A stretch of 64,000 bases of DNA from Alphaproteobacteria bacterium (GTDB taxonomy: Bacteria > Pseudomonadota > Alphaproteobacteria > Rs-D84). Made by a program: the position numbers and the translations under genes. The stretch is taken from positions 182,255 through 246,254 of the forward strand of contig JAGCVZ010000011.1 of the NCBI GenBank assembly GCA_017962125.1, read 5' to 3'. Below, piece after piece: positions 1-64,000 of this stretch (position 1 is its first letter; each line of letters begins with the position of its first letter). The notes under the pieces are model-generated. The model was not told the DNA's origin, did no database searches, and worked only from the letters and a program-made list of their open reading frames with translations.

Positions 1-171
1 ATATTCCATAGGCCGACCTGAACATCCTTCCGCCAACACCCCATGTGTACCCATTACAACCGCGATTGCAACGATACTAATAACTACCAAGCCTATTCTT
101 CTCCCTATCATTCCCGAACCTTTTCATAGTTTTGTGTACACCAGACATTCTATTATTCCTGTTTCATGCCA

Positions 172-1035
172 CTAATAAATTCCAAACTTTGTTATATAAT
201 TGAAAGACAAGCCGATGATAAAATTGCTACCATAATTTTCAGCATCGCGCGCCTTGGCACGACGATATTGAACGTATGGACCTAACGCAAAATCGCCCCA
301 AAGGTTCGTATCCATGCGCGCAGTGACACTAAGGTCGCGTTCCAAATCTGTTCCTACATATTGTGAATAGTCTAAATACTCACGATAATATCCATCAGTA
401 GAAAGTTTTACACCTTCACGCACATCATATTCCAGTCGCCATCCAACTTCTGCGGCAAGTTTACTAACTTGATCATGACCGTATGTAAAGTCATATTCAT
501 AAACACCCGCAATATGTAAATCTTTGATTATCGGGGAATCAAAAATTGCAAAACCCGCCATTCCGCGCAAAACCTTTAACCTATGATCCGAATCATTTGC
601 CGGAACAAATTCCGTTTCGTATGCCGCCCGCGCCATTGGTCCAAGTTTGAACGTATCATAATCCCAACATGCATAATTCAAATTACTAGACAGCAAAATT
701 TTATCGGCACTTTCGTTCACGGTCTTCGGTTCGTTATAAGGTTTCACCTCTGTCCGACCATATTCCATAAACAAACTGTTATCCCAATTAAAACGCCCAT
801 GTGTATATTCCAACGCCGTATCAAATACGCCCTTGATAAATTCTTGGTCATCGGCACTTAGTGCAGAAATCGGCGAAGTTGCATATTCGTCCGAATGCCT
901 CACAGACGTTTTTGAAATATCAAGTCCGATTCGCCGAATATTCAAAATCAGTTCTTTACCTTCCAAATCAACATCAGATGCAAATGCCACAACAGGTGCG
1001 AACAATGCGCACAAAACAACAGAAATTTTCTTCAT
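172..1035 (-). CDS. outer-membrane beta-barrel protein (porin-like)
   Basis: ORF 172..1065 minus. The internal ATG at 1035 gives the signal peptide MKKISVVLCALFAPVVAFA. Alternating amphipathic strand pattern and an aromatic C-terminus (..KFGIY) are typical of OM barrels. Confidence 0.55.
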   Translation of the reverse strand: MKKISVVLCALFAPVVAFASDVDLEGKELILNIRRIGLDISKTSVRHSDEYATSPISALSADDQEFIKGVFDTALEYTHGRFNWDNSLFMEYGRTEVKPYNEPKTVNESADKILLSSNLNYACWDYDTFKLGPMARAAYETEFVPANDSDHRLKVLRGMAGFAIFDSPIIKDLHIAGVYEYDFTYGHDQVSKLAAEVGWRLEYDVREGVKLSTDGYYREYLDYSQYVGTDLERDLSVTARMDTNLWGDFALGPYVQYRRAKARDAENYGSNFIIGLSFNYITKFGIY

Positions 1036-1070
1036 TATAAATCCTTTGATTTTATTCCCTGGCAAAATTA

Positions 1071-1688
1071 TTACTTAAAGATATGCAAAAGTCCATCCCT
1101 ATCTTGGTAACGCCATCCGTTTTCACGCAATGCCAACGTCAGAGCACCGCGCTTTTCCGCCAAAACACGAAAAGCAATCTGGTTACCATTTATGGATTCT
1201 GTTTCCAAATCAATTCCTGCGCCCATCGCGACACGACGTATCTGCCCCCAATCAGCAAATTTATCTTGCAACGTTGCGACCATTACGAACTTATCGCCAT
1301 TATCATCTTCGACACGCAACCAATTTTGCACACCTTGTTCAAGCAACCAATTCTTAGCGGCTATCCGATTCACCGTCATTTTTATATTCGCTGAATACGT
1401 TGTATCAGAAAGTCGTTCCCCAGAAATCCCAGAACTTTCAACAAGGTTAGTCAACACCGCATTCTTTTCATTTGCAACCGCACTGCGCAATGCGGATGAA
1501 TCAGAATAAGGCGACAAAACATCAACGATTATTTGGCGGCGCGCCTCGTCAAAAGCCATTTTCTTTGCAGTTGCCGCAGTATCACTTGTCACATTCACAT
1601 GTGCCGTTCCCGTCAAATCCACAGCCCCAGCAAATACCGGCACCACCGCTATCAAAACAATAATTAAAAATCTCTTCATATTAAACAT
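1071..1688 (-). CDS. secreted hypothetical protein
   Basis: 205 aa with a signal peptide (MKRFLIIVLIAVVPVFAGA). No family recognised. ATG confirmed at 1686-1688. Confidence 0.5.
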   Translation of the reverse strand: MFNMKRFLIIVLIAVVPVFAGAVDLTGTAHVNVTSDTAATAKKMAFDEARRQIIVDVLSPYSDSSALRSAVANEKNAVLTNLVESSGISGERLSDTTYSANIKMTVNRIAAKNWLLEQGVQNWLRVEDDNGDKFVMVATLQDKFADWGQIRRVAMGAGIDLETESINGNQIAFRVLAEKRGALTLALRENGWRYQDRDGLLHIFK

Positions 1689-1702
1689 ACGCTATCCAAT
1701 TT

Positions 1703-3238
1703 TTAAAACTTTGCCTGAACCCCGACATGGATTCCCATTGATTTATAAATCGATTCGATTTCGTTGTCAACCTTGCAAACCCACCCCGGACATTCAGATG
1801 CAATTTGTGCTATGTTTTGTGCAGTGGTATCATGTTCCAACATATATGCTTCTATCTGAGCATCAGATGTCCCAGACGGCAACACACCCGCATAATACTC
1901 AAACAAACGATTATACGCATCAATATAGTAATTACCATTCAGGTAAGTCGTCGCATCACCCCCGGACAGAGTATAATAATCAAACGTGAACCCAAGCGAT
2001 AAAAATACACTTTCCGTTAATGCCGTCATATAGTTTGCACCCAACCCAATATGCCACGCATCACCAAATCCACCCTTGTCTTCTACACTTTTCGGATGTT
2101 GCCAATCGACACGATACGGCTGATTTCCGGTCGCGGTATACATCGGTAACCCTAATTCAAAGCGCGCATTGAATTTATTATACACATTAACATCATAATC
2201 CAAATCCAATGCCAAAAACGGCCCCATCCAAGTTGTTTCATACGAATGACTTATACTTGGCAAATGAAACATATAGGTCCCAGCAGTACTTACACCTTCT
2301 GCACCAGATGCAATTGGCCAAAAACCATATTGATCAGGTTCTTCACCCCAAATAACTTGCTGTGTATTACCATACTTAAGAATAACAACTGGATCACATT
2401 GGGTTTCATCACCACCGTTTACATTTGTGCAAAATCCTGTATCAATTGTTAAACCATAGTCATCCTTGGTTTCCAATTTATACTTTAAATACCTAAAACC
2501 AATCGAAGGCGTTACACGGGCAACACCGATTCTGAACACATCAGTCAAACCAAAACCCGCATAAAGTCCAAGCATATCTCCACTGCTACTGTTTCCCACA
2601 GCCAAGGAATGCCCTATCTGCTGACCAATAAATTCGTCTCCTTCGCCATCATGATCAGTATCGTTCCACCATTCAGTCACCAAATACCCACCACCGGTAA
2701 TATCATCGTCAATCATATTTGAATCACCGAATTGCATACCATACTTGGCACCGGCCTGAATTTGTAACGGCACCGACCCACCGAATCTGTATAACATATC
2801 CGCCTCTAACACATTCCAGCGAATATCGTCATAGTTCAACTTACTGCCGGCATCATTCATACTAAAATTCCAACTAGCAAATTCGTGCGCCAAACCCAGA
2901 TTAAAAAAGAAACCTTTATCCGTATTATTGACGTTATTTGTAACACGGGTTTGATTTGTGACCTGAGCTTTATCAGTTCCAACAACACGAGTATAATTTT
3001 GATATGGCGCACCAATATAAGCATTATCATTCGGTGAAACTGTTCGTGTCCGCGTATAAGTAGTATCTTGAGTATAACTTGTTTGCTGTTGTTGGCGATT
3101 CGCATACGAAGCCTTGGAATAATTTTGCTGTGGCGAACGATAGTTCCCCGTATAATAAGTTCCCGCCGCATTAGCACACATGATCGTCATAGCCCCCAAA
3201 CAGCACCCAAAAAGTGTTTTACGCATAATAGTACTCAT
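1703..3238 (-). CDS. outer-membrane beta-barrel protein with Q/T/N-rich N-terminal region
   Basis: 511 aa. AGGAG lies 5 nt upstream of the ATG at 3238. Signal peptide present. The Gly/aromatic-rich C-terminal half ends ..VQAKF (terminal aromatic). Confidence 0.55.
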   Translation of the reverse strand: MSTIMRKTLFGCCLGAMTIMCANAAGTYYTGNYRSPQQNYSKASYANRQQQQTSYTQDTTYTRTRTVSPNDNAYIGAPYQNYTRVVGTDKAQVTNQTRVTNNVNNTDKGFFFNLGLAHEFASWNFSMNDAGSKLNYDDIRWNVLEADMLYRFGGSVPLQIQAGAKYGMQFGDSNMIDDDITGGGYLVTEWWNDTDHDGEGDEFIGQQIGHSLAVGNSSSGDMLGLYAGFGLTDVFRIGVARVTPSIGFRYLKYKLETKDDYGLTIDTGFCTNVNGGDETQCDPVVILKYGNTQQVIWGEEPDQYGFWPIASGAEGVSTAGTYMFHLPSISHSYETTWMGPFLALDLDYDVNVYNKFNARFELGLPMYTATGNQPYRVDWQHPKSVEDKGGFGDAWHIGLGANYMTALTESVFLSLGFTFDYYTLSGGDATTYLNGNYYIDAYNRLFEYYAGVLPSGTSDAQIEAYMLEHDTTAQNIAQIASECPGWVCKVDNEIESIYKSMGIHVGVQAKF

Positions 3239-3285
3239 AATAACTCCTATTCCTTTATATCAAAAAGTATTTTATCACAAAAAGA

Positions 3286-3313
3286 TTGAAAAAAAAACAT
3301 TATTATGTAGAAT
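3286..3313 (+). promoter_or_regulatory. putative sigma70-type promoter for tRNA-Leu (TTGAAA-N16-TAGAAT)
   Basis: Hexamers read by eye about 25 nt upstream of the tRNA 5' end. Coordinates approximate. Confidence 0.3.
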
Positions 3314-3338
3314 AGCAAAAGGTTTTTAATACCACCGT

Positions 3339-3423
3339 GCGGATATGGCGGAATTGGTAGACGCTCAGCACTAAGGATGCTGTGGAGAAATCCGTGGGGG
3401 TTCAAGTCCCCCTATCCGCACCA
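3339..3423 (+). tRNA. tRNA-Leu (type II, long variable arm); anticodon loop reads CUAAGGA, i.e. apparent anticodon AAG
   Basis: Cloverleaf folds by hand: acceptor GCGGATA/TATCCGC, D-arm GCGGAATTGGTAGACGC, anticodon stem CAGCA/TGCTG, T-arm GGGGG-TTCAAGT-CCCCC, encoded CCA. Length 85 nt. Confidence 0.8.
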
Positions 3424-3492
3424 AAATTGTATTTATTTGCACATTTTCCACTTGCCCAAAAAATCATTATTTTGCTAACCTTATCCCAAGGG

Positions 3493-6303
3493 ATGAAAGG
3501 ATTAAGATTACTTTTTTACGTATGCCTTGGCATGCTTGCCTTTGGGCGGGCGATTGCTGTTGACGGCGACGATACTGCACGCGCCGCTACGCGTCGTTCC
3601 ACATCATCAACAACAATAACAACAACGGCACGTGGCGCACCAACCACAACCACTAAAACCAACGCAACCCCACGCACCGCGACCGTAGCGCCACGAACTG
3701 CTGCAACCGAATCGCGTGGGGCAACCCAGGTGCAAAACGTGATTCCGCGTACGGCATCTTCACGTTCCGCGCCTGCAACTCGCCCGAATGTTCAAAATCG
3801 AACTGCGACCCCCATATCACAAACGCGCCACGAAACGGCAACACGCACTGCGACATCACGCACCGCAACCTCGTCACGCACTGCGGTACAGAAAAAACGC
3901 CCCAAAAGAACACTATCACGTGCGGCAACAAGTGAATCTGGCGCATTGATGACAACATATACAAAATGCCGCACAATTTTTTACGAATGCATGGACGAAT
4001 TTTGTGCGACCAAGGATGCAAACCTACGCCGTTGCGCCTGCTCTAGCCGGTTTAACGAATTTGACGGCATAAAAAAGCAAATGGACAACGTTGAAAATAA
4101 AATGTTAGATTTTAATCAACGCTTGTTAATGGTGAACATGGATGCCGAAGACGTTAACGCAATAAACAACGCTACCGAAGGCGAAGATGCGTTTTATTCC
4201 ACACGTGACACAACGAAATCGAAACGTGTGCTTGACGATATCGCCAAAAAGTTAAACGCAAAATTCGGGGACACAGACTCCAGTAGCAGTAGCACAGGTC
4301 TTGGTGCAATATCGTTAACATTAAACGTTGATGCGGCATTTGACACGGTTGATTCTTTCATGGGAATTGATACGACGACTAAATCTGGGGTTGCGCTCTA
4401 TAATGCGGCAATACCTGTATGTCATGACATCGCATCAGAGGTTTGCACCGACGAAGAACTATCACTTGCACAAAGTGGTTATCAAATGCAGATAGAACAA
4501 GACTGCAATACGGTTAAAAAAGCCTATCAATCTCAGGCTGATCAGGCACGTGCCAAGGTTTTCGAAAGCGGTGCTTTACTTGACATGTCACGCCTTGATG
4601 CGTATCAAACACGAAATTCCGACGACCTTTTGACATGCAAGCGCAAGATGCTTGAAATGTTAACAGATACAACTGTTTGTGGTGCAAAAATGGAAAAATG
4701 TCTTGATATGACGGGGCGTTACATTGATCCAACAACAGGCAAGGCATTCCTTAGTGTGAATTTAGCAGATTTGGACACAATGATTCTACGTCCTGGGGTA
4801 AACCAAACATGGACATCTGCAAACAGCTCTGGAAAATTCATCACCTTTTTAAATGACCGTAAAAAATTTCTGCAAACCGCAACAGAACATTGCGAAAGTA
4901 TCGCTGACACAGTGTGGGATGGTTTTATTGAAGATGCCTTGGCTCAAATCAAACTTGCACAAACCGCAAAACTTGAAGAAATCCGCCAGGCATGTACAAA
5001 ACTAACCACCGAATGTCTTGAACATGCATCGGATTCTATCGAAGAATTTGATGCCCGCGCACTTTCGATATTTGGCGTAATGGCGGACAAAGCGGCGAAC
5101 ACCATGTGTGCCGAGGTGCAAACTTCGTGTGCGAATCTGCTCGGTGCAACGGGGGATGCCTCTTGGGAAACTGGGGTTCATGAAATTTCGACTAACATAA
5201 CATATGAATCCATTCTGTCCAGTTGCACCCAAGTCGGACAAAACTGCATTATCCAAGCATGTAAATCTATTTCCAGTAATTTTGGTCTGTGCAATGACAT
5301 TGATTTTTCTCCAAATCGCCATTCTATATTGGAACGCACCGCATGTTGGGGCGAAGTACTTGATTGTGTTGCGGCGGCGGGCGATGATGCAATTATATCA
5401 ATAATGACTCAACTTAACCCACCCCAAGGTGGTTCCAATCCATACTCTTTTTATAACACACTTTATAATGCCCCAGAATACATAGATGATATTTGTGCTA
5501 ATCAATGTGATGATAGTGATTTTGAATTATCTGAATGTGGAAAATGTCGAATTGCTGAACGCATTTGGGGAAATTGTGAAGCCCCCCCAACAACAACAGT
5601 GGGCAGTCCGGCGCACAACCAAATACTTATCTACACACCGTCGAACAATGGTCAAAGCACACTGTTGTCATGGTTCGCATCAAACACAAACACCAACGAC
5701 GACCCGCGCAGTTGCGTAAATGTCCGTTGCGATTCAAACCACATTGTCTATGATTCAACAGGAACAGAAATGTGTTACACGGATGATCAAGCCCAGAATG
5801 TAACCGATGGCGACCATACGTATTGTCCAGCAAACACCGGCTCACACTTGACCATAATAGTCGACGAAACCCAAAAACAAAATTGTTGTCCCACTGGTCA
5901 AACAATGGGCAGCACAGGTCCATGTTGTGTGGGTAACTTAATCGCGGATGGTATTTGTACTCCGAACAACAACTTCACCAATGTCAACCAGTTGGGGACA
6001 AAAGGCAACACCAAAATATATTGCATTGGCACTATAAGTGGTGACGGATCAACGAATGGCGAATTTCCACAAGGTGATCAGGTAACTTGTAATGGCGTAT
6101 TCGTCATTATTAGCAATGACCAAAAATACTATGGAATGCAATATAATGATAATATTTCAGGTACTATCCCTAATGGTACAAAATACACACCGCAAATGGG
6201 GTATTATACCGGCCCACATAATAATGATGGCAACTTTCAACCTTTTACTACTACTATTGATGACGACAGCAGTTGGTTTATCAGATACATAACGACGCCA
6301 TAA
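3493..6303 (+). CDS. large secreted cysteine-rich protein, paralog P1 of a 5-member family
   Basis: ORF 3382..6303 overlaps the tRNA, so it is trimmed to the ATG at 3493 (MKGLRLLFYVCLGMLAFGRAIA signal peptide). A T/R/A/P-rich low-complexity region of about 150 aa is followed by the motif CRTIFYECMDEFCATKDANLRRCACSS. More than 50 Cys. Confidence 0.7.
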   Translation: MKGLRLLFYVCLGMLAFGRAIAVDGDDTARAATRRSTSSTTITTTARGAPTTTTKTNATPRTATVAPRTAATESRGATQVQNVIPRTASSRSAPATRPNVQNRTATPISQTRHETATRTATSRTATSSRTAVQKKRPKRTLSRAATSESGALMTTYTKCRTIFYECMDEFCATKDANLRRCACSSRFNEFDGIKKQMDNVENKMLDFNQRLLMVNMDAEDVNAINNATEGEDAFYSTRDTTKSKRVLDDIAKKLNAKFGDTDSSSSSTGLGAISLTLNVDAAFDTVDSFMGIDTTTKSGVALYNAAIPVCHDIASEVCTDEELSLAQSGYQMQIEQDCNTVKKAYQSQADQARAKVFESGALLDMSRLDAYQTRNSDDLLTCKRKMLEMLTDTTVCGAKMEKCLDMTGRYIDPTTGKAFLSVNLADLDTMILRPGVNQTWTSANSSGKFITFLNDRKKFLQTATEHCESIADTVWDGFIEDALAQIKLAQTAKLEEIRQACTKLTTECLEHASDSIEEFDARALSIFGVMADKAANTMCAEVQTSCANLLGATGDASWETGVHEISTNITYESILSSCTQVGQNCIIQACKSISSNFGLCNDIDFSPNRHSILERTACWGEVLDCVAAAGDDAIISIMTQLNPPQGGSNPYSFYNTLYNAPEYIDDICANQCDDSDFELSECGKCRIAERIWGNCEAPPTTTVGSPAHNQILIYTPSNNGQSTLLSWFASNTNTNDDPRSCVNVRCDSNHIVYDSTGTEMCYTDDQAQNVTDGDHTYCPANTGSHLTIIVDETQKQNCCPTGQTMGSTGPCCVGNLIADGICTPNNNFTNVNQLGTKGNTKIYCIGTISGDGSTNGEFPQGDQVTCNGVFVIISNDQKYYGMQYNDNISGTIPNGTKYTPQMGYYTGPHNNDGNFQPFTTTIDDDSSWFIRYITTP

Positions 6304-6352
6304 CCCAGGCAATGTAACCTTGTCTTGCAAAAGAAACCATAGCGTGACAATT

Positions 6353-6874
6353 TTATAATTCTATTTTATCAATTACTGATTTTATCTCTTTCAATTGGGA
6401 TGCAGTAAATTTTCCTAAAACCCAATCCGCGGCATCAATCGGCAGACCCAAATCACGCGGGTGCCCAATACCAATTCTTATTCGTTTGTATTCGCGCCCA
6501 ATTGCCGAATCGATTGACTTTATGCCGTTGTGACCGGCGCTGCTGCCCCCTATTTTGGTGCGAACATCACCAATCTTTAAATCCATATCATCATGAATCA
6601 CTGTTACATTTTCAATTGGAATCTTGTAGTAATCAACTATAGCCCGAACGGCGCGACCACTGTCATTCATAAATGTTTGTGGCATAGCAAAAATCACCCG
6701 TATACCGTCAATGTCAAATTTTGTCGTTTTCGCAAACAATTCGCTTTTCCAGGTTGCATCGTTACCCGCCAAATACATAACCGCCATGAAACCAGCATTG
6801 TGACGCGTGTTCACATATTCCTTGCCTGGGTTACCCAAGCCAACAATCAAAAACACAGGTTTATTTCCTTGCAT
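6353..6874 (-). CDS. pth: peptidyl-tRNA hydrolase
   Basis: 173 aa. LIVGLGNPG and HNGIKS motifs characteristic of Pth. Confidence 0.9.
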   Translation of the reverse strand: MQGNKPVFLIVGLGNPGKEYVNTRHNAGFMAVMYLAGNDATWKSELFAKTTKFDIDGIRVIFAMPQTFMNDSGRAVRAIVDYYKIPIENVTVIHDDMDLKIGDVRTKIGGSSAGHNGIKSIDSAIGREYKRIRIGIGHPRDLGLPIDAADWVLGKFTASQLKEIKSVIDKIEL

Positions 6875-6920
6875 ACATCAAACTCTTTTTCTATTATATT
6901 ATCATAAAAAGGAGCGAAAG

Positions 6921-7463
6921 ATGAAGTTAAAAACATCAATTATTCTGTGTTCTTTGGCGACCGTCATGGCAACGCCGGCGATGGCAAATTCTGTGTGGGA
7001 TTTATACGCTGGGGTATCTGTGGGTGTCGGTGCACAAACTTTGTTTGGCGACGGAAAAAATGAAACTGGAACTGCACAATCTTTTGGTGCAATGTTTGGT
7101 CTGGATGTTCCTTTGTTCCGTGGCGAAGTGGAATATACATACATTAACGAATCAGATTCACACGCAAGCATTGGTTTTGCAAACGCTTACTTTAAAATGC
7201 CGTCAACCGTTATTCGCCCTTACTTTGGATTGGGGGTCGGTGTTATGTTTAACGGCGAAGAAAACGCAAAGTACAACAAAAAATTCGACACCAAACCCGC
7301 ATACCAAGGTATGCTTGGTGTGACAATTGACGTGCCGAAATTACCGTTTAAGTTCGATGTCGAAGCACATGCAATTTATATCCCAGACGTATTGCGATTC
7401 GGTAACGAACGTCCAGATATCTTGCATTACGAAGCCAGAATAAAATTACGCTATATCTTTTAA
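6921..7463 (+). CDS. small outer-membrane beta-barrel protein (OmpW/OmpA-N-like 8-strand barrel)
   Basis: ORF 6807..7463 trimmed to the ATG at 6921, which is preceded by AAGGAG. Signal peptide MKLKTSIILCSLATVMATPAMA. Gly/aromatic strand pattern; ends ..LRYIF. Confidence 0.65.
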   Translation: MKLKTSIILCSLATVMATPAMANSVWDLYAGVSVGVGAQTLFGDGKNETGTAQSFGAMFGLDVPLFRGEVEYTYINESDSHASIGFANAYFKMPSTVIRPYFGLGVGVMFNGEENAKYNKKFDTKPAYQGMLGVTIDVPKLPFKFDVEAHAIYIPDVLRFGNERPDILHYEARIKLRYIF

Positions 7464-7476
7464 ACATGCAAAATCT

Positions 7477-7504
7477 TGCGGGGCACGATGCCCCGCATTT
7501 AAAA
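7477..7504 (+). terminator. GC hairpin (TGCGGGGCA-CGA-TGCCCCGCA) plus T-rich tail after the OMP gene
   Basis: Seen in sequence 14 nt after the stop at 7463. The same GCGGGGCA/TGCCCCGC stem recurs at about 45543. Confidence 0.4.
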
Positions 7505-7520
7505 TATACTGGGGAAAAAC

Positions 7521-10283
7521 ATGCTAACACTGATTGATGGGAATTCGATTTTATTTCGTGCTTACTATGGTGTGCACAGTCGTCTTACACGCGCCGATGG
7601 CACCCCAACCGGTGCAGTATTTGCATTTTTTAACATGATGTTACCGGTATTTGCTGCGGCAAAACCTGACGATATTTTCGTATGTGTGTTCGACGCATCA
7701 CGACAAACTTTCCGTCAGAAAATATACCCAGAATACAAAGCAAACCGAACAGAAACCCCCGCCGATTTGATTTCCCAGGCATTATTGGTTCAACGCGGGC
7801 TCGGTGAAATGGGCGTACCAGTTCTTTGCGTACCTGGTGTAGAGGCCGATGATGTCATCGCAACCATTGCAACAAAAAACTGTCAAATTGCGGAAAAAAC
7901 ACGAATCATGACTGGCGATAAAGATTTAATGCAGTTAGTTTCTGATTGTGTTTTTCTTTATGATGGAATGAAACAACGGCGCATTGAACGTGCCGAAGTC
8001 ATTGAAAAATTTGGTGTTCCGCCTGAACGCGTTATTGATGTTCAATCACTCATGGGCGATTCGTCTGATAACGTTCCAGGTGTTCATGGAATTGGCCCTA
8101 AAAAAGCCGCAGAACTTATCAATGAATTTGGTTCACTTGATGAACTTTACTCGCATTTAAGCGACATAAAAAATGAGCGCACTCGGAAATTACTTTCCGA
8201 ATCGCGTGATTCCGCATATATATCGCGCGAACTTGTAACATTAAAACGTGATGTCGATTTATCAGGATTAAAATTGGGGCCACTACATTTCAATCGGGCA
8301 GCCGCATTAGAATTTGTTCAAAAAGAAATAGAAAGCAATTCGCTGTATGAAAAAATTTCAAAGTTGTTTACGGAAACCGCGACCACACCAACAAAATTTG
8401 AATTTCCAAATTCTGTATGTCCCACAGATACGCCTGCGCCAGAAGACAAGCCAAAACCAGAATCAAAAATGACATTTGCAAAAATAACCACTTTAACGGA
8501 ATTGGAAAAATTCTTGTCTGGGGTTCGTGATGTTATCGCACTGGATACCGAAACCACAGGACTTGACCAAACGACTGCAAAAATGGTTGGAATGTCACTT
8601 GCGATTGACCCCATGCACGGCGTTTATATTCCATTGCGCCACCGCACGACAGCGGGCGATTTGTTTGGTGGTGATGCTGTCGCACCAGGGCAAATTTCAA
8701 TCAAGGATTTGTATAAAAAAATCTGGCCAATTTTAACGGACAAAAAAGTTACTAAGGTTGGTCATAACATAAAGTTCGACCTGCACATTATGGCAAATGA
8801 AGGTTGGGATATTACAAAAATCACACCGATTGACGACACAATGTTGCTGTCATATGCATTACACGGAACATTGCACTCTCACAGCATGGACGAATTGGCA
8901 CTAAGATATTTAAATCACCAAGATATAACTTTCGCATCGTTATTTCCGCCAAAGACACGCGATGCAGATATGCGTTTTGATGAATTACCAATCGACACCG
9001 CTTATCCATACGCTGCCGAAGATGCCGCCATCACGATGGCACTGTATAAACTTATGCGACCGCAACTTGATGCGAACGAAAAACTTCATGAATTGTATGA
9101 AAAATGTGACCGACCACTATTGATAGTTCTGACACAGATGGAACAATGGGGCGTATTGGTGAACAAAAGCAAATTGTTACAACTGTCCGGCGTATTTCAT
9201 GAACAACTTACAAACATAAGTGGTGAAATCTTCGAACTTGCAGGGCATGAATTTAATATCGCAAGTCCGAAACAACTTGCGACCATCCTGTTCGACGAAT
9301 TGCATTTGCCGGGAAACAAAAAACGTTCCACTGATGCGGATTCACTAAACGATTTAATCGAACACCACGAAATCATCGAAAAGATTTTGAATTGGCGTTC
9401 GATTGCGAAACTTGCAGGGACATATGCGGATGCCCTGCCCCGCCAAATTGGTGATGACGGACGTATTCACACAACATATTTGCAAACGAGTACGAATACA
9501 GGCCGTCTGTCCAGTCGCGATCCAAACCTGCAAAACATTCCGGTAAAAACCGAACTTGGAGAAGAAATCCGTAAGTGTTTCGTTGCCGGACCGGGCAAAA
9601 AACTTATTGCGGTCGATTATTCACAAATTCAATTACGCTTGCTTGCGGACGTTGCGAACATAAAAACGTTCAAGGATACATTTATCGCGGGCGCGGACAT
9701 TCACGAACAAACCGCGCGGAAAATCTTTAACATTCCACAAACGACCATAGTTCCGCGTGACCTGCGGCGCGCAGCAAAGACGGTGAACTTTTCTATTATA
9801 TATGGAATTTCATCAATCGGTCTTGCGGCCCAGTTAAATGTTTCGCGCGCGCAGGCGGCGGACATAATAAATTCGTACATGTCGGGGTTACCGGAAATAA
9901 AAAAATATATCGATGATACCAAAGAATTCGCGCGCAAAAACGCATGTGTTTACACACCATGGGGGCGCCGCATCGAATTACCAGAGGTAAAAAATTCCCG
10001 CATGCGTGCATATGCTATGCGTGCTGCAATCAACGCCCCGATTCAGGGGTATGAGGCCGATTTAATGCGTCGCGCGATGGTGGACATTTATAACAAAATC
10101 GTTGTTCCGAACGTCGACAAAATAAAACTTATCATGCAGGTTCACGATGAAATGGTCTTTGAATGTGATGAAGGATCTGCGGAAAGTTTCGCCGAACAAA
10201 TCAAAAACATTATGGAAAACGTAACAAAGATATCTGTACCGCTGCGTGCCGATTATGTCATCGCACCATTTTGGGGAAAGTAA
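7521..10283 (+). CDS. polA: DNA polymerase I
   Basis: 920 aa. Domains recognised: 5'-3' exonuclease N-terminus, 3'-5' exonuclease, and the polymerase motifs DYSQIQLRLLA and QVHDEMVFE. Confidence 0.9.
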   Translation: MLTLIDGNSILFRAYYGVHSRLTRADGTPTGAVFAFFNMMLPVFAAAKPDDIFVCVFDASRQTFRQKIYPEYKANRTETPADLISQALLVQRGLGEMGVPVLCVPGVEADDVIATIATKNCQIAEKTRIMTGDKDLMQLVSDCVFLYDGMKQRRIERAEVIEKFGVPPERVIDVQSLMGDSSDNVPGVHGIGPKKAAELINEFGSLDELYSHLSDIKNERTRKLLSESRDSAYISRELVTLKRDVDLSGLKLGPLHFNRAAALEFVQKEIESNSLYEKISKLFTETATTPTKFEFPNSVCPTDTPAPEDKPKPESKMTFAKITTLTELEKFLSGVRDVIALDTETTGLDQTTAKMVGMSLAIDPMHGVYIPLRHRTTAGDLFGGDAVAPGQISIKDLYKKIWPILTDKKVTKVGHNIKFDLHIMANEGWDITKITPIDDTMLLSYALHGTLHSHSMDELALRYLNHQDITFASLFPPKTRDADMRFDELPIDTAYPYAAEDAAITMALYKLMRPQLDANEKLHELYEKCDRPLLIVLTQMEQWGVLVNKSKLLQLSGVFHEQLTNISGEIFELAGHEFNIASPKQLATILFDELHLPGNKKRSTDADSLNDLIEHHEIIEKILNWRSIAKLAGTYADALPRQIGDDGRIHTTYLQTSTNTGRLSSRDPNLQNIPVKTELGEEIRKCFVAGPGKKLIAVDYSQIQLRLLADVANIKTFKDTFIAGADIHEQTARKIFNIPQTTIVPRDLRRAAKTVNFSIIYGISSIGLAAQLNVSRAQAADIINSYMSGLPEIKKYIDDTKEFARKNACVYTPWGRRIELPEVKNSRMRAYAMRAAINAPIQGYEADLMRRAMVDIYNKIVVPNVDKIKLIMQVHDEMVFECDEGSAESFAEQIKNIMENVTKISVPLRADYVIAPFWGK

Positions 10284-10601
10284 TCAAGATACCGTACTTT
10301 CCTTTATCCAATTCAAATAATCCGAACTGCCCGCGACAATCGGCATTGCTATTATTTGGGGCACATCATATTCGGAACATTCTTTGATTGCGGATTCCAC
10401 TTTTTCTATCAGACAGGCACGCGTTTTTATGCTCAACAACTGTTCTTGCTTATTGTGAATTTTGCCCTGCCACCAGTAATGCGAATCAATGCTGGACACC
10501 TGAACGTCCGCAGACAATTTATTTTCCAACAACACCTTTATCAATTTTGCCGTCCACGCTTCATTATCAGTGGTCGTTTGAATCAAAACATACTTGTCCA
10601 T
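10284..10601 (-). CDS. cutA: divalent-cation tolerance protein CutA
   Basis: 105 aa. CutA1 family pattern (..HYWWQGKI.., ..EYDVPQIIAMPI..GSSDYLNWI). GGAG lies upstream of the ATG. Confidence 0.7.
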   Translation of the reverse strand: MDKYVLIQTTTDNEAWTAKLIKVLLENKLSADVQVSSIDSHYWWQGKIHNKQEQLLSIKTRACLIEKVESAIKECSEYDVPQIIAMPIVAGSSDYLNWIKESTVS

Positions 10602-10619
10602 AATTTTCTCCTCGTTGGC

Positions 10620-10661
10620 AAAATCACATCTGAATAAAGCCTTTTGGATTTTGTTCCAAAC
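10620..10661. repeat. 42-bp perfect direct repeat, copy 1 (equals the last 11 codons plus stop of the M23 peptidase gene)
   Basis: AAAATCACATCTGAATAAAGCCTTTTGGATTTTGTTCCAAAC, identical to 11150..11191. Confidence 0.85.
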
Positions 10662-10664
10662 CTA

Positions 10665-11126
10665 CTATACTCTCACTTTTGATGACATTAATAACTGCCT
10701 ATTCATCGCTATTGCATCAGATATTAATTTATAGGTTACTGTCTTGCTTCTTTCATGCTTGCTATATAAATAAGGTGCCCTCATCCTTTTCTTTTTAACA
10801 TAGAAATATGTCACTGCTGGATTTTTTTCTTGTTTGGAATGTAAATACGCAATCTCATTAAAAATCTCTGAAAACACAGAATCTTCCACCAATTTGTGTC
10901 CAAAATTTGCAACAAAAAATTCACATTCTTTGTCGACTTTATTCCAACCAACATGAAGAATTATTTTTTTCGTGTTTGAATCAGTAATCGTGTAATACTT
11001 CCATCTTGCTTTGAACGGTCTAAGTTGTACATCCGGATTAAATATATTAAATTGAATTCCTTCTTCTGTTTTTTCAAAAAATTTGATTTCGTAATTTATA
11101 CCATTCAACAATTCTTCTAACGTCAT
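10665..11126 (-). CDS. hypothetical protein (153 aa, cytoplasmic), carried on the repeat-flanked insertion
   Basis: ATG at 11124-11126 with an AGGTG RBS. No signal peptide and no recognisable family. Confidence 0.5.
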   Translation of the reverse strand: MTLEELLNGINYEIKFFEKTEEGIQFNIFNPDVQLRPFKARWKYYTITDSNTKKIILHVGWNKVDKECEFFVANFGHKLVEDSVFSEIFNEIAYLHSKQEKNPAVTYFYVKKKRMRAPYLYSKHERSKTVTYKLISDAIAMNRQLLMSSKVRV

Positions 11127-11149
11127 TTCCGCACCTTTTTATTTTTAAT

Positions 11150-11191
11150 AAAATCACATCTGAATAAAGCCTTTTGGATTTTGTTCCAAAC
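11150..11191. repeat. 42-bp perfect direct repeat, copy 2 (functional 3' end of the M23 peptidase gene)
   Basis: Identical to 10620..10661. Encodes ..LEQNPKGFIQM-stop on the minus strand. Confidence 0.85.
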
Positions 11192-12449
11192 TTTCTATGG
11201 CCCTATCCAAAGTCACACGATATTCCAAGAACTTCTTTTTATTCGCGGCATCTAAATTATCTATCGCCGGCAATTTTACCGTCATTGGATTTACATGCTT
11301 GCCGTCCTTGATAATTTCATAGTGCAAATGCGGTCCTGTTGAAAGTCCGGTTGACCCCGAATATCCAATAATCTGTCCCTGCTTTACTGCGGTACCAACT
11401 TTTACATTTTTCGCAAATTTTGACATGTGCGCATACAGCGTTTCAAAAGAACTATTATGACGAATCCTTACAAAGTTCCCATGCCCACGATTATAGCCAC
11501 GTGCAACGACACGCCCCGCCCCAGCAGATGGGATCGGGGTTCCGGTCGGTGCGCGGAAATCGACCCCCTTGTGCGCACGCGTGAACCCCAAGACGGGATG
11601 CTTGCGCCGCGTTGAAAAACTACTTGTTACTTTCGCGTTATTTATCGGTGTACGCTTCAACGATTTAATTGCGCCATTTCCATTTGGGTCATAATACCCG
11701 ACCGATTTATCAGATTTTTTAAATCGGTACATTTTTACATTTCCGCGTAACGCATCAAAGGAAACAACCGATACTGCACCATTATCGACCTTTACATTAT
11801 CATGATAGTTTTCTTCATACAGCACAGAAAATTTCTGTCCGGCACGCACATCGCGTTCAAAGTCCATTTCAAAAGCAAGCAAATCATAAACATCCGCCAA
11901 AATACCAGCCGGAATTCCGGCACGCATACCCGCAAGATAAAAGCTATCGCCATCCAAAATTTCCCCTTGTCGATAAACCAAGCGCGTATCGCGTTCAATA
12001 TCAATCGCGTTACAATTCCACACACCTGCATCATCACAAGTCAATTCCACACGCCGCCATGATCCTGGCAGCACAACAATCTTTGTTATTGGTGTTTCGG
12101 GGCCACCGTCACGCACAATTTCAATTTTATCCTTGTCCGCACGCAAACCCGTTATACCCGCCTTGGTCTTTAAAACATTTGCAATAGAATTTATATCTTT
12201 GCCACCAATACCATTCTCTGACAAAATCTTTGACAGTGTGTCCCCTGCTGCAACATTTATCACTGTTGTCTTATCGTCAACCACAGATTCTGTTACAAAA
12301 TCGGCATTAACAGATGACGGTCGCCCACGCAATACAGACCATAAAACAACCACAACCGCAAACGCGGCAACCAGTCCTGCAATCCATAAAACCGCGCGGA
12401 CAAACTTCCCAGAAGTAATAATATTTTTTGCTTTTTCCATGGCGTCCAT
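11154..12449 (-). CDS. M23 family metallopeptidase (membrane-anchored, LytM/NlpD-like)
   Basis: HKGVDF..GYSGSTGLSTGPHLHYE M23 catalytic motifs with an N-terminal TM helix. Start taken at the internal ATG 12449; the ORF extends to 12476. Confidence 0.8.
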   Translation of the reverse strand: MDAMEKAKNIITSGKFVRAVLWIAGLVAAFAVVVVLWSVLRGRPSSVNADFVTESVVDDKTTVINVAAGDTLSKILSENGIGGKDINSIANVLKTKAGITGLRADKDKIEIVRDGGPETPITKIVVLPGSWRRVELTCDDAGVWNCNAIDIERDTRLVYRQGEILDGDSFYLAGMRAGIPAGILADVYDLLAFEMDFERDVRAGQKFSVLYEENYHDNVKVDNGAVSVVSFDALRGNVKMYRFKKSDKSVGYYDPNGNGAIKSLKRTPINNAKVTSSFSTRRKHPVLGFTRAHKGVDFRAPTGTPIPSAGAGRVVARGYNRGHGNFVRIRHNSSFETLYAHMSKFAKNVKVGTAVKQGQIIGYSGSTGLSTGPHLHYEIIKDGKHVNPMTVKLPAIDNLDAANKKKFLEYRVTLDRAIESLEQNPKGFIQM

Positions 12450-12461
12450 TATAATAGTTTT

Positions 12462-13229
12462 ATGACAATAAATCAAGCCTTTGAACTTTTGAAAAAATCT
12501 GGTGGCATTCGTGCAGCACGAATTATTACCGACGAAATCAAAAATTTATCGTGGTTTCGCGCACATATAATCGCGCATCGGTTGCGCAGTGGCACACCTG
12601 TTGCAAAGATAATTCACAAAAAATGGTTTTACGGTTTGGAATTTTATACCAATCATCACACATTGGACCCACGACCCGACACCGAAACTTTGGTTGAATC
12701 GGTCATAAACGACAAATGGATTGCACCAAAGATTTTAGATTTAGGCACCGGCACAGGTTGTATAATTGTGGCACTGGTTAAGAACATCGATTCTGCAACC
12801 GGCACAGCGGTTGACATATCACGTGGCGCACTGCGCGTGGCACGCCGAAACATAAAAAAACTGAACCTGCGCGACAGAATAAAAATCAAGCATGGTTCTT
12901 TCGCAAACCAAAAACTACTGCCGCACGAAAAATTTGATATTATCGTATCAAACCCACCATATATTGCATATGGTGACCCGCGTGTGGATGCGGGCGCGAA
13001 ACACGACCCGAAAATCGCACTCTACGCAAAAAAACGCGGCATGGCGGCATACGAACAAATTGCAAAAAATGCAAAAAACTGGATTGCGGAAAGCGGAAAA
13101 TTATATATCGAAATCGGCGCCGGTGGCGAAGTATCAGTTCGCAAGATTTTTGAATCGCATGGTTGGCAATTCGTCCGCGCCACCCGTGATCTTTCCGGCA
13201 TTACCCGCGTGTTGGTGTTTAAATTTTAA
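12462..13229 (+). CDS. prmC: release-factor glutamine N5-methyltransferase (HemK/PrmC)
   Basis: 255 aa. NPPY motif (IVSNPPYI) and SAM-binding LDLGTGTG. Confidence 0.8.
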   Translation: MTINQAFELLKKSGGIRAARIITDEIKNLSWFRAHIIAHRLRSGTPVAKIIHKKWFYGLEFYTNHHTLDPRPDTETLVESVINDKWIAPKILDLGTGTGCIIVALVKNIDSATGTAVDISRGALRVARRNIKKLNLRDRIKIKHGSFANQKLLPHEKFDIIVSNPPYIAYGDPRVDAGAKHDPKIALYAKKRGMAAYEQIAKNAKNWIAESGKLYIEIGAGGEVSVRKIFESHGWQFVRATRDLSGITRVLVFKF

Positions 13230-13259
13230 CAAAAACGCGAAGTTAATTCTGGGGATATT

Positions 13260-13709
13260 TTACCTTCGTTTACCGTATTGGTCTGGGAAAAAAATTCTGC
13301 CGATATACTTTCTAATAAATGGCGATGGACATTTACCGGACGCAATACATACCGGGCAATCATGCCAACTTGTCGCGACACAATCAGTGTCTTTCGAAAC
13401 ACACGACCGCATTATAATAACCATTTCATCCTTTTCCGCCTTGTTCACACTTGAATCTGGTTTCCATTCAACCGCGGGATGCAAACGATCAGGTTTTACT
13501 TCAAACGCTGTATTATCATCATAATATACAACAAACCCACAATGAAATCTGTTGCCGTCCACAGGTTTACAATTCCGCATAAGTTCAATAAATTGTTTTT
13601 GAAAATTTTCGGTAACCGCCCCAACATTTATTTGCGTAGGGCGACCACTGTAATCCGGTGTATAGCGATTATAAGTAAAGTTTTGGATGATTACAAATTT
13701 TTCTGCCAT
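13260..13709 (-). CDS. hypothetical protein (149 aa, Cys-containing)
   Basis: ATG at 13707-13709 with an AAGGAT RBS. No family recognised. Confidence 0.45.
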   Translation of the reverse strand: MAEKFVIIQNFTYNRYTPDYSGRPTQINVGAVTENFQKQFIELMRNCKPVDGNRFHCGFVVYYDDNTAFEVKPDRLHPAVEWKPDSSVNKAEKDEMVIIMRSCVSKDTDCVATSWHDCPVCIASGKCPSPFIRKYIGRIFFPDQYGKRR

Positions 13710-13842
13710 TTTTGTATCCTTTTATCACACAAGAAAGACTAGCACAATTTTCCCCAATGTCAAATATTCCGTCATAACGTCCAATGTTATAAATTCGATG
13801 ATTGAAAAAATGTTCGTATTTCAGGTAAAAACGCTTTACAAG

Positions 13843-14016
13843 AAAGAATTGTCATTGCGGATTTAGTCCGCAATAGGGTCTATAAACCTGTGACGAATAA
13901 CACAAATTTATTACGAAATATTCGTCACAACTGTTTAGCCCTATGGCGGACCACGGGTCCCACGAAAAATGAAATTTTTCGTGGGTGACACCTGCCCGCC
14001 ATGACAATTCTTTTTT
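13843..14016. repeat. ~170-bp highly structured palindromic element (nested inverted repeats), possibly a structured RNA
   Basis: Outer IR GAATTGTCATTGCGG / CCGCCATGACAATTC encloses TGTGACGAATA..TATTCGTCACA and CCCACGAAAAAT-GAA-ATTTTTCGTGGG hairpins. Lies between two minus-strand genes. Confidence 0.5.
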
Positions 14017-14070
14017 AACAAAGGATTTTACCAAACATCAAACACATTTCATCACTAAATTCAACGTCAT

Positions 14071-14679
14071 CTATAATCCACTATGGGAAAACCGTGCCTT
14101 AATATCGCGCATCATGGAATCCACGCCATGCCCGTGGACAACATAGGTATCATCGGGCAAATCGCGCGCAATCAGTTCAGAAATCGTTTTATCCAGTTCA
14201 TCGGCATTACCACCAGGCAAATCGGTGCGCCAAACGCCGTCATGAAAAATCGTATCACCACTTAGTAAAATTTTATATTCCGGAAAATAAAACATAACGC
14301 CGCCCGCCGAATGCCCTGGCGCCGCGATAATTTCCATATCTATATCACCTAAAATTTTGACAGCCCCCGCACGCAAATCATTCGGTTTAACAAAGTCATC
14401 GGCAATCCGTGGCAATCCAAAAGAATCAAGCATTTCACGTTTCCACAATATCAATGGGACATCCGCCGAATTCAGAAACCACGGCACATTATATCGACGT
14501 GAAAGTTCCGGCGCGGCGGAAATATGATCACCATGCCCATGCGTTGCATAAATCGCCCGCAGTTTCAACCCCCGCGATTCCAATAATTTTTGCCAATCAT
14601 CCGCGCGCCCCCACGCATCAAAAATAATACAATCGTCACCCGACACCACCAATACTGAATTAGTATTTTCCGGGGGCAT
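14071..14679 (-). CDS. MBL-fold metallo-hydrolase (glyoxalase II-like)
   Basis: HGHGDH and later His/Asp metal-binding motifs. The ORF extends to a GTG at about 14784, overlapping the ftsH stop, and encodes a very basic N-terminal extension. The internal ATG at 14679 is preferred, but the start is uncertain. Confidence 0.65.
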   Translation of the reverse strand: MPPENTNSVLVVSGDDCIIFDAWGRADDWQKLLESRGLKLRAIYATHGHGDHISAAPELSRRYNVPWFLNSADVPLILWKREMLDSFGLPRIADDFVKPNDLRAGAVKILGDIDMEIIAAPGHSAGGVMFYFPEYKILLSGDTIFHDGVWRTDLPGGNADELDKTISELIARDLPDDTYVVHGHGVDSMMRDIKARFSHSGL

Positions 14680-14776
14680 ACGCAAAATTTCGAATTTATT
14701 TTTTTGCAACACGCGCCTTTTTTGGTTTTGCAATTTTTTTAGTCGTGACTTTCTTTCCAGAAACAATTTCCAAGAT

Positions 14777-16573
14777 TTATTCACCGGTCAATGTTTCACG
14801 TACCAACAATTCATTAGCCAATTTTTCAACAGTCTTTTTATTTTTTGTTAGAATTTTTATCGCATCTTTATATGCAGCATCAGTCCACGCCTTTATTTCT
14901 GCATCAACCATTTCGGCGGTTTTCTCAGAAGCAGCCTCTAATGGAACGCGTGCACCGAACGTCTGCACCTGGTTCACGGAAACCATACCGATTTTACCCG
15001 AAAGCCCCGCCGTTGTTATCGAACGCCGCGCCAACGCAGTCGCCGCCGCGATATCGGATTCCGCACCGGTCGTGATTTTATCCGCGCCAAAGAAAATTTC
15101 TTCGGCCGCACGCCCGGCAAGGTCAATTACCAAATTCGCCTTAACCTCGGCCAAACTCATAGAAACTTTATCATCAATCGGCAAATGTTGCACCATCCCG
15201 AGTGCCCTACCACGTGGAATAATTGTCGCCTTGTGTATCGGATCAGTGATACCGGCAAACGCAGTGCTTGCGAACGCATGTCCAGCCTCGTGATACGCAG
15301 TAAGTTTAATATCTTCAGGGCGCATTTTGCGTATTTTACGCGGTCCCATCAACGATTTATCGCGTGCTTCTTCTATATCTTCATTGGCAACCTGTTTACG
15401 TCCCGAACGCACAGCATGTAACGCAGACTCATTTAATAAATTTTCCAAATCTGCCCCTGAAAAACCAGTTGTTCCACGCGCAAGTTTCCCAAGGTCAACA
15501 TCTTCATGCATTTTAATTTTTTTCGCATGCAACTTTAAAATTTCTTCGCGACCTGCCATATCTGGCAAATCAATATGAACCTGGCGATCAAAGCGACCCG
15601 GACGCAATAGTGCAGGATCCAACATATCCGGACGATTCGTTGCACCAATCACAATTATTCCAGTTTCATTTGAAAACCCATCCATTTCAATCAGCAACTG
15701 ATTCAATGTTTGCTCGCGATCTTGATCATTGAACGAATTCTGGCTGCGCCGTTGACCAATCGCATCTATTTCATCAATAAACAGCAAACATGGCGCATTC
15801 CGCTTTGCCATTTCAAAAATATCTTTGATTTTTGCAACCCCAAGCCCAACAATGATTCCTGAAAAATCACTGCCAGACGTAGCAAAGAACGGAACGTTCG
15901 CCTCACCTGCAATTGCGCGCGCAAGCAATGTTTTCCCTGTTCCCGGTTCACCCGAAAGCAACACACCACGCGGCACGCGCGCACCAACCGCAGCAAACTT
16001 TGATTTATCGCGCAAGAAATCTACAACCTCTGCCAACTCCTGCTTTTCCGAATCGATTCCGGCAACATCTTTGAATGTTGTTTTCGGCTTTCCAGTCACA
16101 ACCTTGGTTGGATTTTGCCCAACAAGCGCGCGCCCCAATCCACCACCAGCACCGCCACGTATCCCACGAAAAATCCACCATATAAAGAATAACCCCATAA
16201 TAATCGGCACCCACACACCAAGATAGTCAACCCAACCTTTGGATGTATCAATCGAAACCGCAGTTCCGTTATTTGCAAACTTTTCAAGCATTTCGGGACT
16301 ATATGTAAGTGTGGCATGATATTCTGTTCCATCAGACATTTTTCCAGTCGCCGTATCACCGCGCACTTTCATCGTCTGAATTTCATCCGCGCGACGCAAA
16401 ACATCAGAAAAAGACAATTCTATGGGCCCTGTTTTAACAACATTGTTTGGTGTCTCTTCCCTCATAAAAGAATTTATAACCACCGCCAAGAACAGCGCAA
16501 CAAAAACCCCAAAGAAAATCGACGATATTCCAAAGCGGGATTTACTTGAATTTTTAAATATATTTTTTTCCAT
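14777..16573 (-). CDS. ftsH: ATP-dependent zinc metalloprotease FtsH
   Basis: 598 aa. Two N-terminal TM helices, Walker [12 protein letters not shown] second region of homology, and the HEAGHA zinc motif. Confidence 0.9.
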
Positions 16574-17528
16574 GTCTTTTCCTAAAGCTTGTCTTCTCGC
16601 CTTCGGGCACGATCATAATTTGACCACGAAACCGCCGTACCGTACAGTGCCCAAGTGTGAATTTGCAATCCGCACGCAACGCATCCACGGCACGAACAAG
16701 AGAATCTAAACGCGGTAAATACCTGTCCCCCCCAATTCGGCGAATGATTGTTCCGATAAACTTTAGCCTAATATCATCGCCCAGGTCAAATAGAAAAGTT
16801 TCATCAAACACGGCGCGATTTCCACGCACAATCCGTCGCACCAAACCACCAAGATTTAATTCACGTTCCGCGCGTACACGCCCAAGATTTTGAATCGCGG
16901 TCAAAATACGTTCATCAGAAATTCCAAGTCTTTCCCCAACCAAATGCCGATTTTGCCGAATTCGGACACGCGTATAGTGCGGGTCGTCGTTCATTTCATC
17001 AGAAAAATACTTAATCCCCAGCGAATCGCAATAATCACGAAGTTCACGTCTAAACACCCCAAGCAGTGGTCTGATTATCTTTATTCCAAACATTAAACTT
17101 TCACTACGCATTGCGGCCAAGCCATAAACACCACTACCCCGTGCCAAATTCATCAGAAACGTCTCGATTTGATCATCCGCCTGGTGCGCCGTAGCTATAA
17201 AATCAATTTTATTTTTATGACAAAAATCCGTCATCATCTTATACCGCGCAAGACGCGCCGCATCTTCGACCCCAGTTTCGGGTTTTTCACCATTCCAATA
17301 AAACACATGACACGGAACATTTAACTTTTTGCATAAGTCCCGAACATAATTCGCCTCAGTCTCCGCGGCGGCACGCAAACCATGATTCACATGCAAACAC
17401 ACAATATCCCCACGCGCGATTTCCGCCATCCAATACAGCAACGCAACCGAATCAACCCCACCACTAACGGCGACGGCGATTTTATGGCCGGCATATTTTC
17501 TCATAAAATTTACAAAATTTTTGTTCAT
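16554..17528 (-). CDS. tilS: tRNA(Ile)-lysidine synthetase
   Basis: 324 aa. PP-loop SGGVDS at the N-terminus. Confidence 0.8.
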   Translation of the reverse strand: MNKNFVNFMRKYAGHKIAVAVSGGVDSVALLYWMAEIARGDIVCLHVNHGLRAAAETEANYVRDLCKKLNVPCHVFYWNGEKPETGVEDAARLARYKMMTDFCHKNKIDFIATAHQADDQIETFLMNLARGSGVYGLAAMRSESLMFGIKIIRPLLGVFRRELRDYCDSLGIKYFSDEMNDDPHYTRVRIRQNRHLVGERLGISDERILTAIQNLGRVRAERELNLGGLVRRIVRGNRAVFDETFLFDLGDDIRLKFIGTIIRRIGGDRYLPRLDSLVRAVDALRADCKFTLGHCTVRRFRGQIMIVPEGEKTSFRKRHGKKYI

Positions 17529-17577
17529 AACCGTTATATTCTATGCTATAATCCTGAAAAATAAAGGAAAAAAAGAT

Positions 17578-18135
17578 ATGGAACATAAAATCAAAACTGT
17601 TGCGGTTTATTGCAGTCATACATTTGGATTATACCCTGAATTTATGCACGATGCCGATTTGATGGGTGAACTTATTGCAAAAAATGGCCTTAACATGGTG
17701 TTTGGTGGCGGTAATGTCGGGCTAATGGGCACGGTGGCCAGTGCCGCACTTAAAAACGGCGCACACGTGACCGGCATTTCAACCGAACATGTTATCGCAC
17801 TCCAAGAACCCGTCCATAAACACATAAAGGTCGAAATTGTCGGTGGCGTGAACGAACGGAAACAAAAAATGTTTGAATTGGCCGATGCATTTATCATACT
17901 GCCCGGCGGCATTGGAACATTGAACGAAGTGACGGATATTTTAACCATGCAACAAATTGGCGAAACATCCAAACCGATATTCTTTTTGAATACTTGCCGA
18001 TTTTGGGCATCGTTCCATAATTTGATTGTCGATATGTTAAACAATAAATTTATTGAAACATTGGACGATTACAAGGTCAATATCTGTGGCACACCAAACG
18101 AACTTATAGACGCGGTTTTGAAATATCGGGACTAA
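17578..18135 (+). CDS. LOG family protein (TIGR00730, cytokinin riboside 5'-monophosphate phosphoribohydrolase-like)
   Basis: ORF 17521..18135 trimmed to the ATG at 17578 (AAAGGA RBS). Motifs GGGNVGLMG and PGGIGTLNE. Confidence 0.75.
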   Translation: MEHKIKTVAVYCSHTFGLYPEFMHDADLMGELIAKNGLNMVFGGGNVGLMGTVASAALKNGAHVTGISTEHVIALQEPVHKHIKVEIVGGVNERKQKMFELADAFIILPGGIGTLNEVTDILTMQQIGETSKPIFFLNTCRFWASFHNLIVDMLNNKFIETLDDYKVNICGTPNELIDAVLKYRD

Positions 18136-18569
18136 GGCAATTTAATCCGATTTGTTATTTTGATTCTTCCGGCATTTGTTTGGCTACTTTTCGCGCCCAA
18201 ACCAAGGCTTTTTGACAAGTATTTTCTATACTGGCTTCATGTTCTTTTAATGTGTTCCCTTCACGATTCAAACGATTTTGTGTTATCTTATCGGTTAATT
18301 TATAATACGTATTTACCAACGGTCAACATACATAATCTCTCCCCAAAGCATACATATCTTTGACAAGTGGTATGATTATATCAGCACCGTAATAATTATC
18401 CTCAATACGTGACAAGGTATCATCATCAAGGGTACTAACACGGTCTAACTGCCATGCCCAATTATAAATAAAATTCCTCTTGCCCCAACCAGTCCAAGAC
18501 CAGAAATCATCAAAATTTTTCCCGGTCAACCCGTTACGATTTAACACTGTACACAAAACAATATAAACG

Positions 18570-18800
18570 TCAATACTTATTAGAAATTTCCACCACCTTG
18601 TCCCGCGATGTTGCGCCACGAACAATTTTAATTTGCGATTTCGGCACATGAAAGTGTTCGGCCAATGCGCGAATAACCGCATCGTTCGCCGCACCATCGA
18701 CCGGCGCGGCGGTTATATGCACCCGCAGTGTCCCGTCCGCATCGGTGGTAATTTTATTCTGTCGCGCGCGCGGAATCACACGCAAATTTATTTTTGGCAT
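18570..18800 (-). CDS. DUF167/YggU family protein
   Basis: MPKINLRVIPRA..LRVHITAAPVDGAAN.. matches the UPF0235 pattern. ATG at 18798-18800. Overlaps the HIT gene end by about 13 nt. Confidence 0.65.
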   Translation of the reverse strand: MPKINLRVIPRARQNKITTDADGTLRVHITAAPVDGAANDAVIRALAEHFHVPKSQIKIVRGATSRDKVVEISNKY

Positions 18801-19174
18801 AGCATTTCTTTCATAATTTCGATACAAGCATCCGTCTTTTCACCGGCGAGCAGGTGCAAATGAAAATGGAACACACTTTGGTTAAACAGCGGCGCCGACA
18901 ATCCCGCATTTGCAAAGACATTAAATTCAGCACTTACACCAATCGCATCCGCGGTTTTGACAAAGCAATCCCAAAATCCGGCCTGCTCTGCCGCAGACGC
19001 ATGCTGTGCAAAATCAAGGATATTTTCATATTCGCCCTTTGGCACAACCAACACATGCTTTTCACACATCGGATTCACATCATAAAAAGACAACGCATAT
19101 TCATTTTCAACAACTTTTTTTGACGGTATTTCGCCACGAATAATTTTTGCAAAAACATTATTTGAATCATACAT
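18788..19174 (-). CDS. HIT family hydrolase (histidine triad)
   Basis: 128 aa with the HFHLHLL histidine-triad motif. Confidence 0.8.
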   Translation of the reverse strand: MYDSNNVFAKIIRGEIPSKKVVENEYALSFYDVNPMCEKHVLVVPKGEYENILDFAQHASAAEQAGFWDCFVKTADAIGVSAEFNVFANAGLSAPLFNQSVFHFHLHLLAGEKTDACIEIMKEMLCQK

Positions 19175-19295
19175 TTGATTTTCTCCGTTTTATAGCAAAC
19201 TGATTCTATCATAACACACAAATTCCGCAATGAAAAAATCTAAAAATCACTTGCGGTATTTTTTATTTTTTTGCTAGCATTGTCTTGACTAAGGA

Positions 19296-21590
19296 ATGAA
19301 AGGGAAAATACTTTCTTTTATACTATGCGCTTTCTGCGCCTTTTCGGCGTTGGCCGCTGTTCGTACGCAAAATTCACCATCCCGCACACCGATTTCAGAA
19401 ACAACAAATCGCACCGATGCCAATGTCGCTACACGCGTGGCAACAAACACGCGAACCATATCAAACCGACGGATAACCAATACCAGACTTGGCACAACCC
19501 GTATCGCACGTATTACACAAACTGCGACATCACCACGTGGCGCGATAACAATGGCGGCAATCGGACGCGCCACGACCAGGAAAAATACAGCACGCGCCAC
19601 AACGGCACGTGCAACCGCCACTCCAACAGTTCAAACAAATACATTCGATGAAAATTATCATAAATGTTACGAGGCATATTTTTCCTGTATGGATCAATTT
19701 TGCGCAACTGTTGATGACCATTATCGTCGTTGTATATGTTCATCAAAACTGGACGGCGTTCAAACACGCGAACGCGCGTTAACTCAGGCATCAAATCAAT
19801 TACAGGATTTCAAAGACCTTAATATCGAAGTAATCTTGAAAACCCCAGAAGAAGTTAAATCTATGCTGTCTGCATCCGAAGGGGAGAAAAAACTTAGCAC
19901 CACACACGATAATTCTGAATCTTCAAAAAAATTAACCGCAATCGGTGATGTTTTAAAGAAAGCCAAAACAAATTCACTATCAACCGCTGGAACATTGGAC
20001 ATAGCCGGCGATATTGGTCAGATATGGAACACAACTGACATCGTATCCGGGGCAAACATTGCAAACCTTACGGGTGAATCGTTATACAACGCCGTACATT
20101 CTCAGTGTGCGGAACTTGTATTACCCACTTGTCCATCAATGACGACATTAAATATGGTTTCTTCGGCATATGGAATGTATATTGAAAACGATTGTTCAAT
20201 ACTGCTTACTGCCCTAGAAAAACAATCTGTAACAGCAAACGCGGCGGTTCGTGAAACGAATCGCGAAATGAACGCGGCACGACTTGAAAATTATAATGCG
20301 CACAATTCAACCGTGATAAACGATTGTATTGCGGGCGTGCGGGCGGATATAACGGCAGATACTGCATGTGGTGAAAATTATGTCCACTGTTTGGATTTAA
20401 CTGGATTATACCTTAATCGTATAACTGGGGAACCAATATATACCAAGAATTTTTATAAACTGAACGACCAGATCTCACTATCTGGGAACATTTTAACAAA
20501 CAGCACTAATGCGAAACTTGTTACCGAATTAAATTCCAAGAGAAAATTCGCCACACACACACTTGAAACATGTCGCGACATCGCCGATACCGTTTGGGAC
20601 GAATATCTGCGCCAGGCAATAACCGAGATATACCAAGGTCAACAATCAAAAATTCAACAGGTTAAGAACGAATGTATGGATGTCGTAAATAAATGCTATG
20701 ACACAAAGACATCGCAATTACGTGATTACAGTAATATCGAAGAACAAATGTTACTTGGTTCTCGTCTTGAACTGTCCGAAGAAATGTGTTCGGAAAAATT
20801 GGAAACATGCAGTAATCTTTACGGTGGTGGTCCAACGGGACTTGCATTGTTAGTAACAGAAATGCATAAAATTGTTGACCAAAAAATTTCGCAAAAATGT
20901 CTTGCCACATTGCAAAATTATGCCCAAAAATTGTGTCGTGTTTCCGGGAACGATATATCACATCAATATCCATATGGATGTCGTGTTTATAAGCCAGGCG
21001 ATATACTTAACGCAACAAATCCAGAATGCACATACAGTGCCGAAATTTATTATGATGGTGACGAACATACCGCACCATCTTCTAGTGGAACCAGTGTCGA
21101 TAGTCTACCCACCGGTTACGATTGTTGGGGTATTCGCGAATACAGCTTATGCAGAACCAACTATTATCTCCATCAAGACAATGACGGTAGGAATAAATGT
21201 TACGTTTGTCCAACAGATTGGTACTGTCCTGGCGGAACAGAGCAACCGCAAAAACACAATGACAACTGCAGTGATTACATAGGAAGCCTGTATCAAAAAA
21301 TGGTTCAGTACGCATTACAATATTGTGTTCGACCAACCGAAGCACAGGCAACAAACACTATTCCTATCGAAGTGCTGGCCGACGTTAATACTGTAATGGA
21401 TTCTATACGTTCCGACATGGCGACAATATTATCCAAAGAATGCACCGACCTGAATGGAACATGGACAGATTATACATCAGCCGCAGAAGACAAGGCATAT
21501 ATAGATTTTTATAACAAAACAAATGCAGACTATAAGTGGGGAGTGTGCATCAATTCGACAGAAGGGTCAGAAAGCGGTGAAGGTGAATAA
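19296..21590 (+). CDS. large secreted cysteine-rich protein, paralog P2
   Basis: 764 aa. Signal peptide MKGKILSFILCAFCAFSALAAV, then a T/R/N-rich basic low-complexity region, then CYEAYFSCMDQFCATVDDHYRRCICSS. The block ETCRDIADTVWDEY matches P1. Confidence 0.7.
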   Translation: MKGKILSFILCAFCAFSALAAVRTQNSPSRTPISETTNRTDANVATRVATNTRTISNRRITNTRLGTTRIARITQTATSPRGAITMAAIGRATTRKNTARATTARATATPTVQTNTFDENYHKCYEAYFSCMDQFCATVDDHYRRCICSSKLDGVQTRERALTQASNQLQDFKDLNIEVILKTPEEVKSMLSASEGEKKLSTTHDNSESSKKLTAIGDVLKKAKTNSLSTAGTLDIAGDIGQIWNTTDIVSGANIANLTGESLYNAVHSQCAELVLPTCPSMTTLNMVSSAYGMYIENDCSILLTALEKQSVTANAAVRETNREMNAARLENYNAHNSTVINDCIAGVRADITADTACGENYVHCLDLTGLYLNRITGEPIYTKNFYKLNDQISLSGNILTNSTNAKLVTELNSKRKFATHTLETCRDIADTVWDEYLRQAITEIYQGQQSKIQQVKNECMDVVNKCYDTKTSQLRDYSNIEEQMLLGSRLELSEEMCSEKLETCSNLYGGGPTGLALLVTEMHKIVDQKISQKCLATLQNYAQKLCRVSGNDISHQYPYGCRVYKPGDILNATNPECTYSAEIYYDGDEHTAPSSSGTSVDSLPTGYDCWGIREYSLCRTNYYLHQDNDGRNKCYVCPTDWYCPGGTEQPQKHNDNCSDYIGSLYQKMVQYALQYCVRPTEAQATNTIPIEVLADVNTVMDSIRSDMATILSKECTDLNGTWTDYTSAAEDKAYIDFYNKTNADYKWGVCINSTEGSESGEGE

Positions 21591-21661
21591 GAACCATAAA
21601 GACAATAAACATCAAAACTTGAACATTATAAGAAAAACTGATATAATAAAAAGGGAGAAAG

Positions 21662-22369
21662 ATGAAAAAACAAATCGCGACTTTATTATTTGGCGTTACC
21701 ACATGCGGAACCGCATTTGGTGCGGGGATTGATTGGTGGAATCGTAACACAATTTGTCAAATAAATGACACTCGGTGTTATGCAGAATCCACGGTTGGTA
21801 TAGATTTTAGCTTTGAAACGGGTTGGGATATATCCGGTAACTGTCGCGGCAAAAAGTTTATCTGTGCCGAAGCACTTAGTACCGATGCATCTGATTCTGT
21901 CGGCATGGAACGCGTTGATATTTTACGCAAAAACGGGATTAGCTCTGACTTTGATACAGATGTTTATGTTTCATCTGGTAATTGTTATGGTGCACGCAAA
22001 ACTTCGCAAAATGGAACGATGGCTTTGGTAGATGGCGAATATGTTCGTGTATGGTGTAATGGGATTCTATCTAACCCGACTGGTACTGTTGCGAATGGTG
22101 AAATAACAACAAATGCAAATCCAACATGTCGTGAGTTAGCGGACATGAATTATGTCGCGACATTGAATGGTAATTGTTACGGCAAAAAATACAATCCGGC
22201 AAATTATGCCATTGATTGTGATGGTGAAAATCCAATAATAATTATCTTGAACGGCGCAGAATACGATTCAAACGGTCGCAATCCCATGACAATTTCAACC
22301 GTCAATACGCTCTTTGATAAAATGCAAGCAAACGCAGCCGCACAACGCGCAATTCATTTTCCACAATAG
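21662..22369 (+). CDS. secreted cysteine-rich protein (235 aa)
   Basis: Signal peptide with 14 Cys. Strong RBS AAAGGGAGAAAG. Lies 70 nt downstream of P2. Confidence 0.55.
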   Translation: MKKQIATLLFGVTTCGTAFGAGIDWWNRNTICQINDTRCYAESTVGIDFSFETGWDISGNCRGKKFICAEALSTDASDSVGMERVDILRKNGISSDFDTDVYVSSGNCYGARKTSQNGTMALVDGEYVRVWCNGILSNPTGTVANGEITTNANPTCRELADMNYVATLNGNCYGKKYNPANYAIDCDGENPIIIILNGAEYDSNGRNPMTISTVNTLFDKMQANAAAQRAIHFPQ

Positions 22370-22425
22370 GCTATATTATAAATTGCATTGTTGATATATT
22401 TATTTATGCGATATCAAATAATAAA

Positions 22426-22452
22426 AACCGCCGAAAGAATTCGGCGGTTCTT
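22426..22452. terminator. bidirectional intrinsic terminator (ACCGCCGAA-AGAA-TTCGGCGGT)
   Basis: Hairpin with a T-run on the minus strand side (after the DUF805 gene) and a TCTT tail on the plus side. Confidence 0.5.
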
Positions 22453-22474
22453 AATAACACTAAACTTTGATGAA

Positions 22475-23005
22475 TCACTTCCTGCTTGGCAAACATCCGA
22501 CAACAATATTGAATATAGTATCAACAATAAAGAACAATGCATACAATGCCATCCCAGAAGACACATACCCAAACGCCATCATCGCATACCATTTCGTACC
22601 ACGAAGAATTGGCACCAAGTAAATAACCAACATTGGAATAAGGTACAACCACACCGAAATCCCAGCATCACGAAAACGACGAACTGAAAGCGACATAATC
22701 GGGATGAATAAAATTGCACTAACAATCAACGAAACTATCCCCCCAGGGAAGAAATACGCAAAGCACCAATTCACCAAGAACGCAAACAATAGACCAAACC
22801 AAAATTCCGCACGCGTGGAACGACCAACGAAATCAAAATACCGCCGCCAAAAACTTGCAATCGCAGATAACGGTCCAACCATAGGACGTGGACGCGGAGC
22901 CTGAACGACCTTTTCACGCACAATCGCACGACGCGCCGGTGCACGTTTCACAGATTTTTTTGTTGTTGTTTTCTTTGCTGTTGTTTTCTTTTTTGCAACT
23001 GGCAT
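22475..23005 (-). CDS. DUF805 family inner-membrane protein with Lys-rich histone-H1-like N-terminal tail
   Basis: The pattern SFWRRYFDFVGRSTRAEFWF matches DUF805. N-terminus is MPVAKKKTTAKKTTTKKSVKRAPARR. RBS AAGGAGAG. Confidence 0.6.
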   Translation of the reverse strand: MPVAKKKTTAKKTTTKKSVKRAPARRAIVREKVVQAPRPRPMVGPLSAIASFWRRYFDFVGRSTRAEFWFGLLFAFLVNWCFAYFFPGGIVSLIVSAILFIPIMSLSVRRFRDAGISVWLYLIPMLVIYLVPILRGTKWYAMMAFGYVSSGMALYALFFIVDTIFNIVVGCLPSRK

Positions 23006-23032
23006 ATTCTCTCCTTTTCTTTCACGCGCACA

Positions 23033-23692
23033 TTATACATTATTTTTGAATCCAAGTCCAACAATAAACATTTCAACAGAATCCTTGCGCGATGCAGCAG
23101 GTTTCACATGATGAACCGATTCGAATTTTTCCTTTATTTGTTTAAGCAACTCATTCGTTGTTCCGCCAGTGAACGATTTTGCAACAAATGTCCCGCCCGG
23201 CTTTAACGCACGACACGCAAAATCAAATGCGTATTCTAAAAGCACCATTTGGCGCAAGTGATCTGTTTTCTGGTGTCCCACCGTATTCGGTGCCATATCA
23301 GACACAACAACATCTACCACACCGTTCGCATTATCATCCAATTTCAATTTTTCTTCTAACCATTGCAACGCCACATCAGTTGTAAAATCGCCTTGATAAA
23401 ATTCGACATTGTTGATTGGTGTTATTTCCAGCAAATCCATCGCAAAAATTTTTGTCTGTGGAAAAGTTCGCGCAATAAATTGCGACCACGAACCCGGTGC
23501 CGCACCTAAATCTACAACCGTTTGCCCATTCTTTAGGAACTTGTACTTTTCATTTATTTCAATCAGTTTATACGCCGCACGCGCACGATACCCATCATGA
23601 TGCGCCCGCGCAACATACGGGTCGGCGGCCTGACGCTGTAACCACGCCACCGAAGATTTATGTTTTGCAATTTTTTTATTTTGTATTTTCAT
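23033..23692 (-). CDS. rlmE: 23S rRNA (uridine2552-2'-O)-methyltransferase RlmE/FtsJ
   Basis: 219 aa. Motifs KLIEI and DLGAAPGSWSQ. Confidence 0.85.
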   Translation of the reverse strand: MKIQNKKIAKHKSSVAWLQRQAADPYVARAHHDGYRARAAYKLIEINEKYKFLKNGQTVVDLGAAPGSWSQFIARTFPQTKIFAMDLLEITPINNVEFYQGDFTTDVALQWLEEKLKLDDNANGVVDVVVSDMAPNTVGHQKTDHLRQMVLLEYAFDFACRALKPGGTFVAKSFTGGTTNELLKQIKEKFESVHHVKPAASRKDSVEMFIVGLGFKNNV

Positions 23693-23701
23693 TTTGTTGT
23701 C

Positions 23702-23764
23702 ATCCCGCAGAGCCCGCCTGCGCCGTTCACCACCGAACGGCGGTCATCAGGGCGAGTGCGGGAT
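23702..23764. repeat. GC-rich palindromic element immediately upstream of the rlmE start
   Basis: ATCCCGCA..GCGCCGTTC-ACCACC-GAACGGCGG..TGCGGGAT nested inverted repeats. Conspicuous in the AT-rich context. Confidence 0.5.
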
Positions 23765-23767
23765 TTA

Positions 23768-24016
23768 TTATTTGTTATTTTCATTTTGTGTTGCTAACAA
23801 ATAGCAGTAAAATTCGCATACTTTCTTGTACCTATGCCGCCAAAAAAGCCGACCCTTTTCAAAATAACGTGATCGCGGCTCAACAATTTCAAGACATCCA
23901 AATTCAGGATAAACCTCTTTCCATTGTACATTCCAACCACGTAAACTCTGTGGGTTCCCTCCATCATCGTAAACATATACTGGTACGATTCCTATATCTC
24001 TAATTTCTACTGACAT
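23768..24016 (-). CDS. small hypothetical protein A (83 aa), tandem paralog of 24131..24394
   Basis: ATG at 24014-24016 with a GAGGGA RBS. Shares PVY..D..G..GW.V.W with protein B. Confidence 0.4.
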   Translation of the reverse strand: MSVEIRDIGIVPVYVYDDGGNPQSLRGWNVQWKEVYPEFGCLEIVEPRSRYFEKGRLFWRHRYKKVCEFYCYLLATQNENNK

Positions 24017-24130
24017 ATTTTTAGTCCCTCTATTATTTATCATTGCTTTTTGCAGAATAAACAAGAAAATTCTTATATTCCTTATACTGCGTTGCAAGAC
24101 CTTGTAAATAAGCCATTTGTTTTTCCTTTA

Positions 24131-24394
24131 CTACCTATTATTACTTTGTTTTAACAATCTTTCTTTAAATCTTTGCGCGGCGCGTTCGCTGTTTCTAAAC
24201 CATGTTTCCTTGTAAAAATGTTTCCACTGTATCCGAATGGGAAAGATTTTTTTCTCAACGCCCCACCATGTCACTTCCCATCCAATAAATTTCCCATTCT
24301 CTTCATCGTACACCGGACTCGATTCCACATCATAAAAAACGAACCTTCTCGTCTCTTCATTATACAGGGCATACAACACATCACCAATAATCAT
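24131..24394 (-). CDS. small hypothetical protein B (87 aa)
   Basis: ATG at 24392-24394 with an AAGGAAG RBS. Motif GWEVTWWGV. Confidence 0.45.
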   Translation of the reverse strand: MIIGDVLYALYNEETRRFVFYDVESSPVYDEENGKFIGWEVTWWGVEKKIFPIRIQWKHFYKETWFRNSERAAQRFKERLLKQSNNR

Positions 24395-24407
24395 AACAAA
24401 ATCTTCC

Positions 24408-24890
24408 TTACTTCGCGCCTGGTTCACCACCACCCTGTTTCATGCGTTCCATAACGGCCTCCATACCGCCCATGCGCTGAATCATCGCCATTTGCTGTTT
24501 CATTTTCAGATATTGTTTAATAATATGTTCCACGTCACGCACAGTAACACCCGCGGTTTCCGCAATGCGCGCCTTGGCATTGGCAAAGATTTTTTCCGGG
24601 TCTGCACGTTCCGCGGCGGTCATTGCTTCCAGTATTTTAATCTGAGCATCGACACTGCCGTCCTTGATTTTTTCCTTCATCGCCGCAACCGCGCCCGACA
24701 TACCTGGCACCATTTTCAGCAGCCCACTAAAATTACTCATCTTTTTAATCTGCTTTAATTGTGCAAGCATATCGTTCATATCAAACTGCCCCGCCATCAT
24801 GCGTTCCGCGGTTTCTTTCATGCCCTTTGGCATATGCGGTTCTTCCGCGCTAACATTTTCTTCTTTTTTCTTTTTACCAAATCCAAACAT
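24408..24890 (-). CDS. stand-alone SRP54/Ffh M-domain homolog (no NG/GTPase domain)
   Basis: 160 aa. FDMNDMLAQLKQIKKM..LKMVPGM.. and a Met-rich ..MKQQMAMIQRMGGMEAVMERM.. align to the Ffh M domain. Own GGAGAA RBS. Only 45 nt separate it from the uvrA stop, so no NG domain lies upstream. Confidence 0.6.
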   Translation of the reverse strand: MFGFGKKKKEENVSAEEPHMPKGMKETAERMMAGQFDMNDMLAQLKQIKKMSNFSGLLKMVPGMSGAVAAMKEKIKDGSVDAQIKILEAMTAAERADPEKIFANAKARIAETAGVTVRDVEHIIKQYLKMKQQMAMIQRMGGMEAVMERMKQGGGEPGAK

Positions 24891-24935
24891 TTTGTTCTCC
24901 TTATGTTTTCTTGTTTGATTTTATTTTACGAAACT

Positions 24936-27779
24936 CTATTTGTCCAGATACTTTGCCAAATATTTTCCGGTAAGCGATTCCGGATTCCGCGCCACATCTT
25001 CGGGCGTGCCGGTTGCAACCACGCGACCACCGCCCGCACCGCCCGCCGGTCCCAGGTCAATAATCCAATCTGCTGTTTTGATTACTTCCAGATTATGTTC
25101 AATGACTATGACGGTATTGCCCTGCTCTACAAATTCATGCAAAACAGCAAGTAATTGTTTAATATCTTCAAAATGCAATCCTGTTGTCGGTTCGTCTAAG
25201 ATATACAACGTTTGCCCTGTTCCGCGCGCAGATAATTCTTTGGACAATTTTATACGCTGTGCTTCACCCCCCGACAAATCAAGAGAACTTTGCCCAAGTT
25301 TTATATAATCCAACCCAACGCGTTTTAATAACTCTAGCTTCCGACTAATTTGGGGATGATTGATAAAGAAACGATACGCTTCGTCCACAGTCATATCCAA
25401 CACATCAGCAATGGATTTTCCCTTGTATTTAACGCTAAGTGTTTCTTCGTTATACCGCGTACCATGACATTTATCACATTCAACATAAATATCTGCCAAG
25501 AAATTCATTTCAATTTTTATCTGGCCATCCCCCTGGCACGCTTCGCACCGACCACCTCGAACATTAAAGGAAAAACGTCCTGGTCCATATCCACGAATTT
25601 TAGATTCTGGTAATTCGGCGAAGAAATCACGAATATTAGAAAACACACCAGTATAAGTTGCAGGATTGCTACGCGGGCTACGTCCTATGGGGGATTGGTC
25701 GATATCCACAACCTTGTCTATATTTTCCATACCACGAATAATATCATGCGCCCCAGATTCCACCTTTGAACCATAAAGTGCGCGCATCAATGCAGGATAC
25801 AAGGTATTTAATAATAATGTAGACTTGCCCGACCCCGACACACCGGTCAACGCAATAAATTTTCCAAGCGGAAATTCAACATTTACATTTTTAAGATTAT
25901 TTGCATGCGCGCCATAAATTGTAATGGATTTTCCATTTCCTGTCCTGCGCTTTTTGGGCACCGGAATTTTTTTTACACCAGATAAATATTGCCCCGTAAG
26001 AGAATTTTTATTTTTTATAACCTGGGCCGGAGTGCCAGCAGCGATGATATTTCCACCATTCACACCCGCACCACGACCAATATCTATAAGGTAATCTGCT
26101 GCACGCATTGCGTCTTCATCGTGTTCAACAACAATCACACTATTGTCTTTATCGCGCAACATTTTCAGTGTTTCAAGCAATTTGTCATTATCACTTTGAT
26201 GCAACCCAATCGACGGCTCATCCAACACATAAAGAACGCCAGATAAACCGCTACCAATCTGTGATGCAAGACGGATACGTTGTGCTTCACCACCCGAAAG
26301 CGTTCCGGACATACGCGACATAGTCAAATATCCAAGTCCAACATTTTTAAGGAAAAACAACCTACTTGTTATTTCGCGCAACACCATCTTCGCAATATCA
26401 TTTTCCTTTTGCGTTAAATGATTCGGCAAATCTATAAACCACACGTAAGAATCATCAATTGACATATCACAAACATCAATAATATCCGCACCATTTATCT
26501 TTATACACAATGCCTGAACATTAAGACGTTTTCCGTGGCACACCGGACACGGCTTTTCCGATTGATACTTTGCTAATTCAGCACGCATAGCATCAGATTC
26601 AGACTCTCGCCAACGCCGTTCAATGTTTGGAATAACACCTTCAAAAGGTTTTTCATAAACGAACCCGTTCCAATTTATCTTTATCGGTTTATCGCCCGTC
26701 CCATATAAAATGATATTTTTGTGTTCTTCGCTAAGCGTATGCCATGGCTTCCCGAGTGGAATTTTGTATTGCCGGTGCAACGCATTTATCAAATGTTCAA
26801 ATTGCGACAGCATACCCCCACGCGACCAAGGAGCAATCGCCCCATCCAAAATCGACTTTGACGGATCAGGAACAACTAAATCTGGCGACATATTCAGTTG
26901 CACCCCCAAACCATCGCACGCACTGCATGCACCAATCGGCGCGTTAAAAGAAAACAATCTTGGTTCAATTTTCGGCACTGCAAAACCACTAACTGGACAC
27001 GCGTAATTTTGCGAATAAAGAACATCTTCATTAGTATCAAGCCGCCGCAAAATCACCGACCCCGGCACCAAGCGCAACGCACCTTCGAACGAAGAGTAAA
27101 TACGCGAACGAAAATCTTCACGTTCAGAATCTGTCGCATCCCCTGACGGCATTTGAATTCGGTCAATTATAACAAAAATATCGTGTTTTTTGTTTTTATC
27201 CAACGCCGGCACTGCCGTTAAATCATAAAGTTCACCGTCAATAATTACCCTTTGGTAACCCTGTTTTACTAAAAAAGCCAATTCTTTTTTATACTCGCCC
27301 TTACGCGCCCGAACCAATGGCGCCATAATAAATGCACGTGTCCCTGCCGGAATATCCATGGTCAAATCAACCATTTCTGCGATAGTTTGTGATTTTATGG
27401 GCAACCCTGTAACCGGCGAATACGGCACCCCGATTCGCGCCCACAGCAAACGCAAATAATCATATATTTCTGTAACCGTTCCAACGGTAGAACGGGGATT
27501 TTTTGACGTAGTTTTTTGCTCGATAGATATTGCCGGCGCCAAACCTTCAATTAAATCGACATCAGGCTTTTTCTGCATATCTAAAAACTGTCGCGCATAA
27601 CTGGACAGCGATTCGACATAACGCCGTTGTCCTTCGGCATAAATCGTATTAAACGCAAGTGAAGATTTTCCTGATCCGGATACACCAGTTACGACCACCA
27701 ATTTGTTCTTTGGTATGTCAAGATCGATATTTTTAAGATTGTTTTCGCGTGCACCGCGAATTTTTATAACGCCACTCAT
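24936..27779 (-). CDS. uvrA: excinuclease ABC subunit A
   Basis: 947 aa. Two ABC ATPase modules ([10 protein letters not shown] twice) with zinc-finger Cys clusters. Confidence 0.9.
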
Positions 27780-27838
27780 GGCACTAAATATAGAACTTTT
27801 TTACCGGTTTTCAATAACCCTTGCAAAACAAAAGTTCC

Positions 27839-28708
27839 TTATTTATCCGATTTTTTCTTGGCCAGTTTCCCCGCATCCAAAGCAACACCAGTTTTACGCA
27901 CGTTATCATCACCAATTTTACCAACCAGTTCGTTATTAACCCAAACCTCTATCGCGCCCGCGTTACCAAATGTTCCCTTATGCTTGTTTCCCGCCGGAAC
28001 ATAGTAAACATCGCCAGGCACCAAAACGCGGCTAAACACAGTTTTTCCCCGTGCGTCTTCAATTTTTACCCAAGATTCTTTGACCGCCTGAATTATTATT
28101 TCAGCCTTGTCGGCATTCTCAGTTCCGAATTTTTCACGTACTTCGACACTATATTTTGGTTCGATGACCATAACCTGTTGCGGTGCCGCAACCTTAACCA
28201 CCATACGCGTTGCCTTGGCATCCTCAGCACTTGGTAATATCAAAACAAGCGCAACAAGCAAAACAATAAATACGCCCAACCCCGCCGTCAACCAAAGCCA
28301 ATGTTTCTTCACATAAGCAACAATCTTGGCCTGTTTTTCACCAAGAACCATCTTTTTTACCTTATCCACCGTTGCGACCTTGGGCTGTTCAGGTTTATCG
28401 TGTGCAACCATCGCTTCGGCCAACTTCATAATCCCAAGCTCACGTTTAATTTTTGCGACGATTATATCCGGATTCAAACCCAACTCCATCGCATAGTTAC
28501 GTGCAAAACCCAATATGTAAACCGTTTCCGGCAAAACAGTATAATTCCCATCTTCTAATGCCTGAAGAAATTCTTCACGAATGCAAAGTTGCTTTGAAAT
28601 CGTTTGGATTTCACGTTTACGCCGCCCCGTTGTGCGTGCCGCACGTAACATTTCGCCCGCCGTCATTTCAGGATTTATACTTGGTGCGTCTGTAAATTCT
28701 TCTGTCAT
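27839..28708 (-). CDS. rodZ: RodZ-like cytoskeleton protein (HTH + TM + C-terminal DUF4115-like)
   Basis: N-terminal XRE-like HTH (LRAARTTGRRKREIQTISKQLCIREEFLQALE), a single TM helix, and a periplasmic C-terminal domain. Confidence 0.65.
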   Translation of the reverse strand: MTEEFTDAPSINPEMTAGEMLRAARTTGRRKREIQTISKQLCIREEFLQALEDGNYTVLPETVYILGFARNYAMELGLNPDIIVAKIKRELGIMKLAEAMVAHDKPEQPKVATVDKVKKMVLGEKQAKIVAYVKKHWLWLTAGLGVFIVLLVALVLILPSAEDAKATRMVVKVAAPQQVMVIEPKYSVEVREKFGTENADKAEIIIQAVKESWVKIEDARGKTVFSRVLVPGDVYYVPAGNKHKGTFGNAGAIEVWVNNELVGKIGDDNVRKTGVALDAGKLAKKKSDK

Positions 28709-28759
28709 GGAGTGATTCCTTTTTATATATTACTTGTATCCATTATAATAGAACTATCT

Positions 28760-29677
28760 TTACGCAACGCAACCCCAAAATTGCAAAATTTCATGTTTCA
28801 TTTCCGTTGCGTCCGTTATCTGATTGATTTTGACCCTAAAATCGCTTGAATTTGGCATTCCAGCACTATACCAGGCCAAGTGTTTTCTAAACATAGGCAC
28901 CCCAGCACGTGCTCCATAGTATTCCAAAACCAAATTCAAATGCCGTACAACTAATTCGCCTATATTTTTTGGTTTTTCACCACTTTCTAAAATTTCACCC
29001 AAAATCCAAGGTCGTCCCATCATTGCGCGCCCTATCATCGCACCAGCGTATCCATTATCAATCGCACTTTGGACCCCAGTGGCATCAACAATATCACCAT
29101 TTGCAATAATTGGTATCGGCATATTTTCAATCTTTGGATGCACCGCCCCCCCAGTATATCCCTGTGCCCGTGTCCGCCCATGCAATGTCACAAATTTTGC
29201 GCCGGAATCAGCCGCCACATGCACCAAATCAATCCAATCCATATTTTCCGCATCCCATCCAAGTCGCGTTTTAATAGATACCGGGGTTTTAACAGCTTGT
29301 GCAACCGCACTTATAATTCGACCCGCTAATTTATGATTCCGCATAAGGAAGGCGCCCGCATTTGCGCGTGTTGCAACCTTTGGCACCGGGCATCCCATGT
29401 TTATATCAATCCATGTTGCGCCGGCATCTTCCAAAATTTTTGCGGCATCCGCCATCAATTCTGGTGCTGCGCCAAAAATTTGCGCACCTATGTTGCCTTC
29501 GCGCCCATAATCATCAAAATTTCGCAAACAATTTTTATGCTGTTCTACCAAAGAATGACAGGAAATCATTTCGGTCATAACCGGCACATTTGGTGCAAAT
29601 TCGCGTACAATACACCTAAACGGGTAATCAGAAACCCCCGCCATCGGTGCAGCAAAAATTTGATTATTAGATATCAT
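28760..29677 (-). CDS. dus: tRNA-dihydrouridine synthase
   Basis: ORF 28760..29848 trimmed to the ATG at 29677 (MISNNQIFAAPMAGVSDYPFR). TIM-barrel Dus motifs present. Confidence 0.8.
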   Translation of the reverse strand: MISNNQIFAAPMAGVSDYPFRCIVREFAPNVPVMTEMISCHSLVEQHKNCLRNFDDYGREGNIGAQIFGAAPELMADAAKILEDAGATWIDINMGCPVPKVATRANAGAFLMRNHKLAGRIISAVAQAVKTPVSIKTRLGWDAENMDWIDLVHVAADSGAKFVTLHGRTRAQGYTGGAVHPKIENMPIPIIANGDIVDATGVQSAIDNGYAGAMIGRAMMGRPWILGEILESGEKPKNIGELVVRHLNLVLEYYGARAGVPMFRKHLAWYSAGMPNSSDFRVKINQITDATEMKHEILQFWGCVA

Positions 29678-29687
29678 TTGTGATATA

Positions 29688-30023
29688 ATGCCACGTATGA
29701 AAGACAAAATCAAAAATTTATTTGGATTTATTGGTCGTGCATGGCGCGGTGGCGTTCGTGGCAAGTTTGGCGTATTTTTTGCGGCATTCGCTCTGCTTGC
29801 GTTCATAAGGATTTTTTTCGGCGAAGTAAATGTTGGACGGTTTGTCACAAATATATGGCATCTATCTGCAGAACGTGCCGAATTAGTTGCGGAAACAAAA
29901 AAACTTGAAACAATTCAACACCACATACAGTTATTAAAACAACACAGCCCCGATTACATCGAAGAATTGGGGCTGCGATATCTGAATGTTGGTGACCCAG
30001 AATTCAAAATTCTTAAAATTTAG
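29688..30023 (+). CDS. ftsB: septum formation initiator FtsB-like
   Basis: 111 aa. TM helix plus coiled coil. C-terminal SPDYIEELGLRYLNVGDPEF resembles the FtsB DYIEE..LG..KPGE region. Divergent from dus, with TATAAT at 29683-29688. Confidence 0.55.
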   Translation: MPRMKDKIKNLFGFIGRAWRGGVRGKFGVFFAAFALLAFIRIFFGEVNVGRFVTNIWHLSAERAELVAETKKLETIQHHIQLLKQHSPDYIEELGLRYLNVGDPEFKILKI

Positions 30024-30493
30024 TTCATCATAACAATATACGAATTCATATAGAACGCGAACATCAGCCATAACAGATATGGTATAACCAATGCCATTGC
30101 CCGTCTATCTATGTTATAAAACACTCGCGCCATCCATGTCGACACAATAAACAGCACCAACAGCACCAACAATGCAAATGCGGTCATATGCAAACCAAAG
30201 AACAAATACGACCATCCCGCATTCAATAACATTTGTGCCACGAATAAAACATAAGCCATTACTTTTTCAGATTTACCACGTACACTTTTAATAACCAAGA
30301 ATAAAGCGAACCCAAGCAGCGCATATAAAATTGTCCATGCCGCACCAAACACCGCACCTGGTGGTGTTAAACCTGATTTAACCAAACTGTTATACCACAA
30401 ATTCGAACCACCATGTGGCGTAAAGAAAACACCAAAAATCCCAGGCAAGAAAGAAATTACTATTGCAACACAAAATTGAATTAATCGTTTCAT
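30020..30493 (-). CDS. tspO: TspO/MBR tryptophan-rich sensory protein
   Basis: 157 aa with five TM helices, and the WY..L.KSGLTPP..VFG.AWTILYALLG pattern. Confidence 0.75.
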   Translation of the reverse strand: MKRLIQFCVAIVISFLPGIFGVFFTPHGGSNLWYNSLVKSGLTPPGAVFGAAWTILYALLGFALFLVIKSVRGKSEKVMAYVLFVAQMLLNAGWSYLFFGLHMTAFALLVLLVLFIVSTWMARVFYNIDRRAMALVIPYLLWLMFAFYMNSYIVMMN

Positions 30494-30615
30494 ATTTTTT
30501 CCTTTTGTTTTATTGGTTTAATTTTATCACATTCAAACCAATCAAAACATAGGAAGAAAAACACACCAACGACCAAACAGTTACCAACAACAAAACATAT
30601 TTTACAAAAAATAAA

Positions 30616-31056
30616 TTACTCGACCAGATTGCCAAATATAGCGGTGCGAAGGCCAAGGTTCGACCCAAGGTTATTACTGCATTTTTGTGCACACCCACTT
30701 GAACAAGAGTTACCCGGATAACCATTCCCTATCCAGATAGATTCCACAGGATGCAACATTTTACAAAAGCAATAAGTCTTTTGCGTCTGATTCATAAGAC
30801 AATCTTGGCTCGTTGGTACAACCCCAGGCGCACTTGAGGTGTTTTGACCACAGGCATAACTACATATAGAAATCCCACTTACAATCCCGTAACTAAACTG
30901 TGTGGACCATGTGTTGTTGGTTGCATCACTTGACAAGCCTGTCCCGCTAATTTGCGGGTCCAAGACGACCATAATACTGCCGTCTTTTACGCACATGTTT
31001 TCCCCATATGCAATAATTGGTAAAATCATAAATAATAATATAATTATTCTTTTCAT
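30616..31056 (-). CDS. small secreted cysteine-rich protein (trio member 1)
   Basis: ORF trimmed to the ATG at 31056 (MKRIIILLFMILPIIAYG). 10 Cys. C-terminal ..LRTAIFGNLVE. Confidence 0.55.
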   Translation of the reverse strand: MKRIIILLFMILPIIAYGENMCVKDGSIMVVLDPQISGTGLSSDATNNTWSTQFSYGIVSGISICSYACGQNTSSAPGVVPTSQDCLMNQTQKTYCFCKMLHPVESIWIGNGYPGNSCSSGCAQKCSNNLGSNLGLRTAIFGNLVE

Positions 31057-31076
31057 TTTATTTCCCTTTTTCCTTT

Positions 31077-31526
31077 TTACCACACGCCCCCAAACATCGC
31101 CGTCCGGAATGCCGTCGATGTTTGAACTTTTTCCCCACACTTATCCGCACAATTCAACGCGCATGTCGCGGTATCCGCGTAATCTTTGTGTGCCAACACA
31201 GAATAAGACACCAATGGTTTCCGCATCACACACCAACAATATGGTCCAGATTCTTCACCCCCAGTTATACCTACCGTTGTATCCACTGTATCGATTGCAT
31301 TACTCGCACCAACTTCGGCACATCCCGCATAGCCACTAACATACGGTGTATTCGAACTTGATGTGTTATAACCCATAGTTACCGTCCATGCGCCGTTATT
31401 CCCCGTCGTATGCGATACACCATTGTCGTATATTGATAAACTTGCTACATACGAACCCGTATGAACGCACATGCTCGTCGCATTCGCCATCATCGGCAAC
31501 ATTATCAACGCAAGTATTGTCTTCAC
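31077..31526 (-). CDS. small secreted cysteine-rich protein (trio member 2, paralog of member 1)
   Basis: GTG start overlapping the upstream stop (TAGTG), with a G-run RBS. Shares ..MCV..G.., CxC..P and ..FRTAMFGG with member 1. Confidence 0.5.
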   Translation of the reverse strand: MKTILALIMLPMMANATSMCVHTGSYVASLSIYDNGVSHTTGNNGAWTVTMGYNTSSSNTPYVSGYAGCAEVGASNAIDTVDTTVGITGGEESGPYCWCVMRKPLVSYSVLAHKDYADTATCALNCADKCGEKVQTSTAFRTAMFGGVW

Positions 31527-32341
31527 TATTCCCCCCCATAGTATGTTTGATTATTATATTTCAGATTTATCGTCCCATGCCGCGACCCGTTACCAAGGTT
31601 CACATAACATACATCCCCATTCGCAAACCTTATGTTAATAGACGGAATCGTCGCTCGTTCGCGATATAACGGTAACGCAACACCATTTGATGCGTGCAAT
31701 ACAGTCCCCCCAGATGTACATGCAAGTTGCGGTGTACAAAAGTCCGACATGTTACTAAACCCAAGATACACACGACAATAATCCGCATCTCCATATAATG
31801 AATAGTTCGTCGGGCATTCATCATTCGCATTTGCACGGACAAACGCCATACTGGGAACCGGCGCAAAAAAATTATCTGGACAATTTTCAACCGGATTAGA
31901 CGAACAACCTGATACCGTCGGATATTCCCCAGAACCACATGTTGTCGCACTGCTAACTATTAAATATGCAACATTGCGAGTCGTTTGTTGCGCCTGGTAT
32001 CCCGTATAGCATGTTCCTCCTAATGGTTGAACCACCATAGATGAATTTGTGGTCGCATCGTGAAACCCGGCCGCACAATTACCAACCGTATCGTTTACAC
32101 ATGTACCGTTTGACATATGTTGACCCGTTGGGCATACAATACCACTGGCCTGTGAGACGAATCGAAAATTCCCAATGTTACCTGTATATATTTCATAGCC
32201 GGAATAGCATCTCCCTCCACGTGGGGCAACGGTGCTGGTCGAACTTATCCCCGATGACACAGTCCACCCGTTACCACAGGTTTCATCCGCCATTACCGGT
32301 AACCCAAACACAAATACAAAAATGTAACAAACTTTCTTCAA
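31526..32341 (-). CDS. secreted cysteine-rich protein (271 aa, trio member 3)
   Basis: TTG start with a GAGGGG RBS. Signal peptide. 20 Cys in a T/S/G-rich sequence. Confidence 0.5.
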   Translation of the reverse strand: MKKVCYIFVFVFGLPVMADETCGNGWTVSSGISSTSTVAPRGGRCYSGYEIYTGNIGNFRFVSQASGIVCPTGQHMSNGTCVNDTVGNCAAGFHDATTNSSMVVQPLGGTCYTGYQAQQTTRNVAYLIVSSATTCGSGEYPTVSGCSSNPVENCPDNFFAPVPSMAFVRANANDECPTNYSLYGDADYCRVYLGFSNMSDFCTPQLACTSGGTVLHASNGVALPLYRERATIPSINIRFANGDVCYVNLGNGSRHGTINLKYNNQTYYGGE

Positions 32342-32388
32342 TTTGCCCCTCGCAATATAAAAAATTTAAACCGCCAAACGGAAATGAC

Positions 32389-32461
32389 GGTCGGGGTGTT
32401 CGAAAATCAAATCTGCTATGACTCCCGTAACATTTAGATATACGCCACAGGCACCCCGACC
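32389..32461. repeat. conserved 74-nt stem-loop element, copy B (GGTCGGGGTG...GATATAC...CACCCCGACC)
   Basis: Same terminal 10-bp complementary arms and spacing as 43896..43969. Loop contains GATATAC in both. Confidence 0.5.
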
Positions 32462-32672
32462 AATGATCGAGGCATAAAACATAATGACGGCACAAAACAT
32501 CGGAAAATAATAGATTACGACAATTCTGTGCCGGCAGATTTGGGCCTTCGACAGCCCCAAAACGAATTCCCATTCGCTTCGAAAAGTATGCTACTAAAAG
32601 GCACCACCAAAAGCAAGCAAAAACGGCGCCCTTGTTTTTTGAAAAAAATAAGTTATAATAATCCTACGTCAC

Positions 32673-32749
32673 GTGCCCATGGCTCAATTGGATAGAGCAA
32701 TTGCCTTCTAAGCAATAGGTTGCAGGTTCGAGTCCTGCTGGGCACGCCA
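32673..32749 (+). tRNA. tRNA-Arg (anticodon TCT)
   Basis: Acceptor GTGCCCA/TGGGCAC, anticodon stem ATTGC/GCAAT with loop CTTCTAA, T-arm GCAGG-TTCGAGT-CCTGC, encoded CCA. Confidence 0.85.
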
Positions 32750-32755
32750 AAAATT
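32733..32755 (+). repeat. 23-bp direct repeat copy 1 (3' end of tRNA-Arg, TCCTGCTGGGCACGCCAAAAATT)
   Basis: Repeated exactly at 32967..32989. Attachment-site-like duplication. Confidence 0.75.
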
Positions 32756-32966
32756 CAACTCGACCTTTTTGGTCGGTTTTAATTTTTGTTGCGTAACCAA
32801 AGGACGAGAACCCAGGTTCGAAAACAAGTAGATTTTGCAAATGTAATGCAGCAAAATCGTCACGGTTTGCGCGCAGTGTCGGCAAAGCCGACCAAGCGAC
32901 CCGATAGTTGATGAGAACGAGTGTAAACGAAGTTCGAATCTTACGTGTGGTGAGCATAGCGAACAA

Positions 32967-32989
32967 TCCTGCTGGGCACGCCAAAAATT
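32967..32989 (+). repeat. 23-bp direct repeat copy 2 (att-like)
   Basis: Identical to 32733..32755. The ~210 bp between copies contains tRNA T-loop-like fragments (GGTTCGAAAAC, GTTCGAATC). Confidence 0.75.
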
Positions 32990-33010
32990 TAAATCTGTTG
33001 CGATTGCAAC

Positions 33011-33034
33011 CGGTTTAACCACTAACACTAATCA
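33011..33034 (-). repeat. solo stop-motif terminus (TGA-TTAGTGTTAGTGGTTA) of the IR-element family at the mscS stop
   Basis: On the minus strand the mscS stop TGA is the first triplet of TGATTAGTGTTAGTGGTTA. Confidence 0.5.
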
Positions 33035-33922
33035 CTTTTTAACATGCACATCCACTTGCGGAAAAGGAAAGTGAATCTTCTTTTTCGGCAGTTTATTGTA
33101 TATCGCTTCTAACATATCGCCTCGACTAGGGATCATATCGTTCGCTGATGTCCAATAGCGCACTGTAAGTACAACCGCACTATCCCCTAAATCAGAAACA
33201 AAAACATTTGGAGCTGGATCTTTTAAAACACGTTTATCCGCCTTGATTATCGCCAGTATCTCTTTACGCGCTACATCAACACTGTCGCCATAAGAAATTG
33301 CAACCGATAGTTCCGCGCGCCGCGTTTCATTTCCCGAAAGGTTTGTTATCTGACTATTGGACAGCGCACCGTTCGGCAACAAAACAACCTGGTTATCAAA
33401 AGTATGAATTTCAGTTGTAAAAATCATAATCTTTTTAACAATCCCAGTTTTGCCATCAGATGTTGAAATAATGTCACCAACCTTGAACGGTTTTAGAAAC
33501 ATAATGATAATTCCGCCGGCAAAATTCTGCATTGTTCCGGACAATGCCATACCAACCGCCAACGAAGCCGCACCAATAACAGCAACAATAGATGTCATTT
33601 GAACGCCAACGGTCGCAAGTGATATAATAACTACGAATATCCGCAAAAGTATATTCACAAACGAACCTAAAAAAGTAACAAGCGATGCATCTGATCCGCG
33701 CCGTTCTAACATACGTTTGAAAGATTTCGCAAGACGCTTTGCTATCCACATTCCACCCATCAAAACAACAAGTGCCGCAAGCAACTTTAAACTAAAATCC
33801 ACCGCCATGCTCGTCAGTGATGAAATCAAAGTTTTTAATTCCTCTGCGCTGGCTTGAACCTTTTCTGGCACAGTCTGTATCGCATCAACCGCATTACCAA
33901 CAACACTATCAACAACTTCCAT
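33032..33922 (-). CDS. mscS: small-conductance mechanosensitive channel MscS
   Basis: 296 aa. TM helices, then the conserved beta-domain region (..GDIISTSDGKTGIVKKIMIFTTEIHTFDNQVVLLPNGAL..). Confidence 0.8.
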   Translation of the reverse strand: MEVVDSVVGNAVDAIQTVPEKVQASAEELKTLISSLTSMAVDFSLKLLAALVVLMGGMWIAKRLAKSFKRMLERRGSDASLVTFLGSFVNILLRIFVVIISLATVGVQMTSIVAVIGAASLAVGMALSGTMQNFAGGIIIMFLKPFKVGDIISTSDGKTGIVKKIMIFTTEIHTFDNQVVLLPNGALSNSQITNLSGNETRRAELSVAISYGDSVDVARKEILAIIKADKRVLKDPAPNVFVSDLGDSAVVLTVRYWTSANDMIPSRGDMLEAIYNKLPKKKIHFPFPQVDVHVKK

Positions 33923-33937
33923 TATTTTCCCTTTTGA

Positions 33938-36514
33938 TTACATTTGCATATCTTCACACTTTTCAACCGGGTCAGACTCAGTACAATTAACTTCGTCCTT
34001 TTGTCCTATACCCAAGAATCCATTTTTATGCACTGTATTGCAACTCTTGGTCACCGTCGAAGAACAAAGCCGACATATACGCGTTTCACGATTAAATGTT
34101 GACCACATTTGGCGCGTGCCACCTGGGATATTATATGCACTTTTATTACCGGCACCAGACAAGGCATATACACCTTCACTTGCGCCAAGCGATACAGCCG
34201 CCGACAAACCACGCATAACCTTATCGCCCACACCTTTGCCATAACCCGCTCTCTCGTTACTCACACTGCCCATACCACTTGTTGCGGACGTACCATGACC
34301 ACCCTGGGCAAGCAATCTATTATCCAACCCCACCCCTACTTCATAACTAATCGCGTATGGTGGCGCAAGATTTACCTGTTGTTCTTGTACTGCCTTTCCA
34401 CCAAAAATTCCACGTGAAAAAGGCAACATTTGGCAATTATATTGTGCAATGTCAACCTCTGCATCTCGGCTTGCCTTGGCAACATATTCATCGAATTTAG
34501 CTCTCTGATTCTCTGATGCTTTATTCAACGCCGCACTTGTGATTTTGCCCAAATACTGATTTAACAAATTCGGGAAACGCGCCACAGTGGATGTACCAGT
34601 ATCACCTGTTATCTGATCCAAACTACGCCCTGTTACACAGAACTGAATTTTTGGATCCAATTCAATCATATCTATCACACGATTTATTTTCTCTGCAACA
34701 CTGTTCAACTCCATTTCTATAGATGCCAAAATACCTTCTGAATCCTTAACGCCATCATTTACCTCTCTAGCACGCGCCATATAATCTTTGACACCAACTT
34801 TACCAAGGCCAAGCTTCTTACCCCCATCTTTCTTGGTGCTACCATCGCCGACGTTCAGCATATCAAACGAAATCATCCCAGTAATACGATATACATTACC
34901 ATCTTTCACACTGCGCAAACTGCCTGTGCCAATTGTTTCATCAGATGCCCAACGATTGCAATCGGTTGTAGAACCACAAATTTCCATCATTTTATCTTCG
35001 ACAACTTTCTGACAATTTTCTAATGCTTTGTTATCCATATTCAGATAAAGCCCCATTATCATGGAATCAATATCTTCCATCTTGAAGTTTTTATTATTCG
35101 CCTTGCAAACCACAAGTTTATCAAGTGGACAAAGATTATGAACAAATTCCCAATCCATACCTATACAATTCATAAAATCAGGTCCACAACGATCTTCGGA
35201 ATAAATACAATCTTTAACCTCCTGGGTGCACGCATCAACACGCATCGCCGCTAACTTGTCTTTTACATATCCCCAAATCAGTGGTTCCATACGTTCACAC
35301 GGATCAAGTTGAACCTTGCAAAACGATCTCGCCATATCAGGTCGTGATAAACACGAATCCATTGTCGCCTTGCCCTTGCCCACAATATCATCTTTGCAAG
35401 CCGTTTGAATACATTTCGTAATATCCGTTAAACAAGATTGCCGCACATTGGATTCTGCACGCAATTCTGCAAGTTTCAAACTTGGGGCAACTTCACGTAA
35501 AAACGCAGTCCAAACATTATTACGTACCGCCATACATTGGTCCAAAACTCGTTCACAAATTGTTCGTTTTGATTCAAGCCGTTCCAACACTGACGGTGTT
35601 ATATCGTAAGCAACGGTTGTACTTACCTTGGTCCCGGCGGTACTAGTTGCGGTCTTGTTTTGCATATTTTCATTTGCAATTATGGAAACACAATTTACCC
35701 AATCATCCCCGCAAGCATCAGCGCCAAGCATACAGTTTTTCAATTCAACCATGCATTCACCCTGATTGAATTTATTAGATGAATCAAAACTTTCTTTTAA
35801 CGCGGTTCTAACATCGGATTCTGCCGAATTCATTGCGGATTTCGCCGCAGCACGTTGTTCGGCAATACTATTTGCAAACCCACGACAATCCGATTCTATC
35901 TGACGTTGATAAATCTGTTTTAACAATTTTATATCTTTAACACACGATGAACCCAACTGATCTCGACATGTATCATCCGCAACTTTGAACAGTTCCGCCC
36001 CAGTCTTGTGCATAATATCATCATCGTCTTCTTCGTCATCTTCTTCGCTTAAATTTGTTTCAAACATCTTCATCAAACTTTCACGTTTCGATTTTCTCTT
36101 ATCCGCCGCGGTCATCTCTCCGACTTTGATAACATTTCCTTTTTCGTCATATTTGCGTTCACCCGTAAAGACAATATCTGCATTTGCACCAAGTTTTATT
36201 TTTTCTACCTCTACCGTTTTTACACGATCGGCCTCGGCTAACATTTCGTTTATTTCTTCAAGTTCGGCTTCATACTTTGTATTACTGTTACTACACAGAC
36301 AACTGCCCCCATTTATATTTTCCGACATACAAAATTGATCCATACAACCATAGTATTCATCATAGCATTCCTGAGAATAAATGCCCTTGGCCGCAACCCG
36401 CGCACGAACATTTGTCCCATTTTGAATTGCTGATTGTTTCTTTGCTGTTGCCGCAACCGCAACAACCGGTATAATCAATAACGCTGATAAAAAGGCAATT
36501 TTTTTCATTTTCAT
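33938..36514 (-). CDS. large secreted cysteine-rich protein, paralog P3
   Basis: 858 aa. Signal peptide, then CYDEYYGCMDQFCMSENINGGSCLCS, an acidic DDEEDDDD run, ICERVLDQCMAVRNNVW, and a C-terminal ..CTESDPVEKCEDMQM. Confidence 0.7.
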   Translation of the reverse strand: MKMKKIAFLSALLIIPVVAVAATAKKQSAIQNGTNVRARVAAKGIYSQECYDEYYGCMDQFCMSENINGGSCLCSNSNTKYEAELEEINEMLAEADRVKTVEVEKIKLGANADIVFTGERKYDEKGNVIKVGEMTAADKRKSKRESLMKMFETNLSEEDDEEDDDDIMHKTGAELFKVADDTCRDQLGSSCVKDIKLLKQIYQRQIESDCRGFANSIAEQRAAAKSAMNSAESDVRTALKESFDSSNKFNQGECMVELKNCMLGADACGDDWVNCVSIIANENMQNKTATSTAGTKVSTTVAYDITPSVLERLESKRTICERVLDQCMAVRNNVWTAFLREVAPSLKLAELRAESNVRQSCLTDITKCIQTACKDDIVGKGKATMDSCLSRPDMARSFCKVQLDPCERMEPLIWGYVKDKLAAMRVDACTQEVKDCIYSEDRCGPDFMNCIGMDWEFVHNLCPLDKLVVCKANNKNFKMEDIDSMIMGLYLNMDNKALENCQKVVEDKMMEICGSTTDCNRWASDETIGTGSLRSVKDGNVYRITGMISFDMLNVGDGSTKKDGGKKLGLGKVGVKDYMARAREVNDGVKDSEGILASIEMELNSVAEKINRVIDMIELDPKIQFCVTGRSLDQITGDTGTSTVARFPNLLNQYLGKITSAALNKASENQRAKFDEYVAKASRDAEVDIAQYNCQMLPFSRGIFGGKAVQEQQVNLAPPYAISYEVGVGLDNRLLAQGGHGTSATSGMGSVSNERAGYGKGVGDKVMRGLSAAVSLGASEGVYALSGAGNKSAYNIPGGTRQMWSTFNRETRICRLCSSTVTKSCNTVHKNGFLGIGQKDEVNCTESDPVEKCEDMQM

Positions 36515-36515
36515 C

Positions 36516-38666
36516 CTACATATTTACATCTTCACAAGATTCTATTTCCTGGCAGAAAGTTTCTTGACCGCCCGATGCGTAACCCATTGCACCAAAAGCA
36601 GCCGCACCAACAAGTGCCCCAATCGCAGTTCCCCAACCAGCACTTACCATGGTTCCCGCAGATGCTCCGGTTGATAAACCGCCAGCCGCAGCCTTTAACA
36701 TCGAGGTAGATTTCTTTTCGCCCCCAACTTCACAAACGCGTTGCATACGGCATACATGGCAATTACGTAATGAAGGTTCAAAAGAAACACTCTTTATATA
36801 AGAGTAAGACGTTTTTTCATCTTTTTCTTCTGCTTTTTTCTTTTCTGGCTTATAAAGTGTCAAACAATTTTCACGTGCTTCTTCCACATCTTGTTGCCGC
36901 GACAATTCCGCCACACGCGATTCCAAATCGGTAAGATAGCGATTTTCTGCGCCATTTTCTGCTATCATTTTTGCCGTCACAAAAATACTATCTTTCAAAC
37001 TTTTCCGACCTGCGGGTTGCTGCGCGCTTTTACATGCATCAACAGTAGCCTCCTTTTCAAACTGCTTAAAGAACTCCTCAACTGCAGTTTTACTTTCATC
37101 TTTCACTCTCTGACGCAAATCAGTCTTTCCAGATTCAGTACTAGGTAATTTAGTTAAAGTTTCTACAATATCACTCTTTGGTAAACAATTCATATCTGTT
37201 CCACAAATACGTCCCAGCATATCATCGTAATAGTTAATACAGCCTTGCATCATTTGATAATTCATCTGCAACAGCACAGAACTTACAATAACATCATAAA
37301 ATTTTTCACTTTTGCACGAAGGAAACATATCTTGGGGGCAAAGATCGACAATTTCTTGCGCGTTTTTCCCAAGGCACTGCGGTCCTGTGAAATTTTCACC
37401 ACATTTATTGCGCAAACATTTATCAACATCCGACTGACAAAAATCTGTCCGCAATGCCACCAACTTTTCGTTCCAACTCTGTTTAAGCCCCGGAATTTTA
37501 GCATCACATTCGTTTATAATTGGGCACACCCCCGCCGCAACATTTACATTCGTTAAACACCCTGTATCAGTCGACACAGCGCACCCATCTTCTAAACAAG
37601 CACGAATTTTGGCATTGCACGTCAGACGCATATTTCTATCACTATAAACCGCCGCATCGGCAAGAATCATTTTTGCTTCGTCCTTCCAATCATCCAAAAC
37701 GAAAGTTCTAACCGCCATACATTGATCTAAAATATTTTCACACGCATTTGCACGCCGTTCCAAAAGTTTTGCATCTAAACAATTTTCAAACTGAACACCA
37801 CAACCACCCTTGTCGGCAATACATGCGCGATACGCAAGCAAACATTCACCACGATTATACTTATTTGTAGTTCCTAACATATCCAATGTCGCCGACCGCA
37901 CAGCCGCATCCGCCGTCCGCTTGTTGGATTCCGCTGCGCGCTTTTGTTCTGCTAGATACCCAGTAAAAGTTTTACAATCTTTGAGTATTTCGCGCTGATA
38001 AAGTTTTTCTTCCATATCGGCACGTTTATTGTCACATGTTTTTAAAATAAAATCACAAGATTCAGCCGCTATATCATAAAGATTATCACCAATATCAGCA
38101 TCAGCATCCAAACTGGAATTCGTATCGCCATTTATCCATGCAACAAGGTCTATCCCCGTCTTGCGCGAAGATTTTTTTGCTTGGTCACTTTCACCAAATT
38201 TTATAAATTTCGCCTTGGCTCCAAGTTTTTCACGTTCGACCCCTTCTGTATATTGCTTTTCCGCCGCGAGTTCAATATCTTGAATTTCTTTAATTAATTT
38301 TTTTGATTGTTTTATATTGTTCGAACAAGAACAACGCCCCCCTTCGGATTCGTCCAACAAACAAAAATCATCCATACATTCACGATAGGCTTCGCGACAT
38401 TCTTCTGGACTAAGGTTTTCAATATCGTATTCTTCAACTTCCTCAGATGTAACACTAACCTCTTCTACTTCCGCGGGCTCCTCTACTTTTGCCACTGGCG
38501 CGCTTGAACTTTTACTATTCACTAAATTTATATTTTTTGTCTTAACCGCAGGACCAACAGACAACGACGGTCCACGAATGCCCGCCCGATTACCACCATC
38601 GCGCGTTGCCCCAAAACTAACACATGGCAAAAGCGCCAAAATAACAAAGAATATTTTGATTTTCAT
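36516..38666 (-). CDS. large secreted cysteine-rich protein, paralog P4 (tandem with P3)
   Basis: 716 aa. RBS AAGGAAAAA. CREAYRECMDDFCLLDESEGGRCSCS, ACENILDQCMAVRTFVL, a Gly-rich segment near the C-terminus, and ..CQEIESCEDVNM. Stop is 1 nt from the P3 ATG. Confidence 0.7.
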   Translation of the reverse strand: MKIKIFFVILALLPCVSFGATRDGGNRAGIRGPSLSVGPAVKTKNINLVNSKSSSAPVAKVEEPAEVEEVSVTSEEVEEYDIENLSPEECREAYRECMDDFCLLDESEGGRCSCSNNIKQSKKLIKEIQDIELAAEKQYTEGVEREKLGAKAKFIKFGESDQAKKSSRKTGIDLVAWINGDTNSSLDADADIGDNLYDIAAESCDFILKTCDNKRADMEEKLYQREILKDCKTFTGYLAEQKRAAESNKRTADAAVRSATLDMLGTTNKYNRGECLLAYRACIADKGGCGVQFENCLDAKLLERRANACENILDQCMAVRTFVLDDWKDEAKMILADAAVYSDRNMRLTCNAKIRACLEDGCAVSTDTGCLTNVNVAAGVCPIINECDAKIPGLKQSWNEKLVALRTDFCQSDVDKCLRNKCGENFTGPQCLGKNAQEIVDLCPQDMFPSCKSEKFYDVIVSSVLLQMNYQMMQGCINYYDDMLGRICGTDMNCLPKSDIVETLTKLPSTESGKTDLRQRVKDESKTAVEEFFKQFEKEATVDACKSAQQPAGRKSLKDSIFVTAKMIAENGAENRYLTDLESRVAELSRQQDVEEARENCLTLYKPEKKKAEEKDEKTSYSYIKSVSFEPSLRNCHVCRMQRVCEVGGEKKSTSMLKAAAGGLSTGASAGTMVSAGWGTAIGALVGAAAFGAMGYASGGQETFCQEIESCEDVNM

Positions 38667-38788
38667 GATTTTTCCTTCCTACAACTTTATATAATTTTAT
38701 CAAAACATTAGAACCTTGGCAAATAAAAAATTCTTGATTTTTTTAAATATAGACATAAAATTGATGACGTTTTATCAAAGGGATAAAT

Positions 38789-39040
38789 ATGGCAAAAGAT
38801 GACGTAGTCGTTTTTGAAGGCACAGTAGTCGAAAAATTACCGAACACAATGTTTCGTGTTCGGCTTGATAACGAGCATGAAATTTTGGCAACCGTTTGTG
38901 GCAAAATGCGCAAGTTGCGCATCTGGGTTAACGTGGGCGAAAGGGTTCGCGTTGAAATGACACCATATGATTTGGCCAAAGGTCGCATCACATTTGTCGA
39001 ACGTAAACGCGTTGGCACAGCTGAACAGCAAAATCAGTAA
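38789..39040 (+). CDS. infA: translation initiation factor IF-1
   Basis: [66 protein letters not shown] is a near-canonical IF-1 S1 fold. Short C-terminal extension. Confidence 0.85.
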
Positions 39041-39073
39041 ATTCTGAAAATTTTTTTGAAACTACCGCAGACT

Positions 39074-40330
39074 TTATGCGGCTTTTTTAGCGGTACGCAT
39101 GATTTCAATTGGTGCCTTTTTACCGTTTACCACATCTTTATCGATGACAATTTCCGCCAAATCTTTTTTATCCGGTGCATAGAACATCGGTTCCAATAAA
39201 ATCTTTTCTAAAATACTGCGTAATCCCCGCGCCCCCGTTTTCCGCACAAGCGCAAGTTTCGCAATTTCACGCAGACCATCATCCTTTATCGTCAACTTCA
39301 CATCGTCCATGGCAAGCATCGCTGTATATTGCTTTACAATCGCATTTTTCGGCTCGGTAAGAATTTGCACCAACGCATCTTCATCTAATTCCGAAAGTGT
39401 CGTAATTACCGGCAACCGCCCAACTAATTCCGGAATAATTCCAAACTTTACCAAATCTTCGGGTTGCACATCAGATAAATAATTTTTCGCATCGCGTTCT
39501 TTCTTTGACGAAACATCCGCACCAAATCCGATTCCTGCGCGTTCGCACTTGCGATTTGCGATTACGCGATTAAGCCCATCAAACGCCCCGCCACAGATAA
39601 ACAAAATCTTGCTTGTATCCAAACGAACAGTCGCTTCGCCTGGATGCTTGCGCCCGGCACCACTGGCGGGAACATTTGCAATCGTGCCTTCAACCAGTTT
39701 CAATAGTGCCTGTTGCACACCTTCGCCCGACACATCCCGCGTCAGTGACGGATTTTCAGATTTCCGCGCGATTTTATCAATTTCATCAATATAGACGATT
39801 CCACGTTGCGCCTTTTCCACATCAAAATTCGCATTGTGCAACAGTTGCGTCAAAACATTTTCCACATCTTCGCCGACATATCCGGCCTCAGTGAGTGTTG
39901 TTGCATCAGCAATCGCGAACGGCACATCTAAAATACGAGCCAACGTTTGCGCGAACAAAGTTTTTCCGGTCCCTGTTGGACCAATCAATAAAACATTGGA
40001 TTTTTGAATTTCAACATTTGACGACAAAGAAACACTATGACGTTTATAGTGATTATACACTGCAACCGCCAATGTCCTTTTTGCAGAATCTTGACCAATG
40101 ATATACTCATTAAGGAAATCATAAATCTGTGACGGAGTCGGCAATTTTTCTGCATCACGCGTAACATTTGTCCGAACATCATCCGCCATGATGTCGTTGC
40201 ACAGCGCTATACATTCATCACAAATGCAGACATTACGACCACTGACCAGTTTTTTTACTTCGTAAACCGCCTTGCCACAGAAACTGCAAAACTGCTGCTT
40301 TTTTTCTGTTGTTTTCTTTTCGTCCGTCAT
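39074..40330 (-). CDS. clpX: ATP-dependent Clp protease ATP-binding subunit ClpX
   Basis: 418 aa. Zinc finger CSFCGK..CICDEC, Walker A GPTGTGKT. Confidence 0.9.
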
Positions 40331-40338
40331 ATTCCGCC

Positions 40339-40923
40339 CTATTTTTTCCTTGTCAAAACATTATCAATTATTCCAAAATCTTTTGCCTGATCCGCGGTCA
40401 TCCAATTATCACGTTCCATCGCATCATGTAATTCCTTGACCTTACGACCGGTAAATTCGGACATTTGTTTGGTAATAGTTTCTTTGACCATTTTCATTTT
40501 GCGCATACCGATTTCCATATCAGTCGCCTGCCCTTGCAAACCACCAAGTGGCTGATGAATCATAATCTCTGTATTCGGCAACGCAAATCTTTTACCCTTT
40601 TCACCCGCCGCCAAAATTACAGAAGCCATAGATGCAACCAAACCCATACCAATCGTTGTAACCGGCGATTTAATATACTGCATTGTATCCATAATCGCCC
40701 AACCGGCTGATATAACTCCGCCCGGACTATTGATATAAAGTGAAATATCCGCATTTGGATTTTCCGATTCCAAAAACAACAACTGCGCCACAACCGTATT
40801 GGCCATTTGCAATTCTATATCGCCATTTATCATAACAATCCTATCCCGCAACAAACGCGAATAGATATCAAACGACCGTTCGCCACGTGGGGATTCTTCT
40901 ATGACCATTGGTATCAAAGACAT
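40339..40923 (-). CDS. clpP: ATP-dependent Clp protease proteolytic subunit ClpP
   Basis: 194 aa. Ser-His-Asp protease core (..[13 protein letters not shown].., ..MIHQPLGG..). Confidence 0.9.
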
Positions 40924-40992
40924 AACTCACACCTTTTCTTATTTTTCTTGATTATACCACACAAAAAAGCCATTCGCAAACGCGAGGTTCAA

Positions 40993-41508
40993 TTATTTTG
41001 CAACGACCACCATCGCAGTACGCAAAACATTATCCCCAAACATATATCCAGATTGCATTTCTTCAACTATTGTATCTGGCTTTGCGCCATTCTCCACCGC
41101 CACGACCTGAATTGCATTGTGTAGCGTGGGATTCAACACTTCGCCGACCGCCGGTATCTTTGTGATTCCAATCTGTTCAAACGCAGATTCCATCGCCCGC
41201 GCCATAGATTGAATTCCCGCATCATCGGGCGAATGTTTAAGTGCCGCCTGAACGGCGTCCATAACCGGCAAGATTTTTTCCGCAACCGACATAGCCCGCG
41301 ACCGCGCGCGTGTCTCGACATCAATGGCAGCGCGACGACGGGTATTTTCCAACTCCGCTGCCATACGCAAGTATTTATCGTTCAGTTCCGCAATTTGCGC
41401 GGTCATTTCCGCAACTTCATCTTTATTTTCGTCTTTTCCCGACGTTTTTTCAGGCTTTACCGCATCTTTTACCGATACAGCTTCCATTTTGACTTCTTTG
41501 TCTTCCAT
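40993..41508 (-). CDS. grpE: nucleotide exchange factor GrpE
   Basis: 171 aa. N-terminal coiled coil and the GrpE C-terminal beta domain (..GEVLNPTLHNAIQVV..YMFGDNVLRTAMVVVAK). Confidence 0.8.
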   Translation of the reverse strand: MEDKEVKMEAVSVKDAVKPEKTSGKDENKDEVAEMTAQIAELNDKYLRMAAELENTRRRAAIDVETRARSRAMSVAEKILPVMDAVQAALKHSPDDAGIQSMARAMESAFEQIGITKIPAVGEVLNPTLHNAIQVVAVENGAKPDTIVEEMQSGYMFGDNVLRTAMVVVAK

Positions 41509-41527
41509 AATATTTTCTCTATTTTTG

Positions 41528-42232
41528 TTACTTTGCGTTTTCTATTATAGTGACAAATTCTTGCGGTTTCAAGGATGCACCACCAACAAGTACTCCATCA
41601 ACATTACTAATCGCGACAATATCGGCCACATTTTCACCATTTACGCTTGCACCGTATAAAATTGGTGTTCCATCCAAACCCATATAAGACAAATTATCCG
41701 CAATAACTTTATGCGCATCTGCAATTTCTTGAGCTGTGGGTGTTATCCCCGCACCAATCGCCCACCGCGGTTCATAGGCGATGATGATATCATCATGCGC
41801 ATCTTCCGGCACAGATTCTTTGACCCCCGCCTCTATGATATCAAATGTTTTTCCGGCCCGTTTTTCTTCCATTGTTTCACCAACACAGATAATCGGAGTC
41901 AACCCATTTTCTAATGCCATCTGGGCCTTTTGACGAACAATATCATTAGTCTCATCATGATACATACGACGTTCACTATGTCCAACAATCACATATTTTG
42001 CACCGGCTTCGACCAACATAGAACCTGACACTTCACCAGTATATGCGCCCTTGGCATGCGCACTGATGTCCTGGGCACCGATTGCAACATTACTTGTTCC
42101 CGCACGCACAATGGTAAAAGGCACACATAAAACCACCCGATTTTCGGTTTTTACCCCAGAAATAGTAGCAATCATCTCATCCAAAGCCGCACGCGACCCG
42201 TTCATTTTCCAATTTCCTGCAATAATTTTCAT
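41528..42232 (-). CDS. tpiA: triosephosphate isomerase
   Basis: MKIIAGNWKMNGS.. N-terminus with the catalytic VGHSERR motif. Confidence 0.9.
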   Translation of the reverse strand: MKIIAGNWKMNGSRAALDEMIATISGVKTENRVVLCVPFTIVRAGTSNVAIGAQDISAHAKGAYTGEVSGSMLVEAGAKYVIVGHSERRMYHDETNDIVRQKAQMALENGLTPIICVGETMEEKRAGKTFDIIEAGVKESVPEDAHDDIIIAYEPRWAIGAGITPTAQEIADAHKVIADNLSYMGLDGTPILYGASVNGENVADIVAISNVDGVLVGGASLKPQEFVTIIENAK

Positions 42233-42298
42233 TTTTCTTCCTTTTTTCCGTTGATTTTTTAGGTTACATTTTGCTATGTTACCGCAAAAGGTGGAAAA

Positions 42299-43708
42299 AT
42301 GCTAGAATATTTACGTAATGCGGCTGATAAACCATTAGCCAAAGTTTTAATGGGAATTCTAATCTTTTCGTTCGTTGGATGGGGTGTTGCTGAATGGGTT
42401 TTTGGTCTTACATCGTCCGACACAACACTTTTGCGTGTTGGTGGCGAAAAAATTTCGATACAACAATATAACAATGTTCGATCAAACGAACTTGCAGCCA
42501 TGTCGCGCGAAGAACAACGCGAATTGTATTCAAATCCTGTCAAAATGTTGGATTTTCAAAACGGTGTAATACAACATATCGCTTCGGCACGCCGAATTGA
42601 TAAACATGCCCATGATTTAGGATATGTTGTATCAGATCACCGAATCGCAAATACAATTCGTGCTATTCCGCAATTCCAAGACAACGGAAAATTTTCACCC
42701 GCGACATTTGATATGGTTTTACGTGGTTCTGGGTTAACCGAATCGGATATAGCAGCAGACATCCGCGTAAAGGCACTAAACACAATGGTTCTAACACCAA
42801 CAATAACGCCAATAACCACACCGCAATTTGTCGCACTGGCTACATATAACGCGCGCAATGCAAAGCGCGATGTAAACATGACAACGGTAAAATTTTCTGA
42901 TTTCAAAGTTGGGAAACCAACAGATGAAAACTTGCGCGATTTTTACGCAAAAAATCCGCACCATGTTCCCGAAGCACGTGATATATCATACGTAATGATT
43001 CCGGCGGCAATGGATAAACCAGACGAATATGAAAACGGCCTTAAAGCGGCCCAGAAAATGGAAGACGATATAATAGGTGGCGAAACATTAGTTGCCGCGG
43101 CCAAGAAACATGGCGCAACATTTAAACAACATAACGGTATTTCGTCGGAAAAACTGCCAAATGATAAAAACATTAACGAATCGGTTATCGCAAAAATTTT
43201 TGAACTTGCCCCAGAAACCGAAAGTGAACTTATCGAAACAAAGCAAGGTTTTGTCATTGTGCGGGTTGATAAAATTATTCCTGAACATAACGCAGACTTT
43301 GATTCAATAAAAAAGGAACTTGTAAACGAATGGACACATGCCGAACAAGAAAAACTGGCGTATGTCCGGGCGAATGAGTTATTAGTTGATTTAAACAAAA
43401 CCGGCAATTTACAAAACGCAAAAAAGTTAACAGTTTCACGCACAGATGGGGCACCGATGCCGGTCTTGGTTGCGGCATTCAAAAACCCAATAGGCGACAA
43501 ATCAATTGTGGCTGCGCCTAATGCATTCTATGTCTTGAATGTTATAAACGAAAAATTGCCAGAACTTGACACCAAAAAGATTGAACAAATAAAACCAGAA
43601 ATTACAAATATGGCTATGCAACATCTAAATGCGGATTATAATTCATACCTTGAACGCGAATATCCCACCAAGATAAACGAGAAAATGTATAACAGATTTG
43701 TAAAATAA
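42299..43708 (+). CDS. periplasmic chaperone PpiD-like (SurA N-terminal domain protein, TM-anchored)
   Basis: 469 aa. N-terminal TM anchor (VLMGILIFSFVGWGV), then a SurA-N-like domain. No clear intact PPIase motif seen. Confidence 0.65.
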   Translation: MLEYLRNAADKPLAKVLMGILIFSFVGWGVAEWVFGLTSSDTTLLRVGGEKISIQQYNNVRSNELAAMSREEQRELYSNPVKMLDFQNGVIQHIASARRIDKHAHDLGYVVSDHRIANTIRAIPQFQDNGKFSPATFDMVLRGSGLTESDIAADIRVKALNTMVLTPTITPITTPQFVALATYNARNAKRDVNMTTVKFSDFKVGKPTDENLRDFYAKNPHHVPEARDISYVMIPAAMDKPDEYENGLKAAQKMEDDIIGGETLVAAAKKHGATFKQHNGISSEKLPNDKNINESVIAKIFELAPETESELIETKQGFVIVRVDKIIPEHNADFDSIKKELVNEWTHAEQEKLAYVRANELLVDLNKTGNLQNAKKLTVSRTDGAPMPVLVAAFKNPIGDKSIVAAPNAFYVLNVINEKLPELDTKKIEQIKPEITNMAMQHLNADYNSYLEREYPTKINEKMYNRFVK

Positions 43709-43715
43709 TTCTTTT

Positions 43716-43740
43716 CCCCGCAATCGCGGGGATTTTTTTA
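43716..43740 (+). terminator. intrinsic terminator of the ppiD-like gene (CCCCGCAATCGCGGGG + T7)
   Basis: Hairpin 8 nt after the stop, followed by TTTTTTT. Confidence 0.6.
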
Positions 43741-43782
43741 CTTGCCTTGAATTAGTTAAGTTTGTTAGCATAAATACGAAGC

Positions 43783-44022
43783 CATGTGGGAACTTGGTTT
43801 CGGGCTGTAGCAGGCCTTACCTATTCGGTGCGAAGCATCGTAATCCATTGTGATTTCTCATGCTTTTGCACCGTCAAAGATAAAACCCCGATTTTGGTCG
43901 GGGTGCCCTTGGGATATACATAAAACCCATGGGGTCATCTAATAGGTATGATTTGCTAACACCCCGACCGCTTGGTTTCCAAAGCGGTGTTTTTATTTTA
44001 CAGAAAAAAAAGGGGGAGGAAC
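43783..44022 (+). promoter_or_regulatory. structured 5' leader of the 44023 gene with an intrinsic terminator (putative attenuator / riboswitch-like)
   Basis: Candidate promoter TTGAAT-N17-ATAAAT at ~43748-43776. GGTCGGGGTG (43896-43905) can pair with either an upstream CCCCGA hairpin or with CACCCCGACC (43960-43969). The latter overlaps the 5' arm of the terminator ACCGCTTGG..CCAAAGCGGT + T-run (43967-43996), which sits 26 nt before a strong-RBS ATG. Confidence 0.35.
43896..43969. repeat. conserved 74-nt stem-loop element, copy A
   Basis: GGTCGGGGTG ... GATATAC ... CACCCCGACC, matching 32389..32461. Confidence 0.5.
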
Positions 44023-45510
44023 ATGAGAAAGTTCATGATATTCGGGTTGTTCGCGGCATTTATCGGTTTCGCATTCGCCGATGATATTGCCGACAGGCAA
44101 ACAGTAACATCACTAACGTATGTAAATGATGAACTTTCTGAAAAACAAGATATATTCGGTGCGCAATCAGGAACAAAAGTTGCAACTTTTACCAATACCG
44201 CCGGGGAAATCACACCACGCGAAGTAAAATCAGATTTAGGCAATAACACAAACGACACCGCATTACCAACGGTTAGTGCAGTGAATACAGGTTTAGATGC
44301 CACCCAAGATACACTTGGTGCAAACAAACATGCGGATTATGTTGCGACATATACAAATGCGCCGGGTGAATTAGGTGAAAAAGGAATCTATCAAGACAGT
44401 GGCACATACGCCGAACAACAAAATGCACTTGTTGATGCGGGAACATTTAATGCGGCATTACAAAACGGATTGGATAATGAATTTGTTTGTGCCGGCAATG
44501 ACCCCGCAACCGGTAATTGTTGGTTATGGACGACACATAATGGACCGGTGAACTTGTTTAATGGGACCATGTATAAAGGCGGTTTAAATCTCAACGTCTC
44601 GTTTGTAGCTTCCAATTTTAAAAAAATTACTTCGCCATATACCCCAAACTCTGACTTTTATGGTCCAACCTTTTATGCAAGGGTTAAACCAAATACGAAA
44701 TACATGGTAACCATGACCACGAGTGCAAGATATAAATACGTTGCCTATTATTCAAACGAAAGTGATATTACCGATAGAAGTCTGGCATTAGGATATGCCA
44801 ACGTATCTAATAACATGTTCACCACACCATCAGGTGCAAATTACGCTGTTATTAGTTTTACTAATGCCAACACCAATGAAATAACATGGTCAAATGTCGA
44901 GCTCTATGAAATACCTGATTCCATTCTGGTTCCTTATGCATATACCCCGTTGGAATATATAGAAGCAACAAACGAAACCACAACTATTAATTTAGGGCTT
45001 TCCGGAGATATGAATTTTCTGGTTGTAGCACAATCAAGTAGAATAAAAGGCGCTTCACAAACCTTGCTTTCATCTACAAATGGCGGAAACACTAGTACAT
45101 GGTTTGGCGAGGCTACAACTACGCATACTTGGGGCGTGAGCGGTGCTAGCGGCGCTCATGCTATCTATTCAACTGAAAAGATATCTGCTAATATCACATT
45201 TGATTCTTTTGGGGCAAGGGGGACGGTAAATGGGCAAACCATTGTGAGAAATAAAGATACAACACAACAAAATTGGTGTTTGTTTAGTACTTGTATTGGC
45301 TATTATCCGTTTTTAGGCAAAGTTTGGACATTGCGAGCATATCAAAATGGTGTGCTTGTAGGAAATTTTATCCCCGCAAAACGTAATAGCGATAATGAAA
45401 TTGGTATGTACGATACAGTATCGGGCACGTTTAAAACTAACACTGGCACCGGAACACTTATCGCCGGGCCAGAGATAAGTAATAATGTTTACCTGCCCCA
45501 GAATCAGTGA
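44023..45510 (+). CDS. secreted Cys-poor T/N/S/G-rich beta-rich protein (adhesin- or fibre-like)
   Basis: ATG at 44023 with RBS AGGGGGAGGA and signal peptide MRKFMIFGLFAAFIGFAFA. About 495 aa with only 3 Cys. C-terminal ..GMYDTVSGTFKTNTGTGTLIAG... Confidence 0.6.
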   Translation: MRKFMIFGLFAAFIGFAFADDIADRQTVTSLTYVNDELSEKQDIFGAQSGTKVATFTNTAGEITPREVKSDLGNNTNDTALPTVSAVNTGLDATQDTLGANKHADYVATYTNAPGELGEKGIYQDSGTYAEQQNALVDAGTFNAALQNGLDNEFVCAGNDPATGNCWLWTTHNGPVNLFNGTMYKGGLNLNVSFVASNFKKITSPYTPNSDFYGPTFYARVKPNTKYMVTMTTSARYKYVAYYSNESDITDRSLALGYANVSNNMFTTPSGANYAVISFTNANTNEITWSNVELYEIPDSILVPYAYTPLEYIEATNETTTINLGLSGDMNFLVVAQSSRIKGASQTLLSSTNGGNTSTWFGEATTTHTWGVSGASGAHAIYSTEKISANITFDSFGARGTVNGQTIVRNKDTTQQNWCLFSTCIGYYPFLGKVWTLRAYQNGVLVGNFIPAKRNSDNEIGMYDTVSGTFKTNTGTGTLIAGPEISNNVYLPQNQ

Positions 45511-45596
45511 TTAGTGGTTAGTATTTTGTCTTTTTGCGGAAACGCGGGGCATTTGCCCCGCGCATTAACACTTATCACTTACACTAACCACTATTA
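45507..45596. repeat. IR-bounded GC-hairpin element between convergent genes (stop-motif family)
   Basis: Left arm GTGATTAGTGGTTAGTA includes the TGA stop of the 44023 gene. Centre CGCGGGGC-ATTT-GCCCCGCG. Right arm ACTTACACTAACCACTATTA includes the TAA stop of the minus-strand ygiW-like gene. Confidence 0.6.
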
Positions 45597-45980
45597 TAAC
45601 TTCTTCATTGCGGACACATCAATTTCAATCATAGATGCACCATTTTTATCAACTTCGCCCCAAACTTCAACGTAATCTGATGGTGAAACACTCATACCAC
45701 CCCAATCTTCTTGGTCTATTTCCAAATTGATTGTTCCTGTTTCATCTTGGAAAATATATGAATTTTCACCATTTTGGCGCAACAAGTACCCGCGAACAAT
45801 AACCGGCGAATTATCAGACAAACCACGAACCTGTTCGATTGTCATAACTTCGGTCATTGTATTGTTATTCATATTATTATTCGCCATGGTGCCTGGTCCT
45901 GCAAAAGCGGCCGTTGACGCAACAATACCCAACGCCACCATCACAGATATTTTTTTGCATTCTTTATTTTTTTCCTTCAT
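45594..45980 (-). CDS. YgiW/YdeI BOF (bacterial OB-fold) family periplasmic protein
   Basis: ORF trimmed to the ATG at 45980 (MKEKNKECKKISVMVALGIVASTAAFAG). ..TIEQVRGLSDNSPVIVRGYLL..YIFQDETGTINLEID..YVEVWGEVDKN..IEIDV matches the BOF pattern. Confidence 0.7.
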   Translation of the reverse strand: MKEKNKECKKISVMVALGIVASTAAFAGPGTMANNNMNNNTMTEVMTIEQVRGLSDNSPVIVRGYLLRQNGENSYIFQDETGTINLEIDQEDWGGMSVSPSDYVEVWGEVDKNGASMIEIDVSAMKKL

Positions 45981-46068
45981 TTTTTCTTCCTTTGTTTGGT
46001 TTTTGTTATGTGCTTTTAACACATCAAAATTATACCGAAAAACAAGGCGGAAATACTCAGGAATGGTT

Positions 46069-46776
46069 TCAAAGGAATTTATGCAAATCGGCACCATTTT
46101 GATTCAGCCACCGTCGCGCGCGCTCAACCCCAAAACCGTATAGTTCACGAACCTGAGCCCAAAAAGCATCAGAATGATCCATATGTTTGACATGTGCCAA
46201 TTCATGCATCACGACATACCGCATAACATCAAACGGCGCAAACGCCAAACGCCACGAAAAAGAAACTGTTCCCGTCGTTGACCGTGACCCCCAACGCGAT
46301 ATCGTATCACGCAGGCAAATCCTTTTCGGCCAAAATTCACGTGGTGTCTTATGAATTAAATCTTTTATTTGTTTTAACAATTCAGATTTGACGAATAAAC
46401 GCACACGGTTTTCAAGCAATTTTTCATCACCACCAACAAATAGAGTCCACGTTCCATCGTCATTCAAAACAAACTTGTTCCCGCGTAAAGTTCCATCATA
46501 GATAACACAAACGCGCTTATCCAAGAAATCAAATATATTTCCGGATTTCAAATGTTCCTTGCGCGGGGCATTTGCAAAAAACCGCTCAAGCCACCGACGT
46601 TTTTGTTCAACAAATTTCATAACCGTTGAATTTGACGAAATTATCGGTCGTGTTGCATCAATCCTACGCACATCACCACCACGCGGTCGCAAAGTTATAT
46701 TCCGCACCCCAGTACGTATATTAATAATGACTGGTATTTTTTCCCCAGATGAAGTTACAAATTCAAATTCAGACAT
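46069..46776 (-). CDS. YgjP-like metal-dependent hydrolase (DUF45 / M48-related, HExxH)
   Basis: 235 aa. C-terminal ..YVVMHELAHVKHMDHSDAFWAQV.. is the typical DUF45 zinc-binding motif. Confidence 0.7.
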   Translation of the reverse strand: MSEFEFVTSSGEKIPVIINIRTGVRNITLRPRGGDVRRIDATRPIISSNSTVMKFVEQKRRWLERFFANAPRKEHLKSGNIFDFLDKRVCVIYDGTLRGNKFVLNDDGTWTLFVGGDEKLLENRVRLFVKSELLKQIKDLIHKTPREFWPKRICLRDTISRWGSRSTTGTVSFSWRLAFAPFDVMRYVVMHELAHVKHMDHSDAFWAQVRELYGFGVERARRWLNQNGADLHKFL

Positions 46777-48547
46777 GTTTTATCTTTGCACGAATCGCTT
46801 TCGCGATTTTTTCCGCATCAAACCCGCACACACGATACACCATGTCACCCGGCCCTGACAAGCCAAAATCATCAAGTCCAATCACAATATCAGCAAATTC
46901 AAACCAAGGCGCAGTCGCTGCGGCTTCTATTGCGACAACAGTGCCGGCCAAAATTTTTTCTTTATACCGCGCATCCATCGCACGAAAATGCCCAACCGAC
47001 GGCATACTTACAACCTGAATTGCGCCCCCAATCATACGCGCCGCATCCATTGCAAGTGGAACCTCGGCCCCAGTTGCGATAATAGTTATCTTGGCACGCG
47101 CCACGCTAGACTTATAAACAACATACCCACCAAACTTTATTTCGCCAAAAACCGAATTTCCCACCGGCGCAATCGCTTGCCGCGAAAGCACAATACATGA
47201 CGGTCGATTTATCTCTGATAATGCTGTTTGCCAAGACCATGCAACCTCTGCCATATTGCACGGTCGAAACACGTTCATGTTTGGAACAAGACGCAGACTA
47301 GCCAATTGCTCGACCGGTTGATGTGTTGGTCCATCTTGCCCGACGGCAACACTGTCATGCGTCAAAACATAGACAACTGGCAAACCCGAAATTGCAGCAA
47401 GCCTCATTGCACCACGCATATAATCACTAAATGCCAAAAATGTTGAGCCCGCCACACGCAACCCAGCATACGCCATACCGTTCATAATCGCCGCCATAGC
47501 GTGTTCGCGCACGCCATAGTTTATATAACGCCCTGAAAAATTATTTGCGGTAATTTCACGCACACCAGGAACTAGCACTTTTGTATTCTGACCCAAATCT
47601 GCACTACCGATAATAACCTCTGCACCCGCCTCCATAATCGCAGTCAAATATTCACCAGACATTTCGCGCGTTGATTTGTCAGATGTTTTTTGCGGTAAAT
47701 ATAACTTTGGCACGTTCGCATATTTTATTTTTTTCGATTTTTTATGCACGCGTGCAACTTTCCGCCACAAATCACGTCCAATATCTGAATCCAGATGTTT
47801 TATTAAACTCGCAATCTCACTTTCGCTAAGTGCAAACCCGTGCGCACGCGCCGTTCCAGAAACACTTGAACCTTGACCCAATGTTGTGTCACAGCGCACA
47901 AATAACGGTCCATCTGCCTTTGTTACGATTGCATCATAAAGTTCATCCGTATCTGTACCATCCACACCGCGCACAGTCCAGCCCGCTGCACGCATACGCA
48001 TTGAAACATTTTTATCCGTTTGCGCTACACCATCAATGCTTATTCCATTATTATCCCAAAGCAGCACCAAGTTATCTAATTTATATCGCCCGGCAAAACC
48101 AATTGCTTCCTGTGCAACACCTTCCATTAAATCGCCATCAGAACAAAGGCAATACACGCGACCACCAGTTTTGTTGTGCTTTGCAGCAATCGCCATACCG
48201 ACCGCATTTGCAACACCTTGCCCTACTGGCCCTGTCGTTGCCGCAACACCATCGATACCAAATTCCGGATGCCCTGGCAATCCACCAATTTGCCGAAAAG
48301 ATTTTAAATCACCAATATTATATCCCGAAAGTTTAAGCATCGCATACAGCATCGCCGAACCATGTCCCGCAGATAAAACAAACCTATCACGTACAGGATT
48401 CAAAAACACAGCGTAAATCATCGTGATAATATCAGCAGCATCAAGAACAATTCCTATATGCCCACTTTTGGCACTTCTAATAGCGCGTAACGCATCCGCA
48501 CGCACAGTATTTGACATTTCGTGTAAATTCTTGGAATCTATTTTCAT
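46769..48547 (-). CDS. tkt: transketolase
   Basis: 592 aa, compact but with the motifs present: SGHIG/ThDP-binding GDG..EG, Pyr domain, and C-terminal domain. Overlaps the ygjP-like start by 8 nt. Confidence 0.85.
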   Translation of the reverse strand: MKIDSKNLHEMSNTVRADALRAIRSAKSGHIGIVLDAADIITMIYAVFLNPVRDRFVLSAGHGSAMLYAMLKLSGYNIGDLKSFRQIGGLPGHPEFGIDGVAATTGPVGQGVANAVGMAIAAKHNKTGGRVYCLCSDGDLMEGVAQEAIGFAGRYKLDNLVLLWDNNGISIDGVAQTDKNVSMRMRAAGWTVRGVDGTDTDELYDAIVTKADGPLFVRCDTTLGQGSSVSGTARAHGFALSESEIASLIKHLDSDIGRDLWRKVARVHKKSKKIKYANVPKLYLPQKTSDKSTREMSGEYLTAIMEAGAEVIIGSADLGQNTKVLVPGVREITANNFSGRYINYGVREHAMAAIMNGMAYAGLRVAGSTFLAFSDYMRGAMRLAAISGLPVVYVLTHDSVAVGQDGPTHQPVEQLASLRLVPNMNVFRPCNMAEVAWSWQTALSEINRPSCIVLSRQAIAPVGNSVFGEIKFGGYVVYKSSVARAKITIIATGAEVPLAMDAARMIGGAIQVVSMPSVGHFRAMDARYKEKILAGTVVAIEAAATAPWFEFADIVIGLDDFGLSGPGDMVYRVCGFDAEKIAKAIRAKIKHV

Positions 48548-48584
48548 TTTATGATATTATATCACAAACAAAGGATGAAATAAA

Positions 48585-49013
48585 ATGCTAAAAATTTGGA
48601 CAGACGGAAGTTGCCTTGGTAATCCCGGTCCCGGTGGATGGGCTTTTGTTGCAACAGATGGAAAAAATCGCGCAGAACGTAGTGGCGGCGAAAAAGATAC
48701 AACCAACAATCGCATGGAATTGACCGCGGTTATACGCGCAATATCCGCCGCGCGCCGGCACAATGAAATTGAAATCCACACCGACAGTCAATATGTAAAA
48801 AACGGCACACAAACTTGGATTAAAAATTGGAAGAAAAATAATTGGCGCACTGCGGATAAAAAACCTGTAAAGAATCAAGACCTATGGCAACAACTGGATG
48901 AATTGGTGTCCGCGGTCAAAGTTCACTGGGTTTGGGTACGTGGGCATAATGGCGAAGAATTAAATGAACGCTGTGACGAACTTGCGCGCGCCGCCGCCGA
49001 AAAATTAAAATAA
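48585..49013 (+). CDS. rnhA: ribonuclease HI
   Basis: 142 aa. MLKIWTDGSCLGNPGPGGWAFV.. and the DEDD catalytic residues pattern. Confidence 0.9.
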   Translation: MLKIWTDGSCLGNPGPGGWAFVATDGKNRAERSGGEKDTTNNRMELTAVIRAISAARRHNEIEIHTDSQYVKNGTQTWIKNWKKNNWRTADKKPVKNQDLWQQLDELVSAVKVHWVWVRGHNGEELNERCDELARAAAEKLK

Positions 49014-49014
49014 A

Positions 49015-49680
49015 ATGAAACTTGAATCAGCCGGTCTTTTAATATCTCTGCGCCCATTTAATGAACGTGATGCGGTTGCACACATATTCACACGCGAACA
49101 TGGTGTTATTGCAGGAATGTTGCGTGGCGCAATCACAACAAAAACAAACAAGCCACTTGTCGGACAAATCGGCAACGCCACGTGGGGCGCACGACTCGAT
49201 TCCGCCCTGGGTGTGTTTCATTGGGAAAGCGAAAGAAATTTAACAGCGCCAATAATGATGAATTTCGAACGTATAAAATTTGTGAACTGCGTTTTCGATT
49301 TGATAAAAACATTATTGCCTGAACGCGAATCTTATGGCGCGCTTTACGATTCGACTGTGAATTTTTTAACAAATTTGCCGAATACAAATTCACCCGTTGA
49401 TGATTATTTACGTTGGGAAATTGTTTTATTACGCGAACTTGGGTTTGCATTGGATTTAACAAAATGTTCCGGTTGTGGACGGGTGGAAAAATTGACTCAT
49501 CTTTCACCAAAGACTGGACGTGCAGTATGCGCCGAATGCGCCGCACCTTATGTAAACCGGCTGTTTCAATTACCTTTGACAACGGATACAACTCTTAAAT
49601 TTATCGAAAAAATTTGCACAGAACTTGGCACAAAAATCCCAAATTCACGTCTAAGTTTGACCTGCGAAAAAAATTCTTAA
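49015..49680 (+). CDS. recO: DNA repair protein RecO
   Basis: 221 aa. N-terminal OB fold, C-terminal Cys4 zinc motif (CSGCG..CAEC). Start is 1 nt after the rnhA stop. Confidence 0.8.
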   Translation: MKLESAGLLISLRPFNERDAVAHIFTREHGVIAGMLRGAITTKTNKPLVGQIGNATWGARLDSALGVFHWESERNLTAPIMMNFERIKFVNCVFDLIKTLLPERESYGALYDSTVNFLTNLPNTNSPVDDYLRWEIVLLRELGFALDLTKCSGCGRVEKLTHLSPKTGRAVCAECAAPYVNRLFQLPLTTDTTLKFIEKICTELGTKIPNSRLSLTCEKNS

Positions 49681-49746
49681 AAATCTCTTGCACGGGCGCA
49701 AAAAAATTTCTAAGATACAACCGTTCAACAAGCAAAGGAGAAAAAC

Positions 49747-50571
49747 ATGTTTTGGACAATCCTCATTCTGGTTATCGGAATTGCACTCTTCTTGTTTGGC
49801 GGCATGTTCGTTAAACACGATGGTAAAAAATCTGAATCCAGTCCTACGATGATCGTAAAATTGATCAAATTGGTTGCTATCATTTTGATCGCTGGCTGTG
49901 TCTGCCGTTTGTACACACCGTACTACCTGACACATACAAACCCAATGATTCTGCAAGAAATGGTATCTGCGATGCAGGAACAACAGAACGCTGAAAAGAA
50001 CAAGGCGATTCGCAAATATGTTCGTTCGAATATGAAGGACATGATTGGCGATGCACCGATTTGGGGTAAAGAAGATGCGAAAAAAACTATCTTCTTGTGG
50101 TCTGATTATTCTTGCCCATATTGCCGTCGTGTTCATGGCGAATTGGCTCGTGTTATGGGAAGTCGTGATGATGTTCGCGTTGTCTTGAAAAACTTCTCTA
50201 TCCATGGTGAATTGTCTGATGCACCGGCCAAGGCTGTTATCGCTGCAAGATTACAAGGCAATGACAAAGCCGCCGCATTAGATAGAAAGTTGATGGAAAA
50301 AGAATATTATACCCAAGATGATATGAAAGATCGTTCTAAACTTGGTGAAAAAATCAAAAAGAACGTCATGAAGTTGGCTGCTGAAGTTGATTTGGATACC
50401 GCCCAGTTAGAAAAGGATATGAACGGTGAAGTTGTCGCACGTGAATTGAAAAACGTTCGTGATTTGGCACAACGTTTCGAAATCAGTGGCACGCCATACC
50501 TGGTTATTGGCGAAGAAGCTTTCCCAGGCGCGATACCATACGATCAGATTATCAAGGCGTTGGATAAATAA
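49747..50571 (+). CDS. membrane-anchored DsbA-family thiol:disulfide oxidoreductase
   Basis: 274 aa. Two N-terminal hydrophobic segments, then a thioredoxin fold with the CPYC active site (..LWSDYSCPYCRRVH..). Confidence 0.75.
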   Translation: MFWTILILVIGIALFLFGGMFVKHDGKKSESSPTMIVKLIKLVAIILIAGCVCRLYTPYYLTHTNPMILQEMVSAMQEQQNAEKNKAIRKYVRSNMKDMIGDAPIWGKEDAKKTIFLWSDYSCPYCRRVHGELARVMGSRDDVRVVLKNFSIHGELSDAPAKAVIAARLQGNDKAAALDRKLMEKEYYTQDDMKDRSKLGEKIKKNVMKLAAEVDLDTAQLEKDMNGEVVARELKNVRDLAQRFEISGTPYLVIGEEAFPGAIPYDQIIKALDK

Positions 50572-50590
50572 TTATTCCGATACACAAAAA

Positions 50591-50620
50591 TCCCCACTGA
50601 TACGTGGGGATTTTTTTTTT
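50591..50620 (+). terminator. intrinsic terminator (TCCCCAC-TGATAC-GTGGGGA + T10)
   Basis: Hairpin plus a 10-T run 20 nt after the dsbA-like stop. Confidence 0.65.
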
Positions 50621-50652
50621 ACTTTTTATAGAAAAAGTGATATAATCAATGT

Positions 50653-51591
50653 ATGGGATTTTTAATCAAAAAAATTTTTTTAATATATACTCTTTTCGTG
50701 ACCACCGCATACGCTGATGAAAATACATTCGTGGCGGCATTACGAAACACTTATTCTTCTTGCATTGGGATTGAATCTGAACTTGCTGAATTAAAACGTA
50801 TGGCCGGAATCAATACCGCTGTAACCGGGGTTGGAACCGGTCTTGGTATTGGCGCAACAGCGGTTGGCATTGTAAAATCCAAACATGACAAAGAAATCGA
50901 AGATATTACCGCTCAACTTGATGCAATGGGTGCAACCGAAATAAAAACAGAAGAACAATTATATGATATTTTGGCCGAATTAATGGATGAAACCCAAACC
51001 CAAAAGGGTCGTGAAATGGCGGATGCGCTGCGTGCTGAAAAGAAACGTAAAGAAGAACAATCTAAAAAACTTGGCAACTGGCGTACAGGACTACTTGCAG
51101 CAAACACCGCAACAAATATTGCAGGCACAATCATCGCGACCCAAAATCGTACAGATGGAAATTTGCAAAATCAAATTGATAAATGCAAATCGGCCGTATC
51201 AAATTTGAAACAGGCCCGCGCTCAGGCACAACTTGACGGAATTGATATAAACGAAGCCACACAAATCATAAATGCCTGTGACGGATTCAATACTGTTGAT
51301 ATCTCAAAAATCAACGTGCGCGCGGATGGCGCAAAAATCGCCGGAATTGTAGGTGCAACAACGGGGCTTACCGGCACGATAACCAGTGCCGTCGCCAACA
51401 CCGATGCCACGCGCCAAGACAATACGGATTCTGGGAAACAACGTGAAAGAAACCTTAATACTGCATCCAATGTTTTGGCGGGCGCATCAACTGTCGCATC
51501 GGCAACCGCCACCGTTTTCAATGCCACACAAATCAAGGCAATTAAAGACATCGCAGATGTCGCCACAAAATGTACGGGGGCGTTAAAATGA
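50653..51591 (+). CDS. secreted T/A/G-rich helical hypothetical protein (312 aa)
   Basis: Signal peptide MGFLIKKIFLIYTLFVTTAYA. Stop overlaps the next ATG (ATGA). Confidence 0.5.
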   Translation: MGFLIKKIFLIYTLFVTTAYADENTFVAALRNTYSSCIGIESELAELKRMAGINTAVTGVGTGLGIGATAVGIVKSKHDKEIEDITAQLDAMGATEIKTEEQLYDILAELMDETQTQKGREMADALRAEKKRKEEQSKKLGNWRTGLLAANTATNIAGTIIATQNRTDGNLQNQIDKCKSAVSNLKQARAQAQLDGIDINEATQIINACDGFNTVDISKINVRADGAKIAGIVGATTGLTGTITSAVANTDATRQDNTDSGKQRERNLNTASNVLAGASTVASATATVFNATQIKAIKDIADVATKCTGALK

Positions 51592-52664
51592 AAAAAGTAT
51601 TTCTTGCTATTTTTTCTTTATTTTTATGTTTATCGGCACATGCAGATGGCGACCCACAAATCATGATATTTGAATTAAACGGCAAAGCATACTACCTAAC
51701 TGATGAAAAATTACTTGAAGCGTTGATAAAATCCGAAACCTGTATCCAGGGTGCATCCGAAGGAGAAATAGCAAAACTCTATCTTTTACTGTACGATGCT
51801 TGCAAACAAAGTATCGCCGCATTAAGCGAAGAAGCCCGCGAACAAGGAATAAATCCACATACAAGATTCAATAATTTTATGCGAAATATCGGCACAAAAA
51901 TTGCCACTTCGAATTTTGCAAAACAAATTGGACTAAGCGAAACAGATAAAGAAACCATACTTCGAACAGGACTCAAAAATTGCCTTATAACCAAAGAATC
52001 TTTAACCAAAAGGTTAACACAAAATTCAAAAATGCACCCAACCGTAACTACAAAAATTACCGCAGATATCGATAAATGCATAAGCAACATCGGAATCTTA
52101 CCCCCAATAAAAAATGATATATGTCCATTGTATCCAAGTGTCCCAGATGAAAAATATATAGAAAATATTTTTAATCTTAACGCAACATACAGTACACAAA
52201 CTTTTCATTTTCCAACCGACACACCAATTAGCACGAATAAAATCATCATCTTCAATGGTAATGTCCTTGTGGCATGTGAAAATAATATCCCAAAATATCT
52301 TGTTCGACCCACGTATTCAGGACGCGAATCTTGCCAAAACGGACAATACCAAAGCATCCCATATTCTGGCGGAACGCCGAACGGGGTTTATGTAGTCCGC
52401 GCCAAAGACAAAGACACACTATCCAAAGAAAAACAACTTGCGTGGGGGCAATACCGCATTCCACTTATACCGGCCAATGAAACCAACACTTTTGGACGCA
52501 CGAATATGTACCTGCATGGAACAACAGACCCAAACAAACATCGTTCTGGTGGGTGCATAAGTTTGGGACTCGCCATAGATGAATTCGTTGAAACAAATTT
52601 TATTGATAGCACAATCCCGATAATCGTGGATGTAGATACCGTTTACCAAGATTGGAACAATTAA
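51588..52664 (+). CDS. secreted protein with C-terminal L,D-transpeptidase-like (YkuD) domain
   Basis: ATG at 51588 (MKKVFLAIFSLFLCLSAHA). C-terminal ..NMYLHGTTDPNKHRSGGCISLG.. resembles the HGT...(S/T)xGC(I/V)R catalytic motif. N-terminal ~250 aa unassigned. Confidence 0.55.
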   Translation: MKKVFLAIFSLFLCLSAHADGDPQIMIFELNGKAYYLTDEKLLEALIKSETCIQGASEGEIAKLYLLLYDACKQSIAALSEEAREQGINPHTRFNNFMRNIGTKIATSNFAKQIGLSETDKETILRTGLKNCLITKESLTKRLTQNSKMHPTVTTKITADIDKCISNIGILPPIKNDICPLYPSVPDEKYIENIFNLNATYSTQTFHFPTDTPISTNKIIIFNGNVLVACENNIPKYLVRPTYSGRESCQNGQYQSIPYSGGTPNGVYVVRAKDKDTLSKEKQLAWGQYRIPLIPANETNTFGRTNMYLHGTTDPNKHRSGGCISLGLAIDEFVETNFIDSTIPIIVDVDTVYQDWNN

Positions 52665-52671
52665 AAAAACG

Positions 52672-52698
52672 CCCCACGAAATTCGTGGGGATTTTTTT
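52672..52698. terminator. bidirectional intrinsic terminator (CCCCACG-AAATT-CGTGGGG flanked by A/T runs)
   Basis: Lies between convergent genes (plus-strand stop at 52664, minus-strand stop at 52718). Confidence 0.6.
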
Positions 52699-52717
52699 GA
52701 TTTGGTTCATAAAAACA

Positions 52718-53419
52718 CTATCGTTCTAAGTTCTTTTGCGCCAAATTTCTGCCAGCACGTAACTGTGCCAATTCTAAAGATATTTCTTTCAAATGACGTT
52801 TATTGACTTTCATTTTATATTCCGCACTGTGATTGGAACCTTTTACTTCAGTTTTACCGCTTGGAACATAAGATACACTTTTAATAACTTCTTCACCATG
52901 GCTAACCCCCATATTGTATTCTGCCTTATACTTTGGACCAACGACCACAGAAGACTGTTCGTCTATCCACTTCAAAGCCGCTTCAAACGAAATATTGGGA
53001 TGGAGTTCTTGTATGCACCATGCATCCCTATAAATTGCATTTGCGTATTTGGTTGAATCTGATACCAAATCTTGAATACGACCATCCCAGTAACCTGGGT
53101 CAAATTTATAATTTTCGCTCCATTCTCGTATACTACGTTTACTTGGTATGGCATAAGCCCGTACATCTTCAATTATATAATTAGCAAAATCGTGTGCCCG
53201 TTTCGCCTGTCTTTCTTTCTCGACTTGTTCTAATTTTTTTTGTGCTTCTTCTTGTTCCTTAGCTTTTTTATCTGCTTTCGCCAGCCAAACAAAAGCGCAA
53301 CCAAACACAACGACCAAGAAAACACAAGTAAGGAAATTATTTCTAGCATCCTTACTATGCTTCATATTCCAAACAAACGAACGCCACTTATAATTCATTT
53401 TTTCTTTAAAATTCGCCAT
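52718..53419 (-). CDS. membrane-anchored hypothetical protein (233 aa)
   Basis: ORF 52718..53710 trimmed to the ATG at 53419 (AAGGAG RBS), because the upstream part overlaps rplI and its terminator. TM helix FLTCVFLVVVFGCAFVWLA, then a K/E-rich coiled coil. Confidence 0.5.
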   Translation of the reverse strand: MANFKEKMNYKWRSFVWNMKHSKDARNNFLTCVFLVVVFGCAFVWLAKADKKAKEQEEAQKKLEQVEKERQAKRAHDFANYIIEDVRAYAIPSKRSIREWSENYKFDPGYWDGRIQDLVSDSTKYANAIYRDAWCIQELHPNISFEAALKWIDEQSSVVVGPKYKAEYNMGVSHGEEVIKSVSYVPSGKTEVKGSNHSAEYKMKVNKRHLKEISLELAQLRAGRNLAQKNLER

Positions 53420-53500
53420 AATATGCTCCTTTTTTCTTATGACAACAACTAATATAACACCAAAAACAAAAATTGTCAAGTTTTTTGTTAAATATAACAC

Positions 53501-53575
53501 GCCCCACAATATCATGTCCCACAAAAAATGTGAAAAACATTTTTTGTGGTAAATTCCCTGTGGGGCGTAAGCATA
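53501..53575 (-). terminator. nested-hairpin terminator after rplI
   Basis: ACGCCCCACA..[CCCACAAAAAATGT-GAAAAA-ACATTTTTTGTGG]..TGTGGGGCGT, seen on both strands. Confidence 0.45.
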
Positions 53576-53588
53576 ACCAAAATCGGAA

Positions 53589-54197
53589 TTATTTTTCTTC
53601 CGCCGGTTCTGATTTTTCAGACTCCGCGGATACTTCTGTTTCTTTAACTTCCGCTTCGTCTTTTGGTTCTTCTTTGGTTTCAGTTTCTTCTTCAACCTTT
53701 TTGGTTCCAAAGGTCAAGACCTTGCCGGCGACCAACGCTTCGATTTCATCGTTTGTACGTGCGACATAAACCTTAATCGGAACAATCACATCTGGATGCA
53801 GTGCGATTTTCGTGTCAAACGCACCAATCGATTTAATCGGCGCACCCAACATAACCTGGGCCGAAGAAATATCAACATTCGCAACTTCTTTAAGTGTCCG
53901 CGCGATATCACGACTTGACACAGAACCATACAACTGACCGGTATCACCCGCCTGGCGTATCATATACATCTTGGCGTTCTTCACCGCGTCAACCTTAGAT
54001 TCTGCGGCCTTGCGTGCATTTTCATGACGCGCCTGCAGTTCCGCCTTTTGCGCTTCGAACAAAGCAACATTTTCACGCGACCAACGCAATGCCTTGTTAT
54101 TAGGCAATAAAAAGTTCCGTGCGTAACCAGTTTTAACCTCAACTGTGTCACCAATAGTCCCAAGACCTGTAATTTTTTCTGTTAAAATAACTTTCAT
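53589..54197 (-). CDS. rplI: 50S ribosomal protein L9 with ~50-aa E/K-rich C-terminal extension
   Basis: MKVILTEKITGLGTIGDTVEVKTGYARNFLLP is a canonical L9 N-terminus. The tail is ..KKVEEETETKEEPKDEAEVKETEVSAESEKSEPAEEK. Confidence 0.85.
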   Translation of the reverse strand: MKVILTEKITGLGTIGDTVEVKTGYARNFLLPNNKALRWSRENVALFEAQKAELQARHENARKAAESKVDAVKNAKMYMIRQAGDTGQLYGSVSSRDIARTLKEVANVDISSAQVMLGAPIKSIGAFDTKIALHPDVIVPIKVYVARTNDEIEALVAGKVLTFGTKKVEEETETKEEPKDEAEVKETEVSAESEKSEPAEEK

Positions 54198-54243
54198 TTT
54201 ATCTGTCCTTTTTATTTAAAGTTAGGGGTATACCCAAATATCT

Positions 54244-54471
54244 TTATCCAATGTTGTTGCGCACAAACGGCAATAACCCCAAATGACGCGCACGTTTAAT
54301 CGCCTGAGCCAACAAACGTTGGTCTTTCTGGGAAACACCACTGATGCGGCTCGGCACGATTTTACCACGCTCGGTAATATAGTGTCCCAACATTTTAACA
54401 TCTTTATAATCAATAACCTTACCCTTTAACGGGTTGGCTTTTTTACGATAGATTGCTGCACGAACTGCCAT
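54244..54471 (-). CDS. rpsR: 30S ribosomal protein S18
   Basis: 75 aa with the ..[48 protein letters not shown] pattern. Confidence 0.9.
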
Positions 54472-54809
54472 TATTCTGCCTCCTCGGTATTCTTTTTCAT
54501 CATGATGGACGGTCCATCCGCCAATTTTTCAACACGCACATTCAAGAAACGGATAACGTCTTCATCAATACGACTGCGCCGTTCAAGTTCGGCAATCGAC
54601 TTACCCGGCATTTCCACATTCATCATAACATAATGTGCCTTGCGATTTTTACGAATGACATAGGCCAAGTTTTTCAATCCCCAAAACTCTGTGGATTTTA
54701 CTTCGCCACCCAGTTCTTTGATAATACCTGCAAATTTATCCGCTTTTTCTTTGACCTGCGGCTCGGTCAAATCCTGGCGAAACACCAGAATACTTTCATA
54801 GTAAGCCAT
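54471..54809 (-). CDS. rpsF: 30S ribosomal protein S6
   Basis: 112 aa. [14 protein letters not shown].. S6 N-terminus. Operon rpsF-rpsR-rplI with no gene between. Confidence 0.9.
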
Positions 54810-54977
54810 TTTATTTCCTTTGGTTTATGTCAGCCGTCACCCCCATTGGCAACAGCAGGAACAAGCGCAATTATTACAATTTTTTATAAAAAATCAAGTA
54901 AAAATATGAAAAAAAAGTTTTATATCTTAAGTTTTTATGATATAATTCAAACATAATCACGGAAGGGAGAAACACAA

Positions 54978-56090
54978 ATGAAAAAATTCTTATTATTATT
55001 GTCCATATTAGGGCTCGCCGCATGCGACAGACCGACTTCCAATGCCGAATTAACCTGCACAGTTGATAAACATTGGCAGCGATCAAATGTATTGTACTTA
55101 AACAACAATTACTATGATCCAGCGGCCAGGGAAGATACCGAAATAAAGGTCAAAATTGTGACTTATGATGATTATGCTAAAGTAACGGTTGATGGCGTAA
55201 TCACCACGTTTGAAAAGGTCATAGAACGCCGCGATAATGGCGAATTTGGATATGTTAGTCTAACATACAAGGGTAATTTTCCCGATTCAGAAAGAACGGC
55301 TTTGTTGGACATTTATGGCGATATAACCAACAAACAAATTCTACAATACCAGCTTAGTTTCATAGGGCAAAAGACAAAAAACGACTCTGGACGTGAATTC
55401 AGTATGAGTCATTCTTGCCGTCCTGTAAAAGAAGAATATAAAGGCAAATCATGGGGCGCTGCGGTTCCTTTCCACCACAATTATAAAATGCCGAACAAAA
55501 TTGAACGGTGCATTACTGATATTTGCAAAACGGTGTACTGTGGCGACGGAACATGCACAAGCCTTACCATTTTAAATGATGAAAACGGAAAAGAATTTCC
55601 ATTATCACCCCAAGACGCTCTTTCATTATCGAGAAATTGGGATTATTCTAATCTAAAACGGTACAGTAACGACGGAAAATTAGAAGATTATGAAAAAGAT
55701 GCGTGCGAAGTTCTGGATAAAATAAACAAATTTATTGCCGACCATGATTTATTTTTCGATGCATATAAAACGATTCAAGATGCAATGGATAACTGCGGGG
55801 AAAATTGTAACCGCATACTTACAAAAGGTGAAAAAGGAGATTTTCTAATTCAAATACCAGAAACCAAAGACTTGCGCAAAATTGCAACCAAGCAAAAAAA
55901 TGTTAAATTTTTATCGATATTTAATCCAAACTCACATGCCAAAGCCGATTACTGTCTTGTTAATGTAATCCCATACGACACTATGAAAAAGTTAGGAACG
56001 CCCGATAGCGATTGTCATTACCGCATTTACTGTGGTGCCCCAGAACATATGAACTATAACGAACCCTATGCAGTGGAAGTGTGTTATTAA
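54978..56090 (+). CDS. lipoprotein, Cys-rich hypothetical (370 aa)
   Basis: Lipobox LGLAAC after the signal peptide. 20 Cys. No family recognised. Confidence 0.55.
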   Translation: MKKFLLLLSILGLAACDRPTSNAELTCTVDKHWQRSNVLYLNNNYYDPAAREDTEIKVKIVTYDDYAKVTVDGVITTFEKVIERRDNGEFGYVSLTYKGNFPDSERTALLDIYGDITNKQILQYQLSFIGQKTKNDSGREFSMSHSCRPVKEEYKGKSWGAAVPFHHNYKMPNKIERCITDICKTVYCGDGTCTSLTILNDENGKEFPLSPQDALSLSRNWDYSNLKRYSNDGKLEDYEKDACEVLDKINKFIADHDLFFDAYKTIQDAMDNCGENCNRILTKGEKGDFLIQIPETKDLRKIATKQKNVKFLSIFNPNSHAKADYCLVNVIPYDTMKKLGTPDSDCHYRIYCGAPEHMNYNEPYAVEVCY

Positions 56091-56115
56091 AAGTTTTAGA
56101 TATTTAAAAAAAAAA

Positions 56116-56141
56116 TCCCGAACAATGTTCGGGATTTTTTT
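56116..56141 (+). terminator. intrinsic terminator (TCCCGAAC-AAT-GTTCGGGA + T7)
   Basis: Follows the lipoprotein gene. Confidence 0.6.
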
Positions 56142-56219
56142 AAAGACATATTTCATGAACAAACCCGTTGACACAACATTTAAAAATTTTCTAAGATGAA
56201 ACTGTAACGGGGGAAAAAT

Positions 56220-56993
56220 ATGAACAGTTTTCACAAAAATCTTAACCGAATGGCGATTTTTACGGCTTTTGTACTATGCTTGTGCATCATTTTTTACCGG
56301 ACATTTTTTGCTATTGCCATTGCAAACATATACCTTAACGGTGTAATCATCGGCACAACGCTTTTCGGAATAATCGTCTGTTTTATCAAGATGTTTGCAT
56401 TACTGCCGGAACACAGGTGGTTAAATGAATATACTCATGGGGTCAAAAAACCTAAATTACCTCCCCGCCTGCTTCGCTCTGTTGCGTTATTATTACATTA
56501 CCAACGCAATAAATTGACTGCTGGGGGGTTGCGCAGTGTATTGGATATAATTCAGATAAAAATGGATGATGATGGTGAATCGGTACGTTACACCGTAAAC
56601 ACCCTTGTTTTTTTAGGTTTACTTGGTACATTTTGGGGGTTATTGGTAACCATCGGTGGCTTTGCAGAACTAATAAGTAATTTAAATTTCAATAATGAAA
56701 CTGTATTAGAAACAATGCAAGCCGGACTTTCACAACCGCTTGGTGGTATGGCGACCGCGTTTACCAGTTCGCTACTCGGCCTTGGGGGCAGTTTGGTTGT
56801 CGGTTTCTTAGGTTTACAATTACAGCTAGCACACAATGCGATACTTCACAATCTTGAAGAATTCTTGTCGGCACGGACGAATATATCTCATACAAATTTG
56901 GTAGAATCCGCCCTGCCCCAGATTGAATCAGTACTTGACCGCATTCATAGTCACGTTGAAAACTTAGATGAAAAATTGGAACTAATCGAATAA
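56220..56993 (+). CDS. MotA/TolQ/ExbB proton-channel family protein
   Basis: 257 aa. TM helices and the conserved C-terminal TM pair ..LGLLGTFWGLL.. and ..LGGMATAFTSSLLGLGGSLVVGFL... ATG at 56220 with a GGGGGAAAAA RBS. Confidence 0.7.
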   Translation: MNSFHKNLNRMAIFTAFVLCLCIIFYRTFFAIAIANIYLNGVIIGTTLFGIIVCFIKMFALLPEHRWLNEYTHGVKKPKLPPRLLRSVALLLHYQRNKLTAGGLRSVLDIIQIKMDDDGESVRYTVNTLVFLGLLGTFWGLLVTIGGFAELISNLNFNNETVLETMQAGLSQPLGGMATAFTSSLLGLGGSLVVGFLGLQLQLAHNAILHNLEEFLSARTNISHTNLVESALPQIESVLDRIHSHVENLDEKLELIE

Positions 56994-57018
56994 AAAACAG
57001 TGCGAGGGAGAAAACAAA

Positions 57019-58152
57019 ATGTTCAGATTAAATTTTCGAAGCAAACCAAATACATGGCCGGCATTCATAGACCTGTTTTCAAATTTGGTTATAATATTGA
57101 TATTTTTGCTAATCGTCTTTGTGTTTTTATGGACGACGACCAGCGTATTTAATAAACGCAACGGGGTTAAGACTATTGCGGAATTAAAACAAATGAACAT
57201 AGAACAAACTGCACAAATCAATCAAATGACCGCAGATAATGAAGAAGCCATGCGGTTATTAATTCAAGCACGTGCAGAATTGCTATCTAACCAAGACGAA
57301 TTGGACAGCAAGAATTTATCTATGATTGACATAATTACCGCATATGAAAACGAAGTATCCAAGGTAAAATCCAGTGATGATGCCGCCCGACGCGAAGTCG
57401 CAGAACTGCGCGAACAACTAGCACAAACAACTGCTATCAAAGAACAACTTGTCGAATTAGAACAACAACGCAGTATATTACAGGAAAAAATGCAAAAACA
57501 GGTAAATGTTCAACAAGAATTGATAGATGCCCAAGAATCAGAAATGGCGAAATATACGTCGGAATTAAAACGTCTAAATGCCGCGCTTACCAACGCAGAC
57601 AAAGAACTTTTAAGCCAACAGGTTAAATACATCGAAATGTCAAATAAACTAAACAAGGCGCTTGCCGACAAAGTTGCCGAATTGCAAGACATGCGCGAAT
57701 ACCAGTCTGAATTTTATCGTGCGGTAAAAATTGCACTTGGCGATACAGAATCAATAGAGGTTGATGGAGACCGCTTTATCGTGCAAAGCGACATACTATT
57801 TCCAACCGGCTCATACAAGTTATCAACCGAAGGTAAAAAACAATTACGCCTTGTATCAAATGTCATCAAAGAAATGGAAATGAAAATTCCATCAGACATT
57901 GAATGGATAATTCGTGTTGATGGTCATACTGACAATAAGCCTGTCGTTCCTGGCAATCGCGCATATTCAAATAACATGGAATTGTCATTACTGCGTGCGA
58001 CGGCGGTAGTGAACGAACTAGTGCGGGACGGCGTACAGAGCAAACGTCTTGTTCCTACGGGATTTGGCGATATGTACCCATTTGTTCCGAACACAACCAA
58101 GGCGAACATGCAGAAAAACCGTCGCATTGAATTGAAACTCACGAATAAATAG
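57019..58152 (+). CDS. MotB/OmpA-C-like peptidoglycan-binding protein with long coiled-coil linker
   Basis: 377 aa. N-terminal TM (LVIILIFLLIVFVFLW), an ~200-aa Q/E/L-rich coiled coil, and a C-terminal OmpA/MotB domain (RVDGHTDNKP..NMELSLLRATAVVNELV..NRRIEL). RBS GAGGGAG. Confidence 0.7.
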   Translation: MFRLNFRSKPNTWPAFIDLFSNLVIILIFLLIVFVFLWTTTSVFNKRNGVKTIAELKQMNIEQTAQINQMTADNEEAMRLLIQARAELLSNQDELDSKNLSMIDIITAYENEVSKVKSSDDAARREVAELREQLAQTTAIKEQLVELEQQRSILQEKMQKQVNVQQELIDAQESEMAKYTSELKRLNAALTNADKELLSQQVKYIEMSNKLNKALADKVAELQDMREYQSEFYRAVKIALGDTESIEVDGDRFIVQSDILFPTGSYKLSTEGKKQLRLVSNVIKEMEMKIPSDIEWIIRVDGHTDNKPVVPGNRAYSNNMELSLLRATAVVNELVRDGVQSKRLVPTGFGDMYPFVPNTTKANMQKNRRIELKLTNK

Positions 58153-58345
58153 TGGAAAGTGTTAGTGTAAGTGGTTAGTAATTTCTGGAATTATTTCATA
58201 ATTGTGAAATTATTCTGGAAAACAAAGTTCCCCTCTGGAAATCACCCACAAAAAATGTTGCACTTTTTTTGCGGGAACCGGTATAGGGGTGCCGCGGCAC
58301 CGCTTTGTGGTGACGGGCGGGGTGTCGCCCACTAACACTTTCCAC
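58150..58345. repeat. IR-bounded GC-rich element (MITE/REP-like), stop-motif family
   Basis: Perfect 16-bp terminal inverted repeats GTGGAAAGTGTTAGTG (58152-58167) and CACTAACACTTTCCAC (58330-58345). Left end begins with the motB-like stop TAG (TAGTGGAAAGTGTTAGTGTAAGTGGTTAGTAA). Core has GGTGCCGC-GGCACC and the AAAGTTCCCCTC block. Confidence 0.6.
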
Positions 58346-58407
58346 TCCAACACTTTTCCCTTTCCTTTTTTCATAACTTATGATAAAATGCATCAGCATA
58401 GAGAGAG

Positions 58408-60393
58408 ATGAAATTCTATTCGAGCCTTTTATTCGGTGTAATTTTTGCAATGACTGCTTTGCCGGCGGTCTCTAATGTTGCGACAACGGCTGGATCGAAC
58501 CTTACTGCATACAATGGCACCGGTGCCACGAATAATAACAAATGGAATAACCTTATGAACGGTCGCGCCGGTATGTCGCAAACCACGGCAGAGGCGAATT
58601 TTGGAAACTGTAATGCGATTGTGTTGCGTTGCGCGTCGCCAAAGTGCGCATCGGGTGGATGTACCGACATGAATGTTGCGGCGGCAATAGTTGCAGGGTG
58701 TGTAAATTCAAATCAAAATTGCAAGCAATATGGCGATGACTTAATCCAGTACATCACCGCCCAGGTTGTGGCGCAATCAACTGCCAAGGTGCAGCAACAA
58801 CAAAACGCCGTTGAAATAGCCAAGGCACAGGCCGATGCCCAGGCGTCCGCAGCAGCGCAGAGTAACGCCCAAATGCAACAAATGCAGCAGCAAATGGCGC
58901 AGATGCAACAGCAAATGGCGGAATCTATGAACGCGATGCAGGAGCAAATGGCGGCGGCGGCGGAATCACAAAACGCACAAATTCAAAGCGCATTAGAAGC
59001 CCAGACCACATCGGCAAATGCCTATGCAAACACCGGCGCAGCCCCGATCGAAACCGGCGCGGTGATTTCGGGACTCGAAGGCCTTGGGGTCGCGGAACAA
59101 CTGGCCGCGAAAAACGGCATCAGTGCGGAAATTTTGGTTCGCGAACAAATTGGCGGTCAAATTGAAACCGCGATTGAAGATGCAACACTTAAAATGAAAG
59201 AATTAAAACAGCAACTTGATGCAATCATTGAATACGCAGGTTGTGACCCATCGGTAACAAAATGTACCGGTCCAAAACGTGTTAAAAAATTCAAAGACAT
59301 GGCAAACGAATTTTTCGACCCGTACGAAGGTGTTCTTGAAAGTATGTATGATGCACTTATTACCGCAGTTACGGTCGGTATTGATGTGAGTGATGTTGTT
59401 ATGTTGCTAAGTGATTCATGTAATTTGTGGGGAAAATTCCTTTGTGACCCATGCTCTTTACCCCAAGCAAAAAAAGATGGACAAGCCACAGATCCATCTA
59501 CCAATGAAATTTGCTTCTGTAATAATTATAACGATACAACACACGAATACACAAATTGTTACTATCGCGTCAAGACAAGTTCATCAAATGATGGACGTGT
59601 TACCAGCAAACAAAGTCATTGCCGTATGGTCGGCCAAGTAGGCAACAAAGAAGATGTTTGGCACGAATGGATTGATCCAAATTCGGGCATAGGCGGCGCA
59701 ACCCAGGTCGCGTGCGCTTCTGATATTATCGGGGATATATCCATATTTAGTACCGTTATAAAACGCAAAAACACAACGATAGATATCGAAACATTACGCG
59801 ACCTTATAAACCAAGATTCTTGTACCTGCGGTGTTAACAAAGACGGCTCTTTCGATGTTTTAGAAGATTGTTGCGCCAGACGTTGCAATGTTGACCCACA
59901 TAACGATAAAGATAGAATGAGCCAATTACAAACAGCCGTCGACACAAAAAAGTGGCCAACAAAAAATGCGTGCTTTGCAGATGAAAAAAGTTTCAGAAAA
60001 TTAGACAACGGCGGTTCATCGAATAGTGAAATCGCCACAACAACCAACATAACCGTCACTGGGTTGAATACAAACATTAATTCTTGCGATGCATATCTAA
60101 CAGAAACAGCCTGCACATTTGTATCCGATAATTGCATATGGTTAAGCGCATCAAAAAAATGTATCAGTAAAACCATAGACACCAATTTAACATTTAACCA
60201 AAATTTGGTTAACAATGAAAACAACATCTTAAAAGGCACAAACACAACTATTGAAGCAAAGAACGGTATAATACAGGCACAATCTGGTTTTTCCGGTGTT
60301 GTTAACGGGGCATGCAGTTCTTACAATCTGTTTGAATGTCCGGAAAATGTATGCAAAAAAAATTACATAACAGGTAAATGTGTGAATAAATAA
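58408..60393 (+). CDS. large secreted cysteine-rich protein, divergent paralog P5
   Basis: 661 aa. Signal peptide, then CNAIVLRCASPKCASGGC (Cx6Cx4Cx4C), a Q/M/A-rich repeat (..QMQQMQQQMAQMQQQMAESMNAMQEQMAAAAE..), and a Cys-rich C-terminal half. RBS GAGAGAGA. Confidence 0.65.
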   Translation: MKFYSSLLFGVIFAMTALPAVSNVATTAGSNLTAYNGTGATNNNKWNNLMNGRAGMSQTTAEANFGNCNAIVLRCASPKCASGGCTDMNVAAAIVAGCVNSNQNCKQYGDDLIQYITAQVVAQSTAKVQQQQNAVEIAKAQADAQASAAAQSNAQMQQMQQQMAQMQQQMAESMNAMQEQMAAAAESQNAQIQSALEAQTTSANAYANTGAAPIETGAVISGLEGLGVAEQLAAKNGISAEILVREQIGGQIETAIEDATLKMKELKQQLDAIIEYAGCDPSVTKCTGPKRVKKFKDMANEFFDPYEGVLESMYDALITAVTVGIDVSDVVMLLSDSCNLWGKFLCDPCSLPQAKKDGQATDPSTNEICFCNNYNDTTHEYTNCYYRVKTSSSNDGRVTSKQSHCRMVGQVGNKEDVWHEWIDPNSGIGGATQVACASDIIGDISIFSTVIKRKNTTIDIETLRDLINQDSCTCGVNKDGSFDVLEDCCARRCNVDPHNDKDRMSQLQTAVDTKKWPTKNACFADEKSFRKLDNGGSSNSEIATTTNITVTGLNTNINSCDAYLTETACTFVSDNCIWLSASKKCISKTIDTNLTFNQNLVNNENNILKGTNTTIEAKNGIIQAQSGFSGVVNGACSSYNLFECPENVCKKNYITGKCVNK

Positions 60394-60397
60394 AAAA

Positions 60398-61150
60398 ATG
60401 AAAACGAAAATGAAAATCTTTAATATTGTTGTTGGTGCAATTCTTTGTGCACTGCCGATAACATCGCATGCAACCGAAGAATGCACATTCTTTTCACCCG
60501 CCTTGGCACTGTGCAGTGTGCACGCTTATAACGTTGGTGACGCAGAAAACCCGACAGATACGGGGCGCGCAACCGATATCGAAAATGTTATCGCACTTAA
60601 ATCTACATTTATGGTGCAACAGTTAAAACAACAATACGATAAATTAAATACGGTTATCAAACGCCTTAAAACCCAACTGAACAAGGCGGTTTTAACCAGT
60701 AAAATAGAAGTCCTTACGGGCAACACATCGTCATCATCAAATTCATCATCGGGCGGGTCGAATTCGAATAATACTGTATCGATATCCGGCGCATCCGATT
60801 GTTCAACTTATTCCGGAACGGCAAACATTGCACAGTGTTTGCAACCGAACATTCAATTGATTATAAACACCGCAAATTCCGGTAAAATCACAGAAGCCCG
60901 AAATCAACTTATCAAAGATATGAACACAGCGACTACTTGGAAGTTATGTGATAAAGAACAGACTCAGACGGCATGTTGTAGCGCCATAAAAGGCAAAGAC
61001 ATAACTCAAGCCATCAAGGGTATGAATGCCGCAAATTTAATTTCTTGTGCAAATGAATTTCGCGCGGCAATTGTAATAAAGATGGAAGAAAATAATAACA
61101 AGAATCGTAATAACTATTCTGGTTGGGGTGCCAACAATAACGGTGGCTAA
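60398..61150 (+). CDS. secreted Cys-containing S/N-rich protein (250 aa)
   Basis: ATG is 4 nt after the P5 stop. Signal peptide ..ILCALPITSHA. 10 Cys. Ser-rich spacer SSSSNSSSGGSNSNN. Confidence 0.55.
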   Translation: MKTKMKIFNIVVGAILCALPITSHATEECTFFSPALALCSVHAYNVGDAENPTDTGRATDIENVIALKSTFMVQQLKQQYDKLNTVIKRLKTQLNKAVLTSKIEVLTGNTSSSSNSSSGGSNSNNTVSISGASDCSTYSGTANIAQCLQPNIQLIINTANSGKITEARNQLIKDMNTATTWKLCDKEQTQTACCSAIKGKDITQAIKGMNAANLISCANEFRAAIVIKMEENNNKNRNNYSGWGANNNGG

Positions 61151-61159
61151 CCCCCAAAT

Positions 61160-61404
61160 TTCCAAATAATTCCAGAGACTAAAGTTCCCCTCCTGCGGAG
61201 GGGTGCTGGGTAGCACCCGGCGGGGTGGTCTTTTACAAACAATTTGAAAATTCAAACGACCACCTCCCCCTTCGGGTACTCCTCCACAGGAGGAGAACTT
61301 TGCACTCTGCCCCCGCGGAGATACCGCTTTTCAACGGTATGACGATAAAAAACGGGCACAACCGCGCCCGTTTTCCATCAATCACTAACCACTAACACTC
61401 CCCA
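61160..61404. repeat. composite GC-rich structured element related to the 58150 element, ending in a stop-motif terminus at the pgk stop
   Basis: AATTCCAGAG, the AAAGTTCCCCTCC block, hairpins CCCCTCC-TGC-GGAGGGG, GGTGCT-GGGTA-GCACC, CTCCTCC-ACA-GGAGGAG and ATACCG-CTTTTCAA-CGGTAT. On the minus strand the end reads TAG-TGGGGAGTGTTAGTGGTTAGTGAT, where TAG is the pgk stop. Confidence 0.55.
61351..61375. terminator. bidirectional intrinsic terminator (AACGGGC..GCCCGTT flanked by A6/T4)
   Basis: Within the composite element. T-run follows on the minus strand after pgk. Confidence 0.45.
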
Positions 61405-62574
61405 CTAACACTCACGCAACACTTCTATCCCCGGCAATTCGCGACCTTCGATAAATTCCAAAAATGCGCCACCTCCGGTTGACACATACGTTATATCGCC
61501 CATCACGCCGCACGCATCCAAGGCCGCCACCGTATCGCCACCACCAACAATACTTTCAAGTTTTCCACTACGTGTATTATTGGCAATCGCACGCGCAATC
61601 GCGAACGATCCAAACGACCACGTCGGTTGCCACTCCGCCATACCAACCGTTCCGTTCCAAATTACAGTTGCGGCCTGGCCTATTTCAACCGCATCACGCT
61701 GCGCGGTTTTCGGTCCACCGTCAATAATCACATCGTCCGGCGCAATGTCCGCAATATCTTTATCAGTGCGTGGCGCATTAGGTTCAAAGACCGGTCCAAC
61801 ACCCTTGTCCAGTGGCACCAAGAAACGGCAGTTATTTTCGCGCGCGTATTCCATAATCGCAAGTGCGTTTTCTTTCTGGTCCGGTTCATACAGCGAATTT
61901 CCAACCGCATCACCCATTGCATAATTAAAAGTCGTTCCCAATGCACCGCCAACAATAATCGTGTCCGACAGTTTCGCCAATGCACGCAGCACGCCGATTT
62001 TCGTCGAAACCTTGGAACCTGCGACTATAGAAAGCACAGGGTGCTTTGGATTTTCCATAACGCGTGTCAGGTTATCTATCTCGCTCTCTAACAACAACCC
62101 AGCATAGGACGGCAAAAATTTTGTTACACCAACAGTACTTGCATGCGCGCGGTGCGAAACTGCAAACGCGTCATTCACAAAGACATCAAATCCCGCTGCT
62201 AACTTTTCGGCGAACGCCGGGGCGTTTTCTTCTTCACCTGCATAAAAACGCAAATTTTCAAGCAACACCACATCGCCATCTTGCATTTCCGCCATAAAAT
62301 CGCGGTTCAGACAATCATCGACAAACGGCAACTTCATATATTCCGCCACACCGCGCAACGAATATTTCATGTCACGCGTTCCCTTTGGCCGCCCCAGGTG
62401 AGAACAAATCGCAACCCGCGCGCCCGCATTGCGCAATGCCTCTATCGTAGGCATACTCCGTTCAATACGAAATCCTTCGGTAATTTTACCATCAACAATT
62501 TGCACATTAAAATCATCGCGCAACAACACATACTTGCCCCGCAAATCCAGCCCCTGAATTGTCCTAAGTTTCAT
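61405..62574 (-). CDS. pgk: phosphoglycerate kinase
   Basis: 389 aa. MKLRTIQGLDLRGKYVLLRDDFNV.. N-terminus. Hinge and C-terminal nucleotide-binding motifs present. Confidence 0.9.
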   Translation of the reverse strand: MKLRTIQGLDLRGKYVLLRDDFNVQIVDGKITEGFRIERSMPTIEALRNAGARVAICSHLGRPKGTRDMKYSLRGVAEYMKLPFVDDCLNRDFMAEMQDGDVVLLENLRFYAGEEENAPAFAEKLAAGFDVFVNDAFAVSHRAHASTVGVTKFLPSYAGLLLESEIDNLTRVMENPKHPVLSIVAGSKVSTKIGVLRALAKLSDTIIVGGALGTTFNYAMGDAVGNSLYEPDQKENALAIMEYARENNCRFLVPLDKGVGPVFEPNAPRTDKDIADIAPDDVIIDGGPKTAQRDAVEIGQAATVIWNGTVGMAEWQPTWSFGSFAIARAIANNTRSGKLESIVGGGDTVAALDACGVMGDITYVSTGGGAFLEFIEGRELPGIEVLREC

Positions 62575-62669
62575 TTTCCCCTTTCCTTTTTTTGGTGGCT
62601 TACTTCACATTTGGCAGAAAATTCATGCCATGTTTTCCTTTGTCTTTTCCAGCTATGATTTAAAAGTTT

Positions 62670-63857
62670 TTACTGTTTAACGCCAAAGCTTATATCCATA
62701 CGAACTTCGGGTGTTTCGTCATAATTATTCATACACTCCGCGCCACCACAATCACGAACTTGGATAAGACCAACCGCCTCGGTTGGCACCCCATTTTCAC
62801 CGAAATAGCGGACATCAGAATTCACACGACTAACTTCTTCACCGTCATCTGTCCATGTCAAAGTATTATCCAACATCAAACCACTCGCGGCATCACTCGC
62901 ATACACACCGCCTTCTTCTACGTCGCTGACCAAACGATACAAATCGTCATCACCTTCGCCATCGGCGGTATAAGTATAATCAGAAAACCGTACAACTTTG
63001 CCGGCATCATCTTCTGTATATTGCACCGCGTACCAATTTTCGAAATTTGCATTCATAACACTGGTCGGACCGTTTGTGCCATCCTGATTAAAAGTCAAAC
63101 TAGCCGTCGCCTCCAACGGTAACGCCTGACCATTATCTTCGCCATCTTTAACAGACATAACATGCCCAACCACGCGTCCTGTGAAAGTATCATCACTTGT
63201 GATTCCAGTTATGTTTTCTTTTGCAATTTTTTTGCCATCATCATATCCCGCAATAAATGCTGGGCGCCAAAATTCACGACCTTCGGTATCTATATCAACA
63301 TATCCAAAGTCTGAATAACGCAACCCGAGTCCTTCGGTTTTACCCAAGGAATTATAGGTATATACCGCCGGTTTCCAATTACTCCTGCCACCATTACCAT
63401 TGTTATTGCCATTTCCATCGTTTACCAAGCCGGTAAATTCTATACTGTCGTCTTCGGCACCACGTTCAAGATATGCCGGGCCGTCCTCTGGATAACTATC
63501 ATGTTCACTAAATCCCATATCTATTCCAATAATTTTTCCATCGCCATCAACAACGAATTTAAACCCTTCGTCATCAAAACCTTCATCTGCTATTGCAAAA
63601 TGCACATTAGATAAATCATACGTACCGGCCGTACTACGCACAGACGCCCCACGTCCAAAAACCGTATTTCCATTTGCATCTGTTTGCAAAAACGTCAACA
63701 TTCCCGTCACATTTTTATTACTCGCAATCGCAGCCCTTTGCGCCGGGGTTAATTCATCAGATCCGCCCGCCGATATTCCACCCCCCGAACCATCGCGGAT
63801 TCCACCACCGTTTGTACACGCAGATAAAGCAAAACACACAATTAAAAATTTTTTCAT
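62670..63857 (-). CDS. surface lipoprotein, possibly TbpB/fHbp-like handle/barrel-domain protein
   Basis: Lipobox FALSAC. Gly-rich N-terminus after the lipobox. D/G/T-rich. C-terminus ..RMDISFGVKQ resembles the ..FGAKRQ / ..IAGKQ endings of TbpB-like domains. Confidence 0.45.
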   Translation of the reverse strand: MKKFLIVCFALSACTNGGGIRDGSGGGISAGGSDELTPAQRAAIASNKNVTGMLTFLQTDANGNTVFGRGASVRSTAGTYDLSNVHFAIADEGFDDEGFKFVVDGDGKIIGIDMGFSEHDSYPEDGPAYLERGAEDDSIEFTGLVNDGNGNNNGNGGRSNWKPAVYTYNSLGKTEGLGLRYSDFGYVDIDTEGREFWRPAFIAGYDDGKKIAKENITGITSDDTFTGRVVGHVMSVKDGEDNGQALPLEATASLTFNQDGTNGPTSVMNANFENWYAVQYTEDDAGKVVRFSDYTYTADGEGDDDLYRLVSDVEEGGVYASDAASGLMLDNTLTWTDDGEEVSRVNSDVRYFGENGVPTEAVGLIQVRDCGGAECMNNYDETPEVRMDISFGVKQ

Positions 63858-64000
63858 AATTTTCCCCCTTGATTATTTACTACATCCACATCATAGCAAA
63901 AGTATAAAAAAAATATCAAGTTTAATTCAAATAATTTTCTAAAATTTTCTTCACCGGTCCAAATGTTCGCCGATGATGTTTCGTAATGCCATATTTTTCA

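Follow-up and report, generated by a model that had tools for sequence, protein, structure and literature searches.

Four cysteine-rich, predicted exported paralogs with conserved helical cores in reduced-genome gut Alphaproteobacteria of the order Rs-D84

A 64,000-nt stretch of chromosomal DNA from a Candidatus Enterousia species (order Rs-D84, genomes of ~0.75–1 Mb), here called the window, encodes four large cysteine-rich proteins, P1–P4, that are homologous beyond chance and belong to a family with no name, no Pfam or NCBIfam model and no sequence relative in the PDB. Common to all four is an all-helical core of ~450 aa bearing 18 invariant cysteines, and their N-termini, judged by sequence and hydrophobicity, resemble signal peptides with AxA-like cleavage sites, from which P1–P4 are predicted to be exported by Sec-type signal peptides. 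The four are ancient paralogs, and we tentatively favor the reading that they are disulfide-stapled helical rods of an envelope or surface apparatus whose exposed tips vary. Two architectures occur. P1/P2-type proteins consist, in order, of a signal peptide, a basic disordered tether of 100–150 aa rich in Thr, Ser, Ala and Arg, the core, and a Cys-rich, fast-evolving mosaic C-terminal domain, and a gene for a small Cys-rich secreted protein usually lies immediately 3′; the P4/P3 type comprises two adjacent, tightly spaced genes, each encoding the core between a short linker and a conserved C-terminal extension. The features are as follows.

3493..6303 (+): P1, 936 aa, P1/P2 type (ORF translation, family HMM 6e-267, syntenic orthologs in sister genomes)
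3493..3558 (+): P1 predicted signal peptide, aa 1–22, MKGLRLLFYVCLGMLAFGRAIA (hydrophobic N-terminus with K/R residues)
3559..3942 (+): P1 basic T/R/S/A-rich disordered linker, aa 23–150, ~128 aa (pLDDT <50 over residues 16–151)
3943..5292 (+): P1 conserved all-helical core, aa 151–600, beginning CRTIFYECMDEFC (identity, dN/dS, model, invariant Cys)
5293..6300 (+): P1 fast-evolving C-terminal region, aa 601–936, a small helical Cys-rich part and then a beta-rich domain
19296..21590 (+): P2, 764 aa, P1/P2 type (ORF, family HMM 1.3e-201, AlphaFold2 model)
aa 1–20 of P2 (+): predicted signal peptide (sequence)
19356–19646 (+): P2 linker, aa 21–117, ~97 aa (disordered in the AlphaFold2 model)
19647–20993 (+): P2 core, aa 118–566 (AlphaFold2 core pLDDT mostly >90)
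20994–21587 (+): P2 variable C-terminal region, aa 567–764 (identity drop, dN/dS)
36516..38666 (-): P4, 716 aa, P3/P4 type (ORF, family HMM 3.7e-125)
37347–38411 (-): P4 core, ~aa 86–440 (approximate limits)
36519–36803 (-): P4 conserved C-terminal segment, aa 622–716, with CHVC...C and a Gly-zipper-like stretch, ending ...CQEIESCEDVNM
33938..36514 (-): P3, 858 aa, P3/P4 type (ORF, family HMM 4.8e-144)
35105–36379 (-): P3 core, ~aa 46–470 (approximate limits)

A preliminary description of this DNA had proposed a five-member family of secreted proteins. All five of its ORFs are present, each has a signal-peptide-like N-terminus by hydrophobicity, and the collinear blocks that it quoted do align; the paralogous, exported, Cys-rich family is real for P1–P4, but the fifth protein, P5, does not belong to it. 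BLASTP against a database of these five sequences paired P1 with P2 at 4.5e-57 and P3 with P4 at 1.6e-47, and the cross pairs between P1/P2 and P3/P4 gave 1e-11 to 1e-16 over 250–360 aa, while mutual identity in the alignment of P1–P4 is only 18–29%. Alignment and a family HMM built from 124 sequences (run with --max, matches up to E ≤ 10 considered) likewise united the four. Directly after the linker, each of them carries an N-terminal module, C-x6-C-M-D-x-F-C-x9/10-C-x-C, whose five cysteines are invariant in 222 diverse relatives; this C-x6-C-x4-C...C-x-C module is included in the 18 Cys columns that are 100% invariant in the same alignment, and within CMDxFC the M, D and F residues each reach at least 90% conservation in a 71-sequence alignment. 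Gain and loss of Cys columns is strongly correlated (a P3/P4-specific pair co-occurs in 18/18), but as these correlations are confounded by subfamily phylogeny we do not take them as proof of disulfide pairs. P1–P5 contain 39, 31, 36, 37 and 30 cysteines respectively, so the range is 30–39 rather than the 30–60 first reported. The ~12 kb ascribed to the family holds only if P5 is counted (11.8 kb); the true members occupy 9.8 kb.

P5 is a separate protein:

58408..60393 (+): P5, outside the family; a Cys-rich secreted protein specific to the lineage, Q/A-rich in its central part

BLASTP of P5 against P1–P4 gave E > 0.5, and P5 did not match the family HMM at E ≤ 10. By hhalign, P5 alone matched the family with a probability of 0.3%, and a 27-sequence P5 profile matched a 71-sequence family profile with 2.3%. 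It has an orthogroup of its own, made up of hypothetical proteins of the same lineage, and C-x6-C-x4-C spacing is all that it has in common with the family.

Pfam, NCBIfam and a PDB sequence profile search (0 matches at E ≤ 10) returned no characterized family for these proteins, whose module the preliminary description had not recognized as any described domain. Pfam found nothing beyond noise at E ≤ 1 in P1–P4. Searches of Pfam and NCBIfam with P1–P5, the 8 longest relatives, 48 diverse relatives, isolated C-terminal parts and the partner proteins described below gave matches above threshold only to two isolated repeats of extracellular type in relatives, Ephrin_rec_like (1.9e-8, in one of the 48 diverse members) and a Listeria-Bacteroides repeat (3.8e-6); the C-terminal regions of the window's own proteins had no Pfam match, including to the TNFR/ephrin-receptor-like PF07699. 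Structurally, the model helices resemble generic three-helix bundles and no specific fold, and the P2 model gave a weak match to the TNFR-like OX40 Cys-rich domain (36–39 columns, probability 0.87, E > 2). There was no fold similarity to solved VSG or DBL structures and no Pfam match to the Sel1-like repeats of Helicobacter cysteine-rich proteins or to the chlamydial OMP families (OmcB, Pfam Chlam_OMP6).

For P1 we take ATG 3493 as the sensible start, because a longer GTG ORF from 3382 overlaps the tRNA-Leu gene at 3339–3423; a promoter and terminator scan around the gene gave counts only slightly above shuffled expectation. Structure prediction for P1 and P2 returned helical cores (residues 150–590 in P1), disordered linkers and, in P1, beta strands at 750–936 in a domain that ends in WFIRY-ITTP. 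The AlphaFold2 models have a pTM of only 0.43–0.51, which leaves the overall rod shape uncertain. The linkers of P1 and P2 are real and disordered but shorter than the ~150 aa first given for both. Across 67 relatives, the median P1-type linker is 143 aa long with a net charge of +16, and the basic linker is a conserved feature.

P3 and P4 form a tandem pair in which the P3 gene begins 1 nt after the P4 stop and the gene order infA-P4-P3 is conserved. Both are, by ortholog comparison, conserved from end to end with their C-termini: the P4 C-terminus is retained in orthologs of 55–58% overall identity, and P3 shares 52% identity with a distant ortholog across its entire length, C-terminal Cys motif included. 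A CED-x-x-M motif closes the extension in both proteins (...CEDMQM in P3), and in P4 it also contains a Cys-flanked, glycine-zipper-like hydrophobic segment. Matches of this segment to glycine-zipper models (PF13488, PF13441 and PF05433 in Pfam) are weak (Gly-zipper_YMGG, E = 0.76, and Gly-zipper_Omp, E = 2.5, in P4; NCBIfam YiaD_Gzip_OmpA, E = 0.2); the P4 ortholog P0070 matched Gly-zipper_Omp at E = 0.0052 and 17.1 bits, under the cut-off of 25. All Gly-zipper matches lie under Pfam thresholds and could be compositional.

P2 is followed by a small Cys-rich gene:

21662..22369 (+): cys235, a 235-aa Cys-rich secreted protein and downstream partner of P2 (directly 3′ of P2 orthologs)

A cys235-type gene always lies immediately 3′ of P2 orthologs, distant ones included. 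The protein has 10 cysteines and no Pfam match. Downstream of one distant P2-like gene lies a Cys-rich secreted ORF of 274 aa that looks unrelated and has no detectable similarity to cys235, and in sister species P1 is also followed by a gene for a small Cys-rich secreted protein, of which the 64-kb window holds no homolog. These small downstream proteins have signal peptides and many cysteines.

The family gave 192 protein matches, all annotated as hypothetical and none with a Pfam domain. Clustered at 50% identity it comprises 1001 clusters, 608 of which reach E ≤ 1e-30. We confirmed it in 279 genomic stretches, the best 80 of which are Enterousia, Alphaproteobacteria or Rickettsiales MAGs, some labeled only proteobacterium or bacterium, and include two labeled Muribaculaceae and one closed genome of 958,618 bp. 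Among the matches listed, the family is found only in reduced-genome gut Alphaproteobacteria of Rs-D84 (Candidatus Enterousia and relatives). This lineage is widespread in the guts of ruminants, birds, horses, humans and termites and has genomes under 1 Mb that lack flagella and standard transporters, for which dependence on a partner has been proposed (PMC12306168); it is an anaerobe reported to lack a respiratory chain, and the portion of the Enterousia and Rs-D84 literature searched does not mention the family. The P1–P4 set sits in a chromosomal housekeeping context whose synteny is kept in relatives, and tblastn of P2 against 50,697 phage and 72,556 plasmid records gave no match. P1 adjoins a homolog of the Pom-type porin of Protochlamydia, neighboring genes encode outer-membrane proteins (the Pom-like porin and DUF3078), and an OmpA-domain protein is encoded elsewhere in the window.

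The cores and tips of these proteins evolve at different rates. Because the same-strain contigs L001–L004 are 99.97–100% identical to the window, we compared sister genomes at ~95% nucleotide identity. The P1 core is 86–88% identical to that of sister species, close to PolA at 88–91%, whereas the P1 C-terminal region is only 39–48% identical to the same species; P2 gave 84–87% for the core against 48–52% for the C-terminal region. dN/dS for P1 was 0.07–0.11 in the core and 0.19–0.54, with raised dS, in the C-terminal region, and for P2 0.02–0.07 and 0.15–0.34, so that the family cores (0.02–0.11) compare with PolA (0.07–0.11). The core is conserved like PolA, TilS or FtsH, under housekeeping-level purifying selection. 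Rapid, mosaic change is seen only in the C-terminal domains of the P1 and P2 proteins and, to a lesser degree, in their linkers. Among relatives of the P1/P2 type, core and C-terminal identity are decoupled: L005 and L010 have 97% identity in the core but 67% in the C-terminus, and the core of L038 is nearest to L019 (98%) while its C-terminus is nearest to L013 (85% vs 77%). As domain-averaged dN/dS stays below 1, the divergence could stem from relaxed constraint together with recombination, and positive selection need not be invoked. Within each genus the C-terminal domains can still be aligned, and they retain conserved cysteines and end motifs.

A core as conserved as DNA polymerase combined with fast tips may point to an essential envelope or surface structure, and a surface or host-interaction role for P1–P4 is putative. 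The candidate oxidant lies in the window:

49747..50571 (+): DsbA-like thiol:disulfide oxidoreductase (Pfam DSBA 4e-17, Thioredoxin_4 3.8e-17)

Its Pfam match bears out the nearby DsbA of the preliminary description, and its N-terminal stretch is strongly hydrophobic; it is the likely oxidant for the family, a functional link that we infer. After export, this DsbA would oxidize the cysteines into intramolecular staples, whose pairing we infer from Cys spacing and predicted helices. An example would be a twin Cx6C helical hairpin in P2, where C460-x6-C467 and C498-x6-C505 are symmetric about a predicted loop at 479–486 in the model; this symmetry suggests hairpins stapled by two disulfides (C460/C467–C498/C505) once in an oxidizing compartment. 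Such staples would yield rigid, protease-resistant helical rods. P4 and P3 would make up a conserved base associated with the membrane; P1 and P2 would be tethered rods showing variable ligand-binding or antigenic tips at the cell surface, possibly joined in display by the small Cys-rich partners. Since a partner or host is believed to sustain these bacteria, the structure would most likely mediate envelope integrity, attachment or both.

Several observations touch this scheme. No outer-membrane export route was identified in P1–P4 (autotransporter barrel, lipobox, or T1SS, T2SS or T9SS signal), which, together with the sub-threshold Gly-zipper matches and the C-terminal dN/dS below 1, speaks against it; the extracellular-type modules in a few relatives and the TNFR-like match of the P2 model speak for it. 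The reported lack of a respiratory chain to re-oxidize DsbA counts against the oxidation step.

The same proteins might never reach the surface and instead form a periplasmic or inner-leaflet scaffold, a disulfide-rich network under or in the outer membrane that stiffens a fragile reduced-genome cell, in function like the chlamydial cysteine-rich outer-membrane complex. We consider this rather unlikely. Sec signal peptides are the only export signals found, the lineage-wide core is conserved like housekeeping genes, the Gly-zipper-like anchor is similar to that of outer-membrane lipoproteins that face the periplasm, and the genomic setting, with the Pom-like porin and DUF3078 as neighbors and the OmpA-domain protein and DsbA elsewhere in the window, fits an envelope function, as does a Cys fraction of 4–5%, similar to that of chlamydial OmcB. 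Mosaic, fast-evolving P1/P2 C-terminal domains are hard to explain if buried, however; a few relatives carry extracellular-type repeats, the invariant Cys positions would fit intramolecular helix staples better than intermolecular cross-links, and chlamydial OMP families had no Pfam match.

The surface reading can also be taken further, to a previously unseen, lineage-defining cell-surface organelle in which an outer-membrane P4/P3 base carries linker-tethered, stapled P1/P2 rods with recombining, partner-recognizing tips, together with the small Cys-rich partners, as an attachment or feeding apparatus. We regard this as improbable. If true, the organelle would allow Rs-D84 bacteria of ~0.9 Mb to survive with neither standard transporters nor biosynthesis.

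Four large proteins with cores conserved like DNA polymerase take up about 1% of an Rs-D84 genome, and such retention speaks for an essential role in the envelope or in contact. The ~1000 unannotated clusters at 50% identity offer a concrete, testable entry point to Rs-D84 biology, where the conserved core could serve to locate cells and structure and the variable tips could disclose the binding targets of the cells.

The preliminary description had read the pattern as a diversifying surface or host-interaction family. As a recently diversifying multigene family for antigenic variation, with interchangeable, expanding variants, P1–P4 would explain the several copies inside one 64-kb window, the C-terminal halves that do, as described, differ strongly between paralogs, and the fast evolution and recombination of the P1/P2 C-terminal domains. 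This is largely refuted where the whole family is concerned, and we hold it doubtful in the extreme. The copies share little identity and fall into four orthogroups, one per paralog; each is single-copy, with one-to-one syntenic orthologs at 45–88% identity in other Enterousia and Rs-D84 species; core dN/dS is low; P3 and P4 are conserved end to end; the linkers contain no DNA tandem repeats that would allow phase variation; and the genes do not lie on phages or plasmids, judging by the tblastn search with P2.

Still less probable is a bacteriocin-like or polymorphic-toxin module, in which a disordered and rod-like N-terminal part delivers a variable C-terminal killing domain and the downstream gene confers immunity. 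The order of disordered N-terminus, long helical region and variable C-terminus recalls colicins, a small, fast-diverging gene lies directly downstream, present or absent in different genomes, and Colicin Ia is among weak Foldseek matches (E 4–8, not significant). Against this, the C-terminal domains align within each genus with no unrelated cassette swaps, no toxin or immunity Pfam matches were found, the downstream proteins carry signal peptides and many cysteines, the genes are single-copy, syntenic and lineage-wide, P3 and P4 lack a variable C-terminus, and a disulfide-rich domain is unlikely to work in the cytoplasm of a target cell. Chance resemblance of unrelated ORFs, through low complexity or composition, as the source of the shared motif is refuted for P1–P4 by the BLASTP, HMM and alignment statistics and the invariant Cys columns, finds no support in those four proteins, holds only for P5 with its Cx6Cx4C spacing, and has virtually no chance of being right.

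Among known systems, glycine-zipper outer-membrane (lipo)proteins of the Gly-zipper_Omp (PF13488), Rick_17kDa_Anti (PF05433) and SlyB/PCP type have the same small-residue zipper pattern as the P4 C-terminus (...AGGLSTGASAGTMVSAGWGTAIGALVGAAAFGAMGY...), but P4 lacks a lipobox and scores under the 25-bit cut-off, and its zipper lies between conserved Cys motifs, at the C-terminal end of a protein of 700 aa. Colicins and polymorphic toxins share the domain order and small downstream gene, whereas P1–P4 have signal peptides, many cysteines and syntenic single-copy genes with no toxin or immunity signature. In CHCH-domain and small Tim proteins, as in P2, Cys pairs lie about two helical turns apart on two antiparallel helices, but the P2 spacing is Cx6C, not Cx9C or Cx3C, with putative pairing, and the P1–P4 family is bacterial, 10 times larger and without detectable homology. 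Chlamydial OmcB is beta-rich with a Cys fraction of ~4–5%, and OmcB/OmcA disulfides are thought to give mechanical stability. P1–P4 are likewise predicted to be Sec-exported, contain ~4–5% Cys, come from a presumably host-dependent bacterium and have a Pom-type porin homolog beside P1; they differ in having no sequence or Pfam relationship to OmcB/OmcA, in being all-helical with invariant cysteines at helix-staple spacing, and in their variable C-terminal domain and four fixed paralogs. VSG and DBL are disulfide-bonded helical domains, and streptococcal M proteins, trypanosome VSG and Plasmodium DBL-domain proteins combine, as proposed for P1 and P2, an elongated helical scaffold with a fast-evolving, recombining exposed part. 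Beside such systems the Rs-D84 family would be a bacterial case of very large helical proteins stapled by many disulfides, from an anaerobe reportedly without a respiratory chain.

Open reading frames for all five large secreted Cys-rich proteins of the preliminary description were found at the positions it gives, and are listed here with cys235, the neighbour of P2:

3493-6303, plus strand: P1, 39 Cys
19296-21590, plus strand: P2, 31 Cys
21662-22369, plus strand: cys235, a secreted 235-aa protein with 10 Cys
33938-36514, minus strand: P3, 36 Cys
36516-38666, minus strand: P4, 37 Cys
58408-60393, plus strand: P5, 661 aa, 30 Cys, with a Q/A-rich central region

The N-termini of P1-P5 combine a basic n-region with a hydrophobic stretch and an AxA-like site, and their Cys content is 4.1-5.2%, compared with 0-2.2% in clearly cytoplasmic proteins of the window. 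Because the longest reading frame around P1 begins at a GTG (3382) inside the tRNA-Leu gene immediately upstream (3339-3423), and ATG 3493 gives a typical signal peptide, the latter is the sensible P1 start. Eleven window ORFs whose N-termini resemble signal peptides or are hydrophobic have 3.6-5.5% Cys and together span about one quarter of the 64 kb. Exported proteins of the beta-barrel type (DUF3078, Pom-like, OmpA-domain, SurA) contain little Cys.

All five had been proposed to form one paralogous family sharing an N-terminal Cx6Cx4C module, which proved real for P1-P4 and not for P5. Specifically, BLASTP among the five (a tiny database) gave E=4.5e-57 for P1-P2, E=1.6e-47 for P3-P4 and 1e-11 to 1e-16 across 250-360 residues for every P1/P2 vs P3/P4 pair, whereas P5 reached no better than E=0.5 against P1-P4. 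A MAFFT alignment of P1-P4 reproduced the collinear blocks quoted earlier and contained at least 17 invariant Cys across ~450 residues. When a family HMM built from 124 sequences was run unfiltered on the 411 window ORFs, P1-P4 matched at 1e-125 to 6e-267 and P5 gave no match at E<=10; profile-profile comparison with a 71-sequence family profile gave probabilities of 0.3% for P5 as a single sequence and 2.3% for a 27-sequence P5 profile. Since all three approaches fail and P5 has its own ortholog set in the same lineage (1318 matches), we excluded it as a member; only the Cx6Cx4C spacing is in common. Within that ortholog set the P5 N-terminal Cys module is invariant, and none of the 120 matches listed has a name beyond ‘hypothetical’; the Pfam marks among them are few and faint, all to CotO (PF14153). 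P5 and an adjoining 250-aa Cys-rich secreted ORF (60398-61150, plus strand) constitute another lineage-specific module (58408-61150).

Searches of Pfam and NCBIfam with P1-P4, the 8 longest relatives and isolated C-terminal parts returned nothing, in agreement with the original impression that no described domain is present, and the PDB held no sequence matching the family profile at E<=10. No relative of P2 turned up in phage or plasmid records. Profile searching across 5.8 billion proteins yielded 192 relatives, all unnamed or ‘hypothetical’ and none with a Pfam domain, from gut and rumen MAGs labelled Alphaproteobacteria, and exhaustive HMMER searching of 1.84 billion cluster representatives found 1001 family clusters at E<=1e-3 (840 at <=1e-10, 608 at <=1e-30), with members of the top 150 spanning 479-1186 aa and most matching most of the profile. 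Among 185,579 species genomes scanned for the CMDxF motif, 279 stretches were confirmed. Of these, the best 80 come from MAGs that carry the label Candidatus Enterousia, Alphaproteobacteria, Rickettsiales bacterium or simply proteobacterium/bacterium, except for two labelled Muribaculaceae. Hosts of the motif-scan matches include cattle, goat, sheep, buffalo, yak, deer, horse, chicken, mouse, human and termite, and one match is a closed circular genome of 958,618 bp. The family is new at the level of sequence; it is also large, and is restricted to an enigmatic lineage with reduced genomes. Enterousia is a member of order Rs-D84. Rs-D84/Enterousia genomes measure 0.75-1.0 Mb and lack flagella, the TCA cycle, a respiratory chain, standard transporters and pathways to make amino acids, nucleotides or fatty acids, and a partner-dependent lifestyle has been proposed (PMC12306168). 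Termites with and without gut flagellates both yield Rs-D84 MAGs (PMC11257099).

The window is chromosomal, with pth, polA, ftsH, tilS, rlmE, uvrA, clpPX, grpE, tpiA, dxs/tkt, recO and pgk lying between family members. Database matches sort into four ortholog groups, each nearest one of P1-P4 (45-88% identity), and P1-P4 are just 18-29% identical among themselves. Gene orders are conserved in other genomes of the lineage: DUF3078 - o1071 - Pom-like porin - P1 - pth - polA is kept across sister species, as is tilS - LOG - ... - P2 - cys235 - DUF805 - rlmE, the order infA - P4 - P3 recurs in a species only ~55% identical, and P1 and P2 lie ~16 kb apart on one contig in a relative (L007/L061), as in the window. 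On one ENA contig (BRZ_BB NODE_876; L086/L087), a block of infA - P4-like - P3-like - BOF ... P2-like plus small partner occurs twice, ~10.9 kb apart with identical gene sizes, which reflects either a genuine tandem duplication or misassembly.

Protein identity between the window and orthologs in the nearest sister species, and dN/dS (Nei-Gojobori, genomes ~95% identical in nucleotides)
P1 core: identity 86-88%; dN/dS 0.07-0.11
P1 linker: identity 53-63%
P1 C-terminal region: identity 39-48%; dN/dS 0.19-0.54
P2 core: identity 84-87%; dN/dS 0.02-0.07
P2 C-terminal region: identity 48-52%; dN/dS 0.15-0.34
PolA: identity 88-91%; dN/dS 0.07-0.11
Pth: identity 82-88%, one outlier 57%
TilS: identity 86-90%
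FtsH: identity 82-92%

dN/dS was low in the P1/P2 cores (0.02-0.11) and higher in their C-terminal regions, contrary to the diversification previously proposed, and P1 C-terminal dS was raised (0.44-0.47) in pairs with one homologous stretch, L010. Eighteen Cys columns show no variation across 222 diverse members (P2 numbering 124, 131, 136, 146, 148, 271, 279, 300, 344, 358, 365, 426, 460, 467, 498, 505, 535 and 547). By these comparisons, P1-P4 are old paralogs with a housekeeping-grade core.

Variable, mosaic tips are found in P1 and P2 only. Pairwise identity matrices of P1 show C-terminal identity decoupled from core identity (core 97% and C-terminus 67% for L005 vs L010; 98% and 77% for L019 vs L038; 91% and 85% for L013 vs L038), and P2 behaves likewise (95% and 67% for L081 vs L082), a pattern consistent with recombination having exchanged alleles. 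The ends of these regions retain short motifs within the genus, (N)W(F/Y)I(R/H/K)Y in P1 and FYNxTNANxKWGxC in P2. In the wider family, C-terminal regions vary in sequence and span ~200 to 600 aa; an ephrin-receptor-like Cys-rich repeat (1.9e-8) and a Listeria-Bacteroides surface repeat (3.8e-6), types typical of extracellular proteins, each occur in 1 of 48 diverse members. Linker character is conserved even without DNA tandem repeats, none of which were found in the linkers: median length and net charge are 143 aa and +16 for P1-type (n=67), 116 aa and +13 for P2-type (n=95), 24 aa and +5 for P3-type (n=11) and 64 aa and 0 for P4-type linkers (n=7).

A single base separates the P4 stop codon from the P3 start. 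P3 is 52% identical to a distant ortholog over its full length, including a C-terminal RETRxCxxCxxTxTxxCxT...CEDxxM. In P4 the C-terminus ranks second among conserved parts and reads SFEPxLRNCHVCRMQxVCExGG - AAGGLxxGASAGTMVxxGWGTAIGxVVG... - FCQEIESCEDxNM. Its middle segment gives sub-threshold glycine-zipper matches (PF13488, E=0.005 in the database ortholog P0070; weaker PF13441, PF05433 and NCBIfam YiaD_Gzip, E=0.2), and is possibly a membrane-inserting hairpin.

The cys235 gene lies directly 3′ of P2 in every examined ortholog locus reaching far enough downstream, distant ones included. A P2-like gene ~33% identical to P2 is followed 10 nt downstream by a gene whose product, a secreted Cys-rich protein of 274 aa, has no detectable similarity to cys235. 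Sister species have a further Cys-rich secreted ORF, of 318-350 aa, between P1 and pth (L005 8425-9381; L014 8979-10031), the L005 copy with a sub-threshold Ephrin_rec_like match (E=0.004); the window, where P1 ends 50 bp from pth, has no homolog of it. Other neighbours are:

1703-3238, minus strand: 511-aa exported protein divergently upstream of P1, above cut-off for Pfam Pom (Protochlamydia outer membrane protein, 1.4e-7), a family unexpected in an alphaproteobacterium
24408-24890, minus strand: 160-aa ORF immediately 3′ of uvrA, an SRP54 M-domain alone (SRP_SPB 1.2e-22) with no adjacent NG (GTPase) domain; may be a split or truncated ffh gene
30616-32341, minus strand: three small ORFs in tight succession for Cys-rich secreted proteins (271, 149 and ~146 aa; no Pfam match) downstream of P4-P3-mscS and tRNA-Arg, the latter two paralogs (BLASTP 2e-13)
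49747-50571, plus strand: DsbA-like protein with a hydrophobic N-terminal stretch
54978-56090, plus strand: probable lipoprotein (lipobox LAAC, 14 Cys), sub-threshold match to the apicomplexan SAG Surface_antigen domain (E=0.004)

The DsbA-like protein is present though the lineage is reported to lack a respiratory chain (PMC12306168), and the window showed neither a DsbB nor a VKOR gene. A polytopic membrane protein of 171 aa (L088 9429-9944), encoded immediately upstream of a distant P2-like gene, has an FCPVC motif right after its signal-like N-terminus and is a possible partner in thiol redox.

The AlphaFold2 model of P2 (mean pLDDT 76; 311 residues at least 90) is disordered at 15-115 and all-alpha at 119-582, with helices up to 56 residues; that of P1 (mean pLDDT 69) has a disordered linker (16-151), a helical core (150-590), a small helical Cys-rich part and a beta-rich domain (750-936). 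Foldseek found nothing in the PDB for either at E<=0.001, the sole similarity being to TNFR (OX40) Cys-rich repeats (36-39 columns, probability 0.87 but E>2).

Syntenic lineage-wide retention of four genes, housekeeping-level purifying selection and tight P4-P3 coupling suggest an assembly that is structural and fixed, not a set of interchangeable antigens. The recombining P1/P2 tips suggest that part of the assembly faces outside. A purely periplasmic scaffold is the main rival to the reading favoured below and is less likely. The preliminary description was right about an exported, Cys-rich, undescribed family, but its family-wide diversification was wrong: the paralogs are old and syntenic with purifying selection on their cores, and a recently diversifying family is unlikely. 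A toxin-like role is unlikely too. From the fixed-assembly evidence and the recombining tips we therefore favour, tentatively and with somewhat less than even confidence, an apparatus of disulfide-stapled rods, belonging to the envelope or surface, whose binding tips vary; this function is inferred. In such an apparatus the invariant Cys may act as helix staples, which their spacing fits: in P2, C460-x6-C467 and C498-x6-C505 symmetrically flank the loop predicted at 479-486 in a helical hairpin, a predicted arrangement analogous to twin-CxnC hairpins.

What the first reader, a model, noticed from the sequence alone, without database searches (positions are those of the whole stretch)
10620..11191. 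153-aa orphan ORF inserted between the M23 peptidase and cutA, flanked by perfect 42-bp direct repeats that duplicate the peptidase 3' end
AAAATCACATCTGAATAAAGCCTTTTGGATTTTGTTCCAAAC occurs at 10620..10661 and at 11150..11191. Copy 2 encodes the last 11 codons plus the TGA stop of the M23 peptidase (..LEQNPKGFIQM*). Copy 1 abuts the cutA RBS and ATG. Without the 530-bp insert, the peptidase stop would sit directly in front of cutA. The insert carries one gene with its own RBS and no homologs that I recognise. This is the footprint of a cassette-like insertion with a long target duplication (or a site-specific recombination product), and it would be excisable by homologous recombination between the repeats.
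Basis: seen in the sequence. Interest (0 to 1): 0.65.

Follow-up and report, generated by a model that had tools for sequence, protein, structure and literature searches.

The report
Orphan gene in recombination hotspot scar
A small gene of unknown function sits in a fast-changing gap between two essential genes of a tiny-genome gut bacterium, and the perfect 42-base repeat around it is best read as a recombination scar, not the footprint of a self-mobile cassette.

Summary
A perfect 42-bp direct repeat (10620-10661, 11150-11191) brackets a low-GC 153-aa orphan gene lying between an M23 peptidase gene and cutA, and one copy is the real 3' end of the peptidase gene.

The genome is a Candidatus Enterousia, a gut or rumen alphaproteobacterium with a reduced genome. 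In most related species the peptidase and polA stop codons are only 2-20 nt apart, so that is the empty site. In others the gap holds cutA, ORF153, both in either order, or an unrelated 201-aa gene.

Near-conspecific pairs differ by presence or absence: L001 against L017, and L014 against L030. ORF153 is much less diverged between species than its flanks (dS 0.15 against 0.84-1.0). It therefore moves horizontally, apparently by homologous recombination in the flanking core genes.

No recombinase, terminal inverted repeats, attC-like hairpin or consistent duplication accompanies it. The native ORF 3' end (TAAGGGCATAG) matches the peptidase gene at one place only, 3 nt from the repeat boundary. 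This points to a microhomology-assisted unequal crossover between an ORF-bearing allele and a cutA-bearing allele.

ORF153 is under purifying selection (dN/dS 0.2-0.55) but matches no known family or fold. The finding is ordinary in kind and modest in interest.

The parts
11154..12476 (-). M23 peptidase gene, a core gene. Its last 38 nt plus 4 nt after the stop form repeat copy 2.
   Evidence: ORF list. Pfam Peptidase_M23 E 7.9e-35 and a weak Csd3_N2 hit. Present in all 80 related species loci.
11195..11205 (-). Microhomology block TAGGGCCATAG inside the peptidase gene, ending 3 nt upstream of the repeat. It matches the native ORF153 3' end TAAGGGCATAG at 9 of 11 positions.
   Evidence: It is the only position in the 1323-nt gene with at least 8/11 matches, and the only one in 10 kb with at least 9/11.
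11150..11191 (-). Repeat copy 2: the functional 3' end of the peptidase gene (..LEQNPKGFIQM, TGA, TTTT).
11127..11149 (-). ORF153 leader with RBS (ATTAAAAATAAAAAGGTGCGGAA). It travels with the gene in all arrangements.
   Evidence: The AATAAAAAGG-type leader is conserved upstream of the ORF in WIN, L001, L010, L005 and L014.
10665..11126 (-). ORF153: a 153-aa orphan protein with an acidic beta-sheet N-terminal part and a very basic helical C-terminal part.
   Evidence: Only 6 homologue clusters among 5.8 billion proteins, plus one remote relative, P0008. No match in Pfam, PHROGs, PADLOC, NCBIfam or PDB sequences. dN/dS is 0.2-0.55. AF2 model pLDDT 70.8 has no credible fold match.
10662..10664 (-). 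A 3-nt spacer (TAG, a second in-frame stop) between the ORF153 stop and repeat copy 1. It is CAG in L001.
10620..10661 (-). Repeat copy 1: a non-coding duplicate of the peptidase 3' end. It sits upstream of cutA exactly where the real peptidase end lies in peptidase-cutA-polA genomes.
   Evidence: Alignment of cutA upstream regions.
10602..10619 (-). cutA leader with RBS (GCCAACGAGGAGAAAATT).
10284..10601 (-). cutA (CutA1 family). It is itself variable cargo of the hotspot, and here it is a divergent allele shared only with L001.
   Evidence: Pfam CutA1 E 1.5e-29. Absent from 23 of 28 species-representative loci that keep peptidase-polA synteny. Allele groups are visible.
7521..10283 (+). polA, a convergent core gene. 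Its stop abuts the cutA stop directly, and it forms the right border of the hotspot.

Best explanation
ORF153 is a non-autonomous accessory orphan gene. It lives in a hypervariable insertion hotspot: the few-nucleotide gap between the convergent stop codons of two core genes, the M23 peptidase gene and polA, in a clade of Candidatus Enterousia.

Cargo in this gap is cutA, ORF153, or a 201-aa gene. It is gained, lost and passed between species by homologous recombination in the conserved flanks.

The window's arrangement is peptidase, ORF153, a copy of the peptidase end, cutA, polA. I infer that it arose once, by an unequal illegitimate crossover. One parent was an allele carrying ORF153 next to the peptidase (peptidase-ORF-polA, as in L014). 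The other was an allele carrying cutA (peptidase-cutA-polA, as in L017, L015 and L020).

The new joint formed just downstream of a microhomology between the ORF 3' end (TAAGGGCATAG) and a site in the peptidase gene (TAGGGCCATAG), where the copied tract begins 42 nt before the repeat's downstream end. The other end was resolved by ordinary homology. This is homology-facilitated illegitimate recombination.

Because the cutA-side parent contributed its own upstream sequence, the last 42 nt of the peptidase region were duplicated. The repeat is therefore a by-product, not a recombination site. The three genes are probably co-transcribed from the peptidase promoter.

Shown: the hotspot, the polymorphism, the horizontal transfer and the microhomology. 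Inferred: the order of events, the nature of the parents and co-transcription. The biochemical role of ORF153 remains unknown. My guess is a strain-specific nucleic-acid- or protein-binding factor.
For: 1. Empty site. The peptidase and polA stops are 2-20 nt apart in L016, L018, L019, L023, L024 and L025-L042. cutA alone is present in L015, L017 and L020. A different 201-aa gene on the opposite strand is present in L021 and L022.

2. ORF153 occurs in three arrangements:
- peptidase-cutA-ORF-polA in L010, L013 and L005
- peptidase-ORF-cutA-polA in the window and L001
- peptidase-ORF-polA in L014

3. Sister lineages differ in cargo on the peptidase and polA trees.
- L001 and L017 are 99.3% (peptidase) and 98.4% (polA) identical but differ by the ORF.
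- L014 and the empty L030 are 96.6% identical in the peptidase gene.

4. Horizontal transfer with co-converted flank.
- dS between the window and L001 is 0.146 for the ORF, against 0.84 for the peptidase gene and 1.0 for polA.
- The 5' ~250 nt of L001's cutA are window-like; its 3' end is identical to L017.

5. The cutA/polA junction in the window is identical in form to that of peptidase-cutA-polA genomes, with TGA abutting TTA. Copy 1 aligns exactly with the true peptidase end of those genomes.

6. Junction microhomology. There is a unique 9/11 match between the native ORF 3' end and the peptidase gene, 3 nt from the repeat. In L005 a 9-nt repeat, TGTAGGTTT, flanks cutA.

7. No mobility machinery or sites were found, and no promoter or terminator excess lies between the genes.

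8. Precedent for recombination of this type leaving shifted genes and duplicated 3' regions: PMC5361080 and PMC3240628.
Against: - The two 42-mers are still perfectly identical in the window. The same arrangement in L001 has 4 differences in the 22 nt it retains, plus a deletion. The ORF has diverged by dS 0.15 between the two lineages.
- Under simple neutral decay I estimate about a 1-2% chance of zero changes in 84 nt. This is my rough calculation, assuming equal branch lengths. Gene conversion between the copies, unequal branch lengths, or a more recent re-formation must therefore be invoked.
- The 3 nt between the microhomology and the repeat do not match (2 mismatches), so the exact crossover point is uncertain.
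- A peptidase-ORF-polA parent has been seen only in a different clade (L014), not in the window's own lineage.
- Natural competence, or any other DNA-uptake route, in Enterousia was not examined.
- Every genome used is a metagenome assembly.
Confidence: 0.62

Rival explanations
1. Tandem duplication followed by random loss. An ancestor with peptidase-cutA-ORF-polA duplicated the block [last 42 nt of the peptidase gene + cutA + ORF]. It then lost the first cutA and the second ORF, which swapped the gene order and left the 42-bp repeat.
For: The cutA-then-ORF order exists in relatives (L010, L005, L013). The repeat starts right after the ORF stop, as a tandem-duplication junction would. The microhomology could equally seed a slipped duplication.
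Against: It needs two exact deletions. No cutA remnant remains in the 23 nt between the peptidase stop and the ORF. Zero nt remain between cutA and polA, a junction identical in form to genomes that never had the ORF there. The window and L001 cutA allele is very different from the cutA of genomes with the cutA-ORF order (dS 1.2-1.6).
Confidence: 0.1
2. True target duplication at a staggered break. A linear ORF153 fragment was captured at a double-strand break whose ends carried about 42-nt overhangs, or by fill-in or template switching during repair. This would give two identical copies at birth, without a second allele as parent.
For: The perfect identity of the two copies. The insert boundaries are clean. 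The leader and ORF unit is the same in all contexts.
Against: No other ORF153 insertion shows a long duplication. It does not explain the microhomology at the joint. It does not explain why the cutA next to the ORF is a distinct allele that moves together with the ORF into L001.
Confidence: 0.1
3. Selfish homing-type gene. ORF153 encodes an unrecognised nuclease or another drive function. It targets the empty peptidase/polA junction and is copied in by repair, as in the intron-less homing of free-standing phage endonuclease genes.
For: The gene is always found in the same gap and is sporadic among close relatives. It is younger than its flanks. Flanking cutA sequence is co-converted in L001. 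A degenerate copy exists in L005-L009, which fits an invade-and-decay cycle.
Against: No nuclease family or motif was found. His58, His77 and His124, invariant among the five close homologues, are not kept in the remote homologue P0008. There is no fold match. Unrelated cargo (cutA, the 201-aa gene) shows the same sporadic behaviour at this site, so the hotspot does not need a drive. Zero of 80 species representatives carry it, a poor record for a driver.
Confidence: 0.08
4. Site-specific gene cassette, of integron, IMEX or integrative-element type. The 42-mers would be attL and attR, recombined by an enzyme encoded elsewhere.
For: A direct repeat that restores the 3' end of a gene is the classic look of integrative elements. 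The cargo genes peptidase-ORF-cutA share one orientation.
Against: Other occupied sites lack the repeat. The 201-aa cargo is on the opposite strand. The repeat is ordinary, variable coding sequence among species. Single-strand folding of the spacer is unremarkable (z -1.05). The start GTTTGGA does not fit the integron core GTTRRRY. No integrase lies in the locus. In L001 most of the copy is deleted, yet the gene was still transferred.
Confidence: 0.05

Closest known systems
Homology-facilitated illegitimate recombination products, for example the orphan immunity-gene arrays of Vibrio cholerae T6SS clusters and the orphan 3' ends of Rhs loci (PMC5361080; mechanism reviewed in PMC3240628)
   Same: Incoming DNA is anchored by homology in a conserved neighbour and joined illegitimately at the other end. 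The resident gene is pushed downstream, still preceded by a leftover of the conserved upstream gene's 3' region. No dedicated recombinase is involved, and the products later spread by ordinary homologous recombination.
   Different: Here the locus is a housekeeping gap (M23 peptidase/polA) in a genome under 1 Mb, and the cargo is not toxin-immunity genes. Only one duplication step is seen, and the joint shows a 9/11 microhomology. The uptake route is unknown.
Chromosomal integration hotspots between core genes (the general concept from comparative genomics; my own knowledge, not checked here)
   Same: A fixed interval between two conserved core genes holds different accessory genes in different strains. 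Turnover is driven by recombination in the flanks.
   Different: This hotspot is minute, holding 0-2 genes in under 1 kb. It lies between two convergent stop codons and carries no mobile-element genes.
Integrative elements that duplicate the 3' end of their target gene (tRNA- or gene-end attL/attR) and integron cassettes
   Same: A direct repeat brackets the insert and one copy completes the target gene. The insert is a single promoter-less gene with its own RBS, in the same orientation as its neighbours.
   Different: There is no integrase, no conserved att or attC, no repeat at the other insertion positions, and the repeat sequence is not conserved between species.
Free-standing homing endonuclease genes of phages (intron-less homing)
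   Same: A small low-GC gene lies between conserved genes, is distributed sporadically among close relatives, is transferred with co-conversion of flanking markers, and shows decay in some lineages.
   Different: No nuclease domain or motif is detectable, and unrelated genes behave the same way at this site.
Tandem-duplication and random-loss gene-order change (described for mitochondrial genomes; my own knowledge)
   Same: Two adjacent genes have swapped order, and a short duplicated stretch is left at the old boundary.
   Different: No pseudogene remnants are present, the cutA/polA junction is pristine, and the alleles point to two parents.

Membership tests
Transposable element / insertion sequence with target-site duplication | Encodes a transposase | tested here: not met
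   The only gene in the insert has no hit in Pfam, NCBIfam, PHROGs or PADLOC and none in PDB sequences.
Transposable element / insertion sequence with target-site duplication | Terminal inverted repeats at the insert ends | tested here: not met
   The repeat finder on 9500-12500 gives no inverted repeat pairing the two insert ends.
Transposable element / insertion sequence with target-site duplication | Every insertion makes a duplication of the same length | tested here: not met
   Insertions after cutA (L010, L013, L005) and without cutA (L014) have 0-9 nt of repeat, not 42.
Integron gene cassette | attC site: an imperfect palindrome downstream of the ORF with a GTTRRRY core | tested here: not met
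   The 79-nt ORF-to-cutA spacer folds no better than shuffles (z -1.05). The repeat begins GTTTGGA, which does not fit GTTRRRY.
Integron gene cassette | An adjacent intI integrase and attI | tested here: inconclusive
   Neither lies in the locus; the neighbours are prmC, the peptidase gene, cutA and polA. The rest of the window and genome was not annotated.
Site-specific integrative element (attL/attR duplicating a gene 3' end) | Integrase carried by the element | tested here: not met
   The 488-bp insert holds a single 153-aa orphan gene.
Site-specific integrative element (attL/attR duplicating a gene 3' end) | The same att core flanks the element wherever it is inserted | tested here: not met
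   The repeat is present only in the window-type arrangement. It is degraded in L001 and absent in L010, L013, L005 and L014.
Free-standing homing endonuclease gene | Recognisable nuclease domain (GIY-YIG, HNH, LAGLIDADG, PD-(D/E)XK and similar) | tested here: not met
   No family hit. His58, His77 and His124 of the close homologues are not conserved in P0008. No fold match.
Free-standing homing endonuclease gene | Sporadic presence at one locus, with co-conversion of flanks | tested here: met
   Unrelated cargo at the site behaves in the same way, however.
Free-standing homing endonuclease gene | Cleaves the empty allele | not testable with these tools
   This needs biochemistry.
Homology-facilitated illegitimate recombination product at an integration hotspot | Conserved flanking genes that can serve as a homology anchor | tested here: met
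   The peptidase and polA genes are 82-99% identical in nucleotides between the lineages compared.
Homology-facilitated illegitimate recombination product at an integration hotspot | Presence/absence and content polymorphism among close relatives, with an identifiable empty site | tested here: met
Homology-facilitated illegitimate recombination product at an integration hotspot | Microhomology at the novel joint | tested here: met
   A unique 9/11 match, TAAGGGCATAG against TAGGGCCATAG, lies 3 nt from the joint. A 9-nt repeat flanks cutA in L005.
Homology-facilitated illegitimate recombination product at an integration hotspot | A DNA-uptake route (competence, conjugation or transduction) in the organism | not tested
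   Competence genes were not sought and complete genomes were not available.
CutA1 family (neighbouring gene) | Match to the Pfam CutA1 model above its gathering score | tested here: met
   102.2 bits against a cut-off of 22.4.

The most novel reading that the evidence does not exclude
The perfect identity of the two 42-mers might be actively maintained, by gene conversion or by selection. In that reading the repeat pair acts as a switch: ORF153 is reversibly lost and regained by recombination within populations. Alternatively, ORF153 itself may be an unrecognised drive or DNA-targeting protein that promotes its own capture into the peptidase/polA gap. Either would make this a minimal, recombinase-less mobile gene in a reduced genome. 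The very basic helical C-terminal tail and the weak XRCC4/PAXX-like and SAUGI-like structural echoes are compatible with DNA-related activity, but they are not evidence for it.
Probability: 0.07. Interest if true: 0.6.

Novelty: new member of a known kind. Interest (0 to 1): 0.3.

Why it matters
- It is a clean natural example, with the empty site, both single-cargo alleles and both recombinant orders all preserved. It shows how accessory genes are shuffled in a bacterium with a genome under 1 Mb and no visible mobile-element machinery.
- It shows that a long perfect direct repeat duplicating a gene end need not mean a transposon or an integrase.
- It flags a tiny, genus-restricted protein family under purifying selection with no recognisable fold, which may be worth a structural or functional look.
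- It does not open a long-standing question.

Tried and rejected
- **Family searches of ORF153.** Pfam, PHROGs, PADLOC, NCBIfam and PDB sequences gave nothing. The only line was a PHROG match at E 0.088, which I treat as noise.
- **Exhaustive HMMER search of 1.84 billion representatives.** It found only the known relatives plus P0008. A follow-up search with P0008 found only itself.
- **Structure prediction.** The first AF2 model, from 5 sequences, had pLDDT 45.7 and was unusable. The second, with P0008 added, reached pLDDT 70.8.
- **Searches of other collections.** tblastn in phage and plasmid collections, a scan of IMG/VR, and two scans of JGI metagenome contigs (a protein pattern and a 23-base DNA pattern) found nothing.
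- **Rfam on 10000-12000.** Nothing.
- **Promoter and terminator scan.** No excess over shuffles and nothing between the three genes.
- **Excised variant in the window species.** I looked it up through the exact cutA protein. All contigs carry the ORF.
- **Resemblance between the ORF leader and the peptidase end.** In cutA-ORF genomes the leader (AGGTTTGTGCAAAATAAAAAGG) resembles the peptidase end. About 67% identity with gaps in AT-rich sequence is not convincing enough to use, because part of it is just the RBS.
- **HNH-like reading of His58/Asn62/His77.** Dropped, because these residues are not conserved in P0008.

Full report
**1. The observation**

The 42-mer occurs exactly twice in the window, at 10620-10661 and 11150-11191. 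There are no mismatches, and none of 100 dinucleotide-preserving shuffles gave a match. It is the only long perfect direct repeat in the 64 kb. The similarity continues for 7 more bases with 2 mismatches.

All three genes lie on the minus strand:
- M23 peptidase, 11154-12476
- a 153-aa ORF, 10665-11126
- cutA, 10284-10601

polA (7521-10283, plus strand) converges on them, and its stop abuts the cutA stop. Pfam confirms M23 and CutA1 and gives nothing for the ORF.

Copy 2 is the real end of the peptidase gene (LEQNPKGFIQM, TGA, TTTT). Copy 1 lies 18 nt upstream of the cutA start codon. The insert is about 28-33% GC against about 43% around it, the lowest in the window.

The arrangement is not an assembly artefact. 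Six contigs carry the identical cutA protein. The four retrieved loci (L012, L097-L099), from three ENA samples, are 99.8-100% identical to the window and show the perfect 42-mer wherever the contig covers it.

**2. The organism and the locus in relatives**

I used the peptidase as a probe and recovered 80 species-representative loci. Many are labelled Candidatus Enterousia and the rest are uncultured gut and rumen Alphaproteobacteria MAGs. Published Enterousia MAGs are mostly below 1 Mbp (PMC12306168).

In the clade that keeps peptidase-polA synteny, 28 species representatives divide as follows:

| Content of the peptidase/polA gap | Species representatives |
|---|---|
| Nothing: the two convergent stops are 2-20 nt apart (e.g. 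L023 cagatgTGATTTTActttcccc) | 23 |
| cutA only | 3 (L015, L017, L020) |
| An unrelated 201-aa orphan gene on the opposite strand | 2 (L021, L022) |
| ORF153 | 0 |

The ancestral state is therefore an empty junction.

**3. Where ORF153 occurs**

Among 5.8 billion proteins there are only six homologue clusters. All are encoded in this same gap, but in three arrangements:

| Arrangement | Loci |
|---|---|
| peptidase-ORF-[copy of peptidase end]-cutA-polA | window, L012, L097-L099, L001-L004 |
| peptidase-cutA-ORF-polA | L010/L011, L013, and L005-L009, where the ORF is split by a frameshift |
| peptidase-ORF-polA, no cutA | L014 |

An exhaustive profile search of 1.84 billion representatives added one remote relative, P0008 (33% identity). 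It lies next to a convergent cysS on a 1.9-kb contig. There is no paralogue in the window or in any other fetched locus. Nothing was found in phage, plasmid, IMG/VR or JGI metagenome collections.

**4. Evidence for horizontal movement by flanking homology**

- L001 (ORF present) and L017 (cutA only, single peptidase end) are 99.3% identical in the peptidase gene and 98.4% in polA, with 97-100% in most 150-nt windows across both genes. They are therefore the same species.
- Within L001, the ORF and the first ~250 nt of cutA resemble the window (84-99%), but are only about 75% identical to L017 where the two can be compared. The last ~90 nt of cutA switch to identity with L017. The segment was imported, with a crossover inside cutA.
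- Synonymous divergence between the window and L001 is 0.146 for the ORF, against 0.84 for the peptidase gene and 1.0 for polA.
- L014 (ORF, no cutA) is 96.6% identical in the peptidase gene to the empty L030. Its ORF is closest (86%) to that of L010, which belongs to another clade.
- On neighbour-joining trees of the peptidase gene and polA, sister lineages repeatedly differ in cargo.
- ORF153 has dN/dS of 0.2-0.55. It is a real gene under purifying selection, though a looser one than its neighbours at about 0.05.

**5. What the 42-bp repeat is**

Aligning the region upstream of cutA across all cutA-bearing loci shows that copy 1 sits exactly where the true peptidase end sits in peptidase-cutA-polA genomes. 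The cutA/polA junction (TGA abutting TTA) is unchanged. So [copy 1 + cutA + polA] is an intact right-hand part of a cutA-type allele.

[Peptidase + copy 2 + leader + ORF] looks like the left-hand part of an ORF-type allele such as L014. The ~20-nt leader with its RBS accompanies the ORF in every context.

The native 3' end of the ORF, taken from genomes where it abuts polA, is TAAGGGCATAG. This matches the window's peptidase gene at only one place in 1323 nt with at least 8/11 identity. That place is TAGGGCCATAG at window 11195-11205, and it ends 3 nt before the 42-mer. A chance match of that quality at that spot has a probability of roughly 1e-3 by my estimate.

Other junctions also show short repeats. 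In L005 a 9-nt TGTAGGTTT flanks cutA, and in L010 the joint is at TGATT.

The simplest reading is an unequal crossover between an ORF allele and a cutA allele. One side resolved by homology in a core gene and the other joined at a microhomology. This is homology-facilitated illegitimate recombination, a process documented experimentally and invoked for similar shifted-gene arrays (PMC3240628, PMC5361080). In this order of parents, the duplication of the peptidase end is unavoidable. The reciprocal order (cutA allele on the left, ORF allele on the right) gives the cutA-ORF arrangement with no long repeat, as observed.

**6. What it is not**

- The insert has no transposase, integrase or nuclease signature.
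- It has no terminal inverted repeats.
- The spacer has no attC-like fold (z -1.05).
- The other insertion positions lack any long duplication.
- The repeat sequence is ordinary, fast-evolving coding sequence that differs between species.
- In L001 the cutA-proximal copy is reduced to about 22 nt. It matches its own peptidase end at 16/22 and the window's at 18/22, and about 28 nt are deleted.

Tandem duplication with random loss would need two exact deletions that leave no remnants. It also conflicts with the distinct cutA allele.

**7. What remains unexplained**

The two copies in the window are still 42/42 identical. Yet the arrangement predates the split of the window and L001 ORFs (dS 0.15), the 3 nt just outside the repeat already differ at 2 positions, and L001's remnant has 4 changes in 22 nt.

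With equal branch lengths I estimate only a 1-2% chance of no change in both copies. This is my inference, not a tool result. Gene conversion between the copies is the most economical patch. Unequal rates or some selection on the sequence cannot be excluded.

No deletion variant was seen in the window species, but assemblies hide minor variants.

**8. ORF153 itself**

With P0008 added to the alignment, AlphaFold gave a usable model (pLDDT 70.8, pTM 0.66). It shows a short helix, a five-stranded antiparallel sheet and three helices, the last one long. The first 100 residues are acidic (pI 5.4) and the C-terminal part is very basic (pI 10.5).

| Fold search | Best result |
|---|---|
| Foldseek against the PDB | E 0.12 (SAUGI) |
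| BFVD viral structures | TM-score 0.36 or less |

None is credible. His58, His77 and His124, invariant among the five close homologues, are not retained in P0008.

No promoter or terminator signal separates the three genes, so co-transcription with the peptidase gene and cutA is likely but inferred. The function is unknown. I would guess a strain-specific binding protein.

**9. Verdict**

The insertion idea is right, but the cassette, target-duplication and site-specific recombination mechanism is not supported.

The feature is a new, well-documented instance of a known kind of event: an accessory-gene hotspot between core genes, shuffled by homologous plus illegitimate recombination. It carries a genuinely orphan protein family. 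Interest is modest, at 0.3.

Noticed in passing
window 13260-13709 (minus strand); compare L001:1548-2857 and L005:104-2316: A second hypervariable patch of orphan genes lies about 0.8 kb away, between a Lactamase_B-family gene and prmC. The window has a 149-aa ORF, L001 has 160- and 172-aa ORFs, and L005 has two paralogous ~320-aa ORFs. None has a Pfam hit. The window ORF's best relative (85% aa) is in L042, whose peptidase is only 76% identical, which again suggests horizontal exchange.
   Followed up: partly
L021:3952-4625 and L022:5343-5948 (minus strand): In two species the same peptidase/polA gap holds a different cargo: a 201-aa orphan gene on the opposite strand, with no Pfam hit, 95% identical between the two.
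   Followed up: partly
L005:4469-5270 (also L006-L009): Here the ORF153 homologue is a pseudogene, split into 54-aa and 89-aa pieces by a frameshift. cutA has lost its normal stop and runs on to 114 aa, ending in an ATGA overlap with the start codon of the ORF's 54-aa N-terminal piece. A 9-nt direct repeat, TGTAGGTTT, flanks cutA.
   Followed up: partly
L095:1-457 and L096: The only remote homologue, P0008 (142 aa, 33% identity), lies 17 nt from a convergent cysS gene on a short contig, so it too sits at a convergent gene end. The 28 nt upstream (AGAGTCTGTTTAA...) faintly resemble a cutA 3' end (..ACAGAGTCTTGA in L010), hinting at a cutA-ORF pairing elsewhere. The contig is too short to test this.
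   Followed up: partly
window 10599-10667: ORF153 and cutA are in the same reading frame, separated only by TAG TAG and 20 sense codons that run through copy 1. This is probably coincidence, with a 1 in 3 chance.
   Followed up: no
window 32733-32761 and 32967-32995: A 29-nt direct repeat, 93% identical and 234 nt apart (TCCTGCTGGGCACGCCAAAAATTCAACTC). It was not examined.
   Followed up: no
L043-L094: In the more distant Enterousia-like clade (peptidase 65-70% identical) polA is not downstream of the peptidase gene. In L049 other convergent genes follow it. The hotspot is therefore specific to the clade with peptidase-polA synteny.
   Followed up: partly

What the first reader, a model, noticed from the sequence alone, without database searches (positions are those of the whole stretch)
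13843..14016. ~170-bp element of nested perfect inverted repeats between two minus-strand genes: candidate structured RNA or palindromic mobile element
The outer 15-20-bp inverted repeat (AAGAAAGAATTGTCATTGCGG / CCGCCATGACAATTCTTTTTT) encloses at least three internal hairpins: ATTGCGG-ATTTAGT-CCGCAAT, TGTGACGAATA..TATTCGTCACA with AGGG/CCCT extensions, and CCCACGAAAAAT-GAA-ATTTTTCGTGGG. It is too elaborate for a simple terminator and too short for RNase P or tmRNA. 6S-like, SRP-like, or a novel sRNA are possibilities. It lies 3' of the MBL hydrolase gene and ~135 nt 5' of the 13260..13709 hypothetical gene.
Basis: seen in the sequence. Interest (0 to 1): 0.5.

Follow-up and report, generated by a model that had tools for sequence, protein, structure and literature searches.

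The report
Palindromic intergenic repeat, not an sRNA
The hairpin-rich stretch is one copy of a dispersed palindromic DNA repeat (two inverted "CGTC/TGTC-tagged" REP hairpins around a variable middle) that was inserted between two genes in this rumen-type alphaproteobacterium; it belongs to an already described class of bacterial repeats and is not a dedicated small-RNA gene.

Summary
The nested inverted repeats are real and far beyond chance (RNA fold z = -12.3, ssDNA z = -10.9). They are not a conserved RNA gene. No Rfam family matches. The closest relative has only a 57-bp spacer at this site, so the window carries about 320 bp of extra DNA (13769-14088). Homologous copies (74-89% identity) lie at other, non-orthologous intergenic sites in related rumen MAGs and metagenome contigs, in either orientation relative to transcription. 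Eleven copies share one scaffold: tag TGTC, an 8-bp stem starting AT, a 4-6-nt loop, AGGG, variable cargo, CCCT, a second inverted hairpin, and tag GACA. This matches the published CGTC-tagged REP superfamily, arranged as a head-to-head dimer with a structured spacer (Di Nocera et al. 2013), which also includes Rickettsia RPE-4/6 and Neisseria dRS3. Near-identical hairpins flank GIY-YIG nuclease genes in Bacteroidota. I found this link independently, but it is already published as the Ssn/NTS system (Chenal et al. 2025). The window's modules do not match that paper's search string, and I found no ssn gene in the DNA available. Verdict: a new family of a known kind, of modest interest.

The parts
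13769..14088 (.). Whole block of extra DNA relative to the nearest relative (about 320 bp). This is the full composite palindromic element plus short junction sequence.
   Evidence: BLAST breakpoints against L006 are window 13768 and 14089. L006 has only a 57-bp spacer between the same two genes.
13824..13860 (+). Left long arm of the palindrome, alignable outward to about 13781.
   Evidence: the repeat finder pair I1: 37 nt at 78% complementarity with 13996-14032. The homologous left flank is present in L013, L232 and L172.
13996..14032 (+). Right long arm of the palindrome, alignable outward to about 14076. Its distal part supplies the last codons and stop of the MBL gene (14071-14088).
   Evidence: MBL C-terminus comparison.
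13850..13874 (+). REP module 1 (H1): tag TGTC (13850-53), stem ATTGCGGA (13854-61), loop TTTAG, stem TCCGCAAT (13867-74).
   Evidence: Perfect 8-bp arms with a 5-nt loop (pair I10). Folds alone as ssDNA at -8.3 kcal/mol, z = -6.5. Present in all 11 copies.
13875..13942 (+). Structured spacer: AGGG (13875-78), a 60-nt cargo hairpin (13879-13938, core TGTGACGAATA...TATTCGTCACA), then CCCT (13939-42).
   Evidence: pair I2. AGGG/CCCT is invariant in all copies. The cargo varies in length (32-67 nt) and is inverted in L013, L232, L036 and L172.
13943..14006 (-). REP module 2 (H3), inverted relative to module 1. Read on the + strand: stem ATGGCGGA (13943-50), a 44-nt insertion in the loop (13951-94), stem CCCGCCAT (13995-14002), tag GACA (14003-06).
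   Evidence: Scaffold table. Other copies have a 5-nt loop here (CCAAG or CTAAA). Compensatory GG/CC to CC/GG change in L153/L018.
13959..13985 (.). Perfect 12-bp hairpin CCCACGAAAAAT-GAA-ATTTTTCGTGGG inserted in the loop of module 2. It resembles local terminator hairpins.
   Evidence: pair I4. An analogous 44-nt insert sits at the same place in L069 and L172. Similar hairpins are at window 53514-54 and 58245-75.
13844..13853 (+). Outer closing stem, 5' half (AAGAATTGTC), which pairs with 14003-14012 (GACAATTCTT). Only TTGTC/GACAA is invariant in the family.
   Evidence: helix 1: inner 5 pairs 9/9, outer 5 pairs paired in only 4-5 of 9 copies.
13735..13768 (-). Not part of the element. This is the conserved promoter-like region (TTGACA-N17-TAGTCT) of the 149-aa gene, lying immediately outside the insertion.
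   Evidence: It is conserved in L006 right up to the breakpoint.

Best explanation
The feature is one copy of a dispersed, non-coding palindromic DNA repeat. Its core is a head-to-head dimer of two CGTC/TGTC-tagged REP hairpins: an unpaired tag, an 8-bp stem beginning A-T, and a 4-5-nt loop. The hairpins are separated by a structured, variable spacer. A further hairpin is inserted in the loop of the second module, and everything is embedded in longer imperfect inverted arms. The full element is about 300 bp (13769-14088).

Shown: it arrived, or was retained, at this site only in the window's lineage. There it replaced 8 bp, including the MBL gene's stop codon, and gave that gene a new 5-codon tail.

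Inferred: the element acts at the DNA level. On single-stranded DNA during replication, repair or uptake, each strand presents one correctly oriented tagged hairpin. Hairpins of this class are the specific binding and cleavage sites of small stand-alone GIY-YIG nucleases, the Ssn family, whose genes are themselves bracketed by such hairpins (NTS-ssnA-NTS, resembling an insertion sequence). I infer, with moderate confidence, that spread and rearrangement of this family depend on such a hairpin-specific ssDNA enzyme acting in trans, together with recombination between the inverted modules. That recombination would explain the flipped cargo.

Also inferred: because the element sits between an upstream stop codon and the next promoter, it is co-transcribed with ftsH-MBL. 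Its last hairpin plus the T-rich tract probably helps terminate or stabilise that mRNA as a side effect.
For: (1) Indel at the orthologous site. L006, whose 149-aa protein is 93% identical, has a 57-bp spacer. The window has about 320 bp extra with clean breakpoints. Five relatives end the MBL protein at ...R(F/L) plus 0-2 residues, while the window alone has ...RFSHSGL*.

(2) Dispersed family. Homologs at 74-89% identity occur in L013 and L069 (MAG RUG13256), L018 and L120 (RUG14636), L036 (Alphaproteobacteria MAG RGIG8185), and metagenome contigs L153 (two copies), L172, L232 and L236. L013 is syntenic with window 47.8-59 kb but carries its copy between the orthologs of window 53552 and 50618.

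(3) All copies are intergenic, and 7 of 10 loci are between same-direction genes. Orientation relative to transcription is mixed.

(4) Eleven copies share one scaffold. The local-hairpin model gives 87.4% of cells paired, 4 pairs with compensatory changes, and a covariation score reached by 0 of 500 shuffles. The long-range model gives 77.0%, and 132 of 500 shuffles reach its score.

(5) The tag, stem, loop, dimer type, spacer and location match the published definition of CGTC-tagged REPs (PMC3733652).

(6) The same stem (CGTCATTGCGGG...CCCGCAAT) forms a perfect 31-bp terminal inverted repeat around a GIY-YIG gene in L113 (Pfam E = 1.1e-16). Of its 120 best homologs, 93 have C-terminal tails that are literal translations of that hairpin (DCGSSPQ* or IAGQARND). 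The enzymology comes from PMC11893778: ssDNA-specific cleavage next to the hairpin, with no activity on RNA or dsDNA.

(7) No Rfam match.

(8) A terminator-like hairpin plus T-tract is flagged on the mRNA strand at 13875-13853.
Against: Only one bona fide tagged hairpin pair exists in the 64-kb window, and none in 75 kb from the closest relatives. High copy number in this particular genome is therefore unproven.

No target-site duplication is visible at the junctions. L006 differs by an 8-bp replacement, not a clean insertion. The region is also an indel hot spot in other relatives, so differential loss cannot be strictly excluded.

The modules do not match the published SRM search string. They have A, not the C reported as critical for SsnA binding, immediately 3' of the palindrome.

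No Ssn-like ORF was found in the window or any related locus.

Transposition by Ssn has not been demonstrated for any member of the class (PMC11893778 discussion). The window copy's own minimum-energy fold uses long-range pairing, not the two local hairpins.
Confidence: 0.8

Rival explanations
1. It is a strand-specific structured small RNA or cis-regulatory RNA gene (6S-like, SRP-like or novel), transcribed from its own promoter and ending at the T-run at 14011-14016.
For: The predicted structure is very stable. There is a possible TTGAAA...TAAAAA promoter at 13802-13831 and a T-run after the closing stem on the + strand (read from the sequence). One G-U pair favours the + strand.
Against: No Rfam family matches. 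The element is absent at the orthologous locus in the nearest relative and in four others. Copies sit at unrelated loci in both orientations relative to neighbouring genes. Both strands fold about equally well. The central part is interchangeable and invertible between copies. The promoter scan did not report that site.
Confidence: 0.05
2. It is a classical MITE: a deletion derivative of an insertion sequence, mobilised by a DDE transposase that recognises the long terminal inverted repeats.
For: Long imperfect terminal inverted arms are present: 37 nt at 78% in the window, and a clearer TGTAGATGTTACyAAATTyGAT repeat in L013 and L232. There is presence/absence polymorphism. The size of about 300 bp is typical.
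Against: No target-site duplication is seen. No transposase-bearing parent with these ends appears in any of about 1.9 Mb of fetched loci. There is no match in plasmids or phages. The best-conserved parts are the internal tagged hairpins, not the termini. The outer arms are missing from most copies.
Confidence: 0.08
3. It is a REPIN: a REP doublet mobilised by a RAYT (IS200/IS605-type Y1 transposase).
For: It has the same overall architecture as REPINs, namely two inverted REP hairpins with a spacer that can fold into one long hairpin (PMC3116915 abstract).
Against: The tag is TGTC/CGTC, not GTAG. Di Nocera et al. found no tyrosine transposase gene flanked by CGTC repeats (PMC3733652). No RAYT-like ORF lies next to modules in the module-rich loci I inspected. 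The gene found bracketed by these hairpins is a GIY-YIG nuclease.
Confidence: 0.05
4. Whatever its origin, the copy is now maintained because it serves as the terminator and 3'-end stabiliser of the ftsH-MBL transcript and insulates the downstream promoter.
For: Its position lies exactly between a stop codon and the next gene's conserved promoter. A terminator-like hairpin plus T-rich tract is on the mRNA strand. Copies are preferentially located downstream of ORFs between same-direction genes, as reported for the class (PMC3733652). The sequence is 100% identical in five independent strain-level assemblies.
Against: Close relatives manage with a 57-bp spacer and no element. The 100% identity reflects near-clonal strains whose flanks are also identical. 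Mixed orientation among copies argues against a strand-specific selected RNA role.
Confidence: 0.3

Closest known systems
CGTC-tagged REPs, head-to-head dimers (Di Nocera, De Gregorio & Rocco 2013, BMC Genomics 14:522)
   Same: It has an unpaired terminal tag, in the TGTC variant that the paper explicitly allows. It has an 8-bp stem starting with complementary A-T and a 4-5-nt loop. The tags face outward, making an HH dimer. The spacer falls in the 20-100 bp range and has complementary ends and an internal stem-loop. It is located downstream of ORFs between same-direction genes. The hosts are alphaproteobacterial.
   Different: The tail after the palindrome is AGGG rather than the CCA-like consensus. 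One module carries a 44-nt hairpin inserted in its loop. The dimer is embedded in an additional arm of about 60-75 bp on each side. The family is from uncultured rumen-type Alphaproteobacteria that the paper did not survey. Copy number in this genome is unknown and appears low.
NTS / SRM hairpins and the Ssn GIY-YIG ssDNA nucleases (Chenal et al. 2025, Nat Commun 16:2388)
   Same: It is the same kind of (C/T)GTCAT-tagged hairpin. Its stem is nearly identical to the hairpins that bracket Ssn-type GIY-YIG genes in Bacteroidota (L113: CGTCATTGCGGGCTTGACCCGCAAT).
   Different: It does not match the published SRM degenerate string. It has A instead of C directly 3' of the palindrome. No ssn gene was found in the DNA available for this organism or its relatives. 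The role in natural transformation shown for Neisseria is untested here.
Neisseria NIMEs (dRS3-flanked mosaic units), E. coli BIMEs and Rickettsia RPE-4/RPE-6
   Same: These are intergenic mosaics in which short tagged palindromes bracket variable segments. According to PMC3733652, dRS3 and RPE-4/-6 are CGTC-class members. Like RPEs, this copy contributes a few codons to a gene's end.
   Different: I did not test direct sequence similarity to these families. RPEs are often in frame inside genes, whereas here only the last 5 codons of MBL are affected. BIMEs use GTAG-type REPs.
REPINs / RAYT system (Bertels & Rainey 2011)
   Same: It is a doublet of inverted REP hairpins able to fold into one long hairpin. 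It is non-autonomous and shows presence/absence polymorphism between relatives.
   Different: It has a different tag class and no associated Y1 transposase.

Membership tests
CGTC-tagged REP superfamily (PMC3733652) | An unpaired terminal tetranucleotide CGTC, with TGTC or CCTC allowed. | tested here: met
   TGTC at 13850-53 and GACA at 14003-06. TGTC is present in all 11 copies.
CGTC-tagged REP superfamily (PMC3733652) | A stem of 8-9 bp whose first two positions are complementary A and T. | tested here: met
   ATTGCGGA/TCCGCAAT is 8/8 (pair I10). Module 2, ATGGCGGA/CCCGCCAT, is 7/8.
CGTC-tagged REP superfamily (PMC3733652) | A loop of 4-5 nt. | tested here: met
   Module 1 has loop TTTAG. 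Family loops are GCAG, GTAG, CCAAG and CTAAA. The exception is module 2 of the window, L069 and L172, which has a 44-nt insertion in the loop.
CGTC-tagged REP superfamily (PMC3733652) | A short unpaired tail, mostly CCA-like. | tested here: not met
   The tail is AGGG in every copy. It pairs with CCCT across the spacer.
CGTC-tagged REP superfamily (PMC3733652) | Predominantly head-to-head dimers (tags outside) with spacers of 20-100 bp, often structured. | tested here: met
   Tags face outward. The spacer at 13875-13942 is 68 bp with complementary ends and a stem-loop. The definition was read.
CGTC-tagged REP superfamily (PMC3733652) | Many dispersed copies per genome. | tested here: inconclusive
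   There is one dimer in the 64-kb window and none in 75 kb of the closest relatives. RUG13256 has two full elements plus other tagged hairpins in 16 kb. Whole genomes could not be scanned.
CGTC-tagged REP superfamily (PMC3733652) | Intergenic location, mostly downstream of ORFs between unidirectional or convergent genes. | tested here: met
   10 of 10 loci are intergenic and 7 are between same-direction genes.
Ssn-related motif (SRM/NTS) with Ssn nuclease (PMC11893778) | A match to the SRM search string HGTCWYN(0-2)YYVSBRHN(0-5)WNVSBRGN(0-2)RNCYNB. | tested here: not met
   There are 0 hits in the window. Neither module matches. The control NTS matches. The L113 hairpin, which does flank an Ssn-type gene, also fails the string.
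Ssn-related motif (SRM/NTS) with Ssn nuclease (PMC11893778) | A cd10448-type GIY-YIG (ssn) gene in the same genome, typically flanked by the motif. | tested here: inconclusive
   A profile of 120 homologs searched against six-frame ORFs of the window and all loci hit only L113, L090 and L147 (plus a weak hit in L219), none of them relatives of the window. Only a small fraction of each genome was available.
Ssn-related motif (SRM/NTS) with Ssn nuclease (PMC11893778) | The same hairpin type as those physically attached to Ssn-type genes. | tested here: met
   The L113 terminal inverted repeat CGTCATTGCGGGCTTGACCCGCAAT compares with the window's TGTCATTGCGGATTTAGTCCGCAAT. Of 120 homologs, 93 read through this hairpin.
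Ssn-related motif (SRM/NTS) with Ssn nuclease (PMC11893778) | Binding and cleavage by the nuclease as ssDNA, with a cytosine directly 3' of the palindrome being critical. | not testable with these tools
   Position 13875 is A, not C, as read from the sequence. Testing this needs biochemistry.
REPIN/RAYT | A GTAG-tagged REP and a flanked Y1 transposase gene. | tested here: not met
   The tag is TGTC. No RAYT-like ORF lies next to the modules.
MITE (IS-derived) | Terminal inverted repeats plus a target-site duplication, and a parent IS with the same ends. | tested here: not met
   Imperfect inverted arms are present, but there is no duplication at the filled versus empty site and no parent IS in the fetched DNA.
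Known structured RNAs (Rfam 15: 6S, SRP, tmRNA, RNase P, sRNAs) | A covariance-model match, and conservation at the orthologous locus. | tested here: not met
   There are no hits at gathering thresholds and only noise at E <= 10. The element is absent from the orthologous spacer in L006-L011.
Rickettsia RPE / Neisseria dRS3-NIME | Sequence membership in those named families. | not tested
   The relation is inferred only through their published assignment to the CGTC class.

The most novel reading that the evidence does not exclude
This composite could be an active non-autonomous element. Its parts are a TGTC-tagged REP dimer, an invertible structured cargo, a loop-inserted hairpin and long outer arms. 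It would be moved by an Ssn-type GIY-YIG ssDNA nuclease whose recognition motif lies outside the published SRM definition. If so, the filled versus empty site pair (window versus L006) and the flipped cargo would be comparative evidence that CGTC-class REP dimers really transpose and recombine. [quoted passage not shown]
Probability: 0.2. Interest if true: 0.55.

Novelty: new member of a known kind. Interest (0 to 1): 0.27.

Why it matters
For annotation, this should be labelled a repeat (a REP dimer or mosaic element), not an sRNA gene. The last five codons of the MBL hydrolase are repeat-derived.

More broadly, the family extends CGTC-tagged REPs to uncultured rumen and gut Alphaproteobacteria. 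It also shows that the published SRM search string misses real members, including the abundant Bacteroidota hairpin that is fused to most Ssn-type genes I sampled. Censuses of the Ssn/SRM system are therefore probably underestimates.

The clean filled and empty sites, and the cargo inversions, offer material for studying how these repeats move and rearrange.

Tried and rejected
Rfam at permissive thresholds returned only noise: plant miRNA models that match any long hairpin.

A within-window BLAST found no second sequence copy. The short motif CCCACRAAAAA is not enriched (11 matches against 8.4 expected).

My public-collection scans used a 16-mer (AGAATTGTCATKGCGG). That is too short for 596 Gb, where about 550 chance hits are expected. 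They were rescued only by BLASTing the whole element against the 240 fetched loci, so the copy census is incomplete and biased towards copies with that exact 16-mer.

My first hairpin regex tested only one loop length and missed the family. It was fixed.

In one search four locus names were shadowed by alignment labels. One search holds the valid counts.

I briefly regarded the GIY-YIG association as a possible new finding. A literature search showed it was published in 2025.

Searches of plasmid and phage collections found nothing.

I looked for remnants of the PP-binding gene, which other relatives carry at this site, inside the 320 bp and found none.

I looked for a target-site duplication and found none.

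Full report
**1. The observation**

- ATTGCGGA/TCCGCAAT is 8/8 with a 5-nt loop.
- A 23-nt arm pair around TGTGACGAATA...TATTCGTCACA has AGGG/CCCT ends.
- CCCACGAAAAAT-GAA-ATTTTTCGTGGG is a perfect 12-bp hairpin.
- The outer arms have one G-T position and one mismatch.

The palindrome is larger than reported. The arms are 37 nt at 78% complementarity (13824-60 / 13996-14032) and can be aligned out to about 13781/14076.

Folding is far beyond chance. As RNA the + strand gives -91.8 kcal/mol (z = -12.3) and the - strand gives z = -9.5. As ssDNA it gives z = -10.9. The near-equal stability of the two strands was the first hint of a DNA-level palindrome.

**2. Not a known RNA and not conserved in place**

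Rfam 15 gives no match at gathering thresholds anywhere near the element and only noise at E <= 10.

The flanking 149-aa protein has a ladder of homologs from 93% to 46% identity, which let me fetch orthologous loci. The five strain-level contigs are 100% identical and so uninformative. The nearest relative, L006 (93% protein identity), has only 57 bp between the MBL-fold hydrolase gene and the 149-aa gene.

BLAST breakpoints show the window carries about 320 bp of extra DNA, 13769-14088. The next gene's promoter-like region (TTGACA...TAGTCT) is conserved immediately outside it. More distant relatives carry one or two extra genes at this spot, so it is an indel hot spot.

All five relatives end the MBL protein at ...R(F/L) plus 0-2 residues. 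Only the window has ...RFSHSGL*, encoded by the extra DNA. The insertion is therefore the derived state, and it rewrote the end of the gene.

**3. A dispersed family**

BLASTing the full element against the 240 fetched loci nevertheless found true homologs at 74-89% identity over 100-170 bp:
- L013 and L069 (rumen MAG RUG13256)
- L018 and L120 (RUG14636)
- L036 (Alphaproteobacteria MAG from buffalo rumen)
- metagenome contigs L153 (two copies in a 535-bp tandem duplication), L172, L232 and L236

L013 is syntenic with window 47.8-59 kb at 75-93% identity, yet holds its copy between the orthologs of window 53552 and 50618, where the window has no copy.

Every copy is intergenic, and 7 of 10 loci lie between same-direction genes, after a stop codon and before the next promoter. 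Relative to transcription, the TGCGG module comes first in five loci and last in three. That argues against a strand-specific RNA.

**4. Anatomy**

Eleven copies share one scaffold. In order it is:
- a closing stem, (AAGAA)TTGTC
- tag TGTC
- an 8-bp stem, ATTGCGG(A/C), with a 4-6-nt loop and its complement
- AGGG, then cargo of 32-67 nt, then CCCT
- an inverted second hairpin, ATGGCGGA or ATCCCGGA, with a 5-nt loop or a 44-nt inserted hairpin, and its complement
- tag GACA, followed by (ATTCTT)

In window coordinates these parts are:

| Part | Coordinates |
|---|---|
| Tag TGTC | 13850-53 |
| Module 1 (H1) | 13854-74 |
| AGGG | 13875-78 |
| Cargo | 13879-13938 |
| CCCT | 13939-42 |
| Module 2 (H3) | 13943-14002, with a 44-nt insert at 13951-94 |
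| Tag GACA | 14003-06 |

Pair counting on the cargo-stripped alignment compared two foldings.

| Model | Cells paired | Pairs with double changes | Covariation score | Shuffles reaching it |
|---|---|---|---|---|
| Two local hairpins | 87.4% | 4 | 0.070 | 0 of 500 |
| Long-range pairing | 77.0% | 1 | 0.015 | 132 of 500 |

The sample is small and some copies are related, so this is supportive rather than conclusive. Only TTGTC/GACAA of the outer stem is invariant.

The cargo is interchangeable. Other tagged hairpins such as TTGTCATTCTGAAC...GTTCAGAA appear in some copies. The cargo is inverted relative to the modules in L013, L232, L036 and L172.

**5. What class it is**

The hairpin module turned out to be cross-phylum in the loci I had taken for chance hits. 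It occurs in Ca. Symbiothrix, Chitinophagaceae, Ramlibacter, Polaromonas, Kapabacteria, a deltaproteobacterium and Rhizobiales, usually as inverted doublets.

The literature identifies it. Di Nocera et al. 2013 (PMC3733652) define CGTC-tagged REPs as follows:
- tag CGTC, often TGTC or CCTC
- stems of 8-9 bp starting with complementary A-T
- loops of 4-5 nt
- predominance in alpha-Proteobacteria
- mostly head-to-head dimers (tags outside) with structured spacers of 20-100 bp
- location downstream of ORFs between unidirectional or convergent genes

Rickettsia RPE-4/-6 and Neisseria dRS3 are members. The window element meets all of these except the CCA-like tail, which is AGGG here. High copy number could not be assessed.

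**6. The partner enzyme**

In L113 two such hairpins form a perfect 31-bp terminal inverted repeat around a 119-aa GIY-YIG gene (Pfam E = 1.1e-16). Of its 120 best homologs, 93 have C-terminal tails that are translations of ATTGCGGGTCAAGCCCGCAATGAC in two frames, DCGSSPQ* or IAGQARND.

This association is already published. Chenal et al. 2025 (PMC11893778) describe the Ssn family (cd10448) and the NTS-ssnA-NTS architecture. They report site-specific cleavage of ssDNA next to the hairpin, with no activity on RNA or dsDNA. They also show an effect on natural transformation in N. meningitidis, and they leave transposition as a hypothesis.

Their SRM search string matches the NTS control. It does not match the window's modules or the L113 hairpin. 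No Ssn-like ORF occurs in the window or in any related locus I hold, but that is only a small part of each genome.

**7. Mechanism and confidence**

Shown:
- It is a dispersed palindromic repeat.
- It is absent from the nearest relative's orthologous site.
- It has CGTC-REP dimer anatomy.
- It altered the MBL C-terminus.

Inferred:
- It acts as ssDNA hairpins recognised by an Ssn-type nuclease that may also spread it.
- Recombination between the inverted modules flips the cargo.
- It is passively transcribed and probably helps terminate or stabilise the ftsH-MBL mRNA. A terminator-like hairpin plus T-tract lies on the mRNA strand.

I give about 0.8 to the identification as a REP-dimer repeat. 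Within that, I give roughly 0.35-0.45 to the involvement of Ssn in this organism.

**8. Novelty**

The class, its dimer organisation and its GIY-YIG partner are all known. What appears undescribed is this particular family in uncultured rumen-type Alphaproteobacteria. Its distinctive features are the AGGG/CCCT-bounded invertible cargo, the loop insertion and the long outer arms. There are no matches in plasmid or phage collections. It is best filed as a new member of a known kind, of modest interest.

Noticed in passing
window 58151-58346: There is a second nested palindrome of similar design: a perfect 17-bp outer stem (AGTGGAAAGTGTTAGTG) with 162 nt between the arms and several inner hairpins, including CCCACAAAAAATGT...ACTTTTTTTGCGGG. 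It lies between an OmpA/MotB-like gene and a 661-aa gene. RNA fold z = -5.6 on the + strand and -4.2 on the - strand. Its left part is 81% conserved at the orthologous place in RUG14636 (L018 4908-4985), which is higher than the adjacent gene at 73%. A 40-nt piece recurs at a non-orthologous site in L069. It has no GTCAT tag and is probably a different repeat family.
   Followed up: partly
window 61150-61310: This is another short palindromic repeat. It matches L069 5688-5769 and L036 2356-2388 in both orientations.
   Followed up: no
window 50618-53552: About 2.9 kb, holding ORFs 50653-51591, 51570-52664 and part of 52718-53710, is replaced in RUG13256 by about 0.9 kb that carries the repeat element plus an unrelated 155-aa gene. 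It is an indel hot spot bounded by hairpins at 52663-52710 and 53514-53554.
   Followed up: partly
window 13260-13709 (- strand): The 149-aa protein downstream of the element has no Pfam domain and only 23 database homologs, all from metagenomes. It is cysteine-rich near the C-terminus. Relatives insert a PP-binding (acyl-carrier-like) gene of about 214 aa and other small ORFs between it and the MBL gene.
   Followed up: no
L113 1827-2245 (Ca. Symbiothrix dinenymphae): A GIY-YIG (Ssn-type) gene is bracketed by a perfect 31-bp inverted repeat, CGTCATTGCGGGCTTGACCCGCAATCCCCTG. The ORF's last 7 codons and its stop codon are the hairpin itself.
   Followed up: yes
P0024-P0143 (homologs of the L113 GIY-YIG protein): 93 of 120 have tails DCGSSPQ* or IAGQARND, which are translations of the same hairpin in two frames. 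Several carry tandem ARND repeats. The published SRM search string does not match this hairpin, so SRM censuses probably undercount Bacteroidota.
   Followed up: partly
L153 2360-3160: A 535-bp tandem duplication contains a complete copy of the repeat in each unit. The same locus type in RUG14636 (L018) has a single copy.
   Followed up: no
L232 3895-3935; L120 5780-5830: Miniature units lie adjacent to full copies. Each has a tagged hairpin half, a short or foreign insert, and then the other half (for example TTGTCATTGCGG-ATTTAGT-CCGCAA-CCGCCATGACAA). This suggests nested insertion or deletion within the modules.
   Followed up: no
L013 4340-4360, L236 3851-3871, L172 2107-2128, L232 6541-6606: Other CGTC-type hairpins (GTCATACCGCC..., GTCATCCCGGC...) coexist with the family in the rumen alphaproteobacterial contigs. 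These genomes therefore host several REP types, whereas the window's closest relatives (L006-L011) show none.
   Followed up: no
window 7301-7325 (- strand): This is the only other hit of the relaxed tagged-hairpin census: TGTC ACACCAAG CATAC CTTGGTAT, with one mismatch. It is probably a chance match.
   Followed up: no
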